Source: a virus
Lineage: Duplodnaviria; Heunggongvirae; Uroviricota; Caudoviricetes; Peduoviridae
Strand: one strand, 5' to 3'
IMG/VR virus record: IMGVR_UViG_2585427767_000007
Length of the DNA stretch: 34,558 bases
Shown: positions 1-34,558 of the stretch, piece by piece
Numbering within the stretch: the stretch's first letter is position 1
Layout: every line of letters starts with the position of its first letter
The notes under the pieces: model-generated
What the model saw: only the letters and a program-made list of their open reading frames with translations
Told to the model about the DNA's origin: nothing
Database searches by the model: none
Program-made: the position numbers and the translations under genes

Positions 1-981
1 TTATAACGTCACTCCGCCTTTTAGTGGATTCAGAGCGACGGCATTTTGCAGATAGTCAGGCGCAAGGTGCGCATAGGCCATCGTCTGCTGAATGCTCGCA
101 TGTCCCAGAATCTGTTGCAGTGCGATTATATTGCCCCCATTCATCATGAAATGGCTTGCGAATGTATGCCGCAGGATGTGGGTTGCCTGATTGGGTGGTA
201 TATCAGGTTTCACTCTGCGTAAAATCCCGCAAAATTTCTCATAATCAACTTTGAATAATTTGGCGCTGGCCTCCTCTTTAACTTTTTTCTCCAGTTCCTC
301 AGAAATCGGCACGGTTCGCTTTTTACCGTTTTTGGTTTTCAGGAAGGTAACCCTGCAATTTGTAATCTGTGCTGGTTTTAGCGTGGCAACTTCCGTCCAT
401 CTTCCTCCAGTGCTCAGACATAAAAGCGCGACAAGTAAGTCATCACCAGCCAAAACATTTAACAGTTTTTCGATTTCTGCTTTTTCCAGGAACGTCATTT
501 CAGGGTTGGCCTCCGCCAGTGGCGGCAGTCCGTGAATTGGGTGTTGCCCGGAAAATTCATCCAATTGAATTAATTTTGTGAACATGCCGGATAATCGGTA
601 CATGTCACGGTTTATCGTTGCGGCACTGATACCATCACGTAGTCGCATGGAACGATAATCCATCAAAGCCCTTTTGCTCATCCTGCTCACTGGTATATCA
701 CCTATGCCGCTGATGGTTTTGAGTAGATGATTAAACTCTTTTGTTCCATGCCCGTGGTTTTGCCCGTGATATTTCCACCAGATGTCCAGCAACTCACTCA
801 AAGTCCGGCGGTCTGCTCGCTGGCCTCCCCATTCTTTCTGACTGGCATTGGCGATTGTGTATCGCTCAAATGCTAGTGCTTCAGCTTTTCTTTCGAATTT
901 CCTGCGGATGCGTTTTCCGTCGCGACCGCGAGGTCTAATGTCCACTTCATAGCGACCATCATCGAGCTTCTTAATTGCCAT
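1..981 (-). CDS. int: Phage integrase, P2-type tyrosine recombinase
   Basis: Minus-strand ORF ending at window position 1. C-terminal HxxR...Y catalytic region (HILRHTFASHF...AYAHL) typical of tyrosine recombinases. N-terminus MAIKKLDDGRYEVD resembles remembered P2 Int; ATG at 979-981 has a GGAGGG Shine-Dalgarno 8 nt upstream. An alternative in-frame ATG at 1009-1011 would add 10 aa. Confidence 0.9.
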   Translation of the reverse strand: MAIKKLDDGRYEVDIRPRGRDGKRIRRKFERKAEALAFERYTIANASQKEWGGQRADRRTLSELLDIWWKYHGQNHGHGTKEFNHLLKTISGIGDIPVSRMSKRALMDYRSMRLRDGISAATINRDMYRLSGMFTKLIQLDEFSGQHPIHGLPPLAEANPEMTFLEKAEIEKLLNVLAGDDLLVALLCLSTGGRWTEVATLKPAQITNCRVTFLKTKNGKKRTVPISEELEKKVKEEASAKLFKVDYEKFCGILRRVKPDIPPNQATHILRHTFASHFMMNGGNIIALQQILGHASIQQTMAYAHLAPDYLQNAVALNPLKGGVTL

Positions 982-1050
982 AAGAAAGCCCTCCGGCGCT
1001 GTATTCACCATCTTGGTAGCAAATGGTGAAAATGTAATCTTTATATAGAG

Positions 1051-1344
1051 TTAGCCAATCCTTTTCTCGGAGTGGTTGGACTCTGTTGACTCTGGCCCAA
1101 TGTGCGCGAGAGCCGGTGCGATTTGTCCTGCGTCCGGCGCGGTTTTATCTGTCATAAGCCATAGAGCATATTTTTGGAATGTGGGATGCATAGTGATTTT
1201 TAGCAAAGCTGTGCCACCGGGTTCAAAGTTTCCTCCTTCATATTTTTTAAGTGTGCTTAGCGGTAACTCTATGATTTCACAGAATTTTGATTGGCTTAGC
1301 CCTTCAGCCTCACGCAAGGCCTTAATCTTTTCGCTTAATTTCAT
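1051..1344 (-). CDS. C: Immunity repressor, P2 C-like HTH protein
   Basis: 97-aa ORF next to and co-oriented with int. N-terminal helix-turn-helix-like segment (LSQSKFCEIIELPLSTLKKYEGG); C-terminal ...QIAPALAH resembles remembered P2 C. ATG verified at 1342-1344. Confidence 0.8.
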   Translation of the reverse strand: MKLSEKIKALREAEGLSQSKFCEIIELPLSTLKKYEGGNFEPGGTALLKITMHPTFQKYALWLMTDKTAPDAGQIAPALAHIGPESTESNHSEKRIG

Positions 1345-1465
1345 TTGACATGGTGCCTATATAGGGACTAAATTCCCTCAAAACTGGAACCTATATAGGT
1401 TCCATTGATTTGAGAATAAACCAGCGTCTAAACGGTTTTGAGTGGTTTAGAAAGGGCTGGATCCT
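1345..1465. promoter_or_regulatory. Early control region between C and cox with candidate rightward promoter and two palindromic operators
   Basis: TTGACA at 1345-1350. CCTATATAGG occurs twice (1356-1365 and 1390-1399); the second lies inside a perfect 18-bp palindrome GGAACCTATATAGGTTCC (1386-1403). Position corresponds to the P2/186 face-to-face Pe/Pc switch region. Confidence 0.5.
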
Positions 1466-1753
1466 ATGAGGGTACCATATATGGACGCTGAAAATTATGT
1501 GATTCAGTATCCGCTTGATGCGGTTCATGTGGATAAATTTGCTGATTTATTAGGGAAGCCAAAGACAGCCGTCAGTGAAATGGTGAAGGCAAATAAATTA
1601 CCAATTATTGAATTGCGTGATCCTTGCAAACCGAAGGCTCGTGCCGGTGAAAAATGGGTTTTCATTCCTGAGTTTAATCGCGCTGTACGTGAGGCGTTTT
1701 ATAACCGACCGGTTGAACAGCGTGATGCATGGCTTTTGTGGATGGGGTTGTGA
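1466..1753 (+). CDS. cox: Cox-like excisionase/early repressor
   Basis: First gene transcribed rightward, diverging from C. Small basic protein; C-terminal ...RDAWLLWMGL resembles remembered P2 Cox. Start may instead be the ATG at 1481, which has a GAGGG Shine-Dalgarno. Confidence 0.7.
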   Translation: MRVPYMDAENYVIQYPLDAVHVDKFADLLGKPKTAVSEMVKANKLPIIELRDPCKPKARAGEKWVFIPEFNRAVREAFYNRPVEQRDAWLLWMGL

Positions 1754-1755
1754 TT

Positions 1756-1926
1756 ATGAATGAGCCGCGTTGTATTGCTCAGTTACTGCGTAACGAAAGC
1801 CCAAGGGCGATTGACTTCACCATCACCCACGGGAAGGGTCGCAAGGGAATCATTATCCGCACCAAAAAACAGAGTCCGTTAAAAAAGGCTCTGACCTTTC
1901 TGAAAAGCCGGAGGGTCTGGAAATGA
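1756..1926 (+). CDS. Small basic hypothetical early protein (56 aa)
   Basis: ORF between cox and the next early gene; ATG at 1756 is 2 nt after the cox stop. Start is uncertain (the track ORF starts at the in-frame ATG at 1729, inside cox). No recognisable motif. Confidence 0.4.
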   Translation: MNEPRCIAQLLRNESPRAIDFTITHGKGRKGIIIRTKKQSPLKKALTFLKSRRVWK

Positions 1927-2423
1927 CAGTGATGACGCTCAATCTCGTCGAAAAACAGCCAGCAACTATGCGCCGGATAATTGGTAAGCATCTGGCCGTC
2001 CCTCGCTGGCAGGATACATGTGATTATTATAATCAGATGATGGAGCGCGAACGGTTAACGGTTTGCTTTCATGCGCAGTTAAAACAGCGTCACGCAACGA
2101 TGCGTTTTGAAGAAATGAACGACGTCGAACGTGAACGGCTGGTTTGTGCAATTGATGAATTGCGTGGGGCATTCTCAAAACGCCGTCAGGTCGGTGCAAG
2201 TGAGTATGCATATATTAGTTTTTTAACAGTCAGTCAGCGTCGTACTTTATTTATGCATGCCGGATTGACTGAAAAAGAATTCAACCAGCCATACTGGCGA
2301 ATTAATGAAGAGTCATGTTACTGGCGTGATGCTTTATTCCGTGCATTACGTGAATTATTCAGCCTGTTTGAGTATGCACCGACAATTCTGACGTCGGTAA
2401 AACCAGAGCAATATCTGCATTAA
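1923..2423 (+). CDS. Early-operon protein, 166 aa; position and size match P2 gpB (replication, helicase-loader-like)
   Basis: ATG at 1923 overlaps the upstream stop. Length equals remembered P2 gpB size. Assignment rests on synteny and size only. Confidence 0.55.
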   Translation: MTVMTLNLVEKQPATMRRIIGKHLAVPRWQDTCDYYNQMMERERLTVCFHAQLKQRHATMRFEEMNDVERERLVCAIDELRGAFSKRRQVGASEYAYISFLTVSQRRTLFMHAGLTEKEFNQPYWRINEESCYWRDALFRALRELFSLFEYAPTILTSVKPEQYLH

Positions 2424-2486
2424 GTAATTAACCAGAGTTTTTAACGCACTTAATTGTGCGGGGCTTCTTTTTGCCTGGAGAAAGTC

Positions 2487-2711
2487 ATGCATACAGTTTC
2501 TGAAAATCAGTGCGGTAAATACGCATTACTGCTGCAACAGGCCAGAACCGAAGCACAGGCCGACGCGGCGACGCGCTTTTCTTCTCATCTTGACGCCATG
2601 ATTCGCCACATCACAAAGGCGGAGTTATCCCGCGTGGAGATAGTCGAGCTGCTCAGTCAGGAGTCGGAAAAATTTCACAATATCGGATTGTCTCGCGGGG
2701 AGGGACTTTGA
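2487..2711 (+). CDS. Hypothetical early protein (74 aa)
   Basis: ATG at 2487 preceded by GGAGAAAG Shine-Dalgarno; stop overlaps the next start (ATGA-type coupling at 2709-2713). Confidence 0.55.
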
Positions 2712-3013
2712 TGTCCTGTTCTCATTCAGTTGTATTACTGAATAACGCCTTAAAAATCGCCGTTATGGAAAATGGTGATTTGTCTCTTATTCAACTTTGT
2801 CTTGATAAAGAAAAACGCGACATCACTGAATCTGTTATCGCGATTTATCAGAATGAATTAAACCTCCTGTCTGATGTGGTCAATTTACTTGTTAAACGCG
2901 CTGTATTCCACAAGCAAATTTCCTCAGTGGATGAACTGACGAAATTAACGACAGAAATCGCCAGTTATTGCGCTGATGAATTTAAGAAGCTGAACGACAA
3001 AAGGAGCTGGTAA
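2711..3013 (+). CDS. Hypothetical early protein (100 aa)
   Basis: In-frame ATG at 2711 (the track start at 2708 is TTG). Translationally coupled to flanking genes. Confidence 0.6.
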   Translation: MSCSHSVVLLNNALKIAVMENGDLSLIQLCLDKEKRDITESVIAIYQNELNLLSDVVNLLVKRAVFHKQISSVDELTKLTTEIASYCADEFKKLNDKRSW

Positions 3014-3237
3014 TGCCGGACAACGTAGATTTTATTCAGGAACAACAGGCTGAATTACTGGAGCGCCAGATTAACGCGGCAAGGGTAAAACATTGCGGTG
3101 TTTCTGCGCTGGTTTGCGAAGAGTGTGACGCGCCAATACCTGCTGCCCGTCGTGCGGCTTATCCGTCAGCCACGCGTTGTGTTTCCTGCCAGTCAGTCTT
3201 TGAAGCAAAAAACAAGCATTACCGGAGAACGGCATGA
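3013..3237 (+). CDS. TraR/DksA-family C4 zinc-finger protein
   Basis: AAGGAG Shine-Dalgarno before ATG 3013. Protein carries CxxC...CxxC (CEECDAPI...RCVSCQ), the four-cysteine signature of TraR/DksA-type zinc fingers. Confidence 0.75.
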   Translation: MPDNVDFIQEQQAELLERQINAARVKHCGVSALVCEECDAPIPAARRAAYPSATRCVSCQSVFEAKNKHYRRTA

Positions 3238-3512
3238 GTATTCGTATTGAAATTGGCGAACGTTATGTCGTTACCAGTGACAGCTTTCAGTTTATTCTCC
3301 ACGAGAAAAAGAGAGCGGAAAGCGGTAAAAACGCCGGTCAGGAATGGCTGGCGGTGGTTGGTTATTATCCGAAATTAAGCCAGCTCGTTTCCGGCCTGAT
3401 GCATCACGATATTCTGACCGGAAGCGCAAAATCTTTTGCCGATTTAAACACGCAGGTTGAGCAGCTCAGCAAGCGTTGTTCAGAGGCGTTCTCCAGAGGA
3501 GCGTCTGAATGA
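3234..3512 (+). CDS. Hypothetical early protein (92 aa)
   Basis: ATG 3234 with GGAGAAC upstream; stop overlaps the start of the next gene. Confidence 0.6.
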   Translation: MSIRIEIGERYVVTSDSFQFILHEKKRAESGKNAGQEWLAVVGYYPKLSQLVSGLMHHDILTGSAKSFADLNTQVEQLSKRCSEAFSRGASE

Positions 3513-4516
3513 TTACTGATGCTCGTTGCCATACTGAAAATACCATCAATGTTATTTTTGTTTCAGGTGGAAAGGACAGCCTTGCTCAGTGGCTTGTCGC
3601 TATTGAAGAAAATGTACCCATATTGCCGGTTTTTGCTGATACGGGACATGAACATCCACAGACAATGAAATATCTGGATTATCTGGAAAAACGGCTTGGC
3701 CCAATTAAAAGGGTCAGGGCTGATTTTTCCTGCCGGATTGAATCAAAGCGCAAGTTTATCCAGACCAAATGGCCTGATTTGTTGGTTAACGATTGTGGAA
3801 TGTCGGAAGAAGAAGCGCACCAGCGCATCAGTTGTGCGCTGGAAATTCTCAAACCAACGGGTATCCCGTTTCTTGATTTGTGTCTGTGGAAGGGGCGTTT
3901 CCCATCAACCAAAGCCAGATTTTGCACATTTGAACTGAAACATGAACCCGTGCGTTCTCAGGTAATCCTGCCTTTACTCAATGAATTTGAGGAAGTGATT
4001 AGCTGGCAGGGAGTGCGTGCTCAGGAATCGCCATCACGCGCAGCTTTACCTGTCTGGGAAGAGGATGCAGACAACACCCCCGGATTGCATGTATATCGCC
4101 CGATTTTGCACTGGAAGCATGAAGATGTATTTGCAATAGCCAGAAGACATGACATTAAGCCAAATCCGTTATATCTGCAGGGGTGTGGCCGTGTTGGTTG
4201 TATGCCATGTATTCATGTCCGTAAATCTGAACTGGCAGAAATTTTTCGCCGGTGGCCGGAGGAAATAAAGCGGGTTGCTGAATGGGAACGACTGGTTGCG
4301 TCGTGCTCCCGTCGGGGAAATTCCACTTTTTTCCCATCCACACATGATCCGTTACGCGCAGAACGTCGTATTGAGGTTGTAACAGTCGAGGCATACGGAA
4401 TTGAAACCTACCATGACTGGACAATGACAACGCGTGGGGGTACTCAGTTTGATTTACTGGCTTCGGCGAATGATAAAGCCGTTTGCAGTAGTGTCTATGC
4501 CGGTGTATGTGAATGA
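3509..4516 (+). CDS. PAPS-reductase-like PP-loop protein (phosphoadenosine phosphosulfate reductase family)
   Basis: N-terminal VIFVSGGKDS PP-loop (SGGxDS) motif and C-terminal cysteine cluster (GCGRVGCMPC). Translationally coupled to the downstream gpA gene (ATGA overlap at 4513-4516). Confidence 0.75.
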   Translation: MITDARCHTENTINVIFVSGGKDSLAQWLVAIEENVPILPVFADTGHEHPQTMKYLDYLEKRLGPIKRVRADFSCRIESKRKFIQTKWPDLLVNDCGMSEEEAHQRISCALEILKPTGIPFLDLCLWKGRFPSTKARFCTFELKHEPVRSQVILPLLNEFEEVISWQGVRAQESPSRAALPVWEEDADNTPGLHVYRPILHWKHEDVFAIARRHDIKPNPLYLQGCGRVGCMPCIHVRKSELAEIFRRWPEEIKRVAEWERLVASCSRRGNSTFFPSTHDPLRAERRIEVVTVEAYGIETYHDWTMTTRGGTQFDLLASANDKAVCSSVYAGVCE

Positions 4517-6804
4517 GTCATTCTTTCCAGGAGCAATACACCTGCGTACCTCCGTCTGCGTTTGCCGCAGGCACCGGTAAGGCGTTTACCGGTGCTTATG
4601 CATGGAATACGCCACGCGAGGCTGTCGGGCGCGAAAGACCCCTTACACGTGACGAGATGCGTCAGGTGCAAGGTGTTTTATCCACGATTAACCGCCTGCC
4701 TTACTTTTTGCGCTCGCTGTTTACTTCACGTTATGACTACATACGGCGCAATAAAAGCCCGCTACACGGGTTTTATTTCCTCACATCCACTTTTCAGCGT
4801 CGTTTATGGCCGCGCATTGAGCGTGTGAATCAGCGCCATGAAATGAACACCGACGCGTCGTTACTGTTTCTGGCAGAGCGTGACCACTATGCGCGCCTGC
4901 CGGGAATGAATGACAAGGAGCTGAAAAAGTTTGCTGCCCGTATCTCATCGCAGCTTTTCATGATGTATGAGGAACTCAGCGATGCCTGGGTGGATGCGCA
5001 TGGCGAAAAAGAATCGCTGTTTACGGATGAGGCGCAGGCTCACCTCTATGGTCATGTTGCTGGCGCTGCACGTGCTTTCAATGTTTCCCCTCTCTACTGG
5101 AAAAAATACCGTAAAGGGCAGATGACCACGAGGCAGGCATATTCTGCCATTGCCCGTCTGTTTAACGATGAGTGGTGGATTAGTCAGCTTAAAGGCCAGC
5201 GTATGCGCTGGCATGAGGCGTTACTGATTGCTGTCGGGGAGGTCAATAAAGACCGTTCTCCTTATGCCAGTAAACATGCCATTCGTGATGTGCGTGCACG
5301 CCGCCAGGCAAATCTGGAGTTTCTTAAATCGTGTGACCTTGAAAACAGGGAAACCGGCGAGCGCATCGACCTTATCAGTAAGGTGATGGGCAGTATTTCT
5401 AATCCTGAAATTCGCCGGATGGAGCTGATGAACACCATTGCCGGTATTGAGCGTTACGCTGCAGCAGAGGGTGATGTGGGGATGTTTATCACGCTGACCG
5501 CGCCGTCAAAGTATCACCCGACACGTCAGGTCGGAAAAGGCGAAAGTAAAACCGTCCAGCTAAATCACGGCTGGAACGATGAGGCATTTAATCCAAAGGA
5601 TGCGCAGCGTTATCTCTGCCGTATCTGGAGCCTGATGCGCACGGCATTCAAGGATAATGATTTACAGGTCTACGGTTTGCGTGTCGTCGAGCCACACCAC
5701 GACGGAACGCCGCACTGGCATATGATGCTTTTTTGTAATCCGCGCCAGCGTAACCAGATTATTGAAATCATGCGTCGCTATGCGCTCAAAGAGGATGGCG
5801 ACGAAAGAGGAGCCGCGCGAAACCGTTTTCAGGCAAAACACCTTAACCGGGGCGGTGCTGCGGGGTATATCGCGAAATACATCTCAAAAAACATCGACGG
5901 CTATGCACTGGATGGTCAGCTCGATAACGATACCGGCAGACCTCTGAAAGATACTGCCGCGGCTGTTACTGCATGGGCGTCAACGTGGCGCATCCCGCAA
6001 TTTAAAACGGTTGGTCTGCCGACAATGGGGGCTTACCGTGAACTACGCAAATTGCCGCGCGGCGTCAGCATTGCTGATGAGTTTGACGAGCGCGTCGAGG
6101 CTGCACGCGCCGCCGCAGACAGTGGTGATTTTGCGTTGTATATCAGCGCGCAGGGTGGGGCAAATGTCCCGCGCGATTGTCAGACTGTCAGGGTTGCCCG
6201 TAGCCCGTCGGATGAAGTTAACGAGTACGAGGAAGAAGTCGAGAGAGTGGTCGGCATTTACGCGCCGCATCTCGGCGCGCGTCATATTCATATCACCAGA
6301 ACGACGGACTGGCGCATTGTTCCGAAAGTTCCGGTCGTTGAGCCTTTGACTTTAAAAAGCGGCATCGCCGCGCCTCGGAGTCCTGTCAATAACTGTGGAA
6401 AACTCACCGGTGGTGATACTTCGTTACCGGCTCCCACACCTTCAGAGCACGCCGCAGCAGTGCTTAATCTGGTTGATGACGGTGTTATCGAATGGAATGA
6501 CCAGGAGGTCGTGAAGGCGCTAAGGGGCGCATTAAAACACGGACTGAGAACACCAAATCGTCAGCAAAGAGCCGGAAGCCCGTTAAAACCGCATGAAATA
6601 GCGCCATCGGCCAGAATGACCCGGTCGGAACGAATGCAAATTACCCGTATCCGCGTTGACCTTGCTCAGAACGGTATCAGGCCGCAGCGATGGGTGCTTG
6701 AGGCGCTGGCGCGTGGCGCGACCGTAAATTATGACGGGAAAAAATTCACGTATCCGGTCGCTGATGAGTGGCCGGGATTCTCAACAGTAATGGAGTGGAA
6801 ATGA
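4513..6804 (+). CDS. A: Rolling-circle replication initiation endonuclease gpA
   Basis: 763-aa ORF. HUH motif (PHWHMMLF) and downstream tyrosine pair region (YIAKYISKNIDGY) characteristic of P2 gpA-type relaxase/initiators. Size close to remembered P2 gpA. Confidence 0.9.
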   Translation: MSHSFQEQYTCVPPSAFAAGTGKAFTGAYAWNTPREAVGRERPLTRDEMRQVQGVLSTINRLPYFLRSLFTSRYDYIRRNKSPLHGFYFLTSTFQRRLWPRIERVNQRHEMNTDASLLFLAERDHYARLPGMNDKELKKFAARISSQLFMMYEELSDAWVDAHGEKESLFTDEAQAHLYGHVAGAARAFNVSPLYWKKYRKGQMTTRQAYSAIARLFNDEWWISQLKGQRMRWHEALLIAVGEVNKDRSPYASKHAIRDVRARRQANLEFLKSCDLENRETGERIDLISKVMGSISNPEIRRMELMNTIAGIERYAAAEGDVGMFITLTAPSKYHPTRQVGKGESKTVQLNHGWNDEAFNPKDAQRYLCRIWSLMRTAFKDNDLQVYGLRVVEPHHDGTPHWHMMLFCNPRQRNQIIEIMRRYALKEDGDERGAARNRFQAKHLNRGGAAGYIAKYISKNIDGYALDGQLDNDTGRPLKDTAAAVTAWASTWRIPQFKTVGLPTMGAYRELRKLPRGVSIADEFDERVEAARAAADSGDFALYISAQGGANVPRDCQTVRVARSPSDEVNEYEEEVERVVGIYAPHLGARHIHITRTTDWRIVPKVPVVEPLTLKSGIAAPRSPVNNCGKLTGGDTSLPAPTPSEHAAAVLNLVDDGVIEWNDQEVVKALRGALKHGLRTPNRQQRAGSPLKPHEIAPSARMTRSERMQITRIRVDLAQNGIRPQRWVLEALARGATVNYDGKKFTYPVADEWPGFSTVMEWK

Positions 6805-7043
6805 TGGCAAAAATTCACGAGGTAAAGCTGCACGCAAAATATTTCGACCTTGTGCTGGAAGGAAAGAAACGTGCGGAGTTTCGGAAAAATGACCGTAATT
6901 ATGAGTACGGAGACACGTTGATTTTGCATGAATGGGTTCAGGATGTGTATACGGGGCGAAAGGTTGAAGCCCGGATAACGGATGTTACGGACCTGTCAGA
7001 CTGGCTGGAGGATTATGTTTTGTTAAGTATTCAAGTGTGTTGA
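6801..7043 (+). CDS. Small ASCH/DUF3850-like protein (80 aa)
   Basis: ATG 6801 overlaps the gpA stop, with GGAG 5 nt upstream. Sequence (KIHEVKLHAKYFDLVLEGKKRAEFRKNDRNYEYGDTLILHEW) resembles the small beta-barrel ASCH-like family often found after gpA; family assignment is from memory. Confidence 0.55.
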   Translation: MMAKIHEVKLHAKYFDLVLEGKKRAEFRKNDRNYEYGDTLILHEWVQDVYTGRKVEARITDVTDLSDWLEDYVLLSIQVC

Positions 7044-7329
7044 AAATGTATGCGGTATGTATGGAAAACCGCACCATAACGAGAAAAATATCCAGTATGA
7101 ATCTGCTTAGATTAATAGATCGCAGAAGAGAGAAGAGGTATTGAGCCATGATGCCAATTTGTGAGATACCGAAGTGTTATGACAAAGATGCTTTTAATGT
7201 TACATTCCGTCATTACTCTTATTAATCATCTATTTCAATAGATTAGGATTAATCTGGCTATGTCATTGAAGATGCTCGATGTCTCGATATTTCTTAGCTA
7301 AAATAGGAGGCACTAAGGGAGAGGATGTT

Positions 7330-8388
7330 ATGTCTAAAATTTATGCTATTGACCTTTTTTGTGGTGCAGGTGGATTAACCCATGGTTTGATACAAGCAGG
7401 GATTGGTGTCATTGCTGGTATTGATTTAGATCCAGATTGCAGATGGGCGTATGAGCACAACAACAAAGCTAAATATATAAATTCAGATATTTGTGATGTA
7501 ACAGGTCAAGACCTTATGCGCTTGTGGCCAGAACAGGGAATAAGACTTCTTGCTGGTTGCGCCCCATGTCAGCCTTTTTCAAGTTATCGAAAAGGCAAGA
7601 TTGAATCTGCTGACGGCAAATGGAAACTCTTAGGTGAATTTGGACGGCTAGTCAAAGAATCTTCACCAGACTTGATAACCATGGAAAACGTACCAAGGTT
7701 ACAAAAGCATAAAATTTTCTTGGATTTTGTTAAAGACCTTAAGAAAGGTGGGTATAAGGTCTGGTATGGCGTCGTTGACTGTCAACAATATGGTGTGCCT
7801 CAGAAAAGGCAGCGATTAGTTTTACTGGCATCCAAGATCAGTGATGTTGTGTTGATTCCTCCAACACATTCAGAAGATAACTACGTAACAGTGAAAGATG
7901 CTATTTCTCATTTGCCAGAGATAGATTCAGGGCAAGCTGATGAGAAAGATCCATTACACGTTGCTCAGGGAATGAGCCAATTAAATCTCGAAAGGATTCG
8001 TCAATCAAAACCAGGTGGAACATGGAAGGATTGGGATCCTGAGTTGGTTGCTGCGTGCCATAAGAAAAGTAGTGGCAAAACTTACACAAGTGTATATGGA
8101 CGGATGAGATGGGATGAACCAGCTCCTACAATGACAACCCTATGTTTTGGTTTTGGTAATGGACGTTTTGGGCATCCTCAACAGGATAGGGCCATTTCTT
8201 TACGTGAGGCAGCTATCTTTCAAAGTTTTCCGGAGAACTATGTTTTTTCTGAACCAGGTGCAAAGATCACATTTGCAACAGTTGGTCGCTTGATTGGTAA
8301 TGCCGTTCCGGTAAAACTAGGTGAAGTTGTAGGAAAATCATTTATTAATAGTCTATCTGGGGGTAGTAGGAGAAATGGCGGAGCATAG
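7330..8388 (+). CDS. DNA (cytosine-5)-methyltransferase, Dcm-type
   Basis: Canonical C5-MTase motifs in canonical order: motif I FCGAGG (IDLFCGAGGLTHGL), motif IV PCQPFS (catalytic Cys), motif VI ENV, motif VIII QKRQR, motif X GNAV. ATG 7330 with GGGAGAGG Shine-Dalgarno; the track start at 7279 is a longer upstream extension. Lower GC than the phage backbone. Confidence 0.9.
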   Translation: MSKIYAIDLFCGAGGLTHGLIQAGIGVIAGIDLDPDCRWAYEHNNKAKYINSDICDVTGQDLMRLWPEQGIRLLAGCAPCQPFSSYRKGKIESADGKWKLLGEFGRLVKESSPDLITMENVPRLQKHKIFLDFVKDLKKGGYKVWYGVVDCQQYGVPQKRQRLVLLASKISDVVLIPPTHSEDNYVTVKDAISHLPEIDSGQADEKDPLHVAQGMSQLNLERIRQSKPGGTWKDWDPELVAACHKKSSGKTYTSVYGRMRWDEPAPTMTTLCFGFGNGRFGHPQQDRAISLREAAIFQSFPENYVFSEPGAKITFATVGRLIGNAVPVKLGEVVGKSFINSLSGGSRRNGGA

Positions 8389-10372
8389 CGAAGTTTTATC
8401 GCATGTTGATGAAAAAACACATACTTATGAGATGCTGGTTAGCTTGAGTGTTCTGGGGCATCTGGGGATCAATCTATATAGCAATGTTGCGGCAGTGATT
8501 ACGGAAACAGTAGCTAATGCATGGGATGCAGATGCTACAGAAGTGCATATAAAACTTTCTCCTGACAGAATCACTATTTCGGATAATGGTTTTGGAATGA
8601 CCATTCATGATATGAATTCGAAATATCTAACAGTTGGCTATCAAAAAAGAAATGATAAAAGCCAGCTATTAACTCCCAAGGGACGACTACCCATGGGCAG
8701 AAAAGGTATTGGTAAGTTATCTTTATTTTCTATTGCAAAAACTGTAACGGTTGAATCAATCAAGGATGGAGAACGACATGGTTTAGTTATGGAAGTTCCA
8801 AAAATAGAGCATGCAATCAAAAGTGGGGCTGGTAGATATTATCCAGAACCTTTGGATTCTGCTCAACTTTCTGTGAGTCAAGGAACATTAGTAACATTGC
8901 GTGATCTAAATCGATCTCGCATACCTGCCACTGCAACCGCTTTGCGTAAAAAGTTAGCAAGGCGTTTTTCTGTTATTGGTAGTAATGATTTTAGGGTCTT
9001 CGTTGATGGTGTAGAAGTAACAGCAAAGGAACGTGAGGACCTAAAACATGTTCAGTTCGTATGGGATATTAACTCGGGGGTAGATTTTAAAAAAGAATGT
9101 CCGGGGTTAATAACTGTAACTGACATTTCATCATTTTTGACAGAAAGTCAATTATTTAATCCTGAATGGAGCATTAAAGGGTGGATTGGTAGTATAAAAC
9201 AGCCTAGTCAGTTGAATACACCTGAAGGAAATCTAAATAGCATTGTTGTTTTATCTAGAGGTCGATTGTTTCAAGAGAACATTTTAGATGATATAAACGA
9301 TGGTGGGATATACACAAAGTATCTTACAGGGCAACTTGAGGCAGACTTCCTTGATACAGATGAAGATGAAGATATTGCAACAAGTGATAGACAACGAGTT
9401 GTTGAAGATGACCCTCGTTATCAATATTTGAAATCATTGGTTAAGATTGCCCTGAGAAAGGTTGCTGGTCAATGGAGCTCACTACGAGAAAAGCAAGGAG
9501 CAAAGGAAGCTAAAGAATCGAATCCGGTACTTGCGGAGTGGATCGGTTCATTAAAACCTGCTTCCCGAGGCTATGCAGAAAAAATGATCGCTCAAATTGA
9601 ATCGTTGCCTTTGGAGGATAAACCACAAGAGAAGAAGGAACTCTTTAAGCATGCAATTTTTGCATTTGAGCGCTTGCGTATTAAGGAAATGTCGCAGGAG
9701 CTAGCTGATGCTGTATTTTTTAATGCAGAAAAATTATTGCCATTGCTTGAGAAACAAGACGATTTAGAGGCAACATTATATTATGAGATAGCTAAGAGTC
9801 GTGTAGATGTTATTCAAAGCTTCAAAGGCCTAGTCGATAACGATGAAAAAGAAAAAGTATTGCAACGTTATCTTTTTGAACACCTTTGGTTATTAGACCC
9901 ATCATGGGAAAGAATTGATGGTTCTCCAATAATGGAGTCGCGTGTTAACCAAGAGTGGGACAAGATTGATGCTGGCCTGAGTGAAGAAGAGAAGAAAGGT
10001 CGTATGGATATAAAATATCGCTCATCTGCAGGTAAGCATATTATCATTGAACTTAAGAGAGCTAGCGTATTGACTTCTGTTGCAAATCTAGTCAGTCAGG
10101 GGAATAAGTACAGGCAGGCAGTAATTAAGTGTGCAAAAGCTGTTGACCCGGCCTCAACACCATCAATTGATGTGATTTTTGTCCTTGGTCGAGAGCCATC
10201 AGATTATGCGTTAGACCCATCTTATACTAACCTTCAGCTACAGTCAGTGAATGGTCGGATTGTTTATTATGATGGGCTAATTAATAGCGCACAGAGCTCG
10301 TATAGAGAATATACAGAGAGGCAGGCTACTGTTGCAAGGATTGCTGAAATCGTTAAAAAACTAGATGACTAG
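8375..10372 (+). CDS. GHKL/HATPase_c-type ATPase (665 aa) with C-terminal PD-(D/E)xK-like nuclease motif; candidate restriction/defence effector
   Basis: Bergerat-fold motifs near the N-terminus: N-box ETVANAWDA (ExxxNAxDA), G1 box DNGFGM, G2 box GRKGIGKLS. C-terminal region has D...ExK pattern (GRMDIKY...HIIIELKR). ATG 8375 overlaps the MTase stop by 14 nt with AGGAG upstream. Low GC. Confidence 0.8.
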   Translation: MAEHSEVLSHVDEKTHTYEMLVSLSVLGHLGINLYSNVAAVITETVANAWDADATEVHIKLSPDRITISDNGFGMTIHDMNSKYLTVGYQKRNDKSQLLTPKGRLPMGRKGIGKLSLFSIAKTVTVESIKDGERHGLVMEVPKIEHAIKSGAGRYYPEPLDSAQLSVSQGTLVTLRDLNRSRIPATATALRKKLARRFSVIGSNDFRVFVDGVEVTAKEREDLKHVQFVWDINSGVDFKKECPGLITVTDISSFLTESQLFNPEWSIKGWIGSIKQPSQLNTPEGNLNSIVVLSRGRLFQENILDDINDGGIYTKYLTGQLEADFLDTDEDEDIATSDRQRVVEDDPRYQYLKSLVKIALRKVAGQWSSLREKQGAKEAKESNPVLAEWIGSLKPASRGYAEKMIAQIESLPLEDKPQEKKELFKHAIFAFERLRIKEMSQELADAVFFNAEKLLPLLEKQDDLEATLYYEIAKSRVDVIQSFKGLVDNDEKEKVLQRYLFEHLWLLDPSWERIDGSPIMESRVNQEWDKIDAGLSEEEKKGRMDIKYRSSAGKHIIIELKRASVLTSVANLVSQGNKYRQAVIKCAKAVDPASTPSIDVIFVLGREPSDYALDPSYTNLQLQSVNGRIVYYDGLINSAQSSYREYTERQATVARIAEIVKKLDD

Positions 10373-10443
10373 TTTTTAACACTTAAGGATGCCTATATAT
10401 GCTGCATGGATCTGCATGACCATTTGAATAATTTTTTTGTTAA

Positions 10444-10468
10444 GGCCCGTCAGAATTGGCGGGCTTTT
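10444..10468 (+). terminator. Possible intrinsic terminator after the cargo operon
   Basis: GCCCG ... CGGGC stem followed by TTTT, about 70 nt after the ATPase stop. Stem is short and the loop long, so weak. Confidence 0.35.
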
Positions 10469-10513
10469 GCTTAACTTATAGATGTGCATGAAAATATCTC
10501 CATGAAGCGGGCG

Positions 10514-10532
10514 GGCGAGGCGGGGAAAGCAC
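10514..10532. other. Candidate cos site (19-nt cohesive-end sequence of P2-type phages)
   Basis: GGCGAGGCGGGGAAAGCAC matches my recollection of the P2 cohesive end, and lies where cos is expected in a P2 prophage (between the old/tin-position cargo and the 3' end of Q). Confidence 0.55.
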
Positions 10533-10674
10533 TGCGCGCTGGCGGGGGTGCTGATTTTATTTTTTCAGCGTCTGAGCGCGTCGTGAAGGCGTTTACTTGG
10601 CCTGCTGGGGCGTTGGTGTGTCTGCGGGATTTTTTGTGCGGTGATGAGCGTGTGAGGGCGTGATGACGGGGTGT

Positions 10675-10696
10675 AAAAAAGCCGCCCGCAGGCGGC
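10675..10696 (-). terminator. Rho-independent terminator of the Q-P operon
   Basis: On the minus strand, GCCGCC-tgcg-GGCGGC hairpin followed by TTTTTT, starting 5 nt after the Q stop codon. Confidence 0.7.
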
Positions 10697-10701
10697 GATG
10701 T

Positions 10702-11736
10702 TCAGCCGTTGTCAGTGTCCAGTGAGTAGTTTTTAAAGCGGATGACCTCCTGACCGAGCCAGCCGTTTATTTCCCGAATCCTGTCCTGTAGCGGGATAAG
10801 TTCATTGCGGACAAAGACCTTTGCCACTTTCTCAATATCACCCAGAGACCCGACGTTCTCCGGCTTGCCGCCCATCAACTGAAAGGGGATGCGGTGTGCG
10901 TCCAGCAGGTCAGCGGCGCTGGCTTTTTTGATATTAAAAAAATCGTCCTTCGTCGCCACTTCACTGAGCGGGATAATTTTAATGCCGTCGGCTTTCCCCT
11001 GTGGGGCATAGAGAAACAGGTTTTTAAAGTTATTGCGGCCTTTCGACTTCACCATGTTTTCGCGAAGCATTTCGATATCGTTGCGGTCCTGCACGGCATC
11101 GGTGACGTACATGATGTATCCGGCATGCGCGCCGTTTTCGTAATACTTGCGGCGGAACAGCGTGGCCGACTCATTCAGCCAGGCAGAGTTAAGGGCGCTG
11201 AGATATTCCGGCAGGCCGTACAGCTCCTGATTAATATCCGGCTCCAGCAGGTGAAACACGGAACCGGGCGCGAAAGGTGTCGGCTCGTTGAAGGACGGCA
11301 CCCACCAGTAAACATCCTCCTCCACGCCACGGCGGGGATATTTTGCCGGGGAGGTTTCCAGTCTGATGATCTTACCGGTGGTGCTGTAACGCTTTTCCAG
11401 AAACGCATTACCGAACACCAGAAAATCCAGCACAAAGCGGCTGAAATCCTGTTGCGAAAGCCACGGATGCGGGATAAATGTCGAGGCCAGAATATTGCGT
11501 TTAACGTAAATCGGTGAGCTGTGATGCACGGCAGCACGCAGGCTTTTCGCCAGACCGGTAAAGCTGACCGGCGGCTCATACCATCTGCCGTTACTGATGC
11601 ACTCGACGTAATCCAGAATGTCACGGCGGTCGAGTACCGGCACCGGCTCACCAAAGGTGAATGCCTCCATTTTCGGGGCGCTGGCGGTCATTTTTTTTGC
11701 CGCAGGTTGCGGTGTTTTCCCTTTTTTCTTGCTCAT
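10702..11736 (-). CDS. Q: Portal protein gpQ
   Basis: 344-aa minus-strand ORF at the canonical position next to cos; matches remembered P2 gpQ size. Start ATG overlaps the terminase stop by 1 nt. Confidence 0.9.
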   Translation of the reverse strand: MSKKKGKTPQPAAKKMTASAPKMEAFTFGEPVPVLDRRDILDYVECISNGRWYEPPVSFTGLAKSLRAAVHHSSPIYVKRNILASTFIPHPWLSQQDFSRFVLDFLVFGNAFLEKRYSTTGKIIRLETSPAKYPRRGVEEDVYWWVPSFNEPTPFAPGSVFHLLEPDINQELYGLPEYLSALNSAWLNESATLFRRKYYENGAHAGYIMYVTDAVQDRNDIEMLRENMVKSKGRNNFKNLFLYAPQGKADGIKIIPLSEVATKDDFFNIKKASAADLLDAHRIPFQLMGGKPENVGSLGDIEKVAKVFVRNELIPLQDRIREINGWLGQEVIRFKNYSLDTDNG

Positions 11737-13508
11737 CAGTAAAACTCCAGAATGGTGGATGTCAGCGGGGTGCTGATACCGGCGGTGAGTGGCTCATTTA
11801 ACAGGGCGTGCATGGTCGCCCAGGCGAGGTCGGCGTGGCTGGCTTCCTCGCTGCGGCTGGCCTCATAAGTGGCGCTGCGTCCGCTGCTGGTCATGGTCTT
11901 GCGGATAGCCATAAACGAGCTGGTGATGTCGGTGGCGCTGACGTCATATTCCAGACAGCCACGGCGGATGACGTCTTTTGCCTTGAGCACCATTGCGGTT
12001 TTCATTTCCGGCGTGTAGCGGATATCGCGCGCGGCGGGATAGAACGAGCGCACGAGCTGGAACACGCCGACACCGAGGCCGGTGGCATCAATACCGATGT
12101 ATTCGACGTTGTATTTTTCGGTGAGTTTGCGGATGGATTCCGCCTGAGTGGCAAAGTCCATGCCTTTCCACTGGTGACGCTCAAGTATTCTGAATTTGCC
12201 ACCGGCCACCACCGGCGGTGCCAGTACCACGCATCCGGCGCTGTCGCCACGGTGTGACGGGTCGTAACCAATCCAGACCGGGCGGGAGCCGAACGGATTG
12301 GCGGCAAACGGCGCATAGTCTTCCCATTCTTCCAGCGTGTCGACCATGCAGCGTTGCAGCTCCTCGAACGGGAACACCGACGCCTTGTCGTCAACAAATT
12401 CACACATGAACAGGTTTTTAAAATCGTCGGCGCTGTTTTCGCGTTTGAGCTGTTCAATGTCGAACAGCGTGCAGCCACCTTTCAGGGCGTCCTCAATGGT
12501 GACAATCTGCCGCCACTGGCCGTCCGCACAGAGAAGCCCACCGGCAAGGGCGTTATGACTGACGTCGATTTCCACGCGTTCGGCGGCGCTGGCGCGTCCC
12601 CGGTTGAACAGTTCACCTGACCAGAACGGGTAGGCGTCGTGCGCCAGCGTGGACGGGGTGGAGAAATAGGTCGAGCGCAGGTGACTCTGTGAGGCCATAC
12701 CTGATGCCACCTTACGCAGTACCTGAAAATTCGGGATCCAGAAAATCTCGTCGACGTACAGGTCGCCGTTATGGCTCTGTGCGGTGTTGGAGTTGGTGCC
12801 GAGAAAAATCAGTTTTGCGCCGTTATTGCCCAGGACAATCGGGTCACCGGTCAGGTCAACGTCAACCAGCCGGGCAAAGGCGATGATGTATTCGCGGAAC
12901 ACATACGCCTGCGTTTTACTGGCCGACAGAAAAATCTGGTTATGGCCGGTTTTCAGGGCGCGCAGCAGCGCCTCGCGGGAAAAATAAAACGTCGCGCCAA
13001 TCTGGCGGGATTTCAGGATATCGCGGATGCGGTGCTCAAGCCCGGCGCGATACCAGTGCAACTGATAGTCGAAAGACTGCTCAAAGAAAATCTGCTCCAG
13101 CTTTTCGATGGCCTCGTCACTGAAAAAATTTTTTTTCGGTTTGCGCCGCCCGCCTTTGTTGCGGTTAGCGACGTTCGGATTAAGGTCTGCCTCGTTGCCG
13201 GTCTGGCTGTAACGATTTACCCGTGCCAGTCGTTCAATCTGGCGTCCCAGCAGGTCAATTTCCTTGAAGTCACCGCCGGTTTTCTGCGGTTTGATGATGA
13301 GCTGGGTCAGCCGCGCTTCCAGGCTCATTTCGACACGGCTGATGGGGGCAACATTGTCCCAGCCGTCGCGCTGTTTCCAGCTCTGCACTGTCGGGCGTTT
13401 CATCTGCAACATGGCGGCAATCTGCGGCACGGAAAATCCCTGCCAGTACAGCAGCGCCGCCTGACGACGCGGGTCGTGTAAAAGAGTGGTGTCTGTGGTG
13501 ATGGTCAT
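11736..13508 (-). CDS. P: Terminase large (ATPase) subunit gpP
   Basis: Minus-strand ORF. The track start at 13538 is a TTG; the in-frame ATG at 13506-13508 (MTITTDTTLL...) gives 590 aa, matching remembered P2 gpP size. Confidence 0.9.
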   Translation of the reverse strand: MTITTDTTLLHDPRRQAALLYWQGFSVPQIAAMLQMKRPTVQSWKQRDGWDNVAPISRVEMSLEARLTQLIIKPQKTGGDFKEIDLLGRQIERLARVNRYSQTGNEADLNPNVANRNKGGRRKPKKNFFSDEAIEKLEQIFFEQSFDYQLHWYRAGLEHRIRDILKSRQIGATFYFSREALLRALKTGHNQIFLSASKTQAYVFREYIIAFARLVDVDLTGDPIVLGNNGAKLIFLGTNSNTAQSHNGDLYVDEIFWIPNFQVLRKVASGMASQSHLRSTYFSTPSTLAHDAYPFWSGELFNRGRASAAERVEIDVSHNALAGGLLCADGQWRQIVTIEDALKGGCTLFDIEQLKRENSADDFKNLFMCEFVDDKASVFPFEELQRCMVDTLEEWEDYAPFAANPFGSRPVWIGYDPSHRGDSAGCVVLAPPVVAGGKFRILERHQWKGMDFATQAESIRKLTEKYNVEYIGIDATGLGVGVFQLVRSFYPAARDIRYTPEMKTAMVLKAKDVIRRGCLEYDVSATDITSSFMAIRKTMTSSGRSATYEASRSEEASHADLAWATMHALLNEPLTAGISTPLTSTILEFY

Positions 13509-13681
13509 GAATACCTCGCCGTGATGAATACACGGCAAGGCTACTGAGTCGCGCCCTGCGATTCGCTAAGGTGCTGTTGTGTCAGTGATAAGCCATCCGG
13601 GACTGATGGCGGAGGATGCGCATCGTCGGGAAACTGATGCCGACATGTGACTCCTCTAATCACTATTCAGGACTCCTGACA
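13509..13681. promoter_or_regulatory. Divergent intergenic region between P (leftward) and O (rightward); expected location of Ogr-dependent late promoters
   Basis: In P2 this interval carries the divergent late promoters PP and PO. Here it contains a 5-bp inverted repeat TCAGT-N15-ACTGA (about 13581-13605). I could not find a clean TGT-N12-ACA dyad. Confidence 0.4.
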
Positions 13682-14536
13682 ATGGCAAAAAAAGTCTCAA
13701 AATTCTTTCGTATCGGCGTTGAGGGTGACACCTGTGACGGGCGTGTCATCAGTGCGCAGGATATTCAGGAAATGGCTGAAACCTTTGACCCGCGTGTCTA
13801 CGGTTGCCGCATTAACCTGGAACATCTGCGCGGCATCCTGCCTGACGGTATTTTTAAACGTTATGGCGATGTGGCCGAACTTAAGGCCGAAAAGATTGAC
13901 GATGATTCGGCGCTGAAAGGCAAATGGGCGCTGTTTGCGAAAATCACCCCGACCGATGACCTTATCGCGATGAACAAGGCCGCGCAGAAGGTCTACACCT
14001 CAATGGAAATTCAGCCGAACTTTGCCAACACCGGCAAATGTTATCTGGTGGGTCTGGCCGTCACCGATGACCCGGCAAGCCTCGGCACGGAATACCTGGA
14101 ATTCTGCCGCACGGCAAAACACAACCCCCTGAACCGCTTCAAATTAAGCCCTGAAAACCTGATTTCAGTGGCAACGCCTGTTGAGCTGGAATTTGAAGAC
14201 CTGCCTGAAACAGTGTTCACCGCCCTGACCGAAAAGGTGAAGTCCATTTTTGGCCGCAAACAGGCCAGCGATGATGCCCGTCTGAATGACGTGCATGAAG
14301 CGGTGACCGCTGTTGCTGAACATGTGCAGGAAAAACTGAGCGCCACTGAGCAGCGCCTCGCTGAGATGGAAACCGCCTTTTCCGCACTTAAGCAGGAGGT
14401 GACTGACAGGGCGGATGAAACCAGCCAGGCATTCACCCGCCTGAAAAACAGCCTCGACCACACCGAAAGTCTGACCCAGCAGCGCCGCAGCAAGGCCACC
14501 GGCGGTGGCGGTGACGCCCTGATGACGAACTGCTGA
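13682..14536 (+). CDS. O: Capsid scaffolding protein gpO
   Basis: In-frame ATG at 13682 (MAKKVSKFF...) gives 284 aa, the remembered P2 gpO size; the track ORF starts further upstream at 13616. Coiled-coil-rich C-terminus. Confidence 0.85.
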   Translation: MAKKVSKFFRIGVEGDTCDGRVISAQDIQEMAETFDPRVYGCRINLEHLRGILPDGIFKRYGDVAELKAEKIDDDSALKGKWALFAKITPTDDLIAMNKAAQKVYTSMEIQPNFANTGKCYLVGLAVTDDPASLGTEYLEFCRTAKHNPLNRFKLSPENLISVATPVELEFEDLPETVFTALTEKVKSIFGRKQASDDARLNDVHEAVTAVAEHVQEKLSATEQRLAEMETAFSALKQEVTDRADETSQAFTRLKNSLDHTESLTQQRRSKATGGGGDALMTNC

Positions 14537-14594
14537 CCGGCGTCAGTCAGTCCGGGAAAACCTTCACGATTAACCCTTAATTTCAGGAAAAACT

Positions 14595-15668
14595 ATGCGC
14601 CAGGAAACCCGCTTTAAATTTAATGCCTATCTGTCCCGTGTTGCCGAACTGAACGGCATCGACGCCGGTGATGTGTCGAAAAAATTCACCGTTGAACCGT
14701 CGGTCACCCAGACCCTGATGAACACCATGCAGGAGTCCTCTGATTTTCTGACCCGCATCAACATTGTGCCGGTCAGCGAAATGAAAGGGGAAAAAATTGG
14801 TATTGGTGTCACCGGCTCCATCGCCAGCACCACCGACACCGCCGGTGGCACCGAGCGTCAGCCGAAGGACTTCTCGAAGCTGGCGTCAAACAAGTACGAA
14901 TGCGACCAGATTAACTTCGATTTTTATATCCGCTACAAAACGCTGGACCTGTGGGCGCGTTATCAGGATTTCCAGCTCCGTGTCCGTAACGCCATTATCA
15001 AGCGTCAGTCCCTTGATTTCATCATGGCCGGTTTTAACGGCGTGAAGCGTGCCGAAAACTCTGACCGCAGCAGTAATCCGATGCTGCAGGATGTGGCGGT
15101 CGGCTGGCTGCAGAAATACCGCAATGAAGCCCCGGCGCGCGTGATGAGCAAGGTCACTGACGAGGAAGGTCACACGACCTCTGAGGTCATCCGCGTGGGT
15201 AAGGGCGGTGATTATGCCAGCCTTGATGCACTGGTGATGGATGCGACCAACAACCTGATTGAACCGTGGTATCAGGAAGACCCTGACCTTGTGGTGATTG
15301 TGGGGCGTCAGCTACTGGCGGACAAGTATTTCCCCATCGTTAACAAGGAGCAGGACAACAGCGAAATGCTGGCCGCTGACGTCATCATCAGCCAGAAACG
15401 CATCGGTAACCTGCCGGCGGTACGCGTCCCGTACTTCCCGGCGGATGCGATGCTCATCACGAAGCTGGAAAACCTGTCCATCTACTACATGGATGACAGC
15501 CATCGCCGCGTGATTGTGGAAAACCCGAAACTCGACCGCGTGGAGAACTACGAGTCAATGAACATTGATTACGTGGTGGAAGACTACGCCGCCGGTTGTC
15601 TGGTGGAAAAAATTAAGGTCGGTGATTTCTCCACACCGGCTAAGGCGACCGCAGAGCCGGGAGCGTAA
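14595..15668 (+). CDS. N: Major capsid protein gpN
   Basis: 357-aa ORF directly after O; size and position match P2 gpN. Confidence 0.9.
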   Translation: MRQETRFKFNAYLSRVAELNGIDAGDVSKKFTVEPSVTQTLMNTMQESSDFLTRINIVPVSEMKGEKIGIGVTGSIASTTDTAGGTERQPKDFSKLASNKYECDQINFDFYIRYKTLDLWARYQDFQLRVRNAIIKRQSLDFIMAGFNGVKRAENSDRSSNPMLQDVAVGWLQKYRNEAPARVMSKVTDEEGHTTSEVIRVGKGGDYASLDALVMDATNNLIEPWYQEDPDLVVIVGRQLLADKYFPIVNKEQDNSEMLAADVIISQKRIGNLPAVRVPYFPADAMLITKLENLSIYYMDDSHRRVIVENPKLDRVENYESMNIDYVVEDYAAGCLVEKIKVGDFSTPAKATAEPGA

Positions 15669-15671
15669 CCG

Positions 15672-16415
15672 ATGACGAGTCCCGCACAGCGCCACATGAT
15701 GCGGGTCTCGGCAGCGATGACCGCGCAGCGGGAAGCCGCCCCGCTGCGACATGCAACTGTCTATGAGCAGATGCTGGTCAAGCTGGCCGCAGACCAGCGC
15801 ACACTGAAAGCGATTTATTCAAAAGAGCTGAAGGCCGCGAAAAAGCGCGAACTGCTGCCGTTCTGGTTGCCGTGGGTGAACGGCGTGCTGGAGCAGGGCA
15901 AAGGCGCACAGGATGACATTCTGATGACGGTCATGCTGTGGCGTCTGGATACCGGCGATATTGCCGGTGCGCTGGAGATTGCCCGTTATGCCCTGAAATA
16001 CGGTCTGACCATGCCGGGTAAACACCGCCGCACCCCGCCGTATATGTTCACCGAGGAGGTCGCGCTCGCGGCCATGCGCGCCCACGCGGCCGGTGAGTCT
16101 GTGGATACCCGCCTGCTGACGGAGACCCTTGAACTGACTGCCGCTGCTGACATGCCTGATGAAGTGCGCGCAAAGCTGCACAAAATCACCGGTCTGTTAC
16201 TGCGTGACGGCGGTGATGCCGCAGGTGCGCTGGCGCACCTGCAACGTGCGACACAGCTCGACTGTCAGGCAGGCGTCAAAAAAGAGATTGAACGACTGGA
16301 GCGGGAGCTGAAACCGAAGCCGGAGCCGCAGCCCAAAGCGGCCACCCGCGCCCCGCGTAAGACCCGGAGTGTGACACCGGCAAAACGTGGACGCCCGAAA
16401 AAGAAAGCCAGTTAA
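15672..16415 (+). CDS. M: Terminase small/endonuclease subunit gpM
   Basis: 247-aa ORF with basic C-terminal tail (KRGRPKKKAS); size and position match P2 gpM. Confidence 0.85.
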   Translation: MTSPAQRHMMRVSAAMTAQREAAPLRHATVYEQMLVKLAADQRTLKAIYSKELKAAKKRELLPFWLPWVNGVLEQGKGAQDDILMTVMLWRLDTGDIAGALEIARYALKYGLTMPGKHRRTPPYMFTEEVALAAMRAHAAGESVDTRLLTETLELTAAADMPDEVRAKLHKITGLLLRDGGDAAGALAHLQRATQLDCQAGVKKEIERLERELKPKPEPQPKAATRAPRKTRSVTPAKRGRPKKKAS

Positions 16416-16514
16416 CAACCGAATGCGCCCCGCGCCAGGGCGGCACGCCGGTCAGTGAGGGTGAATCACCTGACACTGCACCGGCGTCCACCGCCCGACT
16501 TTTCAGAGGTAGTC

Positions 16515-17024
16515 ATGATGACGCTGATTATTCCGCGAAAGGAGGCTCCTGTATCCGGTGAGGGTACGGTGGTCATCCCGCAACCGGCAGACGACGAGCC
16601 GGTGATTAAAAACACGTTCTTTTTTCCCGATATCGACCCGAAGCGCGTCCGGGAACGTATGCGCCTTGAGCAGACCGTCGCCCCCGCCCGTCTGCGTGAG
16701 GCCATCAAGTCAGGCATGGCGGAGACGAATGCGGAGCTGTACGAGTACCGTGAACAGAAAATTGCCGCCGGTTTTACGCGTCTGGCGGACGTCCCTGCGG
16801 ACGACATCGACGGTGAAAGCATCAAAGTTTTTTACTACGAGCGCGCCGTGTGTGCGATGGCGACCGCGTCGCTTTATGAGCGTTACCGCGGCGTGGATGC
16901 CAGTGCGAAAGGCGACAAGAAGGCCGACAGCATTGACAGCACCATTGATGAGCTGTGGCGGGATATGCGCTGGGCGGTGGCGCGTATCCAGGACAAGCCG
17001 CGCTGCATCGTGAGTCAAATCTGA
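16515..17024 (+). CDS. L: Head completion/stabilisation protein gpL
   Basis: ATG 16515 with AGAGG Shine-Dalgarno gives 169 aa, matching P2 gpL; the track start at 16455 is an upstream extension. Confidence 0.85.
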   Translation: MMTLIIPRKEAPVSGEGTVVIPQPADDEPVIKNTFFFPDIDPKRVRERMRLEQTVAPARLREAIKSGMAETNAELYEYREQKIAAGFTRLADVPADDIDGESIKVFYYERAVCAMATASLYERYRGVDASAKGDKKADSIDSTIDELWRDMRWAVARIQDKPRCIVSQI

Positions 17025-17227
17025 TGAAGACCTTTGCGCTACAGGGCGACACGCTCGACGCCATTTGTGTCCGCTATTACGGGCGCACTGAGGGCGTGGT
17101 CGAGGCCGTGCTCGCCGCAAATCCGGGACTGGCTGAACTGGGGGCGGTGCTGCCACACGGCACCGCCGTCGAACTGCCCGACGTTCAGACCGCGCCCGTG
17201 GCTGAAACTGTCAATCTGTGGGAGTAA
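17024..17227 (+). CDS. X: Tail protein gpX (small, LysM-like)
   Basis: ATG 17024 overlaps the L stop; 67 aa, matching P2 gpX. The track ORF starting at 16955 is an upstream extension. Confidence 0.8.
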   Translation: MKTFALQGDTLDAICVRYYGRTEGVVEAVLAANPGLAELGAVLPHGTAVELPDVQTAPVAETVNLWE

Positions 17228-17230
17228 CGC

Positions 17231-17512
17231 ATGACAGCAGAAGAAAAAAGCGTCCTGTCGCTTTTCATGATTGGGGTGCTGATTGTTGTCGGCAAGGTGC
17301 TTGCCGGTGGTGAACCCATCACCCCGCGTCTGTTTATCGGGCGCATGTTGCTCGGTGGTTTTGTCTCGATGGTTGCCGGTGTTGTTCTGGTGCAGTTTCC
17401 TGACCTGTCACTGCCTGCGGTGTGCGGCATCGGCTCCATGCTGGGTATCGCCGGTTATCAGGTGATTGAGATTGCCATTCAGCGCCGCTTTAAGGGCAGG
17501 GGGAAACCGTAA
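17231..17512 (+). CDS. Y: Holin gpY
   Basis: 93 aa with hydrophobic transmembrane segments and a charged C-terminus (RRFKGRGKP); GGAG Shine-Dalgarno. Size equals P2 gpY. Confidence 0.8.
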   Translation: MTAEEKSVLSLFMIGVLIVVGKVLAGGEPITPRLFIGRMLLGGFVSMVAGVVLVQFPDLSLPAVCGIGSMLGIAGYQVIEIAIQRRFKGRGKP

Positions 17513-18009
17513 TGCCGGTAATTAACACGCATCAGAATATCGCGGCCTTTCTCGACATGCTGGCCGTGTCCGAAGGGACGGCGAATCATCCGCTGACGAA
17601 AAACCGGGGCTATGACGTGATAGTCACCGGACTGGACGGGAAGCCGGAAATTTTCACCGACTACAGTGACCACCCGTTCGCGCATGGCCGACCGGCGAAG
17701 GTGTTTAACCGTCGCGGTGAAAAATCCACGGCCTCCGGTCGCTATCAGCAGCTTTACCTGTTCTGGCCGCATTACCGCAAACAGCTTGCCCTGCCGGATT
17801 TCAGTCCGTTGTCACAGGACAGACTTGCCATTCAGTTGATCCGCGAACGCGGTGCACTGGATGACGTCCGGGCGGGACGTATTGAGCGCGCCATTTCACG
17901 CTGTCGCAATATCTGGGCGTCCCTGCCGGGTGCCGGTTACGGTCAGCGTGAGCATTCACTGGAAAAACTGGTCACCGTCTGGCGTACCGCTGGCGGCGTA
18001 CCGGCTTAA
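17512..18009 (+). CDS. K: Endolysin gpK (lysozyme-like)
   Basis: 165 aa, start overlapping the holin stop; size and position match P2 gpK. Confidence 0.85.
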   Translation: MPVINTHQNIAAFLDMLAVSEGTANHPLTKNRGYDVIVTGLDGKPEIFTDYSDHPFAHGRPAKVFNRRGEKSTASGRYQQLYLFWPHYRKQLALPDFSPLSQDRLAIQLIRERGALDDVRAGRIERAISRCRNIWASLPGAGYGQREHSLEKLVTVWRTAGGVPA

Positions 18010-18023
18010 ACGGAGTAAACACC

Positions 18024-18449
18024 ATGAAGAAATTATCCCTTTCACTGATGCTGAACGTGTCGCTGGCGCTGATGCTGGCACTGTCCCTGATTTACCCGCA
18101 GAGCGTGGCCGTCAGTTTTGTCGCCACCTGGGCGATTCTGGCGACGGTTATCTGTGTGGTTGCCGGTGGTGTCGGTGTGTATGCCACTGAGTATGTGCTG
18201 GAACGCTACGGGCGGGAGCTGCCGCCGGAATCGCTGGCCGTGAAGATTGTCACGTCGCTGTTTTTGCAGCCGGTAACGTGGTGCCGACGGGCTGTGGGTC
18301 TGGTGGTGATGGTGGCGACGTTTATCTCGCTGGTCGCTGCCGGGTGGATTTTTACCGCGCTGATTTATCTCGTGGCGTCGCTGTTCTTCCGGCTGATACG
18401 TACGGCCTGTCGTCAGCGTCTTGAGGAGCGGGAACTATGTCAAAGCTGA
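18024..18449 (+). CDS. lysA: Lysis regulator LysA (membrane protein)
   Basis: 141 aa with multiple hydrophobic helices; size and position match P2 LysA. Confidence 0.7.
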   Translation: MKKLSLSLMLNVSLALMLALSLIYPQSVAVSFVATWAILATVICVVAGGVGVYATEYVLERYGRELPPESLAVKIVTSLFLQPVTWCRRAVGLVVMVATFISLVAAGWIFTALIYLVASLFFRLIRTACRQRLEERELCQS

Positions 18450-18862
18450 TGATTGTGCTGGTCGTGTTGTTATCGCTGGCGGTGGCCGGTCTGTTTCTGG
18501 TGAAGCATGAAAACGCCAGCCTGCGGGCCTCGCTGGACAGGGTGAACAACGTCGCCAGTGAACAGCAGACGACCATCACTATGCTGAAAAATCAGCTTCA
18601 TGTTGCCCTCACCAGGGCAGACAAAAACGAGCTGGCGCAGGTGGCACTGCGTCAGGAACTGGAGAACGCCGCGAAGCGTGAAGCACAGCGCGAGAAAACC
18701 ATCACGAGGTTACTTAATGAAAACGAAGATTTTCGCCGCTGGTACGGTGCTGACCTGCCTGATGCTGTGCGCCGGTTGCACCAGCGCCCGGCCTGCACCG
18801 ACGCCAGTGATTGTCCACAACGCCTGCCCGAAAGTGAGTCTTTGCCCGATGCCGGGCAGTGA
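18437..18862 (+). CDS. lysB: LysB, Rz-like inner-membrane spanin
   Basis: 141 aa with N-terminal transmembrane helix followed by coiled-coil-like, charged periplasmic region; GAGGAG Shine-Dalgarno. Confidence 0.75.
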   Translation: MSKLMIVLVVLLSLAVAGLFLVKHENASLRASLDRVNNVASEQQTTITMLKNQLHVALTRADKNELAQVALRQELENAAKREAQREKTITRLLNENEDFRRWYGADLPDAVRRLHQRPACTDASDCPQRLPESESLPDAGQ

Positions 18863-19007
18863 CCCGGAGACGAACGGCGATTTAAGTGCTGATATCCGGC
18901 AGCTTGAGAACGCGCTGGCACGCTGTGCCAGCCAGGTAAAAATGATTAAACACTGTCAGGACGAAAACGATGCTCAAACCCGACAGCCTGCGCAGGGCGC
19001 TGACTGA
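18717..19007 (+). CDS. lysC: LysC, Rz1-like outer-membrane lipoprotein spanin, starting inside lysB in another frame
   Basis: ATG 18717 with GAGG upstream gives 96 aa (P2 LysC size). Signal peptide with Cys-containing lipobox-like segment (LTCLMLCAGCTS). Gene begins within the lysB coding region. Confidence 0.7.
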   Translation: MKTKIFAAGTVLTCLMLCAGCTSARPAPTPVIVHNACPKVSLCPMPGSDPETNGDLSADIRQLENALARCASQVKMIKHCQDENDAQTRQPAQGAD

Positions 19008-19437
19008 CGCCGTCACGGTGCTGAAAACCAGTCCCGAGATGCTGCGGATATTCGTGGATAACGGGAGTATTGCCTCCACACTGGCGACGTCTATGTCATT
19101 CGAAAAGCGTTACACGCTCAATGTGATTGTGACCGACTTTACCGGTGATTTTGACCTGCTCATTGTGCCGGTGCTGGCGTGGCTGCGGGAAAATCAGCCC
19201 GACATCATGACCACCGACGAAGGCCAGAAAAAGGGCTTCACGTTTTATGCAGACATCAACAATGACAGCAGCTTTGATATCAGCATCAGCCTGATGCTGA
19301 CCGAGCGCACGCTGGTCAGTGAGGTGGACGGCTCGCTGCATGTGAAGAATATCCCGGAACCTCCGCCGCCGGAGCCGGTCACCCGCCCGATGGAGCTGTA
19401 TATCAATGGCGAACTGGTGAGCAAGTGGGATGAATGA
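18970..19437 (+). CDS. R: Tail completion protein gpR
   Basis: 155 aa; size and position match P2 gpR. Confidence 0.8.
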   Translation: MLKPDSLRRALTDAVTVLKTSPEMLRIFVDNGSIASTLATSMSFEKRYTLNVIVTDFTGDFDLLIVPVLAWLRENQPDIMTTDEGQKKGFTFYADINNDSSFDISISLMLTERTLVSEVDGSLHVKNIPEPPPPEPVTRPMELYINGELVSKWDE

Positions 19438-19882
19438 GTTTAAGCGTTTTGAAGACCGGCTGACCGGACTTATTGAATCGCTGTCACCGTCAGGGCGTCG
19501 GCGACTGAGTGCCGAACTGGCGAAACGTCTGCGTCAGAGTCAGCAGCGTCGGGTGATGGCACAGAAAGCCCCGGACGGCACACCCTACGCACCACGCCAG
19601 CAGCAGAGCGCCAGAAAAAAGACCGGTCGTGTTAAGCGAAAAATGTTTGCGAAACTTATCACCAGTCGTTTTTTGCATATCCGCGCCAGCCCGGAACAGG
19701 CATCAATGGAATTTTACGGCGGGAAGTCGCCGAAAATCGCCAGTGTGCATCAGTTCGGTCTGTCGGAAGAAACCCGAAAAGACGGTAAGAAAATTGATTA
19801 TCCGGCGCGTCCTCTGCTCGGCTTTACCGGTGAGGATGTGCAGATGATTGAAGAGATTATCCTGTCTCACCTCGACCGTTAG
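19430..19882 (+). CDS. S: Tail completion protein gpS
   Basis: 150 aa, start overlapping the R stop; size and position match P2 gpS. Confidence 0.8.
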   Translation: MNEFKRFEDRLTGLIESLSPSGRRRLSAELAKRLRQSQQRRVMAQKAPDGTPYAPRQQQSARKKTGRVKRKMFAKLITSRFLHIRASPEQASMEFYGGKSPKIASVHQFGLSEETRKDGKKIDYPARPLLGFTGEDVQMIEEIILSHLDR

Positions 19883-19948
19883 TTGTGCCATTCCCGACAC
19901 CTCATCGTCACATTGCCGCCGGTATGACCCGGCGGCATCCTTCCCGTT

Positions 19949-20590
19949 ATGAACACACTCGCAAATATTCAGGAACTCGCGCGCGCACTGCGCAATATGA
20001 TTCGCACCGGCGTTATCGTCGAAACCGACCTTAACGCCGGTCGCTGTCGTGTGCAGACCGGCGGCATGTGCACCGACTGGCTTCAGTGGCTGACCCATCG
20101 TGCCGGACGTTCGCGCACATGGTGGGCACCTTCCGTGGGGGAACAGGTGCTGATTCTGGCTGTGGGCGGTGAACTCGACACGGCGTTCGTTCTGCCGGGG
20201 ATTTATTCCGGCGATAACCCCGCGCCGTCTGCGTCGGCGGATGCCCTGCATATCCGTTTCCCTGACGGGGCGGTGATTGAGTATGAACCTGAAACCAGTG
20301 CACTCACGGTAAGCGGAATTAAAACGGCCAGCGTGACGGCTTATGATTCTGTTACCGCCACGGTGCCGGTGGTCATGGTGAAAGCGTCAACCCGCGTCAC
20401 CCTGGACACACCGGAGGTGGTCTGCACCAACAAGCTGACTACCGGCACGCTGGAAGTGCAGAAGGGCGGGAAGATGCACGGCAACATCGAGCATACCGAC
20501 GGGAAATTCACTTCTAACGGCGTTCAGGTGGATGACCACGGTCACGGTGGTGTTAAGTCAGGAGACAACTGGACACAGGGGACAAAATGA
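19949..20590 (+). CDS. V: Baseplate spike/assembly protein gpV
   Basis: 213 aa at the P2 gpV position (P2 gpV about 211 aa from memory). Confidence 0.85.
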   Translation: MNTLANIQELARALRNMIRTGVIVETDLNAGRCRVQTGGMCTDWLQWLTHRAGRSRTWWAPSVGEQVLILAVGGELDTAFVLPGIYSGDNPAPSASADALHIRFPDGAVIEYEPETSALTVSGIKTASVTAYDSVTATVPVVMVKASTRVTLDTPEVVCTNKLTTGTLEVQKGGKMHGNIEHTDGKFTSNGVQVDDHGHGGVKSGDNWTQGTK

Positions 20591-20934
20591 CAGCACGTTA
20601 TCTCGGAATGAATCGCAGTGATGGCCTGACGGTCACTGACCTTGAGCATATCAGCCAGAGTATCGGCGATATCCTGCGCACGCCGGTCGGCTCACGGGTG
20701 ATGCGTCGTGATTACGGCTCGTTGCTGGCGTCAATGATTGACCAGCCGCAGACCCCGGCGCTTGAGTTGCAGATTAAGGTCGCCTGTTACATGGCGGTGC
20801 TGAAATGGGAACCCCGCGTCACCCTGTCATCCGTTACCACGGCGCGCAGCTTTGACGGGCGAATGACGGTCACGTTAACCGGCCAGCACAACGACACCGG
20901 CCAGCCACTTTCATTAACCATCCCTGTGAGTTGA
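20587..20934 (+). CDS. W: Baseplate wedge protein gpW (gp25-like)
   Basis: 115 aa, start overlapping the V stop; matches P2 gpW size. Confidence 0.85.
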   Translation: MTARYLGMNRSDGLTVTDLEHISQSIGDILRTPVGSRVMRRDYGSLLASMIDQPQTPALELQIKVACYMAVLKWEPRVTLSSVTTARSFDGRMTVTLTGQHNDTGQPLSLTIPVS

Positions 20935-20938
20935 AACC

Positions 20939-21847
20939 ATGCCGATTATCGACCTGAACCAGCTACCCGCACCGGATGTGGTCGAGGAGCTGGACTTTGA
21001 AACCATTCTTGCCGAACGCAAGGCGACACTGATTTCCCTTTACCCGGAAGACCTGCAGGAGGCGGTCGCCCGTACCCTGACGCTGGAATCCGAGCCTCTC
21101 GTCAAACTGCTGGAGGAAAATGCTTATCGTGAACTTATCTGGCGTCAGCGTGTGAATGAGGCCGCACGGGCGGTGATGCTGGCCTGTGCTGCCGGTAATG
21201 ACCTTGATGTGATTGGTGCCAATTACAACACCACGCGCCTGATTATCACCCCGGCAGATGATTCGACTATCCCGCCGACACCGGCAGTGATGGAGTCTGA
21301 CACCGATTACCGGCTGCGTATTCAGCAGGCGTTTGAAGGCTTAAGCGTCGCCGGGTCGGTGGGTGCCTATCAGTATCATGGCCGCAGTGCCGACGGGCGT
21401 GTCGCGGATATCTCTGTCACCAGTCCGTCTCCGGCCTGCGTCACCATCTCTGTGCTGTCACGTGAGAATAACGGTGTGGCATCCGAAGACCTGCTGGCGG
21501 TGGTACGTAACGCCCTTAATGGCGAGGATGTCAGGCCGGTGGCCGACCGCGTGACCGTGCAGTCTGCCGCCATCGTTGAATACCAGATAAACGCCACGCT
21601 TTACCTTTACCCTGGTCCCGAAAGCGAACCCATCCGCGCGGCCGCCGTGAAAAAACTGGAAGCGTATATCACGGCACAGCACCGGCTGGGGCGCGACATC
21701 CGTCTGTCTGCCATTTATGCCGCTTTGCATGTGGAAGGCGTGCAGCGTGTCGAACTGACTGCACCGCTGGCCGACATCGTGCTCAACAGTACGCAGGCGT
21801 CTTTCTGTACCGAATACCGCGTCGTGACCGGAGGCTCTGATGAGTGA
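20939..21847 (+). CDS. J: Baseplate protein gpJ
   Basis: 302 aa; matches P2 gpJ size and position. Confidence 0.85.
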   Translation: MPIIDLNQLPAPDVVEELDFETILAERKATLISLYPEDLQEAVARTLTLESEPLVKLLEENAYRELIWRQRVNEAARAVMLACAAGNDLDVIGANYNTTRLIITPADDSTIPPTPAVMESDTDYRLRIQQAFEGLSVAGSVGAYQYHGRSADGRVADISVTSPSPACVTISVLSRENNGVASEDLLAVVRNALNGEDVRPVADRVTVQSAAIVEYQINATLYLYPGPESEPIRAAAVKKLEAYITAQHRLGRDIRLSAIYAALHVEGVQRVELTAPLADIVLNSTQASFCTEYRVVTGGSDE

Positions 21848-22370
21848 TTCGCGCCTGCTGCCGACCGGCTCATCACCGCTTGAAGTTGCCGCCGCAAAAG
21901 CCTGTGCGGAAATTGAAAAAACGCCGGTCAGTATTCGTGAGCTGTGGAACCCGGACACCTGTCCGGCAAATCTGCTGCCGTGGCTGGCGTGGGCGTTTTC
22001 GGTTGACAGGTGGGATGAAAAGTGGCCGGAAGCGACCAAACGCGCCGTGATTCGCGATGCGTATTTCATTCATTGTCATAAAGGCACTGTCGGCGCAATC
22101 CGGCGTGTGGTGGAGCCGCTCGGCTATCTCATTAACGTAAAGGAATGGTGGGAGACAAACGACCCGCCCGGAACCTTTCGCCTTGATATCGGTGTGCTGG
22201 AAAGCGGTATCACGGAGGAGATGTATCTGGAAATGGAACGGCTGATTGCCGATGCCAAACCCGCAAGTCGCCACCTTATCGGTCTGAACATTATCCAGGA
22301 CATTCCCGGCTATCTGTATACAGGCGGTGTGGTCTGTGATGGTGATGTTATTACTGTTTATCCCGGATAA
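21840..22370 (+). CDS. I: Baseplate protein gpI
   Basis: 176 aa, overlapping the J stop; matches P2 gpI. Confidence 0.85.
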   Translation: MSDSRLLPTGSSPLEVAAAKACAEIEKTPVSIRELWNPDTCPANLLPWLAWAFSVDRWDEKWPEATKRAVIRDAYFIHCHKGTVGAIRRVVEPLGYLINVKEWWETNDPPGTFRLDIGVLESGITEEMYLEMERLIADAKPASRHLIGLNIIQDIPGYLYTGGVVCDGDVITVYPG

Positions 22371-22380
22371 GTGAGAAACA

Positions 22381-25140
22381 ATGAGCACGAAATTTAAAAC
22401 CGTTATCACTACTGCCGGAGCCGCAAAGCTGGCAGCCGCCACTGTCCCCGGCGGGAAAAAAGTAAACCTGTCTGCAATGGCCGTGGGTGACGGTAATGGC
22501 AAATTGCCGGTGCCGGATGCCGGTCAGACGAAACTGGTGCATGAGGTCTGGCGTCACGCTCTGAATAAAGTCAGCGTGGATAACAAGAATAAAAACTATA
22601 TCGTGGCTGAACTGGTTGTACCGCCCGAAGTGGGCGGCTTCTGGATGCGTGAGCTTGGTCTGTATGACGATGCCGGAACACTGATTGCGGTATCCAACAT
22701 GGCAGAAAGCTATAAGCCAGAACTGGCTGAAGGCTCCGGACGTGCGCAGACCTGCCGCATGGTTATTATTCTCAGCAACGTGGCGTCCGTTGAGCTGAGT
22801 ATTGATGCCAGCACGGTGATGGCGACGCAGGATTACGTCGATGACAAAATCGCAGAGCATGAGCAGTCCCGCCGCCATCCTGACGCCACGCTGACAGAAA
22901 AAGGTTTTACTCAGTTAAGCAGTGCAACAAACAGCACCAGTGAAAAGCTGGCGGCAACGCCAAAAGCGGTCAAGGCAGCAAATGACAACGCAAATTCACG
23001 TCTGGCGAAAAATCAGAACGGTGCAGATATCCAGGATAAATCAGCTTTTCTGGACAATGTTGGCGTTACCAGCCTGACGTTTATGAAAAACAATGGCGAA
23101 ATGCCGCTTGATGCTGATCTGAATACATTTGGTCCCGTTAAGGCTTATCTGGGGATCTGGTCTAAAGCTACCTCAACTAACGCAACACTGGAGAAAAATT
23201 TCCCGGAAGATAATGCTGTCGGTGTGCTTGAGGTTTTTGCTGCCGGCAATTTTGCAGGTACGCAACGCTTTACCACAAGAGACGGCAATGTATACATGCG
23301 TAAACTCGCCAATAAGTGGAATGGCACTGATGGTCCGTGGGGCGTATGGCGTCACACTCAATCAGCTACCCGCCCTTTGAGTACGACTATAGACCTGAAT
23401 ACGCTTGGAGCCGCCGAACATCTTGGTTTATGGCGTAACAGTAGCTCGGCTATAGCTTCATATGAACGCAATTATCCAGAGGAAGGCGGCTTTGCTCAGG
23501 GGACGCTTGAGATCCTTGAAGGCGGGAATTATGGAAGAACGCAACGTTATACCACTCGCCGTGGAAATATGTATGTCCGCTGCCTTGCGGCAAGCTGGGA
23601 TGCATCAAATCCGCAGTGGGAACCGTGGTTAAGAGTCGGTCATCAGTCAGAGAGTCGTTATTACGAAGGTGATTTGAATGATGTAACCTCACCAGGTATT
23701 TACAGCGTTACAGGTAAAGCGACCAACGGTCCAGTACTGGACGGAAACGGCGTGACTGTACTCGGCATTCTGGAAGTGTTGAGGCGGTTTGATGGTGTTA
23801 ATGTATGGCAGCGTTATACAACTGCCGGAACAGGTACAACCCTTAAAGGCCGCACCTTTGAGCGCGTCTTTACCGGCAGCTCATGGAGCGAATGGCGGGA
23901 AGTCTACACCTCGTATTCACTTCCCCTGAATCTGGGTATCGGCGGTGCTGTGGCAAAGCTCACCAGCCTGGACTGGCAGACCTACGATTTTGTGCCGGGC
24001 AGTCTGATAACCGTTAGGCTGGATAATATGACCAATATTCCCGACGGTATGGACTGGGGCGTCATTGATGGCAACCTGATAAACATCGCAGTTGGTCCGA
24101 GTGATGATTCCGGTACGGGGCGCTCAATGCATGTATGGCGCAGCACTGTAAGTAAAGCGAACTACCGATTTTTTATGGTGCGTATTTCAGGAAATCCGGG
24201 AAGCCGCACGATCACAGCAAGACGAGTACCAATCATTGACGAAGCCCAGACATGGGGCGCGAAACAGACATTCAGTGCTGGCCTTTCTGGTGAACTGTCC
24301 GGCAATGCGGCGACAGCAACAAAGCTGAAAACAGCCCGTAAAATTAATAACGTTTCGTTTGATGGAACATCAGATATTAACCTGACGCCGAAAAATATTG
24401 GTGCATTTGCTTCAGGAAAAACAGGAGACACCGTTGCGAATGATAAAGCCGTTGGGTGGAACTGGAGTAGCGGAGCCTATAACGCAACTACTGGTGGGGC
24501 ATCAACGTTAATTCTTCATTTTAATATCGGTGAAGGAAGTTGTCCCGCCGCCCAGTTCCGCGTTAATTATAAGAACGGCGGTATTTTTTATCGTTCTGCT
24601 CGTGACGGTTACGGATTCGAGGCTGACTGGTCTGAGTTTTATACCACAACGCGAAAACCTACAGCGGGAGATGTCGGTGCACTGCCGTTATCTGGTGGTC
24701 AATTGAATGGTGCTCTGGGTATAGGAACATCCAGTGCTCTTGGCGGTAATTCGATTGTTTTGGGTGATAATGACACGGGCTTTAAACAAAATGGTGATGG
24801 TAATCTGGATGTTTATGCTAATAGCGTCCATATTATGCGCTTTGTCTCGGGAAGTATTCAAAGTAATAAAACCATAAATATTACGGGGCGTGTTAATCCC
24901 TCGGATTACGGTAACTTTGATTCCCGCTATGTCCGGGATATCCGGCTTGGTGGTGCTGCCACATACAAACCTGCGAACAATGGCATGACATGGACACATC
25001 AGGCACCGTCCGGGTGTGTATATTCCGGCATTATTGTTCAGGATACCGGCTCAAACTCTGCCGATAACATTGGTGGTGTATATTACAGGCCGGTTCAGAA
25101 ATACATTAACGGGACATGGTATAACGTGGCGCAGGTATAA
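22381..25140 (+). CDS. H: Tail fibre protein gpH, extended 919-aa variant
   Basis: Position after I. Considerably longer than the roughly 669 aa I remember for P2 gpH. Contains three related internal repeats beginning GVLEVF.../GTLEILEG.../GILEVLRR..., each carrying a QR(F/Y)TT core. Confidence 0.85.
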   Translation: MSTKFKTVITTAGAAKLAAATVPGGKKVNLSAMAVGDGNGKLPVPDAGQTKLVHEVWRHALNKVSVDNKNKNYIVAELVVPPEVGGFWMRELGLYDDAGTLIAVSNMAESYKPELAEGSGRAQTCRMVIILSNVASVELSIDASTVMATQDYVDDKIAEHEQSRRHPDATLTEKGFTQLSSATNSTSEKLAATPKAVKAANDNANSRLAKNQNGADIQDKSAFLDNVGVTSLTFMKNNGEMPLDADLNTFGPVKAYLGIWSKATSTNATLEKNFPEDNAVGVLEVFAAGNFAGTQRFTTRDGNVYMRKLANKWNGTDGPWGVWRHTQSATRPLSTTIDLNTLGAAEHLGLWRNSSSAIASYERNYPEEGGFAQGTLEILEGGNYGRTQRYTTRRGNMYVRCLAASWDASNPQWEPWLRVGHQSESRYYEGDLNDVTSPGIYSVTGKATNGPVLDGNGVTVLGILEVLRRFDGVNVWQRYTTAGTGTTLKGRTFERVFTGSSWSEWREVYTSYSLPLNLGIGGAVAKLTSLDWQTYDFVPGSLITVRLDNMTNIPDGMDWGVIDGNLINIAVGPSDDSGTGRSMHVWRSTVSKANYRFFMVRISGNPGSRTITARRVPIIDEAQTWGAKQTFSAGLSGELSGNAATATKLKTARKINNVSFDGTSDINLTPKNIGAFASGKTGDTVANDKAVGWNWSSGAYNATTGGASTLILHFNIGEGSCPAAQFRVNYKNGGIFYRSARDGYGFEADWSEFYTTTRKPTAGDVGALPLSGGQLNGALGIGTSSALGGNSIVLGDNDTGFKQNGDGNLDVYANSVHIMRFVSGSIQSNKTINITGRVNPSDYGNFDSRYVRDIRLGGAATYKPANNGMTWTHQAPSGCVYSGIIVQDTGSNSADNIGGVYYRPVQKYINGTWYNVAQV

Positions 25141-25143
25141 TTT

Positions 25144-25671
25144 ATGCAGCATTTAAAAAATATTACGGCGGGGAATCCAAAAACGGTTGAACAATATCAA
25201 TTGACAAAGGGTTTTGATGTTGTCTGGTTTTTTTCAGAAGATGGTAAGAACTGGTACGAAGAACAAAAGTATTTTGCTGATGACACGATAAAAATAGCGT
25301 ACGACAAAGATAATATTATCCGCTATGTGGAAAAGGATGTGACAGCTATCAGACCGGATGGATTAAGTGTTGTTGAAGTGGCGGATATTACTGCTAACCG
25401 ACGGGCGGACATTTCAGGGGGCTGGATGTTTAAGGACGGCAAAGTGATTAAACGCATTTATACGGCAGAGGAATTGCTGCAGCAGGCAGAAAACCGGAAA
25501 GCCAGACTTCTTGCAGATGCTGAATCCGTGATTTTGCCGCTGGAGCGCGCGGTCAGACTGAACATGGCAACAGATGAGGAGCGTAGCCGACTGGATGCAT
25601 GGGAGCGTTACAGCGTTCTGGTCAGTCGTGTGGATCCTGCAAATCCTGAATGGCCGGAAATGCCGCAATAA
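25144..25671 (+). CDS. G: Tail fibre assembly chaperone gpG
   Basis: 175 aa immediately after H; matches P2 gpG size. Confidence 0.8.
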
Positions 25672-25892
25672 GTTGTATGATCTCTGGAGTGAGCAAACGT
25701 ATCTATGGCACAGAGTAAAGCCTAATCTGACAGGCCGCTCTGTGTCTGGAGTAGATTTTAGTAAAGCATTATTTTATTAGTGCAAATTCTAATCAATACA
25801 TTTTATGTATATGATATCCTGCAGACTTTAATGACTTGGTTTAGGCTAACCAGATAACACTGAAGGAATATTTTTGATAATTAAGGTACGGT

Positions 25893-26486
25893 ATGTTTAC
25901 TAAGCGACGATTAAAAAATATTAACTGGGAGGCAAGTTCAGTGATTCTTGCTATGGTTCTCTTTGTTGGAAATATATTTTATACAAATCATCGTGATGAT
26001 ATAAGCATGGAGGCTGAGAGGGACAGTATCAGAACAATGTTTGCATATGAAATCGCTAATAACCATCGCGCTCTCACTTTTCTTGATAAAACGAGACATA
26101 TTGGCTTTGACGAAAATTCGGAGCATTTTGTTGGCGAGCCTTTTGCCATTAATGTCAAATCATTAGGGGGGCCTCGCTTACAGATTGCATTAAACCAGAC
26201 TGATAAAGTGTTTAAATCCTACTTCAGCGAATTAAGTAAGCTTGGTAAAGAGGATGTTACTCTTCTTATGGACTATTACCATGAGCAAAGCATCCTGCTG
26301 GAGCGTGTAAAATCTACGTTACAGAAGATGAAAAGTGGTAATGATATTAAAGTTGATATTGATGGTTACTTATTAGAAGAACACTTCATGAATGAGCTTA
26401 ATCTTTCTAATATTTTGCTTAAACGCTATAGCCATTTGTTGTCACAATACGCTAAAGAACATAAAACAAAAGATTTACATAATTGA
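25893..26486 (+). CDS. AT-rich moron at the P2 Z/fun locus: 197-aa hypothetical protein with N-terminal membrane anchor
   Basis: ATG 25893 with AAGG upstream. Single hydrophobic segment SSVILAMVLFVGNIF near the N-terminus. Markedly lower GC than the flanking tail genes; followed by a strong terminator. Confidence 0.65.
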   Translation: MFTKRRLKNINWEASSVILAMVLFVGNIFYTNHRDDISMEAERDSIRTMFAYEIANNHRALTFLDKTRHIGFDENSEHFVGEPFAINVKSLGGPRLQIALNQTDKVFKSYFSELSKLGKEDVTLLMDYYHEQSILLERVKSTLQKMKSGNDIKVDIDGYLLEEHFMNELNLSNILLKRYSHLLSQYAKEHKTKDLHN

Positions 26487-26695
26487 TAATCTGCTAATGG
26501 TTATTCATGGGGTAACTATGTTTTATATGTAATCCAACTCAGATGAATTATTGATTCTGGATAATAACCGCAGAGCGGCATATACCCTGACAGGCAAATG
26601 TCCGCTTCTTGTTCAAAGCAGACTGTCAGATTTGATAACTTTTGGGCTATGTAAATTGTCAGTCGGAAAATGAGTGAGTTCAAATCAGGACAGGC

Positions 26696-26734
26696 GGGGG
26701 GAATTGCCCCCCCTTTTTTTTTTTTTTTTTTTTT
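26696..26734 (+). terminator. Intrinsic terminator: G6-loop-C7 hairpin followed by a T21 homopolymer
   Basis: GGGGGG-AATTG-CCCCCCC (26696-26713) followed by 21 consecutive T (26714-26734), downstream of the moron ORF and about 80 nt upstream of FI. Confidence 0.6.
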
Positions 26735-26816
26735 CCCCTGACCAGCCAGGTCAAATAGCGTCTCATGCTCTGCACAACAGAAAATAGTTGCACCCATTAA
26801 CCACGGAGTTAAACGG

Positions 26817-28007
26817 ATGAGTGACTATCATCACGGCGTGCAGGTGCTGGAGATTAACGACGGCACCCGCGTCATTTCCACCGTATCCACGGCCATTGTC
26901 GGCATGGTCTGCACGGCCAGCGATGCGGATGCGGAAACCTTCCCCCTCAATAAACCGGTGCTGATTACCAATGTGCAGAGCGCAATTGCAAAGGCCGGTA
27001 AAACAGGCACGCTGGCGGCATCGTTGCAGGCCATCGCTGACCAGTCAAAACCGGTCACCGTTGTCGTGCGTGTGGAAGACGGCACCGGCGAAGACGAAGA
27101 AACGAAGCTCGCGCAGACCGTTTCCAATATCATCGGCACCACCGACGAAAACGGTCAGTACACCGGACTGAAAGCCCTGCTGGCGGCGGAGTCGGTAACC
27201 GGTGTTAAACCGCGTATTCTCGGCGTGCCGGGACTGGATACCAAAGAGGTGGCTGTTGCACTGGCATCTGTCTGTCAGAAGTTGCGCGCTTTCGGGTATA
27301 TCAGCGCATGGGGCTGTAAAACCATTTCCGAGGTGAAAGCCTACCGCCAGAATTTCAGCCAGCGTGAGCTGATGGTCATCTGGCCGGATTTCCTCGCATG
27401 GGATACGGTCACCAGTACCACCGCCACCGCGTATGCCACCGCCCGTGCACTGGGGCTGCGTGCCAAAATCGACCAGGAGCAGGGCTGGCATAAAACGCTG
27501 TCCAATGTCGGGGTGAACGGTGTTACCGGCATCAGCGCCTCTGTATTCTGGGATTTGCAGGAGTCCGGCACTGATGCTGACCTGCTGAACGAGGCAGGCG
27601 TCACAACGCTGGTTCGCCGCGACGGTTTCCGTTTCTGGGGTAACCGTACCTGCTCCGATGACCCACTTTTCCTCTTTGAAAACTACACCCGCACCGCGCA
27701 GGTGCTGGCCGACACGATGGCTGAGGCGCACATGTGGGCGGTGGACAAGCCCATCACCGCAACGCTGATTCGCGACATCGTTGACGGCATCAATGCCAAA
27801 TTCCGTGAGCTGAAAACAAACGGCTATATCGTGGATGCGACCTGCTGGTTCAGCGAAGAATCCAACGATGCGGAAACCCTCAAGGCCGGAAAACTGTATA
27901 TCGACTACGACTATACACCGGTGCCTCCTCTCGAAAACCTGACCCTGCGCCAGCGTATTACCGATAAATACCTGGCAAATCTGGTCACCTCGGTTAACAG
28001 CAATTAA
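26817..28007 (+). CDS. FI: Tail sheath protein gpFI
   Basis: 396 aa; size and position match P2 gpFI. Confidence 0.9.
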   Translation: MSDYHHGVQVLEINDGTRVISTVSTAIVGMVCTASDADAETFPLNKPVLITNVQSAIAKAGKTGTLAASLQAIADQSKPVTVVVRVEDGTGEDEETKLAQTVSNIIGTTDENGQYTGLKALLAAESVTGVKPRILGVPGLDTKEVAVALASVCQKLRAFGYISAWGCKTISEVKAYRQNFSQRELMVIWPDFLAWDTVTSTTATAYATARALGLRAKIDQEQGWHKTLSNVGVNGVTGISASVFWDLQESGTDADLLNEAGVTTLVRRDGFRFWGNRTCSDDPLFLFENYTRTAQVLADTMAEAHMWAVDKPITATLIRDIVDGINAKFRELKTNGYIVDATCWFSEESNDAETLKAGKLYIDYDYTPVPPLENLTLRQRITDKYLANLVTSVNSN

Positions 28008-28019
28008 GGAGCCTGACCG

Positions 28020-28538
28020 ATGGCAATGCCGCGCAAACTCAAGTTAATGAACGTCTTTCTGAACGGCTACAGCTATCAGGGCGTTGCAAAGTCCGTCACG
28101 CTGCCAAAACTGACCCGTAAGCTCGAAAACTATCGCGGTGCGGGGATGAACGGCAGCGCACCGGTAGATCTCGGCCTTGATGACGATGCGCTGTCAATGG
28201 AGTGGTCTCTCGGGGGCTTCCCGGATTCGGTTATCTGGGAGCTTTACGCCGCAACCGGTGTGGATGCCGTGCCGATTCGTTTTGCCGGTTCTTACCAGCG
28301 CGACGATACCGGCGAAACGGTGGCCGTCGAGGTGGTCATGCGTGGACGTCAGAAAGAAATCGACACCGGCGAGGGGAAACAGGGAGAAGACACCGAGTCG
28401 AAAATCTCCGTGGTCTGTACCTATTTCCGGCTGACGATGGACGGTAAGGAGTTGGTCGAAATCGACACCATCAACATGATTGAGAAGGTGAACGGCGTCG
28501 ACCGGCTGGAGCAACACCGCCGAAATATCGGCCTGTGA
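28020..28538 (+). CDS. FII: Tail tube protein gpFII
   Basis: 172 aa; size and position match P2 gpFII. Confidence 0.9.
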   Translation: MAMPRKLKLMNVFLNGYSYQGVAKSVTLPKLTRKLENYRGAGMNGSAPVDLGLDDDALSMEWSLGGFPDSVIWELYAATGVDAVPIRFAGSYQRDDTGETVAVEVVMRGRQKEIDTGEGKQGEDTESKISVVCTYFRLTMDGKELVEIDTINMIEKVNGVDRLEQHRRNIGL

Positions 28539-28594
28539 TTTTCATCCGGTCAGCCTGGCTGACCGGTTAACCCTGATTCAGAAGTGAGAAAACC

Positions 28595-28870
28595 ATGAAC
28601 AAAGAAAATGTGATTACCCTGGACAATCCGGTCAAGCGTGGTGAGCAGGTTATCGAACAGGTCACGCTGATGAAACCCAGTGCGGGGACGCTGCGCGGTG
28701 TCAGTCTGGCTGCGGTTGCAAACTCCGAAGTCGATGCACTGATTAAGGTACTGCCGCGCATGACGGCACCGATGCTGACCGAGCAGGAGGTCGCCGCGCT
28801 GGAACTGCCTGACCTTGTGGCGCTGGCCGGTAAGGTGGTCGGTTTTTTGTCGCCGAACTCGGTGCAGTAA
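28595..28870 (+). CDS. E: Tail assembly chaperone gpE
   Basis: 91 aa directly upstream of the tape-measure gene; matches P2 gpE. Confidence 0.8.
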   Translation: MNKENVITLDNPVKRGEQVIEQVTLMKPSAGTLRGVSLAAVANSEVDALIKVLPRMTAPMLTEQEVAALELPDLVALAGKVVGFLSPNSVQ

Positions 28871-29022
28871 CGTTTCCGAAAAATCTCTCGGTCGATGACC
28901 TGATGGCGGATGTGGCAGTGATATTTCACTGGCCGCCATCAGAACTGTATCCCATGAGCCTGACCGAACTCATCACATGGCGCGAAAAGGCACTCCGGCG
29001 AAGCGGAAACACGAATGAGTAA
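28595..29022 (+). CDS. gpE+E' fusion produced by programmed -1 ribosomal frameshift
   Basis: Slippery heptamer T_TTT_TTG at 28843-28849 near the 3' end of E. The -1 frame from 28849 is open for 57 codons to a TAA at 29020-29022, overlapping the T start; predicted fusion is about 141-142 aa, as remembered for P2 E+E'. Confidence 0.6.
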
Positions 29023-31462
29023 CAATGTAAAATTACAGGTATTGCTCAGGGCTGTTGACCAGGCATCCCGCCCGTTTAAATCCATCCGTACAGCGAGCAG
29101 GTCGCTGTCGGGGGATATCCGGGAAACACAAAAATCACTGCGCGAGCTGAACGGTCACGCATCCCGTATTGAGGGATTCCGCAAGACCAGTGCACAGCTC
29201 GCTGTGACTGGTCATGCACTTGAAAAGGCACGGCAGGAGGCCGAAGCCCTTGCCACACAGTTTAAAAATACCGAACGTCCAACCCGTGCTCAGGCGAAAG
29301 TGCTGGAATCCGCAAAGCGTGCGGCGGAGGACTTACAGGCGAAATATAACCGCCTGACGGATTCTGTTAAACGCCAGCAGCGGGAACTGGCCGCTGTGGG
29401 AATTAATACCCGCAATCTTGCACATGATGAGCAGGGGCTGAAAAACCGTATCAGTGAAACCACCGCACAACTTAACCGTCAGCGCGATGCACTGGCGCGT
29501 GTCAGTGCACAACAGGCAAAACTTAACGCAGTAAAACAGCGTTATCAGGCCGGAAAGGAACTGGCCGGAAATATGGCCTCAGTGGGCGCTGCCGGTGTGG
29601 GGATTGCTGCTGCGGGAACGATGGCCGGAGTTAAGCTGCTGATGCCCGGTTATGAGTTTGCGCAGAAAAACTCAGAATTGCAGGCCGTGCTCGGAGTGGC
29701 AAAAGACTCCGCCGAAATGGCCGCGCTCCGCAAGCAGGCGCGCCAGCTCGGCGATAATACCGCCGCCTCGGCGGATGATGCGGCCGGTGCGCAGATTATC
29801 ATTGCGAAAGCGGGTGGAGATGCTGCGGCTATTCAGGCGGCAACGCCGGTCACGCTGAATATGGCACTGGCGAATCAGCGGTCGATGGAAGAAAACGCGC
29901 AACTGTTACTGGGGACTAAGGCATCCTTTCAACTGTCAAATGATGATGTCAGCCATGTGGGCGACGTGTTGTCGGCAACGATGAATAAGTCGGCGGCTGA
30001 TTTTCAGGGACTCAGTGATGCACTGACTTACCTCGGGCCGGTTGCGAGGACGGCAGGTGTAAGTCTTGAGCAGGCAGCGGCCATGACAGGTGTGCTGCAT
30101 GACAATAACATCAGGGGGTCAATGGCGGGTACGGGTAGCAGTGCCGTTGTCACCCGATTACAGGCACCGACTGGAAAAGCATGGGATGCACTCAAAGAGC
30201 TTGGCGTTAAAACCTCGGACAAAAAGGGAAATATGCGTCCGTTGTTCACCATTCTGAAAGAGATTCAGGCCAGCTTTGATAAACACAAGCTGGGAACGTC
30301 TCAGAAGGGGGAATACCTTAAAACCATTTTTGGTGAGGAAGCCCTGAAATCAGCGAACGTTTTACTGGCAGCGGCAGCAAGCGGAAAACTGGATACGCTG
30401 ACCGCCACGCTGAAAGCCTCGGACGGTAAAACGGAAGAGCTGGTTAAAATCATGCAGGATAACCTCGGCGGTGACTTTAAGGAGTTTCAGTCCGCTTATG
30501 AGGCGGTGGGGACTGACCTGTTTGACCAGCAGGAAGGCACACTGCGTAAGCTCACGCAGACGGCCACAAAGTATGTGTTAAAACTCGACGGCTGGATACA
30601 GAAAAACAAATCACTGGCGTCAACCATTGGCCTCATTGCCGGTGGCGCACTGGCGCTGACTGGTGTCATCGGTGCCATTGGTCTTGTAGCCTGGCCGGTT
30701 ATCACCGGCATCAATGCCATTATCGCGGCAGCAGGCGCAATGGGGGCAATCTTCACGACGGTTGGTAGTGCCGTTATGACGGCCATCGGGGCGATTAGCT
30801 GGCCGGTTGTGGCTGTGGTGGCCGCCATTGTCGCCGGGGCGTTGCTTATCCGTAAATACTGGGAGCCTGTCAGCGCATTCTTCGGCGGTGTGGTTGAAGG
30901 GCTGAAAGCAGCATTTGCGCCGGTGGGGGAACTGTTCACGCCACTTAAGCCGGTGTTTGACTGGCTGGGTGAAAAGTTACAGGCCGCGTGGCAGTGGTTT
31001 AAAAACCTGATTGCCCCGGTTAAAGCCACCCAGGACACCCTGAACCGTTGCCGTGACACGGGCGTCATGTTCGGGCAGGCACTGGCTGACGCGCTGATGC
31101 TGCCGCTTAATGCGTTCAACAAACTGCGCAGCGGAATTGACTGGGTACTGGAAAAACTCGGTGTTATCAACAAAGAGTCAGACACACTTGACCAGACCGT
31201 CGCCAGAACTCAAGCCGCCACGTATGGCAGCGGTGGTTATATTCCGGCGACCAGCTCTTATGCAGGCTATCAGGCTTATCAGCCGGTTACGGCACCGGCT
31301 GGCCGCTCTTATGTGGACCAGAGTAAAAACGAATATCACATCAGCCTGACGGGTGGTACTGCGCCGGGGACACAGCTTGACCGCCAGTTACAGGATGCGC
31401 TCGAAAAATACGAGCGGGATAAACGTGCGCGCGCCCGTGCCAGCATGATGCATGACGGTTAA
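29015..31462 (+). CDS. T: Tail tape-measure protein gpT
   Basis: 815 aa, alanine/glycine-rich with hydrophobic central segment; size identical to remembered P2 gpT. Confidence 0.9.
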   Translation: MSNNVKLQVLLRAVDQASRPFKSIRTASRSLSGDIRETQKSLRELNGHASRIEGFRKTSAQLAVTGHALEKARQEAEALATQFKNTERPTRAQAKVLESAKRAAEDLQAKYNRLTDSVKRQQRELAAVGINTRNLAHDEQGLKNRISETTAQLNRQRDALARVSAQQAKLNAVKQRYQAGKELAGNMASVGAAGVGIAAAGTMAGVKLLMPGYEFAQKNSELQAVLGVAKDSAEMAALRKQARQLGDNTAASADDAAGAQIIIAKAGGDAAAIQAATPVTLNMALANQRSMEENAQLLLGTKASFQLSNDDVSHVGDVLSATMNKSAADFQGLSDALTYLGPVARTAGVSLEQAAAMTGVLHDNNIRGSMAGTGSSAVVTRLQAPTGKAWDALKELGVKTSDKKGNMRPLFTILKEIQASFDKHKLGTSQKGEYLKTIFGEEALKSANVLLAAAASGKLDTLTATLKASDGKTEELVKIMQDNLGGDFKEFQSAYEAVGTDLFDQQEGTLRKLTQTATKYVLKLDGWIQKNKSLASTIGLIAGGALALTGVIGAIGLVAWPVITGINAIIAAAGAMGAIFTTVGSAVMTAIGAISWPVVAVVAAIVAGALLIRKYWEPVSAFFGGVVEGLKAAFAPVGELFTPLKPVFDWLGEKLQAAWQWFKNLIAPVKATQDTLNRCRDTGVMFGQALADALMLPLNAFNKLRSGIDWVLEKLGVINKESDTLDQTVARTQAATYGSGGYIPATSSYAGYQAYQPVTAPAGRSYVDQSKNEYHISLTGGTAPGTQLDRQLQDALEKYERDKRARARASMMHDG

Positions 31463-31476
31463 GGAGGTGACGAAAA

Positions 31477-31956
31477 ATGATGCTCGCGTTAGGTATGTTT
31501 GTTTTTATGCGCCAGACGCTGCCACACCAGACCATGCAGCGTGAATCAGATTATCGCTGGCCGTCAAATTCCCGTATCGGTAAACGGGATGCCTACCAGT
31601 TTCTCGGCGTTGGCGAGGAAAACATCACGCTTGCCGGTGTGCTTTATCCCGAACTGACCGGCGGAAAGCTGACGATGACCACGCTCAGGCTGATGGCAGA
31701 GGAAGGCCGGGCGTGGCCGTTGCTGGATGGCACTGGCATGATTTACGGCATGTATGTCATCAGCAGGGTGAGTGAAACAGGGAGTATTTTCTTTGCAGAC
31801 GGCACACCCCGGAAAATTGATTTTACGCTGTCGCTCACCCGCGTTGATGAATCACTGGCCGCGCTTTATGGCGATATCGGTAAACAGACGGAATCGCTCA
31901 TCGGTAAAGCTGGCAGTATGGCGACCAGATTCACGGGTATGACGGGGGCGGCATAA
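31477..31956 (+). CDS. U: Tail protein gpU
   Basis: 159 aa, AAGGAGG Shine-Dalgarno upstream; matches P2 gpU. Confidence 0.85.
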   Translation: MMLALGMFVFMRQTLPHQTMQRESDYRWPSNSRIGKRDAYQFLGVGEENITLAGVLYPELTGGKLTMTTLRLMAEEGRAWPLLDGTGMIYGMYVISRVSETGSIFFADGTPRKIDFTLSLTRVDESLAALYGDIGKQTESLIGKAGSMATRFTGMTGAA

Positions 31957-33119
31957 TGCTGGATGCACTGACATTTGATGCAGGCAGTACGCTGACGCCG
32001 GATTACATGCTGATGCTCGACAGCAGGGATATTACCGGCAATATCAGCGACCGTCTGATGAGTATGACCCTGACGGATAACCGGGGCTTTGAGGCTGACC
32101 AGCTTGATATTGAACTGAACGATGCCGACGGGCAGGTCGGGCTGCCGGTTCGTGGCGCTGTCCTGACGGTGTATATCGGCTGGAAAGGTTTTGCCCTGGT
32201 ATGCAAAGGGAAATTCACCGTTGATGAGGTTGAACACCGGGGCGCGCCGGATGTGGTCACCATCCGCGCCCGGAGTGCAGATTTCCGCGGGACGCTCAAT
32301 TCCCGCCGGGAAGGCTCCTGGCATGACACCACGCTCGGTGCAATTGTTGAGGCGATAGCCTCCCGTAACAGGCTGGAAGCCAGTGTCGCTCCGTCACTGG
32401 CCGGAATTAAAATCCCGCACATCGACCAGTCGCAGGAGTCTGATGCGAAATTCCTGACCCGTCTTGCAGAACGCAACGGCGGTGAGGTGTCGGTAAAAAT
32501 GGGAAAACTGTTGTTTCTCAAAGCGGGGCAGGGGGTGACGGCCAGTGGTAAAAAAATCCCGCAGATTACCATCACCCGCAGTGACGGCGACCGCCATCAT
32601 TTTGCGATTGCTGACCGTGGAGCCTATACCGGCGTAACAGCAAAGTGGTTACACACCAAAGACCCGAAACCGCAAAAGCAGAAGGTAAAACTGAAACGCA
32701 AAAAGAAAGAAAAACACCTGCGCGCACTGGAGCACCCGAAAGCGAAACCGGTCAGGCAGAAGAAAGCGCCTAAAGTACCGGAAGCGCGCGAAGGTGAATA
32801 CATGGCCGGTGAGGCTGATAACGTTTTTGCCCTGACCACGGTATATGCCACGAAAGCGCAGGCCATGCGCGCCGCTCAGGCGAAGTGGGATAAACTGCAA
32901 CGGGGTGTTGCGGAGTTCTCCATCAGCCTGGCTACCGGTCGGGCAGATATTTACACGGAAACACCGGTTAAAGTGTCAGGCTTTAAGCGCGTCATAGACG
33001 AGCAGGACTGGACAATCACTAAGGTGACACATTTTCTGAATAATAGCGGCTTCACGACGTCCTTGGAGCTTGAGGTCAGGCTTTCTGATGTGGAGTACGA
33101 AACAGAAGATGATGAGTGA
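31956..33119 (+). CDS. D: Tail protein gpD
   Basis: 387 aa, start overlapping the U stop; matches P2 gpD. Confidence 0.85.
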   Translation: MLDALTFDAGSTLTPDYMLMLDSRDITGNISDRLMSMTLTDNRGFEADQLDIELNDADGQVGLPVRGAVLTVYIGWKGFALVCKGKFTVDEVEHRGAPDVVTIRARSADFRGTLNSRREGSWHDTTLGAIVEAIASRNRLEASVAPSLAGIKIPHIDQSQESDAKFLTRLAERNGGEVSVKMGKLLFLKAGQGVTASGKKIPQITITRSDGDRHHFAIADRGAYTGVTAKWLHTKDPKPQKQKVKLKRKKKEKHLRALEHPKAKPVRQKKAPKVPEAREGEYMAGEADNVFALTTVYATKAQAMRAAQAKWDKLQRGVAEFSISLATGRADIYTETPVKVSGFKRVIDEQDWTITKVTHFLNNSGFTTSLELEVRLSDVEYETEDDE

Positions 33120-33200
33120 TGCTTTTATTTTATCTGTTTGTTTTATAAGGATAAATTAACTAAAATGGCACCATCAACAAAACCGGAAGAGGTGCTCGCG

Positions 33201-33419
33201 ATGTTTCATTGTCCTTTATGCCAGCATGCCGCACATGCGCGTACAAGCCGCTATATCACTGACACGACAAAAGAGCGTTATCATCAGTGCCAGAACGTGA
33301 ATTGCAGTGCCACGTTCATCACTTATGAGTCGGTACAGCGATACATCGTGAAGCCGGGAGAAGTCCACGCCGTAAGGCCGCACCCGTTGCCGTCAGGGCA
33401 GCAAATTATGTGGATGTGA
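33201..33419 (+). CDS. ogr: Late-gene transcriptional activator Ogr (zinc-finger)
   Basis: ATG 33201 (MFHCPLCQHAAHAR...) gives 72 aa with CxxC...CxxxxC zinc-binding cysteines (CPLC...CQNVNC); matches remembered P2 Ogr. The track ORF from 33138 begins at a TTG. Confidence 0.85.
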   Translation: MFHCPLCQHAAHARTSRYITDTTKERYHQCQNVNCSATFITYESVQRYIVKPGEVHAVRPHPLPSGQQIMWM

Positions 33420-33429
33420 TCACAAAAAT

Positions 33430-33456
33430 AGCCCCTCAGTTGAGGGGCTTTATTTA
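33430..33456 (+). terminator. Rho-independent terminator after ogr
   Basis: AGCCCCTCA-gt-TGAGGGGCT hairpin followed by TTTATTT, 10 nt after the ogr stop. Confidence 0.65.
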
Positions 33457-33612
33457 TGGTCGATGTGGACGCTATGTGGACAGTGGTTGATATAAATCCA
33501 TTTATATCATCAGGTTAGGTGCTTTTTTGTGACACCATCCCTGTCTTCCCCCACATGATGTGGGGTTTTTTTTTATCCTCAATTTGCTTGCTGCTTAATG
33601 CATTGCAGATGA
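33457..33612. other. Putative attR region (phage arm plus core), boundaries not resolved
   Basis: Between ogr and host fieF. Contains direct repeat ATGTGGAC x2 (33462-33469, 33473-33480), palindrome GATATAAAT-cca-ATTTATATC (33489-33509), and hairpin CCCCACAT-gatg-TGGGG followed by T9 (about 33549-33575). attL is not in the window, so the core cannot be confirmed. Confidence 0.4.
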
Positions 33613-33655
33613 TTTGCTTCCGTTATACTACCGTCAGTTGATAGCGGGAGTATTT

Positions 33656-34558
33656 ATGAATCAATCTTATGGACGGCTGGTCAGTCGGGCGGCGATTGCT
33701 GCGACGGCGATGGCTTCGCTGCTATTGCTGATTAAAATTTTTGCATGGTGGTATACCGGGTCGGTGAGTATTCTCGCCGCGCTGGTGGATTCGCTGGTGG
33801 ATATCGGCGCGTCGTTGACGAATTTACTGGTGGTGCGATATTCCCTGCAACCTGCCGACGATAATCACTCGTTTGGTCACGGTAAAGCTGAGTCCCTCGC
33901 GGCGCTGGCGCAAAGTATGTTTATCTCCGGTTCGGCACTATTCCTGTTTTTGACGGGTATTCAACATCTGGTATCTCCAACACCGATGACAGATCCAGGC
34001 GTCGGGGTTATCGTGACAATTGTGGCGCTAATTTGTACGATTATCCTTGTCTCGTTTCAGCGTTGGGTGGTGCGCCGGACGCAAAGCCAGGCGGTGCGGG
34101 CTGATATGCTACATTACCAGTCTGATGTTATGATGAACGGTGCAATTCTGCTGGCGCTGGGGTTGTCCTGGTACGGCTGGCATCGCGCCGATGCTCTGTT
34201 TGCATTGGGAATCGGCATCTATATTTTATATAGCGCGTTACGCATGGGATATGAGGCGGTACAGTCATTACTGGATCGCGCATTGCCTGATGAAGAACGG
34301 CAAGAAATTATTGATATCGTGACTTCCTGGCCGGGTGTTAGCGGCGCTCACGATCTTCGCACGCGGCAGTCAGGGCCGACCCGCTTTATTCAGATTCATT
34401 TGGAAATGGAAGACTCTCTGCCTTTGGTTCAGGCACATATGGTGGCGGATCAGGTAGAGCAGGCTATTTTACGGCGTTTTCCGGGATCGGATGTGATTAT
34501 CCATCAGGACCCCTGTTCCGTCGTACCCAGGGAGGGTAAACGGTCTATGCTTTCATAA
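33656..34558 (+). CDS. fieF: Host cation-efflux transporter FieF (CDF family, ferrous iron/zinc)
   Basis: 300-aa protein from ATG 33656 (GGGAG Shine-Dalgarno) matches remembered E. coli FieF/YiiP ([36 protein letters not shown]...). Terminal TAA is the last codon of the window. Confidence 0.9.

Follow-up and report, generated by a model that had tools for sequence, protein, structure and literature searches.

T4 Sp and Imm, gp15 of HK97, SieA of P22 (PMC10883804) and Sim of P1 are bitopic or small, non-essential inner-membrane proteins that are borne by phages and act in superinfection exclusion, and the gene for gp15 is an exclusion moron inside a tail gene cluster. In P2, fun(Z) is the gene for T5 exclusion and FUdR sensitivity; it encodes a protein of 528 aa, is annotated with lysogenic conversion and lies as non-essential, AT-rich cargo between the genes G and FI. 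This G-FI site has been described as the second defence-enriched locus of P2, holding fun together with three validated systems (Vassallo et al. 2022, PMC9519451). The three systems at the Z/fun site were left unnamed in that work; the iLund4u preprint recovered the site anew as the Z/fun hotspot and assigned PD-T4-5, PD-T4-9 (CmdTAC) and PD-T4-10 to the two P2 hotspots. Both sources agree with the original prediction for the DNA studied here, which had taken the interval between G and FI as a defence site.

The window, that is, the whole stretch of DNA analysed, is an entire P2-like prophage of 34.5 kb, as judged by blastn against P2 (NC_001895). Pfam matches on the flanks and blastn against P2 placed the gene of interest between G and FI, at the Z/fun site, as had been claimed (Table 1). 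At the nucleotide level, G and FI of the window are 77% and 94% identical to those of P2 (blastn). The homology ends at 25744, 73 bp past G, and restarts at 26601, so that the segment from 25745 to 26600 replaces positions 15347-17432 of P2, the 2,086-bp home of fun(Z). The AT-richness that had been noted was also found: the GC content is 0.352 in the ORF and 0.291 in the 148 bp upstream of it, compared to 0.515 in the window and 0.569 in FI, and the 815-bp stretch of minimum GC in all 34.5 kb begins at 25751. Like fun(Z), the gene is AT-rich cargo that occupies the G-FI site without being essential and is annotated with lysogenic conversion, and like PD-T4-5, PD-T4-9 and PD-T4-10 it is cargo of a P2 hotspot in E. 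coli prophages. In other respects it differs from Fun(Z). The protein has 197 aa, its gene is on the late-gene strand whereas fun(Z) is on the opposite one, and the two share neither sequence similarity nor a predicted membrane anchor; homology to Fun(Z) (NP_046777) was rejected because the best BLASTP match had an E value of 3.2 over 19 residues. Taken as a whole, this segment forms an independent accessory unit, a 'moron' cassette, housed at the second of the variable hotspots of P2-like phages.

Table 1. Features of the G-FI region in the window, and the settings in which the gene and its homologues were found
Feature	Positions	Strand	Basis
gpG tail-fibre assembly gene; left flank, end of late V operon	25144-25671	+	Pfam Caudo_TAP, E=3.1e-34
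Stem-loop directly past G, GGCACAGAG...CUCUGUGUC, common to P2	25706-25747	+	RNA fold, alignment
Cargo segment, 856 bp, GC 0.343	25745-26600	+	Limits of blastn homology to P2, GC values
Putative own promoter, TTCTAA, 17 nt, TATGAT, AT-rich tract upstream	25787-25815	+	Inferred
Second promoter-like site, ATAACA, 16 nt, GATAAT	25854-25881	+	Consensus scan, 9/12 positions
Shine-Dalgarno TAAGGT, 6 nt 5' of ATG	25882-25887	+	Sequence reading
Gene for 197-aa PHROG 3829 protein; basic N-terminus, one predicted transmembrane helix, four-helix bundle	25893-26486	+	ORF, PHROG, dN/dS, AlphaFold2
Codons of predicted transmembrane helix, residues 13-31 (EASSVILAMVLFVGNIFYT)	25929-25985	+	Hydropathy
Right junction	26592-26629	+	blastn of loci against window
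Intrinsic terminator, closing cargo gene and any V-operon read-through	26693-26735	+	Terminator scan
gpFI tail sheath gene; right flank, opens F operon	26817-28007	+	Pfam Phage_sheath_1, E=5.6e-34
Window copy: P2 G-FI site, P2 hotspot #2			
L046: hotspot #1 of another P2-like phage, adjoins PDC-S49 KAP NTPase			
L007, L010, L045: three P4-like satellites, directly past alpha primase			
L014: Pectobacterium prophage, inside siphovirus tail module, opposite strand to tail genes			
L012: ICE tra region			
L008: IncFII plasmid			
L004: adjoins type II R-M pair			MTase E=3e-182, REase E=4e-178
L013: about 3 kb from SIR2-HerA			
L011: adjoins Antirestriction (KlcA/ArdB-type) and RadC genes			

The ORF for 197 aa was found as claimed, with an ATG start on the plus strand. 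Its dN/dS of 0.07-0.16 against homologues at 56-70% identity indicates purifying selection, and the identical protein is present on 158 contigs. Among 5,426 complete E. coli genomes, 201 (about 1 in 27) carry the cassette, as do 13 phage records; it is optional at its site, because 1,662 genomes have the G-FI locus and only these 201 carry it there. Judged by its sequence, the ORF is a real gene. It is not a conserved structural or assembly protein of P2, which was the outcome that would have spoken against the original prediction, since P2 and most P2-like loci lack it.

The stem-loop past G aligns to P2 15300-15346, and the RNA fold of 25690-25790 reached -30.8 kcal/mol (z=-2.8); it is not a canonical terminator because no U-tract adjoins it. 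The putative promoter matches 8 of 12 consensus positions, under the scan threshold of 9. The block 25785-25820, however, is the sole upstream stretch kept (83%) in a copy on a Pantoea island whose protein is 68% identical, and the transfer of about 35 bp of upstream DNA, along with the gene, to an island that is not a phage fits a cassette bringing its own promoter. The second promoter-like site is less plausible, because transcription from it would begin within or past the Shine-Dalgarno sequence; the consensus scan of the region gave 2 sites against 3.7 by chance. The Shine-Dalgarno sequence reads TAAGGA in the Pantoea and E. cloacae copies, and the right junction remains joined to the cassette on both the Pantoea island and the E. 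cloacae plasmid.

The absence of any recognisable motif, also part of the original prediction, was confirmed. Pfam gave 0 matches for the 197-aa protein, NCBIfam nothing significant and PADLOC-DB 2.0.0 no family at E<=10, candidate (PDC) families included, so that none of the PADLOC models of PD-T4-5, PD-T4-9 and PD-T4-10 matches it. The one match was to PHROG 3829, 'unknown function', over the full length (E=2.5e-136, residues 1-197 against profile 1-197 of 197); as this PHROG lacks a functional annotation, membership tells nothing about the mechanism. When three distant members of the family were compared with PADLOC-DB 2.0.0, two had no match at E<=0.01 and the third, from Pectobacterium, had two weak ones (Cyclase and PtuB, E about 0.005). 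A Pfam scan of 29 members gave scattered matches to unrelated models, each in one member and none at gathering score, and an exhaustive profile (HMM) search of 1.84 billion representatives returned the family itself alone. The superinfection-exclusion families Imm, Sp, SieA/SieB, gp15/YebO, Sim, Cor and Llp had no match in Pfam, PHROGs or the exhaustive profile search. Remote homology, which had been suggested as a check, thus yielded no characterised relative in Pfam, NCBIfam, PADLOC, PHROGs or the profile searches. NCBI labels the family 'lysogenic conversion protein'; literature searches with P2-related terms found no experiment behind this name, and no mention of PHROG 3829, the FIG id or the RefSeq accession was found in the literature.

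Several other identities were considered and rejected. A single match to a solved structure by sequence profile was discarded (E=0.17). One distant member grazes Phage_holin_2_3 (E=0.058); the gene lies outside the lysis cassette, whose Y-K-lysABC homologues are within 10514-19884 (blastn against P2). A periplasmic sensor domain of the 4HB_MCP or TarH type, as in chemoreceptors and histidine kinases, was dismissed: the Pfam models did not match, a single transmembrane helix is predicted, and a signalling module is missing. A di-metal or enzymatic site made of E53, H58, H130 and E131 was not accepted either: in the wider family the invariant residues are R47, N57 and L117 alone, and H58 is variable.

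The N-terminal hydrophobic anchor that had been proposed was predicted again, at residues 13-31 and following K4, R5, R6 and K8. Its mean Kyte-Doolittle value is moderate (1.54), and the helix is kept in all 28 full-length members examined. No AXA-like site was read past the hydrophobic segment by eye, so a cleavable signal peptide was rejected and the segment was treated as a signal anchor. Structure prediction, the second check that had been suggested, gave a confident AlphaFold2 model (pLDDT 84, pTM 0.72) with a generic fold: the transmembrane helix leads into an up-down four-helix bundle, and one helix runs unbroken from residue 12 to 66. Foldseek of a first model (pLDDT 62) against the PDB found nothing with E below 0.6, and the viral structures of BFVD gave nothing below E=0.07; a match to an ORF of the HP1 int-cI region (E=0.27) was weak and was not trusted. 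The likeness to sensor bundles was no better than that to designed bundles. Conservation was highest in the transmembrane helix (0.54) and in helix 1 of the bundle, residues 45-66 (0.56), compared to 0.38-0.45 elsewhere. Together with this conservation, the retention of the polar residues W12, E13, S16 and N27 in or at the transmembrane helix suggests that the helix makes specific contacts inside the membrane and is not a passive anchor.

The orientation of the protein can be approached from the charges around this helix. Over 29 members, the net charge is +55 in the N-terminal flank and -6 in the C-terminal flank, and a CX4C pair is present C-terminally in four distant members; both features favour an N-in/C-out arrangement. 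The orientation is not secure, because the K+R counts of the two flanks are similar (81 versus 91). Membrane anchoring is a prediction, and the orientation is only moderately supported. The protein is most likely a bitopic inner-membrane protein with its bundle facing the periplasm.

The family is tiny. Among the 1.84 billion representatives it forms 37 clusters at 90% identity and 29 at 50%, in Enterobacterales only, and its hosts include the animal-associated E. coli and Salmonella and the plant-associated Pantoea, Dickeya, Pectobacterium and Kosakonia. The gene is always alone and its neighbours vary across the loci (Table 1), which include chromosomal islands. The recurrence of hotspots and defence neighbours is a qualitative pattern over about a dozen loci. 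Linkage to one type of tail fibre was rejected, because the H genes beside the cassette have at least four lengths. This distribution supports the view that the cassette is mobile accessory cargo.

Taking the mobile-element and defence-neighbour pattern together with the published systems at the P2 locus, we regard action against phages at the inner membrane as the best guess. We suggest, as a possible though doubtful explanation, that the gene encodes an anti-phage protein of the inner membrane that is expressed in the lysogen and acts by superinfection exclusion. Lysogens would express the protein from an AT-rich promoter of the cassette itself, and transcripts that run on from the V operon would probably add to this late in infection. 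The short basic N-terminus of the protein would precede a membrane-inserted helix that continues into helix 1 of the bundle, and the protein may shield the cell from other phages at the inner membrane. Superinfection exclusion appears to be the most likely mechanism, in which the conserved transmembrane helix, together with helix 1, would engage a membrane component of the host or of the incoming phage that is required for DNA entry. Exclusion aimed at helpers of the P2 type is made less likely by the presence of the gene in P4-like satellites. By analogy, we think that the protein may work like the small membrane exclusion proteins, and T4 Sp is similar in that an N-terminal anchor and an extracytoplasmic domain are predicted here. 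Sp, Imm, gp15, SieA and Sim nevertheless have no sequence relationship to it (Pfam, PHROGs and exhaustive HMM search), and none of them is known to have a four-helix-bundle domain.

It is close to an even call whether the family as a whole is a new one of single-gene, membrane-embedded exclusion factors against phages or other mobile elements, built from a sequence-specific transmembrane helix and a periplasmic four-helix bundle and shuttled among the P2-like phages, P4-like satellites, ICEs, plasmids and defence islands of Enterobacterales. If so, it would be a defence family overlooked by PADLOC and by the published hotspot screens. The exact cassette recurs in E. coli at a site proven for anti-phage genes, yet its protein is without a Pfam family or a solved or predicted structural relative. 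A protein that excluded phages at the membrane would be a compact single-gene defence determinant of 0.6 kb; exclusion would also be relevant to the prediction of host range for phage therapy in clinical E. coli, and the conserved transmembrane helix would offer a handle on the membrane component needed for DNA entry.

Published lysogens allow part of this to be compared with phenotypes. The phages AC1 and SIDE7 (Rousset et al. 2022) carry intact copies of the gene. Of these two, only the AC1 lysogen was reported as protective in that study, against lambda and LF82_P8, and the phenotype was reproduced by a cloned system from the old/tin site, a different locus (Rousset et al. 2022, PMC9122126). 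These data show no visible effect of the gene on T4, T7, P1, 186, CLB_P2 and AL505_P2 in E. coli C; the panel was without T5 (PMC9122126), and for T5 and other P2-likes it is uninformative about the gene. The proposal of a defence or lysogenic-conversion gene thus stood in part: the locus and the mobile carriage agree with it, whereas homology to Fun(Z) or to defence families and protection by the gene in AC1 or SIDE7 did not appear. It is credible, from the sequence evidence, that the gene is a reasonable anti-phage candidate and no more than that, an ordinary-looking cargo of the hotspot.

The same mobile, defence-associated contexts would equally be expected of an abortive-infection effector, in which sensor and effector are combined and which, once infection occurs, oligomerises through its conserved transmembrane helix, depolarises or permeabilises the inner membrane and kills the cell before phage release. 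Single-pass membrane proteins are recurrent defence effectors (reviewed in PMC9122126), and the conserved polar residues of the transmembrane helix could face the lumen of an oligomeric pore. With the gene kept single, sensing and killing would have to share one protein. However, the gene stands without a partner, its protein matches no Abi or PADLOC model and shows neither a sensor nor an enzymatic domain that could be recognised, a soluble four-helix bundle of 160 residues is atypical of pore formers, and the AC1 and SIDE7 lysogens had no attributable phenotype. Read-through from the late operon would also be risky for a suicide effector. We therefore consider this mechanism unlikely.

It is similarly improbable, in our judgment, that the gene serves lysogenic conversion outside defence, as an envelope protein for stress tolerance, surface polysaccharide, colonisation or competition with no direct effect on phages. 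Morons of P2 hotspots include cytolethal distending toxin and partition systems, the NCBI family name points the same way, and so do the lysogens of PMC9122126, in which no phage phenotype was attributable to the gene. The occurrence in both animal- and plant-associated hosts, however, is against a niche-specific virulence role, and the repeated placement in defence hotspots of phages and satellites and beside R-M and SIR2-HerA would be more usual for cargo directed against mobile elements. The bundle also has no signalling or enzymatic domain, and it resembles sensors no more than designed proteins. If no phage phenotype is found, the gene would be a useful counter-example to guilt by association at P2 hotspots.

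Another reading is an accessory of the phage life cycle, expressed mainly late as the last member of the V operon (baseplate and tail fibre), which would aid its own phage by blocking injection by progeny into infected or lysing cells, or by tuning lysis or the tail fibre. The gene follows H-G directly on the late-gene strand; no canonical terminator separates them, and the first strong one is 3' of the gene, at 26693-26735. The Pectobacterium homologue is likewise within a tail module. The llp gene of T5 and the cor genes adjoin receptor-binding genes in a comparable way. The various lengths of H and the absence from most P2-likes nevertheless indicate that the gene is not tied to one receptor-binding module. 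Moreover, the Pectobacterium copy runs against the direction of the tail genes, and the P4-like satellites, ICE, IncFII plasmid and chromosomal islands carry the gene without virion genes, which makes this reading very unlikely. Least credible of all is a membrane-anchored counter-defence protein that neutralises a defence of the host or of a rival element, such as a membrane-bound Abi effector, and so aids establishment of the element: phage and satellite hotspots do hold anti-defence as well as defence genes and one homologue adjoins Antirestriction and RadC genes, but similarity to known anti-defence proteins is lacking, for a gene held stably in single copy in a prophage, with an AT-rich promoter region of its own, expression during lysogeny is a better fit than early expression upon entry, and an inhibitor would hardly be expected to share its element with R-M and SIR2-HerA.

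The terminator past the cassette belongs to the backbone conserved with P2, as seen in an alignment with five relatives and P2, and the terminator scan gave 8 matches against 1.0 expected. The version in the relatives folds at -20.1 kcal/mol (z=-4.0), and the copy in the window is oddly homopolymerised. An ORF of 93 aa on the minus strand (26516-26797) was rejected as spurious, because its poly-K derives from the aberrant T-run and it overlaps the terminator and the pF region; related phage records annotate the counterpart as a hypothetical protein of 38 aa.

The cargo gene between G and FI is an uncharacterised, hotspot-borne prophage moron. The prophage frame and the limits of the cargo were set by blastn of the window against P2 (NC_001895), and this alignment identified the window as a complete P2-like prophage, in which the 2,086 bp of P2 holding fun(Z) correspond to 856 bp (25745-26600) between the limits of homology. 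The original prediction had placed an AT-rich gene for a 197-aa protein here, and reading of the ORFs, together with Pfam matches of the flanks, returned exactly that ORF, length and position. Its low GC content was also borne out: 0.343 in the cargo segment and 0.352 in the ORF (GC3 0.335), compared to 0.515 in the window and 0.569 in FI, and the 815-bp interval of lowest GC in the whole sequence starts at 25751. The comparison with Z/fun held for the site and needed mending in one detail, in that P2 fun(Z) encodes 528 aa on the opposite strand, whereas the cargo gene has the orientation of the late genes; the two proteins are not homologous. The fun locus is the second defence-enriched site of P2, with three validated systems (Vassallo et al. 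2022, PMC9519451), and the iLund4u preprint found the same hotspot with mixed cargo, tail-fibre swaps and invertases among it, so that the premise about the locus was correct. An uncharacterised gene at this site would be no surprise to a specialist; yet the family is compact and frequent in E. coli, is an orphan both by sequence and by structure, and would cost little to test.

Features of the prophage and of the cargo locus (window coordinates)
Feature	Position	Strand	Basis or remark
P2 early region	1755-7022		blastn against P2
cosL through gene S	10514-19884		blastn against P2
V through start of H	19949-22986		blastn against P2
G plus 73 bp	25086-25744		blastn against P2
Tail-fibre assembly gene (Caudo_TAP)	25144-25671		left flank of cargo gene
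Best candidate lysogeny promoter, TTCTAA-17-TATGAT	25787-25815		inferred; AT-rich tract upstream
Shine-Dalgarno TAAGGT	25882-25887
Cargo gene, 197 aa	25893-26486	+	ATG start
pF region through ogr	26601-33509		blastn against P2
First strong + strand terminator	26693-26735	+	terminator scan; backbone sequence common to P2
Tail sheath gene	26817-28007		right flank of cargo gene

This is a real gene of a small orphan family. The identical protein occurs on 158 contigs, its 90%-identity cluster has 569 members, and dN/dS is 0.07-0.16 against homologues of 56-70% protein identity (pairs with unsaturated dS). Among 5.8 billion proteins, a word-indexed search gave 37 family clusters; when 1.84 billion representatives were searched exhaustively by HMM, only 29 were recovered. 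All members carrying an organism name belong to Enterobacterales (E. coli, Salmonella, Pantoea, Kosakonia, Pluralibacter, Enterobacter, Dickeya and Pectobacterium); many further members derive from metagenomes or sequencing-run assemblies. PHROG 3829, of unknown function, matches the protein end to end and is, judged by sequence, the only family to which it belongs; Pfam, NCBIfam and PADLOC gave no match, and the original prediction, too, had recognised no motif. A literature search found no experiment supporting the NCBI family name 'lysogenic conversion protein', and the sequences are already public as hypothetical proteins. The G-cargo-FI arrangement was found in 13 phage records (P24B2, P24E6b, P22H1, PhiR44_1, D8, 12W, SIDE7, AC1 and RefSeq duplicates) and in 201 complete E. 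coli genomes; 5,426 were searched, and 1,662 of them match the flanks. Shortened versions of 99 aa (P0040 and P0042 of the E. coli cluster) are present on about 40 contigs, and an IS1 element is inserted at the locus in one genome (NZ_CP090319.1, hit H33); thus the gene is sometimes inactivated in E. coli lineages.

The family member is always a lone gene, and its neighbours vary among loci. It directly follows the alpha primase in three P4-like satellites (L007, L010, L045), and in a different P2-like phage it lies in hotspot #1, on the portal side, beside a KAP-family NTPase (L046; PADLOC candidate PDC-S49, E=4e-88). In Salmonella it adjoins a type II methyltransferase/endonuclease pair at a lambdoid prophage edge (L004) or lies between tra genes of an ICE (L012); in Dickeya some 3 kb separate it from SIR2-HerA, an interval that contains a group II intron and an IS110 element (L013). 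Other copies were found within a siphovirus tail module of Pectobacterium, on the opposite strand (L014), beside an IS91 element on an IncFII plasmid (L008), and in islands with AlpA, ParB, RadC/antirestriction or AbiJ-like genes. From its neighbourhoods the family behaves as stand-alone anti-MGE or accessory cargo and not as a virion or assembly protein; a lone gene in such changing contexts, satellites, ICE and plasmid included, does not look like the conserved structural or assembly protein that the original prediction had named as its counter-case. The satellite copies (L007 5001-5600, L010 5001-5591, L045 4001-4591; from Pantoea ananatis, Kosakonia and one IMG/VR contig) lie at the att-proximal end, a position other than the psu-int hotspot known from P4 and possibly a second site for cargo in these elements. 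In the distant 217-aa subfamily (C-terminal CX4C), an IS110-family transposase lies within 2 kb in both loci examined (6001-6654 of L012 and 6001-6654 of L013), whose contexts are unrelated; this may be chance or a hint to how the subfamily moves.

No canonical terminator was found between G and the cargo gene. The stable stem-loop right after the G stop codon (25706-25747) has no U-tract and is conserved with P2 (15300-15346 of the P2 locus). A strong + strand terminator first appears downstream of the gene, so that late transcription of the V operon can plausibly read through it. The best candidate for a lysogeny promoter matches the consensus at only 8 of 12 positions and falls within the block 25785-25820, the sole upstream stretch conserved with a Pantoea chromosomal island copy (protein 68% identical). 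The promoter-like site found by the scan (25854-25881) was less plausible, as transcription from it would begin within the Shine-Dalgarno sequence or beyond it. In both the Pantoea and the E. cloacae copies, some 30 bp from the right junction of P2 (26592-26629) are kept, which suggests that they descend from a P2-borne cassette. In the Pantoea island (L009), part of the post-G stem-loop persists ahead of the gene (about 4790-4830); this element may mark where recombination at the hotspot ends on the left, or it may act as a 3'-end stabiliser of the V-operon mRNA.

The protein begins with MFTKRRLKNINW, followed by EASSVILAMVLFVGNIFYT, its only hydrophobic segment (Kyte-Doolittle mean 1.54) and the sole N-terminal anchor that had been anticipated. 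AlphaFold2 gave a poor model from a shallow alignment (pLDDT 62) and a pLDDT of 84 with pTM 0.72 from alignment A2, to which distant members were added (identity down to 20%). In the model, helix 12-66 is unbroken and leads from the transmembrane segment (13-31) directly into helix 1 of the bundle. After it come a conserved loop (67-91, GEPFAINxKSLGGxRL) and helices 92-116, 119-148 and 151-178; the predicted fold is thus a four-helix bundle of the up-down type, carried by one membrane anchor. Among 16 sequences of <62% pairwise identity, mean top-residue frequency was highest in the transmembrane segment (0.54) and helix 1 (0.56), compared to 0.38-0.45 elsewhere. Polar residues are also kept in the transmembrane helix (W12, E13, S16, N27), and R47, N57 and L117 are invariant, a pattern more in keeping with a specific contact, within the membrane or at its surface, than with a passive anchor. 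The net charge over 29 members (+55 in the N-terminal flank, -6 in the C-terminal flank) and the CX4C pairs that four distant members have towards the C-terminus favour an N-in/C-out topology with a periplasmic bundle, which we predict as probable and no more, because raw K+R counts are similar on both flanks of the transmembrane segment.

As the best explanation we tentatively suggest that the cargo protein is a prophage-expressed inner-membrane exclusion protein. It would be made from the prophage and sit in the inner membrane, where the conserved transmembrane helix and helix 1 would block a membrane step, most likely DNA entry. The protein has no membership in PADLOC families and is not homologous to the Sie proteins (Imm, Sp, SieA/B, gp15, Sim); its architecture and genomic habit are most like that class. 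An intact cargo gene is present in AC1 and SIDE7, two of the four P2-like phages isolated by Rousset et al. 2022 (PMC9122126). In that study the lysogens were challenged with lambda, T4, P1, 186, CLB_P2, LF82_P8, AL505_P2 and T7, a panel without T5 and most siphoviruses; AC1 was the only protective lysogen, against lambda and LF82_P8, and its phenotype was reproduced by a cloned TIR system from the other hotspot. These data speak indirectly against broad-spectrum defence by the cargo gene. Narrow defence is still compatible with them, given the phages missing from the panel and a negative for SIDE7 that is implied, not shown. An abortive-infection membrane effector would be a rather unlikely identity for the protein, and a conversion factor acting on the envelope or host fitness, outside defence, is just as unlikely; with the readings combined, the chances for and against some anti-phage role appear about balanced. 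We doubt strongly that the gene serves the carrying phage itself as a late accessory function, because islands, satellites, a plasmid and an ICE also carry it and the tail-fibre types next to it are of several kinds. The least credible reading is a counter-defence factor, with very little probability left to it.

The other P2 hotspot of this prophage, hotspot #1 (old/tin site, between A and cos/Q; 7279-10372, GC 0.395), holds a two-gene type II R-M system, with a C5 cytosine methyltransferase of 369 aa (PADLOC MTase_II, E=1e-88) and an endonuclease of 665 aa (REase_II, E=1e-94). Tail fibre gene H (22381-25140) encodes 919 aa, compared to 669 aa in P2; its C-terminal domains are T4 gp37-like (gp37_C, gp37_trimer), and its distal two-thirds are without nucleotide homology to P2. 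The cargo gene is found beside H genes of at least four different lengths, and thus cargo and tail-fibre module are exchanged by recombination independently of each other.

At 26696-26740, five close relatives (MZ1211, A8, JNU, PhiR44_1 and AC1) have GGCGGGCGAATTGCCCGCCTTTTCTTTATCTGTTGTTTCATCCAC and the window has GGCGGGGGGAATTGCCCCCCCTTTTTTTTTTTTTTTTTTTTTTCCCC, a difference of about 12 substitutions and one insertion, with every change converting a base to the homopolymer next to it. The terminator and pF region is aberrantly homopolymerised compared to all relatives, and the stretch appears to be an artefact of sequencing or assembly. Were the changes real, the F-operon late promoter would lose the TGT half of its Ogr-type activator site (TGT-N12-CCA), and expression of the tail sheath and tube could be crippled. 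A 93-aa ORF on the opposite strand (26516-26797, -) is most probably no gene; it covers the pF promoter region and the terminator, its poly-lysine run arises from the aberrant T-run, and its counterpart in related phage records is a 38-aa 'FIG00643520 hypothetical protein'.

What the first reader, a model, noticed from the sequence alone, without database searches (positions are those of the whole stretch)
25727..26696. Short repeated motif CTGACAGGC flanking the Z/fun-locus moron
CTGACAGGC occurs at 25727-25735 (upstream of the moron) and 26587-26595 (downstream), and GACAGGC again at 26689-26695 next to the terminator hairpin. The first copy is followed by CGCTCTG, whose reverse complement CAGAGCG sits 9 nt upstream of the second copy. 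Three copies of a 7-9-mer in 1 kb is more than expected by chance and may mark recombination joints of moron exchange or shared regulatory sites.
Basis: seen in the sequence. Interest (0 to 1): 0.35.

Follow-up and report, generated by a model that had tools for sequence, protein, structure and literature searches.

The report
Boundary recombination sites of P2 moron
The repeated 9-mer is not significant in itself, but it sits inside two ~36-base inverted hairpin sites at which P2-like phages join interchangeable cargo genes to their backbone; the same sites bound a small recombinase gene elsewhere, which gives a testable candidate for how these defence-gene hotspots are swapped.

Summary
As a statistic they mean nothing: 94% of shuffles of the region contain an exact 9-mer direct repeat, and the 7-mer is not enriched.

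Their position does matter. Across 42 different cargo types in P2-like phages, the conserved/variable junctions fall at window 25744-25746 and 26596-26608, each inside the spacer of a hairpin-type site with arms GTCCGCT/AGCGGAC.
- Copy 1 is part of the conserved left site. It reads CTGACAGTC in 35 of 42 types.
- Copy 2 occurs only in this cargo type. It abuts the right site and pairs with that site's outer arm.
- Copy 3 is the foot of the terminator and is unrelated.

Inverted repeats around fun(Z) were reported by Nilsson et al. 2004. I know this only through a secondary citation.

What may be new:
- The sites belong to a twin-hairpin family found in Enterobacterales and Alphaproteobacteria.
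- A ~720-bp module encoding a 200-aa tyrosine recombinase ends in the same half-sites. It joins at least 14 different neighbours at exactly the same spacer positions.

I infer site-specific module exchange, similar to Acinetobacter dif modules or integron cassettes, with the recombinase acting in trans. Catalysis is not shown. Several predictions failed or were inconclusive: no empty site, no cargo shared between contexts, and no significant stem covariation.

The parts
25144..25671 (+). Gene G (tail fibre assembly), last gene of the left conserved flank
   Evidence: 175-aa ORF; annotated as G / tail fibre assembly in all matching phages
25724..25746 (.). Left boundary site 'B', backbone half: outer arm AATCTGACAG, arm GCCGCTCT and spacer GTGTC. 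Contains motif copy 1 (25727-25735).
   Evidence: Matches the consensus AATCTGACAGTCCGCTCTGTGCC with 2 mismatches; it is the only such match in the window and 0 are expected. Conserved in 42 cargo types, and similarity ends at 25744-46.
25747..25759 (.). Cargo-side half of site B, degenerate in this cargo type (TGGAGTAGATTTT, against the consensus AGGAGCGGACGTT)
   Evidence: Consensus. The window's left site no longer folds (-2.1 kcal/mol, z +0.37) while the canonical site gives -9.2, z -3.6.
25745..26596 (+). Variable cargo module (34% G+C) carrying one ORF, 25893-26486 (197 aa, phrog_3829, unknown function)
   Evidence: Composition. ORF. PHROGs hit E=2.5e-136; no Pfam, NCBIfam or PADLOC hit. 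The same cargo occupies the same place in 13 held loci and about 201 E. coli genomes.
26571..26579 (.). CAGAGCGGC, the exact complement of the site-B arm at 25734-25742. It may be a displaced inner arm of site B.
   Evidence: I12. It carries C where the consensus has A, matching the window-specific T-to-G change at 25734. This reading is inference.
26587..26595 (.). Motif copy 2. Its CTGACAG part is the complement of CTGTCAG at 26623-26629 and lengthens the right-hand hairpin. Specific to this cargo type.
   Evidence: The fold of 26583-26636 pairs the two; the bottom strand gives -8.8 kcal/mol, z -2.5. No other of the 42 cargo types has CTGACAG in its last 60 nt.
26597..26608 (.). Right boundary site 'A', cargo-side arm (AATGTCCGCTTC)
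   Evidence: Varies with cargo type around the consensus AAyGTCCGCTyy
26609..26632 (.). Right boundary site 'A', backbone half: spacer TTGTTCA, arm AAGCAGAC and outer arm TGTCAGATT
   Evidence: Consensus TCGCTCAAAGCAGACTGTCAGATT. It ends a constant 183-184 nt before the FI start in nearly all loci.
26689..26695 (+). Motif copy 3 (GACAGGC), in the conserved right flank; its last bases (GGC) overlap the start of the terminator-like stem. Not related to the boundary sites.
   Evidence: P2 has GGCAGGT at this position.
26693..26735 (+). Intrinsic terminator GGCGGGGGGAATTGCCCCCCC followed by a run of 21 T
   Evidence: 8 terminator-like calls against 0.9 expected, most of them at this hairpin
26817..28007 (+). 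Gene FI (tail sheath), first gene of the right conserved flank
   Evidence: 396-aa ORF; annotated as tail sheath in relatives

Best explanation
The motif copies are pieces of the two inverted, hairpin-forming boundary sites that bracket the exchangeable cargo between genes G and FI of P2-like phages. Each site has 7-9-bp inverted arms (GTCCGCT / AGCGGAC) around a spacer. The spacer is GTGCCA in the left site 'B' and TCGCTCA in the right site 'A'. In the phage, each site is extended by an outer arm (AATCTGACA / TGTCAGATT).

The outer half of each site, including the spacer, belongs to the phage backbone. The inner arm travels with the cargo. Every cargo type is therefore joined to the backbone at the same two spacer positions.

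Copy 1 is the outer arm plus the first bases of the B arm. Copy 2 is an extra complement of A's outer arm found only in this cargo type. Copy 3 is part of the terminator.

Proposed mechanism (inferred): modules are exchanged by site-specific recombination at the B and A spacers. B-with-B and A-with-A events would give cassette exchange, much as Acinetobacter dif modules or engineered heterospecific lox/FRT sites do. The catalyst would be a ~200-aa tyrosine recombinase with only a catalytic domain, supplied in trans by the host. Its own gene is a ~720-bp module ending in the same half-sites.

Shown here: the junction positions, the site family and its distribution, and the boundaries of the recombinase module. 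Inferred: that recombination occurs at the spacers, and that this enzyme performs it.

The confidence of 0.5 is for the whole statement including site-specific exchange. I put about 0.9 on the anatomical part alone and about 0.35 on this particular enzyme.
For: - **Junctions.** In 42 cargo types the left flank is invariant up to ...GTCCGCTCTGTGCC and the right flank from TCGCTCAAAGCAGACTGTCAGATT onward. In between lie unrelated cargos of 0.8-3.9 kb. P2's own fun(Z) is bracketed in the same way.
- **Arrays.** Long cargos are divided by internal joints of the form A-hairpin, 15-18 nt, B-hairpin. One sub-module of L083 equals the whole cargo of L074.
- **Occurrence outside P2.** The B hairpin and the twin A-spacer-B unit occur in Pantoea, Klebsiella, Citrobacter and Enterobacter, in Alphaproteobacteria, and in 1100 of 5426 E. 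coli genomes. Loop and flanking bases left free in the search pattern are nevertheless conserved.
- **Recombinase module.** A PF00589-only recombinase of 200 aa lies in 5 of 123 hairpin-centred loci. My rough estimate for random 8-kb windows is about 0.03.
- **Module boundaries.** The gene is always preceded by [context-specific arm]|TCGCTCA-TAAGGGAC-45 nt-ATG. It is always followed by ...CAGCAGCC-CTGTGCC|[ArrAGCGGACrTT + context]. This holds in at least 14 upstream and at least 15 downstream contexts. In E. coli genomes, homology to the module starts at the first base of TCGCTCA or within 8 nt of it.
- **Distant homologue.** A 57%-identical alphaproteobacterial homologue also lies between an A-type and a B-type site.
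- **Orientation.** No cargo is found in both orientations, as expected if the B and A spacers are incompatible with each other.
- **Literature.** PMC8987985 cites Nilsson et al. 2004 for inverted repeats flanking fun that enable site-specific exchange. PMC13586616 says the recombination processes at the P2/P4 hotspots still need to be elucidated.
Against: - No recombination event is shown and no enzyme activity has been tested.
- The window encodes no such recombinase.
- No empty site (backbone halves joined without cargo) exists in 5426 E. coli genomes or in the first 120 IMG/VR pattern hits.
- No P2 cargo was found in a non-P2 context at the nucleotide level, so transfer between backbone types is not documented here.
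- Exchange among P2-like phages needs only homologous recombination in the 90-100% identical G and FI flanks.
- The left and right ends of a cargo are no more complementary to each other than to the ends of other cargos (0.667 against 0.660).
- Arm substitutions are not significantly compensatory (33 double changes against 27 expected; 96 of 1000 shuffles reach this).
- In Alphaproteobacteria the twin hairpins lie beside ordinary chromosomal genes at high copy number, like REP elements.
- In the window itself the left site is degenerate and does not fold.
Confidence: 0.5

Rival explanations
1. The 9-mer repeat is chance, and the hairpins are passive REP-like or terminator-like elements such as mRNA 3'-end stabilisers or insulators at the edges of the moron. 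Cargo is swapped between co-infecting or resident P2-like phages by ordinary homologous recombination in the conserved G and FI flanks. The 'junction' is then simply where conserved sequence ends.
For: - A 9-mer pair is expected by chance.
- The flanks are 90-100% identical among phages that carry different cargos.
- No empty site and no cargo outside P2 were found.
- The canonical B hairpin is stable (-9.2 kcal/mol, z -3.6) and lies 52 nt after the G stop, where a 3'-end stabiliser would sit.
- In Alphaproteobacteria the twin hairpins behave like intergenic REPs.
Against: - Neither site is followed by a T-run. The real terminator is a separate hairpin at 26693-26735.
- Homologous recombination does not explain how unrelated new cargos always enter at the same two nucleotides.
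- It does not explain why cargo ends carry their own copies of the arms.
- It does not explain why the same half-sites bound a recombinase gene at the same positions in at least 14 unrelated contexts.
- It does not explain why long cargos are divided by complete twin sites.
- The arm sequence is conserved rather than merely paired, which fits protein recognition better than a generic hairpin.
Confidence: 0.28
2. The sites work like integron attC sites. A circular cargo carrying one composite palindromic site folds as single-stranded DNA and is inserted into a single long palindrome in the phage by one strand exchange that replication then resolves. This would split the phage site into B and A.
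For: - As a single strand, the twin unit folds into one long imperfect hairpin (-16.3 kcal/mol, z -3.2), which resembles attC.
- Cargo ends read AAC...GTT next to the arms.
- A C·A mismatch at one arm position recurs in A-type sites, in 18 of 61. This would give the strand asymmetry that attC sites use.
- Joining the two backbone halves would give a near-perfect 19-bp palindrome (read directly from the sequences).
Against: - The predicted empty phage site was not found.
- The recombinase lacks the features of IntI. The integron-integrase model scores 15.9 bits against a cut-off of 265.
- There is no significant covariation.
- Each cargo has half-sites at both ends rather than one attC at its 3' end.
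Confidence: 0.1
3. The two CTGACAGGC copies are a 9-bp target-site duplication made by transposition of the cargo.
For: Direct 9-bp repeats flank the AT-rich insert, and inverted GCCGCTCTG / CAGAGCGGC lie just inside them.
Against: - After copy 2 the sequence (AAATGTCCGC...) does not continue what follows copy 1 in phages with other cargos (CGCTCTGTGCC...).
- No transposase is present.
- The inverted pieces are not terminal.
- All other cargo types use the same left junction without any second copy.
Confidence: 0.02
4. The sites are dif-like sites used by the host XerC/XerD recombinases, as in Acinetobacter pdif modules or IMEX elements.
For: Modules alternate and are bounded by short sites of the form arm-spacer-arm, with no recombinase inside the cargo. 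This is the architecture described for dif modules in PMC13141974.
Against: - From my own knowledge of E. coli dif (GGTGCGCATAA-TGTATA-TTATGTTAAAT), the arms GTCCGCT/AGCGGAC bear no resemblance to the XerC or XerD half-sites.
- Both arms of a site are the same sequence, whereas Xer sites are asymmetric.
- A dedicated recombinase gene is bounded by the sites.
Confidence: 0.03

Closest known systems
Inverted repeats flanking the Z/fun cargo of P2-like coliphages (Nilsson, Karlsson & Haggard-Ljungquist 2004, Mol Biol Evol 21:1). I could not read the paper and know it only through PMC8987985.
   Same: Same locus (between G and FI). Foreign AT-rich cargo flanked by inverted repeats that were proposed to allow site-specific exchange between bacteria and phages. 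The window is one more example.
   Different: I cannot tell how much of the following was already described there: the junction at the spacer of a 9-6-9 hairpin, the twin A-spacer-B unit, its spread to Alphaproteobacteria, and the recombinase module bounded by the same half-sites. In the papers I could open, I found no enzyme named for this exchange. The review that cites Nilsson names none in the cited passage, and the 2026 study says the recombination processes still need to be elucidated.
Acinetobacter dif modules (pdif sites, XerCD)
   Same: DNA is a chain of alternating module types joined by short sites of the form arm-spacer-arm. The backbone is itself a module. Accessory modules carry no recombinase. 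Reactions occur between sites with matching spacers (PMC13141974).
   Different: The site sequence is different. The two arms are identical rather than XerC and XerD types. The candidate enzyme is a dedicated 200-aa recombinase, not XerCD. The host range is Enterobacterales and their phages, whereas that paper calls the dif module system unique to Acinetobacter.
Integron gene cassettes (attC x attI, IntI)
   Same: Promoter-poor single-gene cassettes, often encoding defence functions, inserted at a fixed platform. The sites are imperfect palindromes that can fold into a long hairpin. A recombinase gene sits next to a half-site where variable cassettes are joined.
   Different: There is no IntI-type integrase. 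Each cassette has half-sites at both ends. The site sequence is conserved, whereas attC is conserved mainly in structure. The recombinase gene lies between two sites rather than at one end of an array.
REP / REPIN elements with RAYT transposases
   Same: Short palindromes occurring as doublets that fold into a long hairpin. High intergenic copy number in some genomes (here, Alphaproteobacteria). A protein-coding 'autonomous' form flanked by the same repeats, alongside many short non-coding forms.
   Different: The linked enzyme is a tyrosine recombinase (PF00589), not an HUH Y1 transposase. There is no 5' GTAG. In E. coli the median is one place per genome, and these lie in accessory regions.

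Membership tests
P2-like Z/fun (G-FI) cargo hotspot with flanking inverted repeats | Variable, foreign-looking DNA between tail genes G and FI | tested here: met
   Cargo 25745-26596 is 34% G+C, against 46% (G) and 57% (FI). 42 different cargos occupy the same place.
P2-like Z/fun (G-FI) cargo hotspot with flanking inverted repeats | Cargo bracketed by inverted repeats shared by phages that carry different cargos | tested here: met
   AATCTGACAG...CTGTCAGATT plus the GTCCGCT/AGCGGAC arms. Present around fun(Z) of P2 itself.
Integron cassette / attC | IntI-type integrase adjacent to an attI site | tested here: not met
   There is no recombinase at the locus. The linked small recombinase scores 15.9 bits against the integron-integrase model, whose cut-off is 265.
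Integron cassette / attC | One attC with RYYYAAC...GTTRRRY cores at the 3' end of each cassette | tested here: not met
   Each cargo has a half-site at both ends. Only the AAC/GTT triplets resemble the cores.
dif module (XerCD) system | Sites made of XerC and XerD binding arms (11-6-11) | tested here: not met
   The arms are GTCCGCT/AGCGGAC on both sides. The comparison with the dif consensus is from my own knowledge.
dif module (XerCD) system | Alternating module types joined at site spacers, the backbone being one of the modules | tested here: met
   Backbone, recombinase gene or short spacer alternates with cargo; the joints lie at GTGCC| and |TCGCTCA.
REP/REPIN with RAYT | High-copy intergenic palindromes in the host genome | tested here: inconclusive
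   Median of 1 place per E. coli genome, but several per 8 kb in alphaproteobacterial MAGs.
REP/REPIN with RAYT | Associated Y1 (HUH) transposase | tested here: not met
   Among the ORF families most often shared by the 123 loci, the only recombinase-type family is a tyrosine recombinase, and no transposase-like family recurred. Only the recombinase family was scanned against Pfam, where it hits PF00589 alone.
Intrinsic (rho-independent) terminator | G+C-rich stem followed by a T-run | tested here: not met
   Sites B and A have no T-run and were not called. The feature is met only by the separate hairpin at 26693-26735.
Transposon insertion with 9-bp target-site duplication | The sequence after the right copy continues the uninterrupted target | tested here: not met
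   the continuation differs, and there is no transposase.
Simple tyrosine-recombinase core site (lox/FRT/dif type) | Two inverted binding arms around a 6-8-bp spacer, with exchange at the spacer so that products are arm hybrids | tested here: met
   9-6-9 geometry. Hybrid sites (constant outer arm, variable inner arm) in 42 P2 contexts and at least 14 recombinase-module contexts.
Simple tyrosine-recombinase core site (lox/FRT/dif type) | A cognate recombinase binds and recombines the site | not testable with these tools
   Only genomic linkage is available.

The most novel reading that the evidence does not exclude
The B and A hairpins are the recombination sites of a previously unrecognised module-exchange system, run by a ~200-aa tyrosine recombinase with only a catalytic domain (E. 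coli WP_001305361 family, present in 904 of 5426 E. coli genomes). The recombinase gene (A-rec-B) would be the autonomous form. The abundant twin hairpins (A-spacer-B) would be its miniature derivatives. The P2 G/FI defence hotspot would be one docking platform, loaded in trans. This would amount to a third natural cassette system alongside integrons and Acinetobacter dif modules, spanning Gamma- and Alphaproteobacteria and their phages.
Probability: 0.35. Interest if true: 0.85.

Novelty: new variant of a known kind. Interest (0 to 1): 0.55.

Why it matters
P2-like prophages are a major reservoir of anti-phage defence genes. The G/FI (Z/fun) locus is one of their two classic hotspots. The latest large survey states that the recombination processes that swap these genes still need to be elucidated (PMC13586616).

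This analysis contributes three things:
- exact crossover positions, at the two spacers;
- a site family that can be searched for in any genome to delimit cargo modules;
- a specific candidate enzyme.

Together these turn the question into a simple two-plasmid experiment. If the system works as inferred, it is also a natural counterpart of recombinase-mediated cassette exchange, and it would explain how single defence genes move without carrying any mobility gene.

If it does not work that way, the result still settles the finding: the repeated 9-mer is a by-product of known boundary repeats, not a signal in its own right.

Tried and rejected
- **Target-site duplication.** Rejected, because the sequence after copy 2 does not continue the target.
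- **Cassette-specific terminal inverted repeats.** Anecdotal matches (for example L071 and L041) vanished in a permutation test. Identity between a cargo's own two ends is 0.667, against 0.660 for ends of different cargos (p=0.33).
- **Compensatory changes in the hairpin stems.** A few examples exist (GTCTGC/GCAGAC, GTCCAC/GTGGGC). Overall they are not significant: 96 of 1000 shuffles for B and 224 of 1000 for A reach the observed count.
- **Empty site.** A synthetic junction of this cargo type and a generic backbone-to-backbone junction gave no full-length match in 5426 E. coli genomes.
- **Cargo inversion between B and A.** There were 0 opposite-strand matches among the cargos.
- **The same cargo outside P2.** None was found for the window cargo, for fun(Z), for the cargo next to the recombinase in strain 83972, or between the P2 cargos and the recombinase loci I held.
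- **Other copies of the site in the window,** for example at the other hotspot upstream of Q. None was found.
- **Rfam.** Nothing beyond two sub-threshold chance hits in the window and nothing in 8 hairpin loci.
- **Literature search by sequence string.** No relevant paper was found. Nilsson 2004, Odegrip 2006 and Christie & Calendar 2016 are not held.
- **Function of the cargo protein.** Only a PHROG of unknown function.
- **An apparent empty site in E. coli (H115).** It turned out to be an invertase-type rearranged tail-fibre region.
Full report
**Observation.** CTGACAGGC lies at 25727-25735 and 26587-26595. GACAGGC lies at 26689-26695. CGCTCTG follows copy 1, and its complement CAGAGCG ends 9 nt before copy 2. 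The statistical claim fails. One exact direct 9-mer pair in 970 nt is what chance gives: 94% of 2000 dinucleotide shuffles have at least one, with a mean of 3.75, and 68 of 70 such windows of this sequence have one. The 7-mer is not enriched, with 5 occurrences against 3.9 expected.

**Comparison with relatives.** The window is a P2-like prophage. The region lies between gene G (stop at 25671) and gene FI (start at 26817). I compared it with 12 GenBank phage loci and 80 IMG/VR loci chosen by similarity of G, of which 83 contain both anchors. They hold 42 unrelated cargo types of about 0.8-3.9 kb. Similarity to the window ends at 25744 on the left in nearly every case and resumes at 26594-26601 on the right in most.

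The left flank always ends ...AATCTGACAGTCCGCTCTGTGCC, starting 53 or 41 nt after the G stop. The right flank always begins TCGCTCAAAGCAGACTGTCAGATT, ending 183-184 nt before the FI start codon. Just inside these, each cargo begins with a version of ArrAGCGGACrTT and ends with a version of AAyGTCCGCTyy. Each junction therefore lies in the spacer of a small palindrome:
- left site B: GTCCGCTCT-GTGCCA-GGAGCGGAC;
- right site A: GTCCGCTCC-TCGCTCA-AAGCAGAC.

The outer half and spacer are constant, and the inner arm goes with the cargo. P2's own fun(Z) is bracketed in the same way. Phage P37 lacks the whole module.

**What the three copies are.**
- Copy 1 is the outer arm plus the first bases of the B arm. 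It reads CTGACAGTC in 35 of 42 cargo types, and only the window's type has G at 25734.
- Copy 2 exists only in this cargo type. It abuts the inner arm of site A, and its CTGACAG pairs with CTGTCAG (26623-29), lengthening the A hairpin (bottom strand -8.8 kcal/mol, z -2.5).
- Copy 3 lies in the conserved right flank at the foot of the terminator GGCGGGGGGAATTGCCCCCCC-T21. It is conserved in most relatives but is GGCAGGT in P2.

In this cargo type the inner arm of site B is degenerate (TGGAGTAGAT), and the site no longer folds (-2.1 kcal/mol against -9.2 for the canonical site). A well-matched arm, CAGAGCGGC, lies 828 nt downstream. It even carries the change that compensates the T-to-G substitution at 25734. 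I read this as a B site split by, or rebuilt around, the present ORF. That reading is inference. No genome has the corresponding ORF-less form. A 9-bp target-site duplication is excluded, because the sequence after copy 2 does not continue the target.

**The sites are a family, not a P2 peculiarity.** Long P2 cargos are divided by internal joints made of an A hairpin, 15-18 nt, and a B hairpin. One sub-module of L083 is the whole cargo of L074. None of them has P2 genes. They come from Pantoea, Mixta, Klebsiella, Citrobacter, Enterobacter, Leclercia and Phytobacter, and from many alphaproteobacterial MAGs.

Positions left free in the pattern are conserved (loop GTGCCA, flanks AT...AT). The usual form is a twin unit, A-spacer-B. 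I collected 128 distinct units; the A loop is TCGCTCA in enterics and ACCCCCA or GGGTCA in alphas. As a single strand, the twin unit folds into one long hairpin (-16.3 kcal/mol, z -3.2).

In E. coli the unit is not a high-copy REP. It occurs in 1100 of 5426 genomes, with a median of one place each, in accessory regions. In strain 83972, hairpins, one of them with the P2-type outer arm AATCTGACAG, bracket successive gene modules. Rfam has no matching family.

**A recombinase bounded by the same half-sites.** Among the ORF families most often shared by the 123 loci, the only recombinase-type family is a 200-aa tyrosine recombinase. It has a PF00589 catalytic domain only. Its nearest models are Xer-type and fall far below their cut-offs. 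It is present in 5 loci, including a 57%-identical alphaproteobacterial copy.

In every enterobacterial copy (E. coli, Phytobacter, a Klebsiella plasmid and IMG/VR contigs), the gene is preceded by [context-specific arm]|TCGCTCA-TAAGGGAC-AACCATAC-TCAAATCTCC...GGAGATTTGAgtATG. It is followed by TAA-GGTTGTCAGGGCTGCAACAGCAGCC-CTGTGCC|[ArrAGCGGACrTT + context]. There are at least 14 different upstream and at least 15 different downstream neighbours.

In E. coli genomes the gene occurs in 904 of 5426. Homology between contexts starts at, or within 8 nt upstream of, the first base of TCGCTCA. The alphaproteobacterial homologue also lies between an A-type and a B-type site.

The recombinase gene thus occupies the place of the 15-18-nt spacer of a twin unit, and also the place of the entire phage backbone in P2. 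DNA in these regions is a chain of alternating segments. One kind is the backbone, the recombinase gene or the short spacer. The other kind is cargo. They are joined by B sites (backbone-side to cargo) and A sites (cargo to backbone-side).

**Mechanism: what is shown and what is inferred.** Shown: the constant junction positions, the hybrid sites, the arrays, the family's distribution, and the boundaries of the recombinase module. Inferred: the arms are binding sites and the spacers are crossover regions of this recombinase. B-with-B and A-with-A reactions between molecules would exchange or add modules, and the phage would be served in trans, since the window has no such gene. The absence of any cargo in both orientations fits two mutually incompatible spacers.

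**Evidence against the model, or missing.**
- No empty site was found.
- No P2 cargo was found in another context.
- The two ends of one cargo do not covary.
- There is no significant compensatory change in the stems. This result argues for sequence recognition rather than mere folding, and it weakens an attC-like reading.
- The alphaproteobacterial copies look like ordinary intergenic repeats.
- Exchange among P2-like phages could run on homologous recombination in the flanks alone.

I therefore put about 0.9 on 'the motif copies are parts of, or accidents around, the boundary sites'. I put about 0.5 on site-specific exchange at the spacers, and about 0.35 on this particular enzyme.

[quoted passage not shown] 2004 (PMC8987985). 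I could not read the original. Later hotspot papers do not mention repeats or hairpins. The 2026 survey says the recombination processes still need to be elucidated.

The closest mechanistic parallel is the Acinetobacter dif-module system. It has alternating module types, a backbone that is itself a module, and reactions between sites with matching spacers, and it is said to be unique to that genus (PMC13141974). Here the site sequence and the candidate enzyme are different. Integron cassettes and REPIN/RAYT elements share some features, but each fails a defining test (see the membership table).

**Verdict.** The feature in the window is a member of a known class, the Z/fun boundary repeats. 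The wider site family and the recombinase module bounded by the same half-sites may be new, and they make an open question directly testable.

Noticed in passing
L083 cargo 960-1150; L110 1009-1198; L215 3272-3442: A MITE-like insert of about 170 nt, with terminal inverted repeats GGCTGTGTGAAAA / TTTTCACACAGCC, sits inside the loop of an A-type hairpin in three unrelated loci. There is an apparent duplication of CGCTCA. This looks like a small element that targets the site spacer.
   Followed up: partly
First ~60 nt of cargos L078, L073, L082 (and partly L030); also non-P2 loci L140 and L108: Some cargo modules share an extended conserved stretch directly after the B site: GACATC-n5-TGTGTTAATCAAyGGrGAGCAGGTCA. 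It might be a promoter or an accessory binding site. It is absent from the window's cargo.
   Followed up: partly
window 26713-26733: The terminator is followed by an unusually long run of 21 T. Relatives with the same cargo differ by 1 nt in intergenic length (1144 against 1145), so the run may vary by slippage.
   Followed up: no
L093-L212 (alphaproteobacterial MAGs: Pseudolabrys, Xanthobacteraceae, Hyphomicrobiales): Twin hairpins of the form ATGTCCGCTTT-ACCCCCA/GGGTCA-AAAGCGGACAT + ~21 nt (often GTGCAGTGCAC...) + ATGTCCGCTwwGTGCCAAAAGCGGACAT occur several times per 8 kb, beside ordinary chromosomal genes. I found no Rfam family and no paper for them.
   Followed up: partly
E. coli hits H117-H134: Many P2-like prophages match the window only from 26736 onward. 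They carry a 'recombinase family protein' directly upstream of FI, presumably the tail-fibre invertase type. They lack sites B and A and the terminator. Phage P37 (L011) also lacks the whole module, with a 133-nt G-FI gap.
   Followed up: partly
window 7279-10372: Two large ORFs (369 and 665 aa) lie between the replication gene region and the Q-like gene at 10702-11736. They presumably form the cargo of the other classic P2 hotspot. No copy of the B or A site is present there.
   Followed up: no
window 30865-30873 (- strand): A third exact copy of CTGACAGGC lies inside the 815-aa ORF at 29015-31462. I judge it a chance occurrence; it accounts for the 3 observed against 0.27 expected in the whole window.
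   Followed up: no
E. coli THO-015, NZ_AP022549.1 1664987-1665532 (hit H196): A P2-type locus whose B and A backbone halves lie only about 546 bp apart. This is the shortest cargo seen and could be close to an empty site.
   Followed up: no
Upstream of the recombinase start codon, e.g. L214 4309-4338: A 10-bp inverted repeat, TCAAATCTCC-cacattgca-GGAGATTTGA, ends 2 nt before the recombinase start codon and so probably covers its ribosome-binding region. It is conserved in all enterobacterial copies and could be a translational control hairpin.
   Followed up: no

What the first reader, a model, noticed from the sequence alone, without database searches (positions are those of the whole stretch)
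26696..26734. Unusually long T21 homopolymer following a G6/C7 hairpin just upstream of the tail sheath gene
GGGGGG-AATTG-CCCCCCC followed by 21 consecutive T. As a terminator it would insulate the moron from the FI late operon. Homopolymer tracts of this length are prone to slipped-strand length variation, which could modulate termination efficiency or spacing of the downstream late promoter. It may also be an assembly or sequencing problem region.
Basis: seen in the sequence. Interest (0 to 1): 0.5.

Follow-up and report, generated by a model that had tools for sequence, protein, structure and literature searches.

The report
Sequencing artefact over a phage terminator
The 21-T run is really in the window, but it is almost certainly a base-calling error frozen into a draft E. 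coli assembly: it overwrites an ordinary, conserved P2-phage terminator and part of the tail-gene late promoter, so it is not a biological feature.

Summary
The letters are exactly as described: G6 at 26696-26701, AATTG, C7 at 26707-26713, and T21 at 26714-26734.

The window is a complete P2-like prophage. It matches draft assembly GCA_000714265.1 exactly over the 20.7 kb I could fetch.

All 75 related copies I read carry GGCGGGC-GAATT-GCCCGCC-TTTTCTTTATCTGTTGTTTCATCCA at this site. Their longest T run is 4. None of 830 complete E. coli genomes comes closer than 12 differences, and three large public collections hold no exact match.

The window differs from its nearest relative at 35 positions in 34.5 kb, and 12 of them fall in these 39 bases. 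Each of the 12 turns a base into a copy of its 5' neighbour. They start right after a GGC motif and an inverted repeat. This is the published signature of Illumina sequence-specific dephasing errors.

A simple lag model applied to the normal sequence reproduces G6, C7, T21 and C4, with one edit left. Four more "GGT to GGG" changes in the same assembly are absent from independent re-assemblies of the matching read sets.

The real element is a normal intrinsic terminator next to the Ogr-dependent pF promoter. Taken literally, the T run would erase the left half of that promoter's activator site.

Verdict: artefact, low interest. I could not inspect the reads over the tract itself.

The parts
26693..26713 (+). 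Terminator hairpin as written in the window (GGC-GGGGGG-AATTG-CCCCCCC). This is a distorted copy of the conserved GGCGGGC-GAATT-GCCCGCC stem-loop.
   Evidence: The canonical form folds at -20.1 kcal/mol (z -4.6); the window form at -15.5 (z -1.4).
26714..26734 (+). The T21 run. It stands where relatives have TTTTCTTTATCTGTTGTTTCA, and every non-T base is replaced by T.
   Evidence: In 75 of 75 relatives the longest T run at this site is 4.
26699..26737 (+). The 39-base stretch holding 12 of the 35 differences between the window and its nearest relative. Each one copies the 5' neighbouring base.
26724..26750 (+). Equivalent of the P2 pF activator (Ogr) binding site, mapped by alignment to NC_001895 17555-17583. 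Its left half (TGTTGT in relatives) reads TTTTTT in the window.
   Evidence: P2 annotation, P2 sequence and alignment A1.
26791..26793 (+). Predicted pF transcription start (CAC), mapped by homology to P2 17626-17628. The T21 run would span about -78 to -58 relative to it.
   Evidence: This is an inference from homology.
26817..28007 (+). FI tail sheath gene, the first gene of the F late operon.
   Evidence: Phage_sheath_1, Phage_sheath_1C, Gp18_domIII_N.
25893..26486 (+). AT-rich cargo ORF (197 aa) at the G-FI variable site, the same position as fun(Z) in P2. Its function is unknown.
   Evidence: phrog_3829, unknown function, E 2.5e-136. No Pfam or PADLOC hit. GC falls to about 0.32.
26597..26695 (+). 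Conserved backbone stretch just upstream of the terminator. It is shared with P2 and fiAA91-ss, which carry different cargo.
33201..33419 (+). ogr, the late-gene activator that acts at pF.
   Evidence: Pfam Ogr_Delta, E 1.1e-21.

Best explanation
The G6/C7/T21 block is a consensus error in the deposited draft assembly, not a property of the phage.

The true sequence is almost certainly the canonical GGCGGGC-GAATT-GCCCGCC-TTTTCTTTATCTGTTGTTTCATCCA. This is a conserved intrinsic terminator that ends transcription coming from the V-W-J-I-H-G operon and the cargo ORF. It is followed immediately by the Ogr-binding dyad of the pF late promoter.

Reads running in the + direction hit a GGC motif and a strong G+C inverted repeat. 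Sequencing-by-synthesis then fell out of phase (lagging-strand dephasing). For about 40 cycles each call was dominated by signal from preceding bases, so mixed sequence collapsed into blocks of G, C, T and C. The assembler kept these calls.

Shown: the tract is private to this assembly, the differences are clustered, each one copies its 5' neighbour, and the trigger motif is present. The same assembly also carries other errors of this kind that independent re-assemblies do not support.

Inferred: the sequencing platform, the mechanism, and that the reads over the tract itself would show the canonical sequence.
For: 1. Source. Window 5672-26415 is 100.000% identical to GCA_000714265.1 contig JOQV01000010.1. 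The window's portal protein variant occurs on only 2 contigs, named E. coli 5-366-08_S3_C3.

2. Private allele. All 75 fetched relatives have at most T4 at the site. All 57 viral or phage copies agree at the 10 substituted positions, apart from 3 that carry CCCC. The best full-length match among 830 complete E. coli genomes is 92.6%, which is 12 differences. The allele has 0 exact hits in genome contigs, viral contigs and metagenome contigs.

3. Clustering. 12 of 35 differences from E. coli MZ1211 fall in 39 of 34,558 bases. About 0.03 would be expected there.

4. Direction. All 12 equal the preceding base, and length is conserved to +1.

5. Model. A lag-mixture model (weights 0.7^j, lags 0-5) run on the canonical sequence gives G6, AA, TT, C7, T21 and C4. 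Its edit distance to the window is 1, against 12 for the canonical sequence and 7 for the best opposite-direction model.

6. Same assembly, other sites. Window G against T at 10546, 11337, 11350 and 25173, each after GGC/GCC plus G's. Logan re-assemblies of SRR1186464 and SRR1186617 and an ENA metagenome scaffold share the lineage-specific SNPs 16199A and 16211C. They differ from the window only at these G sites over 20.7 kb and 14 kb for the two Logan contigs.

7. Literature. Illumina sequence-specific errors start after GGC motifs and inverted repeats 'likely associated with gene terminators'. [quoted passage not shown]

8. Function. Read literally, the allele weakens the hairpin and erases the left half of the pF activator site of an otherwise intact prophage.
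Against: - I could not read the raw reads, nor the stretch of the Logan contig that covers 26696-26734. The fetch limit stopped at 26415, and the ORFs over the tract are not on record. The artefact verdict for the tract itself is therefore indirect.
- That SRR1186464 and SRR1186617 are the read sets behind the deposited assemblies is inferred from shared rare SNPs, not from metadata.
- A consensus normally averages both read directions, so an error this long needs weak reverse-strand support or a permissive pipeline.
- The lag model has two fitted parameters, and its start and end were set with the window in view.
- One of the 12 changes (A to C at 26737) also occurs naturally in 3 viral contigs.
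Confidence: 0.88

Rival explanations
1. The tract is real in this isolate. A cluster of mutations turned the terminator tail and the left half of the pF activator site into a hypermutable T21 tract. This would either make tail-gene expression phase-variable or cripple the prophage's tail production.
For: The sequence is in a deposited assembly. The site is structurally eventful in other genomes, with IS200 inserted right after the terminator T tract in two of them. Prophages do decay.
Against: It needs 11 substitutions and 1 insertion in 39 bases on a background of 23 differences in 34.5 kb. All of them copy the 5' neighbour and length is preserved, which slippage would not do. There are no intermediates or length variants in 75 relatives or 830 genomes. 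The same assembly has four same-type changes that re-assemblies contradict.
Confidence: 0.06
2. It is a recombination patch. A short stretch was replaced by gene conversion from a divergent P2-like phage that naturally carries a homopolymer-rich version of this terminator and promoter.
For: P2-like phages are mosaic, and this site borders a cargo hotspot.
Against: No donor allele exists in any collection searched. Divergent relatives such as P2 and fiAA91-ss differ by ordinary substitutions, not homopolymer blocks. The flanks are identical to the nearest relative right up to the patch.
Confidence: 0.02
3. It is an artefact of another kind, such as an assembler consensus, gap-filling or polishing error, or another platform's error mode, rather than Illumina lagging-strand dephasing specifically.
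For: I have no metadata on platform or pipeline. The extra G (+1 length) is not produced by the simple lag model. Logan re-assemblies, apparently of the same reads, do not carry the four GGT-to-GGG errors, so the deposited pipeline contributed.
Against: The trigger context (GGC plus inverted repeat), the ~40-base span, and 12 of 12 changes copying the preceding base match the published error profile closely. Flow-based platforms mainly make homopolymer length errors, not substitutions (my own knowledge).
Confidence: 0.04

Closest known systems
Illumina sequence-specific error (lagging-strand dephasing after GGC motifs and inverted repeats; Nakamura et al. 2011, PMC3141275)
   Same: A GGC motif and a terminator-type inverted repeat lie immediately upstream. 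The miscalls run through about 40 bases. Every changed base equals the preceding base. The same assembly shows isolated GGT-to-GGG changes elsewhere.
   Different: Here the errors reached the consensus and form an unusually long block. One extra base is present. Strand specificity in the reads could not be checked.
Bacteriophage P2 pF late promoter with its Ogr activator-binding site (NC_001895 17555-17583, start 17626-17628)
   Same: The position upstream of FI is the same, the -10 and leader region is conserved, and the right half of the dyad is intact. ogr is present in the window.
   Different: As written, the window has TTTTTT where relatives have TGTTGT in the left half of the site. Relatives of this lineage also differ from P2 itself in the dyad spacer.
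Rho-independent terminator between the P2 V and F late operons
   Same: A G+C stem-loop followed by a T-rich tail, downstream of co-oriented genes. In its canonical form it is conserved in hundreds of P2-like prophages.
   Different: The P2 reference annotates its V-operon terminator elsewhere (15639-15666, next to fun(Z)), and its copy of this hairpin is weaker (-11.3 kcal/mol). The window's G6/C7 version is a distorted copy.
Phase-variable homopolymer tracts (contingency loci)
   Same: A long mononucleotide run inside a promoter region.
   Different: There is no length variation among relatives because there is no tract in any of them.

Membership tests
Illumina sequence-specific error (SSE) | Trigger: a GGC motif and/or an inverted repeat immediately upstream of the first miscall | tested here: met
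   GGC is at 26693-26695. The first change is at 26699, inside a 7-8 bp G+C inverted repeat.
Illumina sequence-specific error (SSE) | [quoted passage not shown] | tested here: met
   12 of 12 differences do so. The four isolated sites 10546, 11337, 11350 and 25173 are T to G after G's.
Illumina sequence-specific error (SSE) | Consecutive miscalls confined to about 40 bases downstream of the trigger | tested here: met
   The differences span 26699-26737, which is 39 bases. The flanks are identical to the nearest relative.
Illumina sequence-specific error (SSE) | Not supported by independent treatment of the same reads | tested here: inconclusive
   Met for four other sites in the same assembly, where the Logan re-assemblies carry T. 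The tract itself lies 281 bases beyond what could be fetched.
Illumina sequence-specific error (SSE) | Errors and low quality confined to one read direction | not testable with these tools
   No read-level data are available. The forward lag model fits far better than the reverse one (edit distance 1 against 7), which is only indirect.
Phase-variable homopolymer tract (contingency locus) | Tract present, with length differing among close relatives or within a population | tested here: not met
   In 75 of 75 relatives the longest T run at the site is 4. The best of 830 genomes is 12 differences away. There are 0 exact hits in three collections.
Rho-independent terminator | G+C-rich stem-loop immediately followed by a T-rich tail, downstream of a co-oriented gene | tested here: met
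   Scan and folds. The G gene and the 197-aa ORF are both on the + strand upstream. The canonical form is the better terminator.
Rho-independent terminator | Transcripts actually end there | not testable with these tools
   No transcript data are available.
P2 Ogr-dependent late promoter pF | Activator-binding dyad about 55-58 bases upstream of the start site | tested here: not met
   In the window as written, the left half reads TTTTTT. It is met in all relatives (TGTTGT-N12-CCAGCC, aligned to the P2 annotated site). The failure is attributed to the artefact.
P2 Ogr-dependent late promoter pF | Cognate activator gene present | tested here: met
   ogr is at 33201-33419, Pfam Ogr_Delta, E 1.1e-21.

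The most novel reading that the evidence does not exclude
The T21 tract is real in isolate 5-366-08_S3_C3. A hypermutable homopolymer has replaced the tail of the inter-operon terminator and the left half of the Ogr operator of pF. Tail sheath and tube expression of a P2-like prophage would then be switched on or off by tract length, or lost, leaving a tail-less prophage that keeps its cargo genes.
Probability: 0.05. Interest if true: 0.5.

Novelty: not a real feature. Interest (0 to 1): 0.06.

Why it matters
As biology it does not matter. The underlying element is the ordinary, already annotated junction between the V and F late operons of P2-like phages.

It matters as a caution. Draft assemblies can carry long, tidy-looking homopolymer blocks at terminators that mimic regulatory or phase-variable tracts. 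The same assembly also carries isolated GGT-to-GGG errors, one of which changes the portal protein (T134P) and has propagated into protein databases as its own accession.

A useful screen for any genome scan: check whether clustered private differences all copy the 5' neighbouring base downstream of a GGC motif or hairpin.

Tried and rejected
- Rfam over the whole window at gathering thresholds: no match.
- Strict TGT-N12-ACA search for late promoters: only 2 irrelevant matches, fewer than the 8.7 expected by chance. The late promoters of this lineage do not fit the strict consensus, so I relied on homology to the annotated P2 site instead.
- Fetching the tract from the source or sibling assemblies or from the Logan contig, all without success:
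  - The three ORFs overlapping the tract (93 aa and two of 37 aa) are not on record.
  - The M-gene look-up stops at 26415.
  - G, the cargo ORF and H are too common, so only the longest contigs are read; all of those are canonical.
  - The 40-aa ORF at 33519-33641 is on 12 contigs. This shows that 33566T and 33588T are natural variants, but it returned other prophages.
- Identity of the cargo ORF: only PHROG 3829 of unknown function. Nothing in Pfam or PADLOC, and an insignificant NCBIfam hit.
- Older primary papers on pF and Ogr or Delta binding are not held. The strain name is not in the paper library. The two P2 hotspot papers do not discuss the G-FI site.
- Quasi-palindrome correction was rejected. 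The canonical hairpin is already a perfect palindrome and the window version is a worse one.
- Simple slippage expansion was rejected. Length is conserved to +1, and the G and C runs changed as well.

Full report
**Observation.** The window reads GGGGGG (26696-26701), AATTG, CCCCCCC (26707-26713) and then 21 T (26714-26734), followed by CCCC. The next longest homopolymer in the window is T9. From the base composition, a T21 would be expected about 3e-9 times by chance (my arithmetic). The consensus scan flags the site as terminator-like.

**Context.** The window is a complete P2-like (Peduovirus) prophage running from the integrase gene to ogr, inserted between cpxP and fieF. It is 99.90% identical over its full length to the prophage of E. 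coli MZ1211.
- Upstream of the site are the tail fibre gene H (22381-25140) and the tail fibre assembly gene G (25144-25671; Caudo_TAP).
- Next comes an AT-rich 197-aa cargo ORF (25893-26486) of unknown function (PHROG 3829; no Pfam or PADLOC hit).
- Downstream is the sheath gene FI (26817-28007).
- In phage P2 the same gap holds fun(Z) on the other strand. Other relatives hold other cargo.
- Similarity to those phages resumes at about 26597, roughly 100 bases before the hairpin. The hairpin therefore belongs to the conserved backbone, not to the cargo.

**What relatives have at this place.** The nearest genome (MZ1211), isolated phages (P24B2, PhiR44_1, fiAA91-ss) and an unnamed P2 record all read GGCGGGC-GAATT-GCCCGCC-TTTTCTTTATCTGTTGTTTCATCCA-CTGACC.
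- A pattern that left all ten substituted positions free found 53 viral contigs. Together with the fetched phages, 54 copies were canonical and 3 differed only by CCCC for CCAC.
- Across all 75 fetched loci that contain the site, the longest T run is 4.
- Among 830 complete E. coli genomes holding this region, the best full-length identity to the window is 92.6%, which equals the same 12 differences. Two records fall in the 95-99% band. They rank below the full-length matches, so they must be partial alignments; I did not inspect them.
- The exact G6-AATTG-C7-T12 string has no match in the species-representative genomes, IMG/VR or the JGI metagenomes.

**Pattern of the differences.** The window and MZ1211 differ at 35 positions, and 12 of them lie within 26699-26737.
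- With one inserted G allowed, every one of the 12 turns a base into a copy of the base before it on the + strand: C to G after G, G to C after C, T to C after C, C/A/G to T after T, and A to C after C. Length is conserved to +1.
- Five of the other differences are G in the window against T in relatives, directly after GGC/GCC plus G's (2704, 10546, 11337, 11350, 25173). Each is private to the window among the relatives that cover it, including 0 of 68 at 25173.
- No complete E. coli genome carries the three G's at 10546, 11337 and 11350 together.

**Source and independent re-assemblies.** The window's portal protein, which carries T134P from the change at 11337, exists in the 15-billion-protein collection on only two contigs, named E. 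coli 5-366-08_S3_C3.
- The small terminase variant F176L (16199A) is on six contigs. One is NCBI draft contig JOQV01000010.1 of GCA_000714265.1, which is 100.000% identical to window 5672-26415.
- Two others are Logan re-assemblies of SRA runs SRR1186464 and SRR1186617. These share the lineage SNPs and differ from the window only at 10546, 11337, 11350 and 25173, where they carry T like every other relative.
- A further one is an ENA metagenome scaffold, which also carries T at the three of these sites it covers.
- The deposited assembly therefore contains consensus errors of the 'repeat the previous base' kind. That the SRA runs belong to these isolates is my inference from the shared rare SNPs.

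**Mechanism.** Nakamura et al. 2011 (PMC3141275) describe Illumina sequence-specific errors with these properties:
- They start after GGC motifs and after inverted repeats 'likely associated with gene terminators'.
- They produce consecutive miscalls through the following ~40 bases.
[quoted passage not shown] All the sequence-level features are met here: GGC at 26693-26695, an 8-bp G+C hairpin, a 39-base span, and 12 of 12 changes copying the preceding base.

A minimal model calls each position as the weighted majority of itself and the five preceding bases, with weights 0.7^j. Applied to the canonical sequence from the GGC motif to the end of the altered stretch, it yields runs G6, AA, TT, C7, T21 and C4. 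That is one edit from the window, against 12 edits for the unmodified canonical sequence and 7 for the best model run in the opposite direction. The two parameters were fitted and the boundaries were chosen with the window in view, so this shows sufficiency, not proof.

**What is really there.** In canonical form the hairpin is a strong intrinsic terminator (-20.1 kcal/mol, no shuffle as stable) followed by TTTTCTTT. It is placed to stop transcription arriving from the V operon and the cargo ORF.

The P2 reference annotates the pF activator-binding site at 17555-17583, the start site at 17626-17628 and the FI ATG at 17652. By alignment these map to window 26724-26750, 26791-26793 and 26817. 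The last 11 T of the tract thus cover the left half of the Ogr site (TGTTGT in relatives). The tract as a whole would span about -78 to -58. P2 late promoters depend on Ogr and a partially symmetrical upstream element (PMC3931495), and ogr is present in the window.

Read literally, the window would have a weaker hairpin (-15.5 kcal/mol, z -1.4) and a half-deleted activator site in front of the tail genes of an otherwise intact prophage. This is a further reason to distrust the tract. That loss of the half-site would abolish activation rests on my recollection of older deletion and mutation studies, which I could not retrieve.

**Limits.** I could not see raw reads or the part of the Logan contig covering the tract. 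Fetches are limited to 10 kb from a gene with a rare product, and nearby products are too common. The verdict for the tract itself rests on four things: the allele is private, the differences are clustered, each one copies its 5' neighbour, and the same kind of error is demonstrated elsewhere in the same assembly.

**Verdict.** The biological interpretation is not supported, apart from the presence of an ordinary conserved terminator. Novelty: not a real feature. Interest is low.

Noticed in passing
window 10546, 11337, 11350, 25173 (probably also 2704): Isolated T-to-G consensus errors after GGC/GCC plus G's in the source assembly. They are absent from Logan re-assemblies and from all relatives. 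The one at 11337 makes a portal T134P variant that now has its own accessions (KEL73324.1, KEL91033.1, WP_033868615.1).
   Followed up: yes
L067 about 4075-4790 (GCA_027273585.1) and L097 (GCA_027274045.1); equivalent to window about 26720: An IS200-type element (Y1_Tnp, 152 aa) is inserted immediately after the terminator's T tract. It sits between the terminator and the Ogr site of pF, separating them by about 0.7 kb.
   Followed up: partly
window 26597-26695: A stretch of about 100 bases just upstream of the terminator is conserved in P2, fiAA91-ss and this lineage regardless of the cargo next to it. It contains an imperfect inverted repeat (CTGTCAGATTTGATA.. / ..TGTAAATTGTCAG) and the tail of a short ORF ending at 26673. 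There is no Rfam match and its function is unknown.
   Followed up: partly
L084 about 8400-9600 (GCA_000713035.1, JORG01000123.1): A related prophage at the same chromosomal site appears to jump from the first codons of FI straight into the C-terminal part of gene D. This is either a deletion of the tail genes or an assembly collapse.
   Followed up: no
window 7279-10372: The gpA-gpQ cargo hotspot of this prophage carries a DNA cytosine methyltransferase and a BbrUII/HgiDII-family restriction enzyme, going by the annotation of the near-identical MZ1211 prophage. A truncated DUF3850 gene lies next to them.
   Followed up: no
window 33550-33574: Hairpin CCCCACATGATGTGGGG followed by T9, just past ogr at the prophage-chromosome junction. 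The T at 33566 (G in MZ1211) is a natural variant shared by 12 contigs of other genomes. The Logan contig of SRR1186464 ends at about this point.
   Followed up: partly
window 25893-26486: The 197-aa cargo ORF has a hydrophobic N-terminal stretch. PGAP labels it 'lysogenic conversion protein' in some genomes and 'hypothetical protein' in others. It occurs with the full flanking region in about 200 complete E. coli genomes and 13 phage records.
   Followed up: partly

What the first reader, a model, noticed from the sequence alone, without database searches (positions are those of the whole stretch)
28843..29022. Conserved programmed -1 frameshift site generating the E+E' tail chaperone
The heptamer T_TTT_TTG lies 20 nt before the E stop, and the -1 frame is open for 57 codons from 28849 up to a stop just inside the start of T. 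This is the tail-assembly chaperone frameshift arrangement conserved across tailed phages, the analogue of lambda G/GT.
Basis: partly seen in the sequence, partly recalled or inferred. Interest (0 to 1): 0.45.

Follow-up and report, generated by a model that had tools for sequence, protein, structure and literature searches.

The report
Phage P2 E/E+E′ tail-chaperone frameshift
This is the well-known programmed -1 ribosomal frameshift site of a P2-type prophage in E. coli, which makes two tail-assembly proteins from one gene start; both proteins are identical to those of phage P2, so the finding is correct but ordinary.

Summary
TTTTTTG sits at 28843-28849 in phase (T_TTT_TTG) with gene E (28595-28870). 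The -1 frame runs 57 codons from 28849 to a TAA at 29020-29022, 8 nt inside the tape-measure gene T (ATG 29015). One small correction: 18 nt, not 20, separate the heptamer from the E stop.

The window is a P2-type prophage, 97.8% identical to phage P2 here. All 8 nucleotide differences across E-E′ are synonymous. The predicted 142-aa fusion is exactly P2 gpE+E′ (AAD03292.1 / UniProt O64312). The P2 record annotates this site as a -1 translational frameshift that makes an essential tail protein (Christie et al. 2002, read only through citing papers).

I compared 20 sequences: the window, P2 and 18 divergent relatives, down to about 32% E identity. All keep an in-phase X_XXY_YYZ heptamer and a 51-71 codon -1 extension carrying the GpE motif. 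The T-run is held against synonymous drift. Independent initiation of E′ and transcriptional slippage are poorly supported. No conserved RNA structure was found. A Shine-Dalgarno-like element just upstream is largely explained by the encoded amino acids.

Verdict: real, correctly interpreted, already known. Low interest.

The parts
26817..28007 (+). FI, tail sheath gene (context: first gene of the F operon)
   Evidence: Pfam Phage_sheath_1 5.6e-34, Phage_sheath_1C 4.1e-23. Homologous to P2 FI.
28020..28538 (+). FII, tail tube gene, immediately upstream of E
   Evidence: Pfam Phage_tube PF04985 2.3e-60. P2 FII.
28595..28870 (+). Gene E, the zero-frame product gpE (91 aa), a tail assembly chaperone
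   Evidence: ORF. Pfam Phage_TAC_7 PF10109 1.5e-12. phrog_103 6.4e-45. 100% identical in protein to P2 gpE.
28843..28849 (+). Slippery heptamer T_TTT_TTG, the site of the -1 shift
   Evidence: In phase with E. Same position as the P2 annotated frameshift site. T-run invariant or nearly so in a 20-sequence alignment with 44% mean identity. 14 of 15 Phe-Leu lineages use TTT-TTG although TTG is only 9% of other Leu codons.
28849..29022 (+). E′, the -1 frame extension (57 codons plus TAA), translated only as the C-terminal part of the 142-aa gpE+E′
   Evidence: Open -1 frame. Pfam Phage_P2_GpE PF06528 1.2e-21 on fusion residues 104-139. Fusion is identical to AAD03292.1/O64312.
29015..31462 (+). 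T, the tape-measure gene. Its ATG overlaps the end of E′ by 8 nt.
   Evidence: 815-aa ORF. Pfam PhageMin_Tail PF10145 2.1e-44. P2 gpT.
28828..28841 (+). Shine-Dalgarno-like stretch (CGGTAAGGTGGTCG) complementary to the 16S rRNA 3′ tail. A possible stimulator, unproven.
   Evidence: Duplex -14.0 kcal/mol. Strongest anti-SD site of the E gene in 15 of 20 lineages. A synonymous-recoding null is not rejected: per-lineage P 0.06-1.0, Fisher p 0.057 over 11 lineages and 0.29 over 16.

Best explanation
This is the programmed -1 ribosomal frameshift of a P2-type prophage tail operon (FI-FII-E-E′-T-U-D).

Most ribosomes translate E in the zero frame and stop at 28868-28870, giving the 91-aa gpE. A minority shift while tRNA-Phe (TTT, P site) and tRNA-Leu (TTG, A site) sit on T_TTT_TTG. 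Both slip back one base and re-pair with TTT TTT. Translation resumes at GTC (28849) in the -1 frame and ends at TAA 29020-29022, giving the 142-aa gpE+E′ with the junction ...VVGFL|VAELG....

The two proteins share the gpE domain, which by analogy with lambda gpG coats the tape-measure protein gpT. Only the rare longer form carries the E′ domain, which by analogy with the T part of lambda gpGT recruits the tube protein FII. The fixed slip frequency would therefore set the ratio needed for tail assembly.

Shown here: the anatomy, protein identity with P2, conservation of site and frame, and nucleotide-level constraint on the heptamer.
Taken from the literature: fusion synthesis and essentiality in P2, and an efficiency 2-3 fold above lambda's.
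Inferred: the exact tRNA events and the chaperone roles of the two domains in P2.
For: - Anatomy and phase.
- 97.8% DNA identity to P2, with E, E+E′ and the frameshift site annotated at the homologous place.
- All 8 differences from P2 in 28595-29022 are synonymous. The one in the overlap (28869) is silent in both frames: TAA/TGA stop in E, GTA/GTG Val in E′.
- The fusion is an exact match to AAD03292.1 / NP_046780.1 / O64312.
- Pfam hits in both frames: PF10109 for E and PF06528 for E′, flanked by tube (PF04985) and tape measure (PF10145).
- All 20 compared sequences (100% down to about 32% E identity) have an in-phase X_XXY_YYZ heptamer 13-73 nt before the E stop and a 51-71 codon -1 extension with the ADIAVIFHWPP...WRE motif.
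- The site is TTTTTTG in 14 of the 20. The other six have TTTTTTT, TTTTTTC (two), CCCTTTC, AAATTTT and GGGAAAG. All six remain tandem-slippage motifs.
- Synonymous constraint: 14 of 15 Phe-Leu lineages use TTT-TTG, against TTG at 22 of 239 other Leu codons. Phages at 63-67% GC use TTC for all 4 other Phe codons.
- Literature: PMC3091744, PMC3931495 and PMC5009743, all citing Christie et al. 2002 and Xu et al. 2004.
Against: No experiment was done on this particular prophage. The primary paper (PMC135442) could not be read, so the experimental claims rest on citing papers and the GenBank annotation.

U_UUU_UUG has a 'heterogeneous' A-site codon. In reporter assays, motifs without stimulators reach only about 2-10 times a 0.055% background. 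No conserved stimulator was found, so the reported several-percent efficiency is not mechanistically explained.

The late-promoter region upstream of FI carries an odd homopolymer replacement in this window. Expression of the operon in this particular prophage is therefore not guaranteed.
Confidence: 0.93

Rival explanations
1. E′ is a separate small gene. Ribosomes would initiate at ATG 28903 and make a free 39-aa 'GpE family' protein, as RefSeq/PGAP annotates it, with no frameshift.
For: RefSeq annotates a standalone 39-aa CDS at the equivalent position. That exact 39-aa sequence is recorded on about 1000 contigs. 12 of the 20 compared sequences have Met at that position.
Against: The Met-equivalent codon is not a start codon in 5 of 20 relatives: RSA1 GCC, KlebST16 GTT, unc2F1 ATT, Mh2256AP1 ATT, AhyVDH1 GAG. 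Four of these have no ATG, GTG or TTG anywhere between the heptamer and the motif. Amino-acid conservation in the -1 frame ([LIF]P....[VI][DE]D) extends upstream of the ATG. The -1 frame stays open from the heptamer onward in all 20. No SD-like sequence precedes 28903, and the literature says P2 E′ lacks a ribosome binding site.
Confidence: 0.03
2. The fusion would arise by transcriptional slippage. RNA polymerase adds one extra U on the T6 run, perhaps helped by the adjacent upstream hairpin, so a fraction of mRNAs encode E and E′ in one frame (junction ...GFF|VAELG...).
For: A weak hairpin at 28822-28843 (-10.5 kcal/mol, z -2.15) directly abuts the T-run in terminator-like geometry. Some relatives have T7 (KlebST11, Zymomonas; Smp131). 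A fused ...GFFVAELG... protein exists in one E. coli assembly (QTN08932.1), although that is most simply a genomic or sequencing indel.
Against: Relatives with non-homopolymeric heptamers at the same place (CCCTTTC, AAATTTT, GGGAAAG) cannot use polymerase slippage but do fit tandem tRNA slippage. The phase of the heptamer relative to the E frame is kept in 20 of 20, which transcriptional slippage does not require. The hairpin is not conserved: 68.0% of cells paired against a shuffled mean of 67.8%, and RNAalifold finds 0 pairs. From general knowledge, T6 is shorter than the runs that give productive slippage. The P2 record and literature call it translational.
Confidence: 0.03
3. It is a chance co-occurrence of a T-run and an open alternative frame, with no function.
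For: TTTTTTG is common in the window: 15 copies against 9.7 expected. The generic pattern occurs in 4 of 96 mechanical ORFs.
Against: Family hits in both frames, conservation in 20 of 20 divergent sequences, synonymous constraint, purely synonymous divergence from P2, and published experiments on the identical P2 proteins.
Confidence: 0.01

Closest known systems
Bacteriophage P2 gpE / gpE+E′ (Christie et al. 2002, J Bacteriol 184:6522; GenBank AF063097; UniProt TAP_BPP2 and TAPFS_BPP2/O64312)
   Same: Everything that could be compared matches: the same heptamer at the same position, the same 91- and 142-aa proteins (100% identical), the same 37-nt back-overlap into E and 8-nt overlap with T, and the same FI-FII-E-E′-T gene order.
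   Different: There are 8 synonymous nucleotide changes, including E stop TAA instead of TGA. This copy is a chromosomal prophage with different cargo genes and an altered sequence in the PF promoter region.
Bacteriophage lambda gpG / gpGT (Levin et al. 1993; Xu et al. 2004, 2013, 2014)
   Same: Two overlapping ORFs lie between the major tail gene and the tape-measure gene. [quoted passage not shown] The fixed ratio is needed for tail assembly, and neither protein is in the virion.
   Different: There is no detectable sequence similarity (stated, not tested here). From memory, lambda's heptamer is G_GGA_AAG. Lambda has a non-contractile tail. P2-type efficiency is reported as 2-3 fold higher.
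E/E+E′ of other P2-like phages (Burkholderia KS5/KS14/KL3, Stenotrophomonas Smp131, PSP3, phiCTX and others)
   Same: T6G or T7G heptamer in phase, a -1 E′ extension ending at the tape-measure start, and no downstream hairpin.
   Different: 31-76% protein identity to the window's E. Some use other heptamers: TTTTTTC, TTTTTTT, CCCTTTC, AAATTTT, GGGAAAG.
E. coli dnaX and IS911/IS3 -1 frameshift signals
   Same: Tandem slippage on an X_XXY_YYZ heptamer in E. coli.
   Different: Those sites use A_AAA_AAG with demonstrated stimulators: an upstream SD 6-17 nt away and/or a downstream hairpin or pseudoknot. They reach high efficiency. Here no conserved structure was found, and the SD-like stretch is not separable from coding constraint.

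Membership tests
P2-type E/E+E′ frameshifted tail assembly chaperone (the conserved tail-chaperone frameshift of Xu et al. 2004) | Two overlapping ORFs located between the major tail (tube) gene and the tape-measure gene | tested here: met
   FII tube 28020-28538, E 28595-28870, E′ to 29022, T 29015-31462.
P2-type E/E+E′ frameshifted tail assembly chaperone | Slippery X_XXY_YYZ heptamer in phase with the upstream ORF, near its 3′ end | tested here: met
   T_TTT_TTG at 28843-28849, 18 nt before the E stop.
P2-type E/E+E′ frameshifted tail assembly chaperone | -1 frame open from the heptamer to a stop at or near the tape-measure start, with no start codon or RBS of its own required | tested here: met
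   57 codons, stop 8 nt inside T. 4 of 20 relatives have no possible start codon in the extension before the motif.
P2-type E/E+E′ frameshifted tail assembly chaperone | Sequence membership of both parts: gpE (PF10109 Phage_TAC_7) and E′ (PF06528 Phage_P2_GpE) | tested here: met
   1.5e-12 (47.8 bits, cut-off 25) and 1.2e-21 (76.3 bits, cut-off 23). Exact identity with the P2 proteins.
P2-type E/E+E′ frameshifted tail assembly chaperone | Frameshift site and -1 extension conserved among homologues, beyond what protein coding requires | tested here: met
   20 of 20 compared sequences. TTT-TTG in 14 of 15 Phe-Leu lineages against a 9% TTG background.
P2-type E/E+E′ frameshifted tail assembly chaperone | The fusion protein is actually made by a translational -1 shift | not testable with these tools
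   Reported for P2 by Christie 2002 as cited and in the GenBank annotation. The primary paper is not held.
P2-type E/E+E′ frameshifted tail assembly chaperone | Both products are essential for tail assembly | not testable with these tools
   The P2 record notes 'essential tail protein' for both E and E+E′.
Stimulated -1 PRF signals (dnaX / IS3 type) | Conserved downstream hairpin or pseudoknot 5-9 nt after the heptamer | tested here: not met
   The local fold of 28850-28940 has z -2.69, but its first hairpin starts 2 nt after the heptamer and the strong one about 52 nt away. RNAalifold on 16 relatives gives 0 pairs.
Stimulated -1 PRF signals (dnaX / IS3 type) | Upstream Shine-Dalgarno-like stimulator maintained by selection | tested here: inconclusive
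   A strong anti-SD complement is present (-14.0 kcal/mol) and is the top site of the gene in 15 of 20 lineages. It is largely predicted by the amino-acid sequence: Fisher p 0.057 over 11 lineages and 0.29 over 16.

The most novel reading that the evidence does not exclude
The Shine-Dalgarno-like stretch at 28828-28841 (AAGGTGGTC, up to 8 contiguous pairs with the 16S rRNA 3′ tail) ends 2 nt before the heptamer. It could be a previously unrecognised upstream stimulator of the P2-family frameshift. That would explain how a 'stimulator-free' U_UUU_UUG reaches an efficiency reported as 2-3 fold above lambda's. The conserved [K/E]-V-[V/I] residues of gpE would then be co-selected for this RNA role.
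Probability: 0.12. Interest if true: 0.3.

Novelty: already known. Interest (0 to 1): 0.07.

Why it matters
Scientifically this adds nothing new. The site was characterised in phage P2 in 2002, and the proteins here are identical to P2's.

Its practical value is for annotation. The same 501-nt region occurs in 1583 of 5426 complete E. coli genomes. In the RefSeq record examined, E′ is a free-standing 39-aa 'GpE family' CDS rather than the frameshift fusion, and that exact 39-aa sequence is recorded on about 1000 contigs. The real 142-aa product is therefore often missing from proteomes and mass-spectrometry search databases.

The site is also a clean positive control for frameshift-finding pipelines.

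Tried and rejected
1. Primary paper: reading Christie et al. 2002 (PMC135442) failed because it is not held. I used citing papers instead.
2. Downstream stimulatory RNA structure: the single-sequence fold is mildly stable (z -2.69). The longer context is not (z -1.17), and there is no consensus structure in 16 relatives. Rejected.
3. Upstream hairpin 28822-28843 abutting the T-run, which is terminator-like and a possible aid to transcriptional slippage: no conservation or covariation. Rejected as a family feature.
4. Upstream SD-like stimulator: it looked striking against a within-gene background, but the synonymous-recoding null shows it mostly follows from the amino-acid sequence. Inconclusive.
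5. Independent initiation of E′ at ATG 28903: rejected on comparative grounds.
6. Solved structures of E+E′: none found in the PDB by sequence. I did not run structure prediction, because it would not bear on the finding.
7. Generic chance test: the pattern alone is not rare, so I did not rely on it.
8. Tooling note: loci fetched by protein hits were not exported to the script machine. I worked around this through alignment files.

Full report
**Observation.** Gene E occupies 28595-28870 (91 aa). TTTTTTG lies at 28843-28849, and 28843 is the third base of a GGT codon, so the zero-frame reading is GG|T TTT TTG, a canonical X_XXY_YYZ heptamer. Read from 28849, the -1 frame has 57 sense codons and ends at TAA 29020-29022. 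The 815-aa downstream gene starts at ATG 29015, so the overlap is 8 nt. Its '20 nt before the E stop' is approximate: 18 nt lie between the heptamer and the stop codon.

**Is it more than chance?** Not from the pattern alone. TTTTTTG occurs 15 times in the window against 9.7 +/- 3.0 expected. An in-phase slippery heptamer within 90 nt of a stop, with a -1 extension of at least 40 codons, occurs in 4 of 96 mechanical ORFs of at least 80 aa. The other three are spurious ORFs lying inside real genes. The case therefore rests on context and comparison.

**Identity.** The stretch 28000-29600 is 97.8% identical to bacteriophage P2 and to dozens of Peduovirus genomes. The P2 record (AF063097) annotates FI, FII, E, E+E′ ('shares amino terminus with gpE; -1 frameshift; essential tail protein'), a 'site of -1 translational frameshift', and T at the homologous positions.
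- Only 8 nucleotides differ from P2 across 28595-29022, and all are synonymous.
- The one inside the E/E′ overlap (28869) is silent in both frames: TAA/TGA stop in E and GTA/GTG Val in E′.
- The fusion I derived (...VVGFL|VAELG..., 142 aa) is an exact match to AAD03292.1 / NP_046780.1 / UniProt O64312 'Tail assembly protein E′'. The 91-aa product matches TAP_BPP2.
- Pfam places the zero-frame part in Phage_TAC_7 (PF10109, 1.5e-12) and the -1 part in Phage_P2_GpE (PF06528, 1.2e-21). The neighbours are the tail tube (PF04985, 2.3e-60) and the tape measure (PF10145, 2.1e-44). PHROGs agrees.

**Comparative test.** tblastn with gpE finds homologues in 408 phage records. I fetched P2 and 18 divergent records, with E identity from 76% down to about 32%, and aligned them with the window.
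- All 20 sequences have an in-phase X_XXY_YYZ heptamer 13-73 nt before the E stop. All have a -1 frame open for 51-71 codons that encodes the conserved ...[VI][DE]D.(M)AD[IV]A.IFHWPP...EL..WRE.A motif.
- The heptamer is TTTTTTG in 14 of them. The others have TTTTTTT, TTTTTTC (two), CCCTTTC, AAATTTT and GGGAAAG.
- In an alignment with 44% mean column identity, the T-run is one of the few invariant nucleotide blocks.
- Synonymous constraint is clear. 14 of 15 lineages with Phe-Leu at the site use exactly TTT-TTG, although TTG is only 22 of 239 (9%) other Leu codons in the same genes. The phages at 63-67% GC use TTC for all 4 of their other Phe codons.

**Rival 1, independent initiation of E′.** RefSeq annotates E′ as a stand-alone 39-aa 'GpE family phage tail protein' starting at the equivalent of ATG 28903. 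That exact peptide is recorded on about 1000 contigs. Several points count against this reading:
- The Met-equivalent is not a start codon in 5 of 20 relatives.
- Four of those have no ATG, GTG or TTG at all between the heptamer and the motif.
- -1 frame conservation extends upstream of that ATG.
- The literature notes that P2 E′ lacks a ribosome binding site.

**Rival 2, transcriptional slippage.** A weak hairpin (28822-28843, -10.5 kcal/mol, z -2.15) abuts the T-run in terminator-like geometry. It is not conserved: 68.0% of cells are paired against a shuffled mean of 67.8%, and there are no consensus pairs. Relatives with non-homopolymeric heptamers in the same phase fit tRNA slippage, not polymerase slippage. 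A ...GFF|VAELG... fused protein exists in a single E. coli assembly. That is most simply an indel.

**Stimulators.** There is no conserved downstream structure, in line with what is said of P2.

A Shine-Dalgarno-like stretch (28828-28841, -14.0 kcal/mol with the 16S 3′ tail) ends 2 nt before the heptamer. It is the strongest anti-SD site of the E gene in 15 of 20 lineages. When the eight upstream codons are redrawn synonymously from each gene's own codon usage, similar strengths are common. Per-lineage P values run from 0.06 to 1.0, and Fisher's p is 0.057 over 11 lineages and 0.29 over 16. The signal therefore cannot be separated from the conserved [K/E]-V-[V/I] residues.

This remains the only mildly novel possibility. 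P2-type frameshifting is said to be 2-3 fold more efficient than lambda's roughly 1:30, whereas stimulator-free heptamers in reporters give only 2-10 times a 0.055% background, and UUG is a 'heterogeneous', weaker A-site codon.

**Mechanism.** The steps below are the model; only the anatomy, the protein identity with P2 and the conservation were shown here.
1. With tRNA-Phe on TTT (P site) and tRNA-Leu on TTG (A site), both slip one base 5′ onto TTT TTT.
2. Decoding resumes at GTC 28849.
3. Most ribosomes do not shift and make gpE. A minority make gpE+E′.
4. By analogy with lambda G/GT, the shared domain binds the tape measure gpT and the E′ domain recruits tube protein FII. Neither ends up in the virion.

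Fusion synthesis, essentiality and efficiency come from the literature on the identical P2 proteins. The tRNA details and the domain roles in P2 are inferred.

**Comparison and novelty.** This is a member of the P2 E/E+E′ system, and at protein level an identical copy of it. Every defining feature that sequence analysis can test is met. It works like lambda G/GT without being sequence-related to it. It differs from dnaX/IS3-type signals in lacking a demonstrable stimulator. It is already known.

**Context.** The window is a P2-type prophage in E. coli. The 501-nt core occurs in 1583 of 5426 complete E. coli genomes, with several 100% matches. The tail operon reading frames are intact.

**Verdict.** The finding is correct and correctly interpreted. 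It is ordinary and of low interest. Its main value is as a reminder that automated annotation splits E′ off as a separate ORF.

Noticed in passing
window 26696-26738: The sequence GGGGGGAATTGCCCCCCC, then T21, then CCCC lies just upstream of FI. The closest E. coli prophages have GGGCGAATTGCCCGCC-TTTTCTTTATCTGTTGTTTCATCCAC at the same place, only 1 nt shorter. That makes about 14 clustered substitutions, all towards homopolymers. The tract overlaps the upstream part of the annotated P2 PF late-promoter activator-binding site, and PF drives the operon containing E/E′. It is either a sequencing or assembly artefact, or a real change that may weaken late activation. Unresolved.
   Followed up: partly
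window 25893-26486: An AT-rich 197-aa orphan ORF sits between the tail-fibre assembly gene and FI, the position of P2 Z/fun. It has no Pfam or PADLOC hit and a full-length match to phrog_3829 of unknown function. The region is present at 80% coverage or more in 202 of 5426 E. coli genomes and is annotated 'hypothetical protein'. This is the kind of slot where P2-like phages are said to carry anti-phage cargo (from memory, not tested).
   Followed up: partly
window 7279-10372: Cargo pair in the early region just downstream of the 763-aa ORF (4513-6804), which I take from memory of the P2 map to be gene A and the tin/old slot. One gene is a C-5 cytosine DNA methylase (369 aa, PF00145 1.3e-55; PADLOC DrmMII/MTase_II). 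It overlaps a 665-aa GHKL-ATPase protein that matches PADLOC 'Type II restriction enzyme' models (1.3e-94). This is probably a restriction-modification module.
   Followed up: partly
window 3509-4516: A 335-aa PAPS-reductase-domain protein (PF01507 2.8e-34) with weaker PADLOC similarity to SspD, BrxP and DndC. It lies immediately upstream of, and overlapping the start of, the 763-aa ORF at 4513-6804.
   Followed up: partly
locus L020 20344-20463 (equivalent to window 28903-29022); also L002, L004, L008-L010, L012-L014, L019: RefSeq/PGAP and many phage submissions annotate E′ as an independent 39-45 aa 'GpE family' CDS, not as the frameshift fusion. Only a few records (P2, PSP3, Milagro, L-413C, Wphi) carry the joined CDS. 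In L020 the tape-measure gene is also flagged as a pseudogene with an internal stop.
   Followed up: partly
protein P0016 (QTN08932.1), one E. coli assembly: A 142-aa E+E′ with the junction ...GFF|VAELG... is annotated as a single ordinary ORF in one genome. This implies a T7 run there, either a real +1 T mutation that fuses the frames or a homopolymer sequencing error.
   Followed up: no
window 33614-34558: A truncated ORF with Cation_efflux and ZT_dimer domains (1.5e-50, 1.6e-26) looks like a host fieF-type gene. The right prophage/host junction therefore lies between the end of the D gene (33119) and about 33600.
   Followed up: no
locus L018 (Mannheimia phage 2256AP1) and L015/L016: In some distant relatives the homologous T-run has decayed (GATTTAATG, CCTTTCTTG, AATTTTATG) and a different in-phase heptamer serves instead. 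GGGAAAG lies about 40 nt further downstream in the Mannheimia phage. CCCTTTC and AAATTTT lie one codon upstream in L015 and L016. The site has moved while the two-protein arrangement was kept.
   Followed up: partly

Follow-up and report, generated by a model that had tools for sequence, protein, structure and literature searches.

A probable WPhi-type attR site at the right end of a P2-family prophage between cpxP and fieF of Escherichia coli

Gene content of the window

The window, by which we mean the whole stretch of DNA analysed (34,558 nucleotides), comprises a complete P2-family prophage and the host gene fieF, as shown by its ORF map and by the annotation of the 99.9%-identical prophage of strain CB209 (an identity that extends across window positions 9600-34558). 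The genes that frame the region are the following.

1-981, minus strand: int, WPhi-type tyrosine integrase (phage integrase in the CB209 and MZ1211 annotation)
1466-1753: cox (ORF map and CB209 annotation)
31956-33119: D (ORF map and CB209 annotation)
33201-33419, plus strand: ogr, late-gene activator and final phage gene before the attachment site (ogrK in CB209; ogr in WPhi and P2)
33656-34558, plus strand: fieF, host gene for a CDF cation-efflux transporter (genome annotations)

In the window gene order, int is followed by C, cox, an early operon and a replication gene; past the last of these come a restriction-modification cargo pair and then the portal, terminase, head, lysis and tail genes. 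Cargo was found at the usual P2 variable spots (3509-4516, 7279-10372 and 25893-26486, all on the plus strand; names taken from the CB209 annotation). The early operon encodes a PAPS-reductase-domain protein, the replication-portal interval holds genes for a DNA cytosine methyltransferase and a BbrUII/HgiDII-family restriction enzyme, and a gene for a 197-aa hypothetical protein lies next after the tail-fibre assembly gene.

The window Int is identical to WPhi Int at 321 of 326 amino acids (98%), and an integrase of the P2/WPhi lineage thus stands beside the attachment site, as in a WPhi-class attR. Its N-terminal motif GRYEVDIR fits the Y..D.R pattern, which has been proposed as a discriminator for P2-type arm sites (PMC3448106). 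Neither the P' arm nor attL of the source strain falls in the window, both being placed to the left of its first position; attL sequence was read from the near-identical prophages of two other strains, CB209 and MZ1211.

The interval between ogr and fieF was resolved into the modules listed here.

33430-33458 (hairpin 33430-33449), both strands: intrinsic terminator of ogr and the F operon (8-bp stem with 6 GC pairs, T-rich tail)
33463-33470, plus strand: predicted Int arm-type site 1 of the P arm, ATGTGGAC (aligns with the P2 "Int, P arm" feature; consensus fit)
33474-33482, plus strand: predicted Int arm-type site 2 of the P arm, ATGTGGACA (same basis as site 1)
33488-33509: perfect A/T inverted repeat TGATATAAAT-cc-ATTTATATCA (10-nt arms at 33488-33497 and 33500-33509, 2-nt spacer)
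33505-33517, plus strand: candidate IHF-like motif TATCATCAGGTTA (one mismatch against WATCAANNNNTTR)
33531-33577, plus strand: 47-bp att core (common core, O), GACACCATCCCTGTCTTCCCCCACATGATGTGGGGTTTTTTTTTATC (attB/attL/attR/attP four-way alignment)
33531-33557: zone that probably contains the strand-exchange (overlap) region (loop-base segregation and identity start points)
33549-33574, plus strand: cpxP/CpxQ Rho-independent terminator, inside the core (hairpin and T9; the same element follows cpxP in K-12)
33578-33655, plus strand: host DNA on the B' side, fieF leader and promoter region (collinear with all 5,426 complete E. coli genomes)

The P arm

Downstream of ogr, the terminator at 33430-33458 has a folding energy of -16.7 kcal/mol (z = -4.1), forms a stronger hairpin than that of the core, and is homologous by alignment to the terminator annotated in P2 (NC_001895); it was absent from the initial annotation of this DNA. 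The terminator scan scored it on the minus strand as well. In the circular phage, we speculate, the minus-strand terminator would stop int transcripts that run past attP, in a manner reminiscent of lambda sib; in the prophage form, int is separated from it.

Two copies of ATGTGGAC, at 33463-33470 and 33474-33481, lie 11 bp apart, start to start. Given that both strands of the 34.5-kb window contain only three copies in total, against 0.96 expected, two copies in 11-bp phase are not attributable to chance. WPhi attP and the P arm of P2 also contain this pair of arm sites, and when P2, WPhi and the window were aligned, window 33460-33487 fell on the annotated Int P-arm feature of P2. Moreover, the repeats fit the published P2-type arm-site consensus tgTGGaCa (PMC3448106), providing the two or more direct arm repeats of a P2-type attR. 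The initial annotation had taken these tandem repeats for integrase arm-type sites, a prediction that the consensus fit and the alignment with the P2 "Int, P arm" feature bear out. A P' arm pair, GTGTGGACActATGTGGACA, is present in the attL of related prophages.

The next module is the A/T inverted repeat, which had previously been described as two 9-nt arms around cca. The repeat is real, and its arms are 10 nt long around a 2-nt spacer; the cca had counted one base twice. When the window was scanned for inverted repeats whose perfect arms are 9 nt or longer and whose loop does not exceed 6 nt, 14 hits were obtained that collapse to about nine distinct repeats, compared with an average of 0.9 hits in composition-matched shuffles. 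The majority of the other inverted repeats resemble terminator or operator sites.

In the alignment, the A/T repeat sits where the P2 record annotates IHF binding, and it overlaps the IHF-like motif. It had been proposed to be either a host-factor site or a core-type site; these two positions argue for the former, and the core-type role did not hold. The motif TATCATCAGGTTA aligns column for column with TTTCAATTTATTG inside the annotated P2 IHF feature, each of the two departing once from WATCAANNNNTTR, and the equivalent of the entire P2 feature is approximately window 33491-33524. A relaxed IHF motif matches eight times in the window (about once per 4 kb) and is weak evidence alone. It is the positional homology to P2, not the motif itself, that carries the weight of the predicted IHF assignment, which consists of a single site between the arm sites and the core, with a one-mismatch motif at the P2-homologous position. 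P2-type P arms repeatedly show the pattern TCA-N5-TTR.

When IMG/VR was searched with the arm-site pattern, 120 DNA stretches were obtained, from which 61 distinct P2-type P arms (loci L003-L125) were taken. All 61 share one layout, in which two arm sites, an interval of 6-8 nt, an A/T inverted repeat of 8 bp, the TCA-N5-TTR motif and a spacer of variable length precede cores that differ; the search pattern itself imposes the conservation of the arm-site columns, but not that of the downstream modules. The 8-bp central repeat was complementary in 98.4% of cells, with both-side changes at three of the eight pairs (A-T to T-A twice, T-A to C-G once) and with seven single uncompensated variants. 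This compensatory pattern was reached in 0 of 500 shuffles and by no slid control, a test that overstates significance because the P arms are related by descent. The repeat arms read GAAATAAA/TTTATTTC in P2, GATATAAA/TTTATATC in WPhi, GAAATTAA/TTAATTTC at loci L072 and L122, and GAAACAAA/TTTGTTTC at L068. The A/T repeat is kept in P2-type phages irrespective of the core.

The compensatory changes could possibly reflect selection for a hairpin or symmetric site, template-switch mutation, or shared descent. It is rather unlikely that the repeat is a functional element of its own, whether as a hairpin, a cruciform, a symmetric-dimer site or through an RNA role, and not merely the A/T half of an IHF site. 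In the RNA version, int transcripts made from attP would contain the repeat within their 3' region, much as with lambda sib; the minus-strand score of the ogr terminator fits this, since transcription of int in the circular phage would run through the repeat. The near-complete complementarity and the both-side changes unmatched by the shuffles also count for such a function, as does the fact that IHF sites are normally asymmetric. However, the repeat occupies the position of IHF binding in the P2 record, its all-A-T stem is weak (-7.1 kcal/mol, z = -1.9), and both the uncompensated variants and the relatedness of the sequences speak against it; template-switch mutation in quasi-palindromes can, moreover, yield compensatory changes without selection. 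We assign this module to the predicted IHF region and not to the core.

The common core and the junction with host DNA

Phage DNA lies to the left of the core, about 13 bp separate the core from the IHF-like element, and host DNA resumes at 33578. When a 321-nt junction query was compared with the complete E. coli genomes, all 5,426 of 5,426 matched, most of them only from query position 152 (window 33531) rightward. In CB209, identical copies of the core were found at both prophage ends, one beyond int and one after ogr, and in CB209 and MZ1211 alike the 47 bp lie between cpxP and the P' arm, just past the int stop codon. The empty site of K-12 runs from the cpxP stop through 23 nt and GACACCATCCCTGTCTTCCCCCACATGcTGTGGGGGTTTTTTTTATC into the fieF leader, and WPhi attP (AY135739) consists of the P arm, the same 47 bp and the P' arm. 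The WPhi core is identical at 47 of 47 positions in the empty sites of JJ1887, RM10042 and one O157:H7 strain; in the K-12 core, one loop base differs (C instead of A). Compared with WPhi attP, the attL of the near-identical prophages and the empty sites, the window core shows one difference, a G-to-T at 33566. The core is thus repeated at attL, attR, attP and attB, with the attL copies taken from the near-identical prophages of other strains. The same P arm and core occur in the free phages WPhi, P24B2, HQ103, fiAA91-ss and L-413C; the joined P-core-P' form is found in free phages, and both occupied and empty sites exist among the genomes.

The initial annotation had placed an attR arm and core within 33457-33612 and the prophage between fieF and its normal upstream neighbour. 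Both proposals proved sound: the four-way alignment puts the core at 33531-33577, and the neighbour is cpxP. The two checks that it had named came out accordingly, with the matching core repeat found just beyond int in the 99.9%-identical prophages (CB209, MZ1211) and the empty-site alignment placing the junction inside that interval. Two further, weak direct repeats were treated as chance, namely 33508-33528 against 33554-33574 (71% identity) and the ATTTGCTT pair in the fieF leader.

The core as the 3' part of CpxQ

By sequence comparison, the core corresponds to the 3'-terminal 47 nt of the cpxP 3'UTR, from which the envelope-stress small RNA CpxQ derives, and it makes up about the 3' three-quarters of CpxQ. 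The length of CpxQ is about 60 nt (PMC9438474). The core hairpin, CCCCACA-tga-TGTGGGG (33549-33565) followed by T9 (33566-33574), scores as a terminator and folds stably, so that the window copy has the Rho-independent hairpin and U tract of CpxQ. The initial annotation was right in suspecting that the hairpin and T9 belong to a terminator of the host gene upstream of fieF, which is cpxP/CpxQ; its suggestion that the terminator was reconstituted at the junction did not hold, the element being contained within the core and present at both junctions.

The window copy begins GACACC, with the CpxQ 5' segment UUUUCCUUGCCAUA replaced by phage sequence, and it follows ogr, not cpxP. As seen in related prophages, the full cpxP-CpxQ unit belongs to attL, beyond the window. 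No sigma-70-like promoter for the attR core copy was found in a promoter scan of 33000-33800. We conclude that the window copy of CpxQ is a remnant and not a second gene.

With the G-to-T at 33566, GGGGG-T8 becomes GGGG-T9, and the terminator stem has 7 bp instead of 8. This T9 variant was also seen at the attR of IMG/VR loci L069 and L103; it was absent from CB209 and WPhi, and a perfect match to it occurred in 0 of the 4,591 genomes that matched the empty-site query. Either a derived change or an error in homopolymer length could account for it. The idea that T9 is a common host allele, and hence a second marker of the exchange, was dropped on account of the 4,591 genomes.

A scan of the window against Rfam returned no family named CpxQ; the only relevant hit was Hrs1, on the opposite strand and below threshold. 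Hrs1 (RF02628) matches the CpxQ locus on the strand opposite cpxP, and its consensus opens with an A run followed by a hairpin. The scores were 68.9 bits in Erwinia amylovora (L231 72-146, plus strand, above the gathering score), 41.4 bits in K-12 (L001 1472-1544, minus strand) and 28.8 bits in the window (33508-33573, minus strand). From these matches, the Hrs1 model appears to be the reverse complement of a CpxQ homologue.

In a lysogen, the stretch of CpxQ between about CACCAUCCC and the terminator would be of phage origin, as a base difference shows for one E. coli lineage (see below). The site therefore offers a concrete and testable case of a phage that targets a small RNA stemming from a 3'UTR. 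We consider it improbable that lysogeny alters CpxQ function, or that the attR remnant or the P-arm palindrome (as hairpin or cruciform) has a role of its own. If this were true, lysogeny could change the sequence, stability or termination of CpxQ, and the promoter-less attR remnant might yield a truncated RNA in late phage transcription. In the literature searched on CpxQ and cpxP together with prophages and attachment sites, no paper linking CpxQ to the WPhi site was found.

More specifically, the attR core copy might be expressed by read-through from ogr or late transcription as a 5'-altered CpxQ-like RNA, the long core then being regulatory as well as recombinational. The copy retains 44 nt of the 3'UTR including the terminator, has a CpxQ-like fold, reaches the 28.8 bits noted above against the Rfam model covering a CpxQ homologue, and is preceded by a U-rich stretch. 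This reading is nonetheless very improbable, given that the promoter scan was empty, that a strong terminator (33430-33458) stands between ogr and the core, that the 5' approximately 11-14 nt of CpxQ are missing, and that the need to restore the target gene at its 3' end, familiar from tRNA-targeting integrases, fully accounts for a core of this length.

Strand exchange and assignment of the site

In the clonal lineage formed by M217, 51008369SK1, Sanji and CM IVRI KOL-1 (L130-L133), whose host allele is K-12-like, the cpxP-fieF site is occupied by a decayed prophage of the WPhi type. ISEc12, ISEc22 and IS150 are inserted in this prophage, IS150 together with a 642-nt ORF between ogr and the arm sites, and in 51008369SK1 much of the central structural-gene region is also gone; the att sites can still be made out. 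At the polymorphic loop position (window 33558), K-12 attB has C and WPhi attP has A; 51008369SK1 has the phage-type A in its attL and the host-type C in its attR. The exchange would therefore have occurred to the left of 33558, within GACACCATCCCTGTCTTCCCCCACATG, a position that rests on one base difference in one clonal lineage. It follows that in the 51008369SK1 lineage the terminator at attR comes from the host and the one at attL from the phage. In agreement with this position of the exchange, host identity begins within 0-2 nt of CACCATCCC in at least eight phage lineages from several genera. The symmetry (A)GACA-ccatccc-TGTC(T), with a 7-bp overlap, was considered as a pair of core-type Int sites and was set aside as conjecture, its phage-side half not being conserved in other genera.

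From these features we infer protein binding, the exact cleavage points and the activity of the att site as follows. Int would act as a heterobivalent tyrosine recombinase, with its N-terminal domain on the two P-arm sites, and would bridge arm and core sites across an IHF bend at the A/T element. Strand exchange would take place in the left part of the core (33531-33557). Integration would leave cpxP/CpxQ complete at attL, with the 3' part supplied by the phage, and the original host terminator would be relocated to attR, between ogr and fieF. Excision would recombine attL with attR by means of Int, IHF and Cox, and Cox sites would be expected in the P' arm, left of the window.

That the repeats, palindrome and hairpin serve instead to regulate their neighbours (the ogr 3' end or a fieF promoter/operator) is hardly credible, even with elements that are intergenic and directly upstream of fieF and a hairpin/T9 that the terminator scan identifies as a true terminator, because everything left of 33531 is missing from empty sites, the elements travel with free phages (WPhi, P24B2, HQ103, L-413C), and the same modules precede different cores and host genes in other P2-type phages. 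Taken together, the alignments indicate, with a probability of roughly 0.93, that window 33460-33577 is the attR (P arm plus core) of a WPhi-type P2-family prophage at E. coli cpxP-fieF. For annotation, the right prophage boundary can be fixed at 33531-33577 and the modules can be named.

Frequency of the prophage and use of the same target in other genera

Of the 5,426 complete E. coli genomes, 624 matched the 321-nt attR query over at least 80% of its length, and 786 did so for a shorter, 121-nt attR query; the window int is carried by 719-790 genomes. The empty-site (attB) query was matched over at least 80% by 4,591 genomes, consistent with an unoccupied site. Such a prophage is thus present in about 11-15% of complete E. 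coli genomes. The WPhi site was reportedly defined by Karlsson et al. in 2006. For E. coli W, an entry reads "cpxP-fieF: Wphi1 (P2)" (PMC3032704), and WPhi and L-413C have been given one MG1655 coordinate and identical cores (PMC3448106). WPhi-type integration at cpxP-fieF is therefore already known, and the attachment site adds nothing new.

A CpxQ-like core was found in about 100 Enterobacterales species. In Yersinia, Brenneria, Kosakonia, Serratia, Erwinia and Pectobacterium, a P2-type P arm adjoins a CpxQ-like 3' end (CACCATCCCTGTCTT through to the terminator), at the following loci.

P arm at a CpxQ-like 3' end: L149, L167/L188, L204/L170, L168, L225, L179/L227, L200, L013, L023, L068, L078, L095, L105

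At these loci, host identity always begins within 0-2 nt of CACC. Three of the species (two from Brenneria and one from Erwinia) have another copy of the core elsewhere on the contig, at a distance of roughly 8-40 kb. Judged from these junctions, P2-type phages have settled on the CpxQ spot in at least seven Enterobacterales genera, that of E. coli included. At L089, the E. coli core is joined to a P2-like, not a WPhi-like, P arm. Another P2-type core, AAAAAATAAGCCCGTGTAAGGGAGATT with the host flank ...ACACAGGCTAAGGAGGTGGTTCCTGGTACAGCTAGCA, was found in L008, L034 and many other IMG/VR loci; core and flank presumably correspond, in reverse complement, to the CyaR small RNA at its 3' end. Small-RNA terminators seem to be usual targets of the P2-type integrase family.

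Comparison with known systems

The closest known relative is WPhi, with which the window shares a 98% identical Int, an identical P arm, the same host site and the same 47-bp core bar one base. It differs from WPhi in that base (T for G at 33566) and in its cargo genes, the window prophage carrying the restriction-modification pair.

In P2 (NC_001895), an ogr terminator, two arm sites 11 bp apart, an A/T repeat with an IHF site, and a core occur in the same order. The P2 RefSeq features run terminator, Int P arm, IHF, Int core, Cox and Int P' arm, and the window aligns to the first three of these; the P2 binding sites have been worked on by the Haggard-Ljungquist laboratory. In contrast, P2 has a different, 27-bp core at another locus, its IHF motif lies 5 nt from the core (13 nt in the window), and its first arm site is ATGTGGTC where the window has ATGTGGAC.

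As in lambda, arm-type and core-type Int sites would be bridged by an IHF bend, and the common core is shared with the host. P2-type attP has one IHF site, compared with three in lambda, and the directionality factor is Cox in P2-type systems and Xis in lambda. The identity segment is 15 bp in lambda and 47 bp in the window, where it is longer because it rebuilds the 3' end of a gene.

In this last respect, the window resembles the systems in which an integrase targets the 3' end of a tRNA or small RNA gene (186, P4, and Fels-2/SopEPhi at ssrA; P2-type phages at cyaR and rybB; Salmonella sdsR), where the phage likewise carries the 3' part of the RNA gene. Since the phage supplies its own version of the 3' portion of the structured RNA gene, the target is intact after integration (PMC3448106). 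The cyaR RNA and ssrA are among the sites of P2-type and other prophages (PMC3032704), and the sdsR locus is an integration target in Salmonella (PMC3333887). The window differs from these systems in that its target is the 3'UTR-derived CpxQ and not a free-standing RNA gene.
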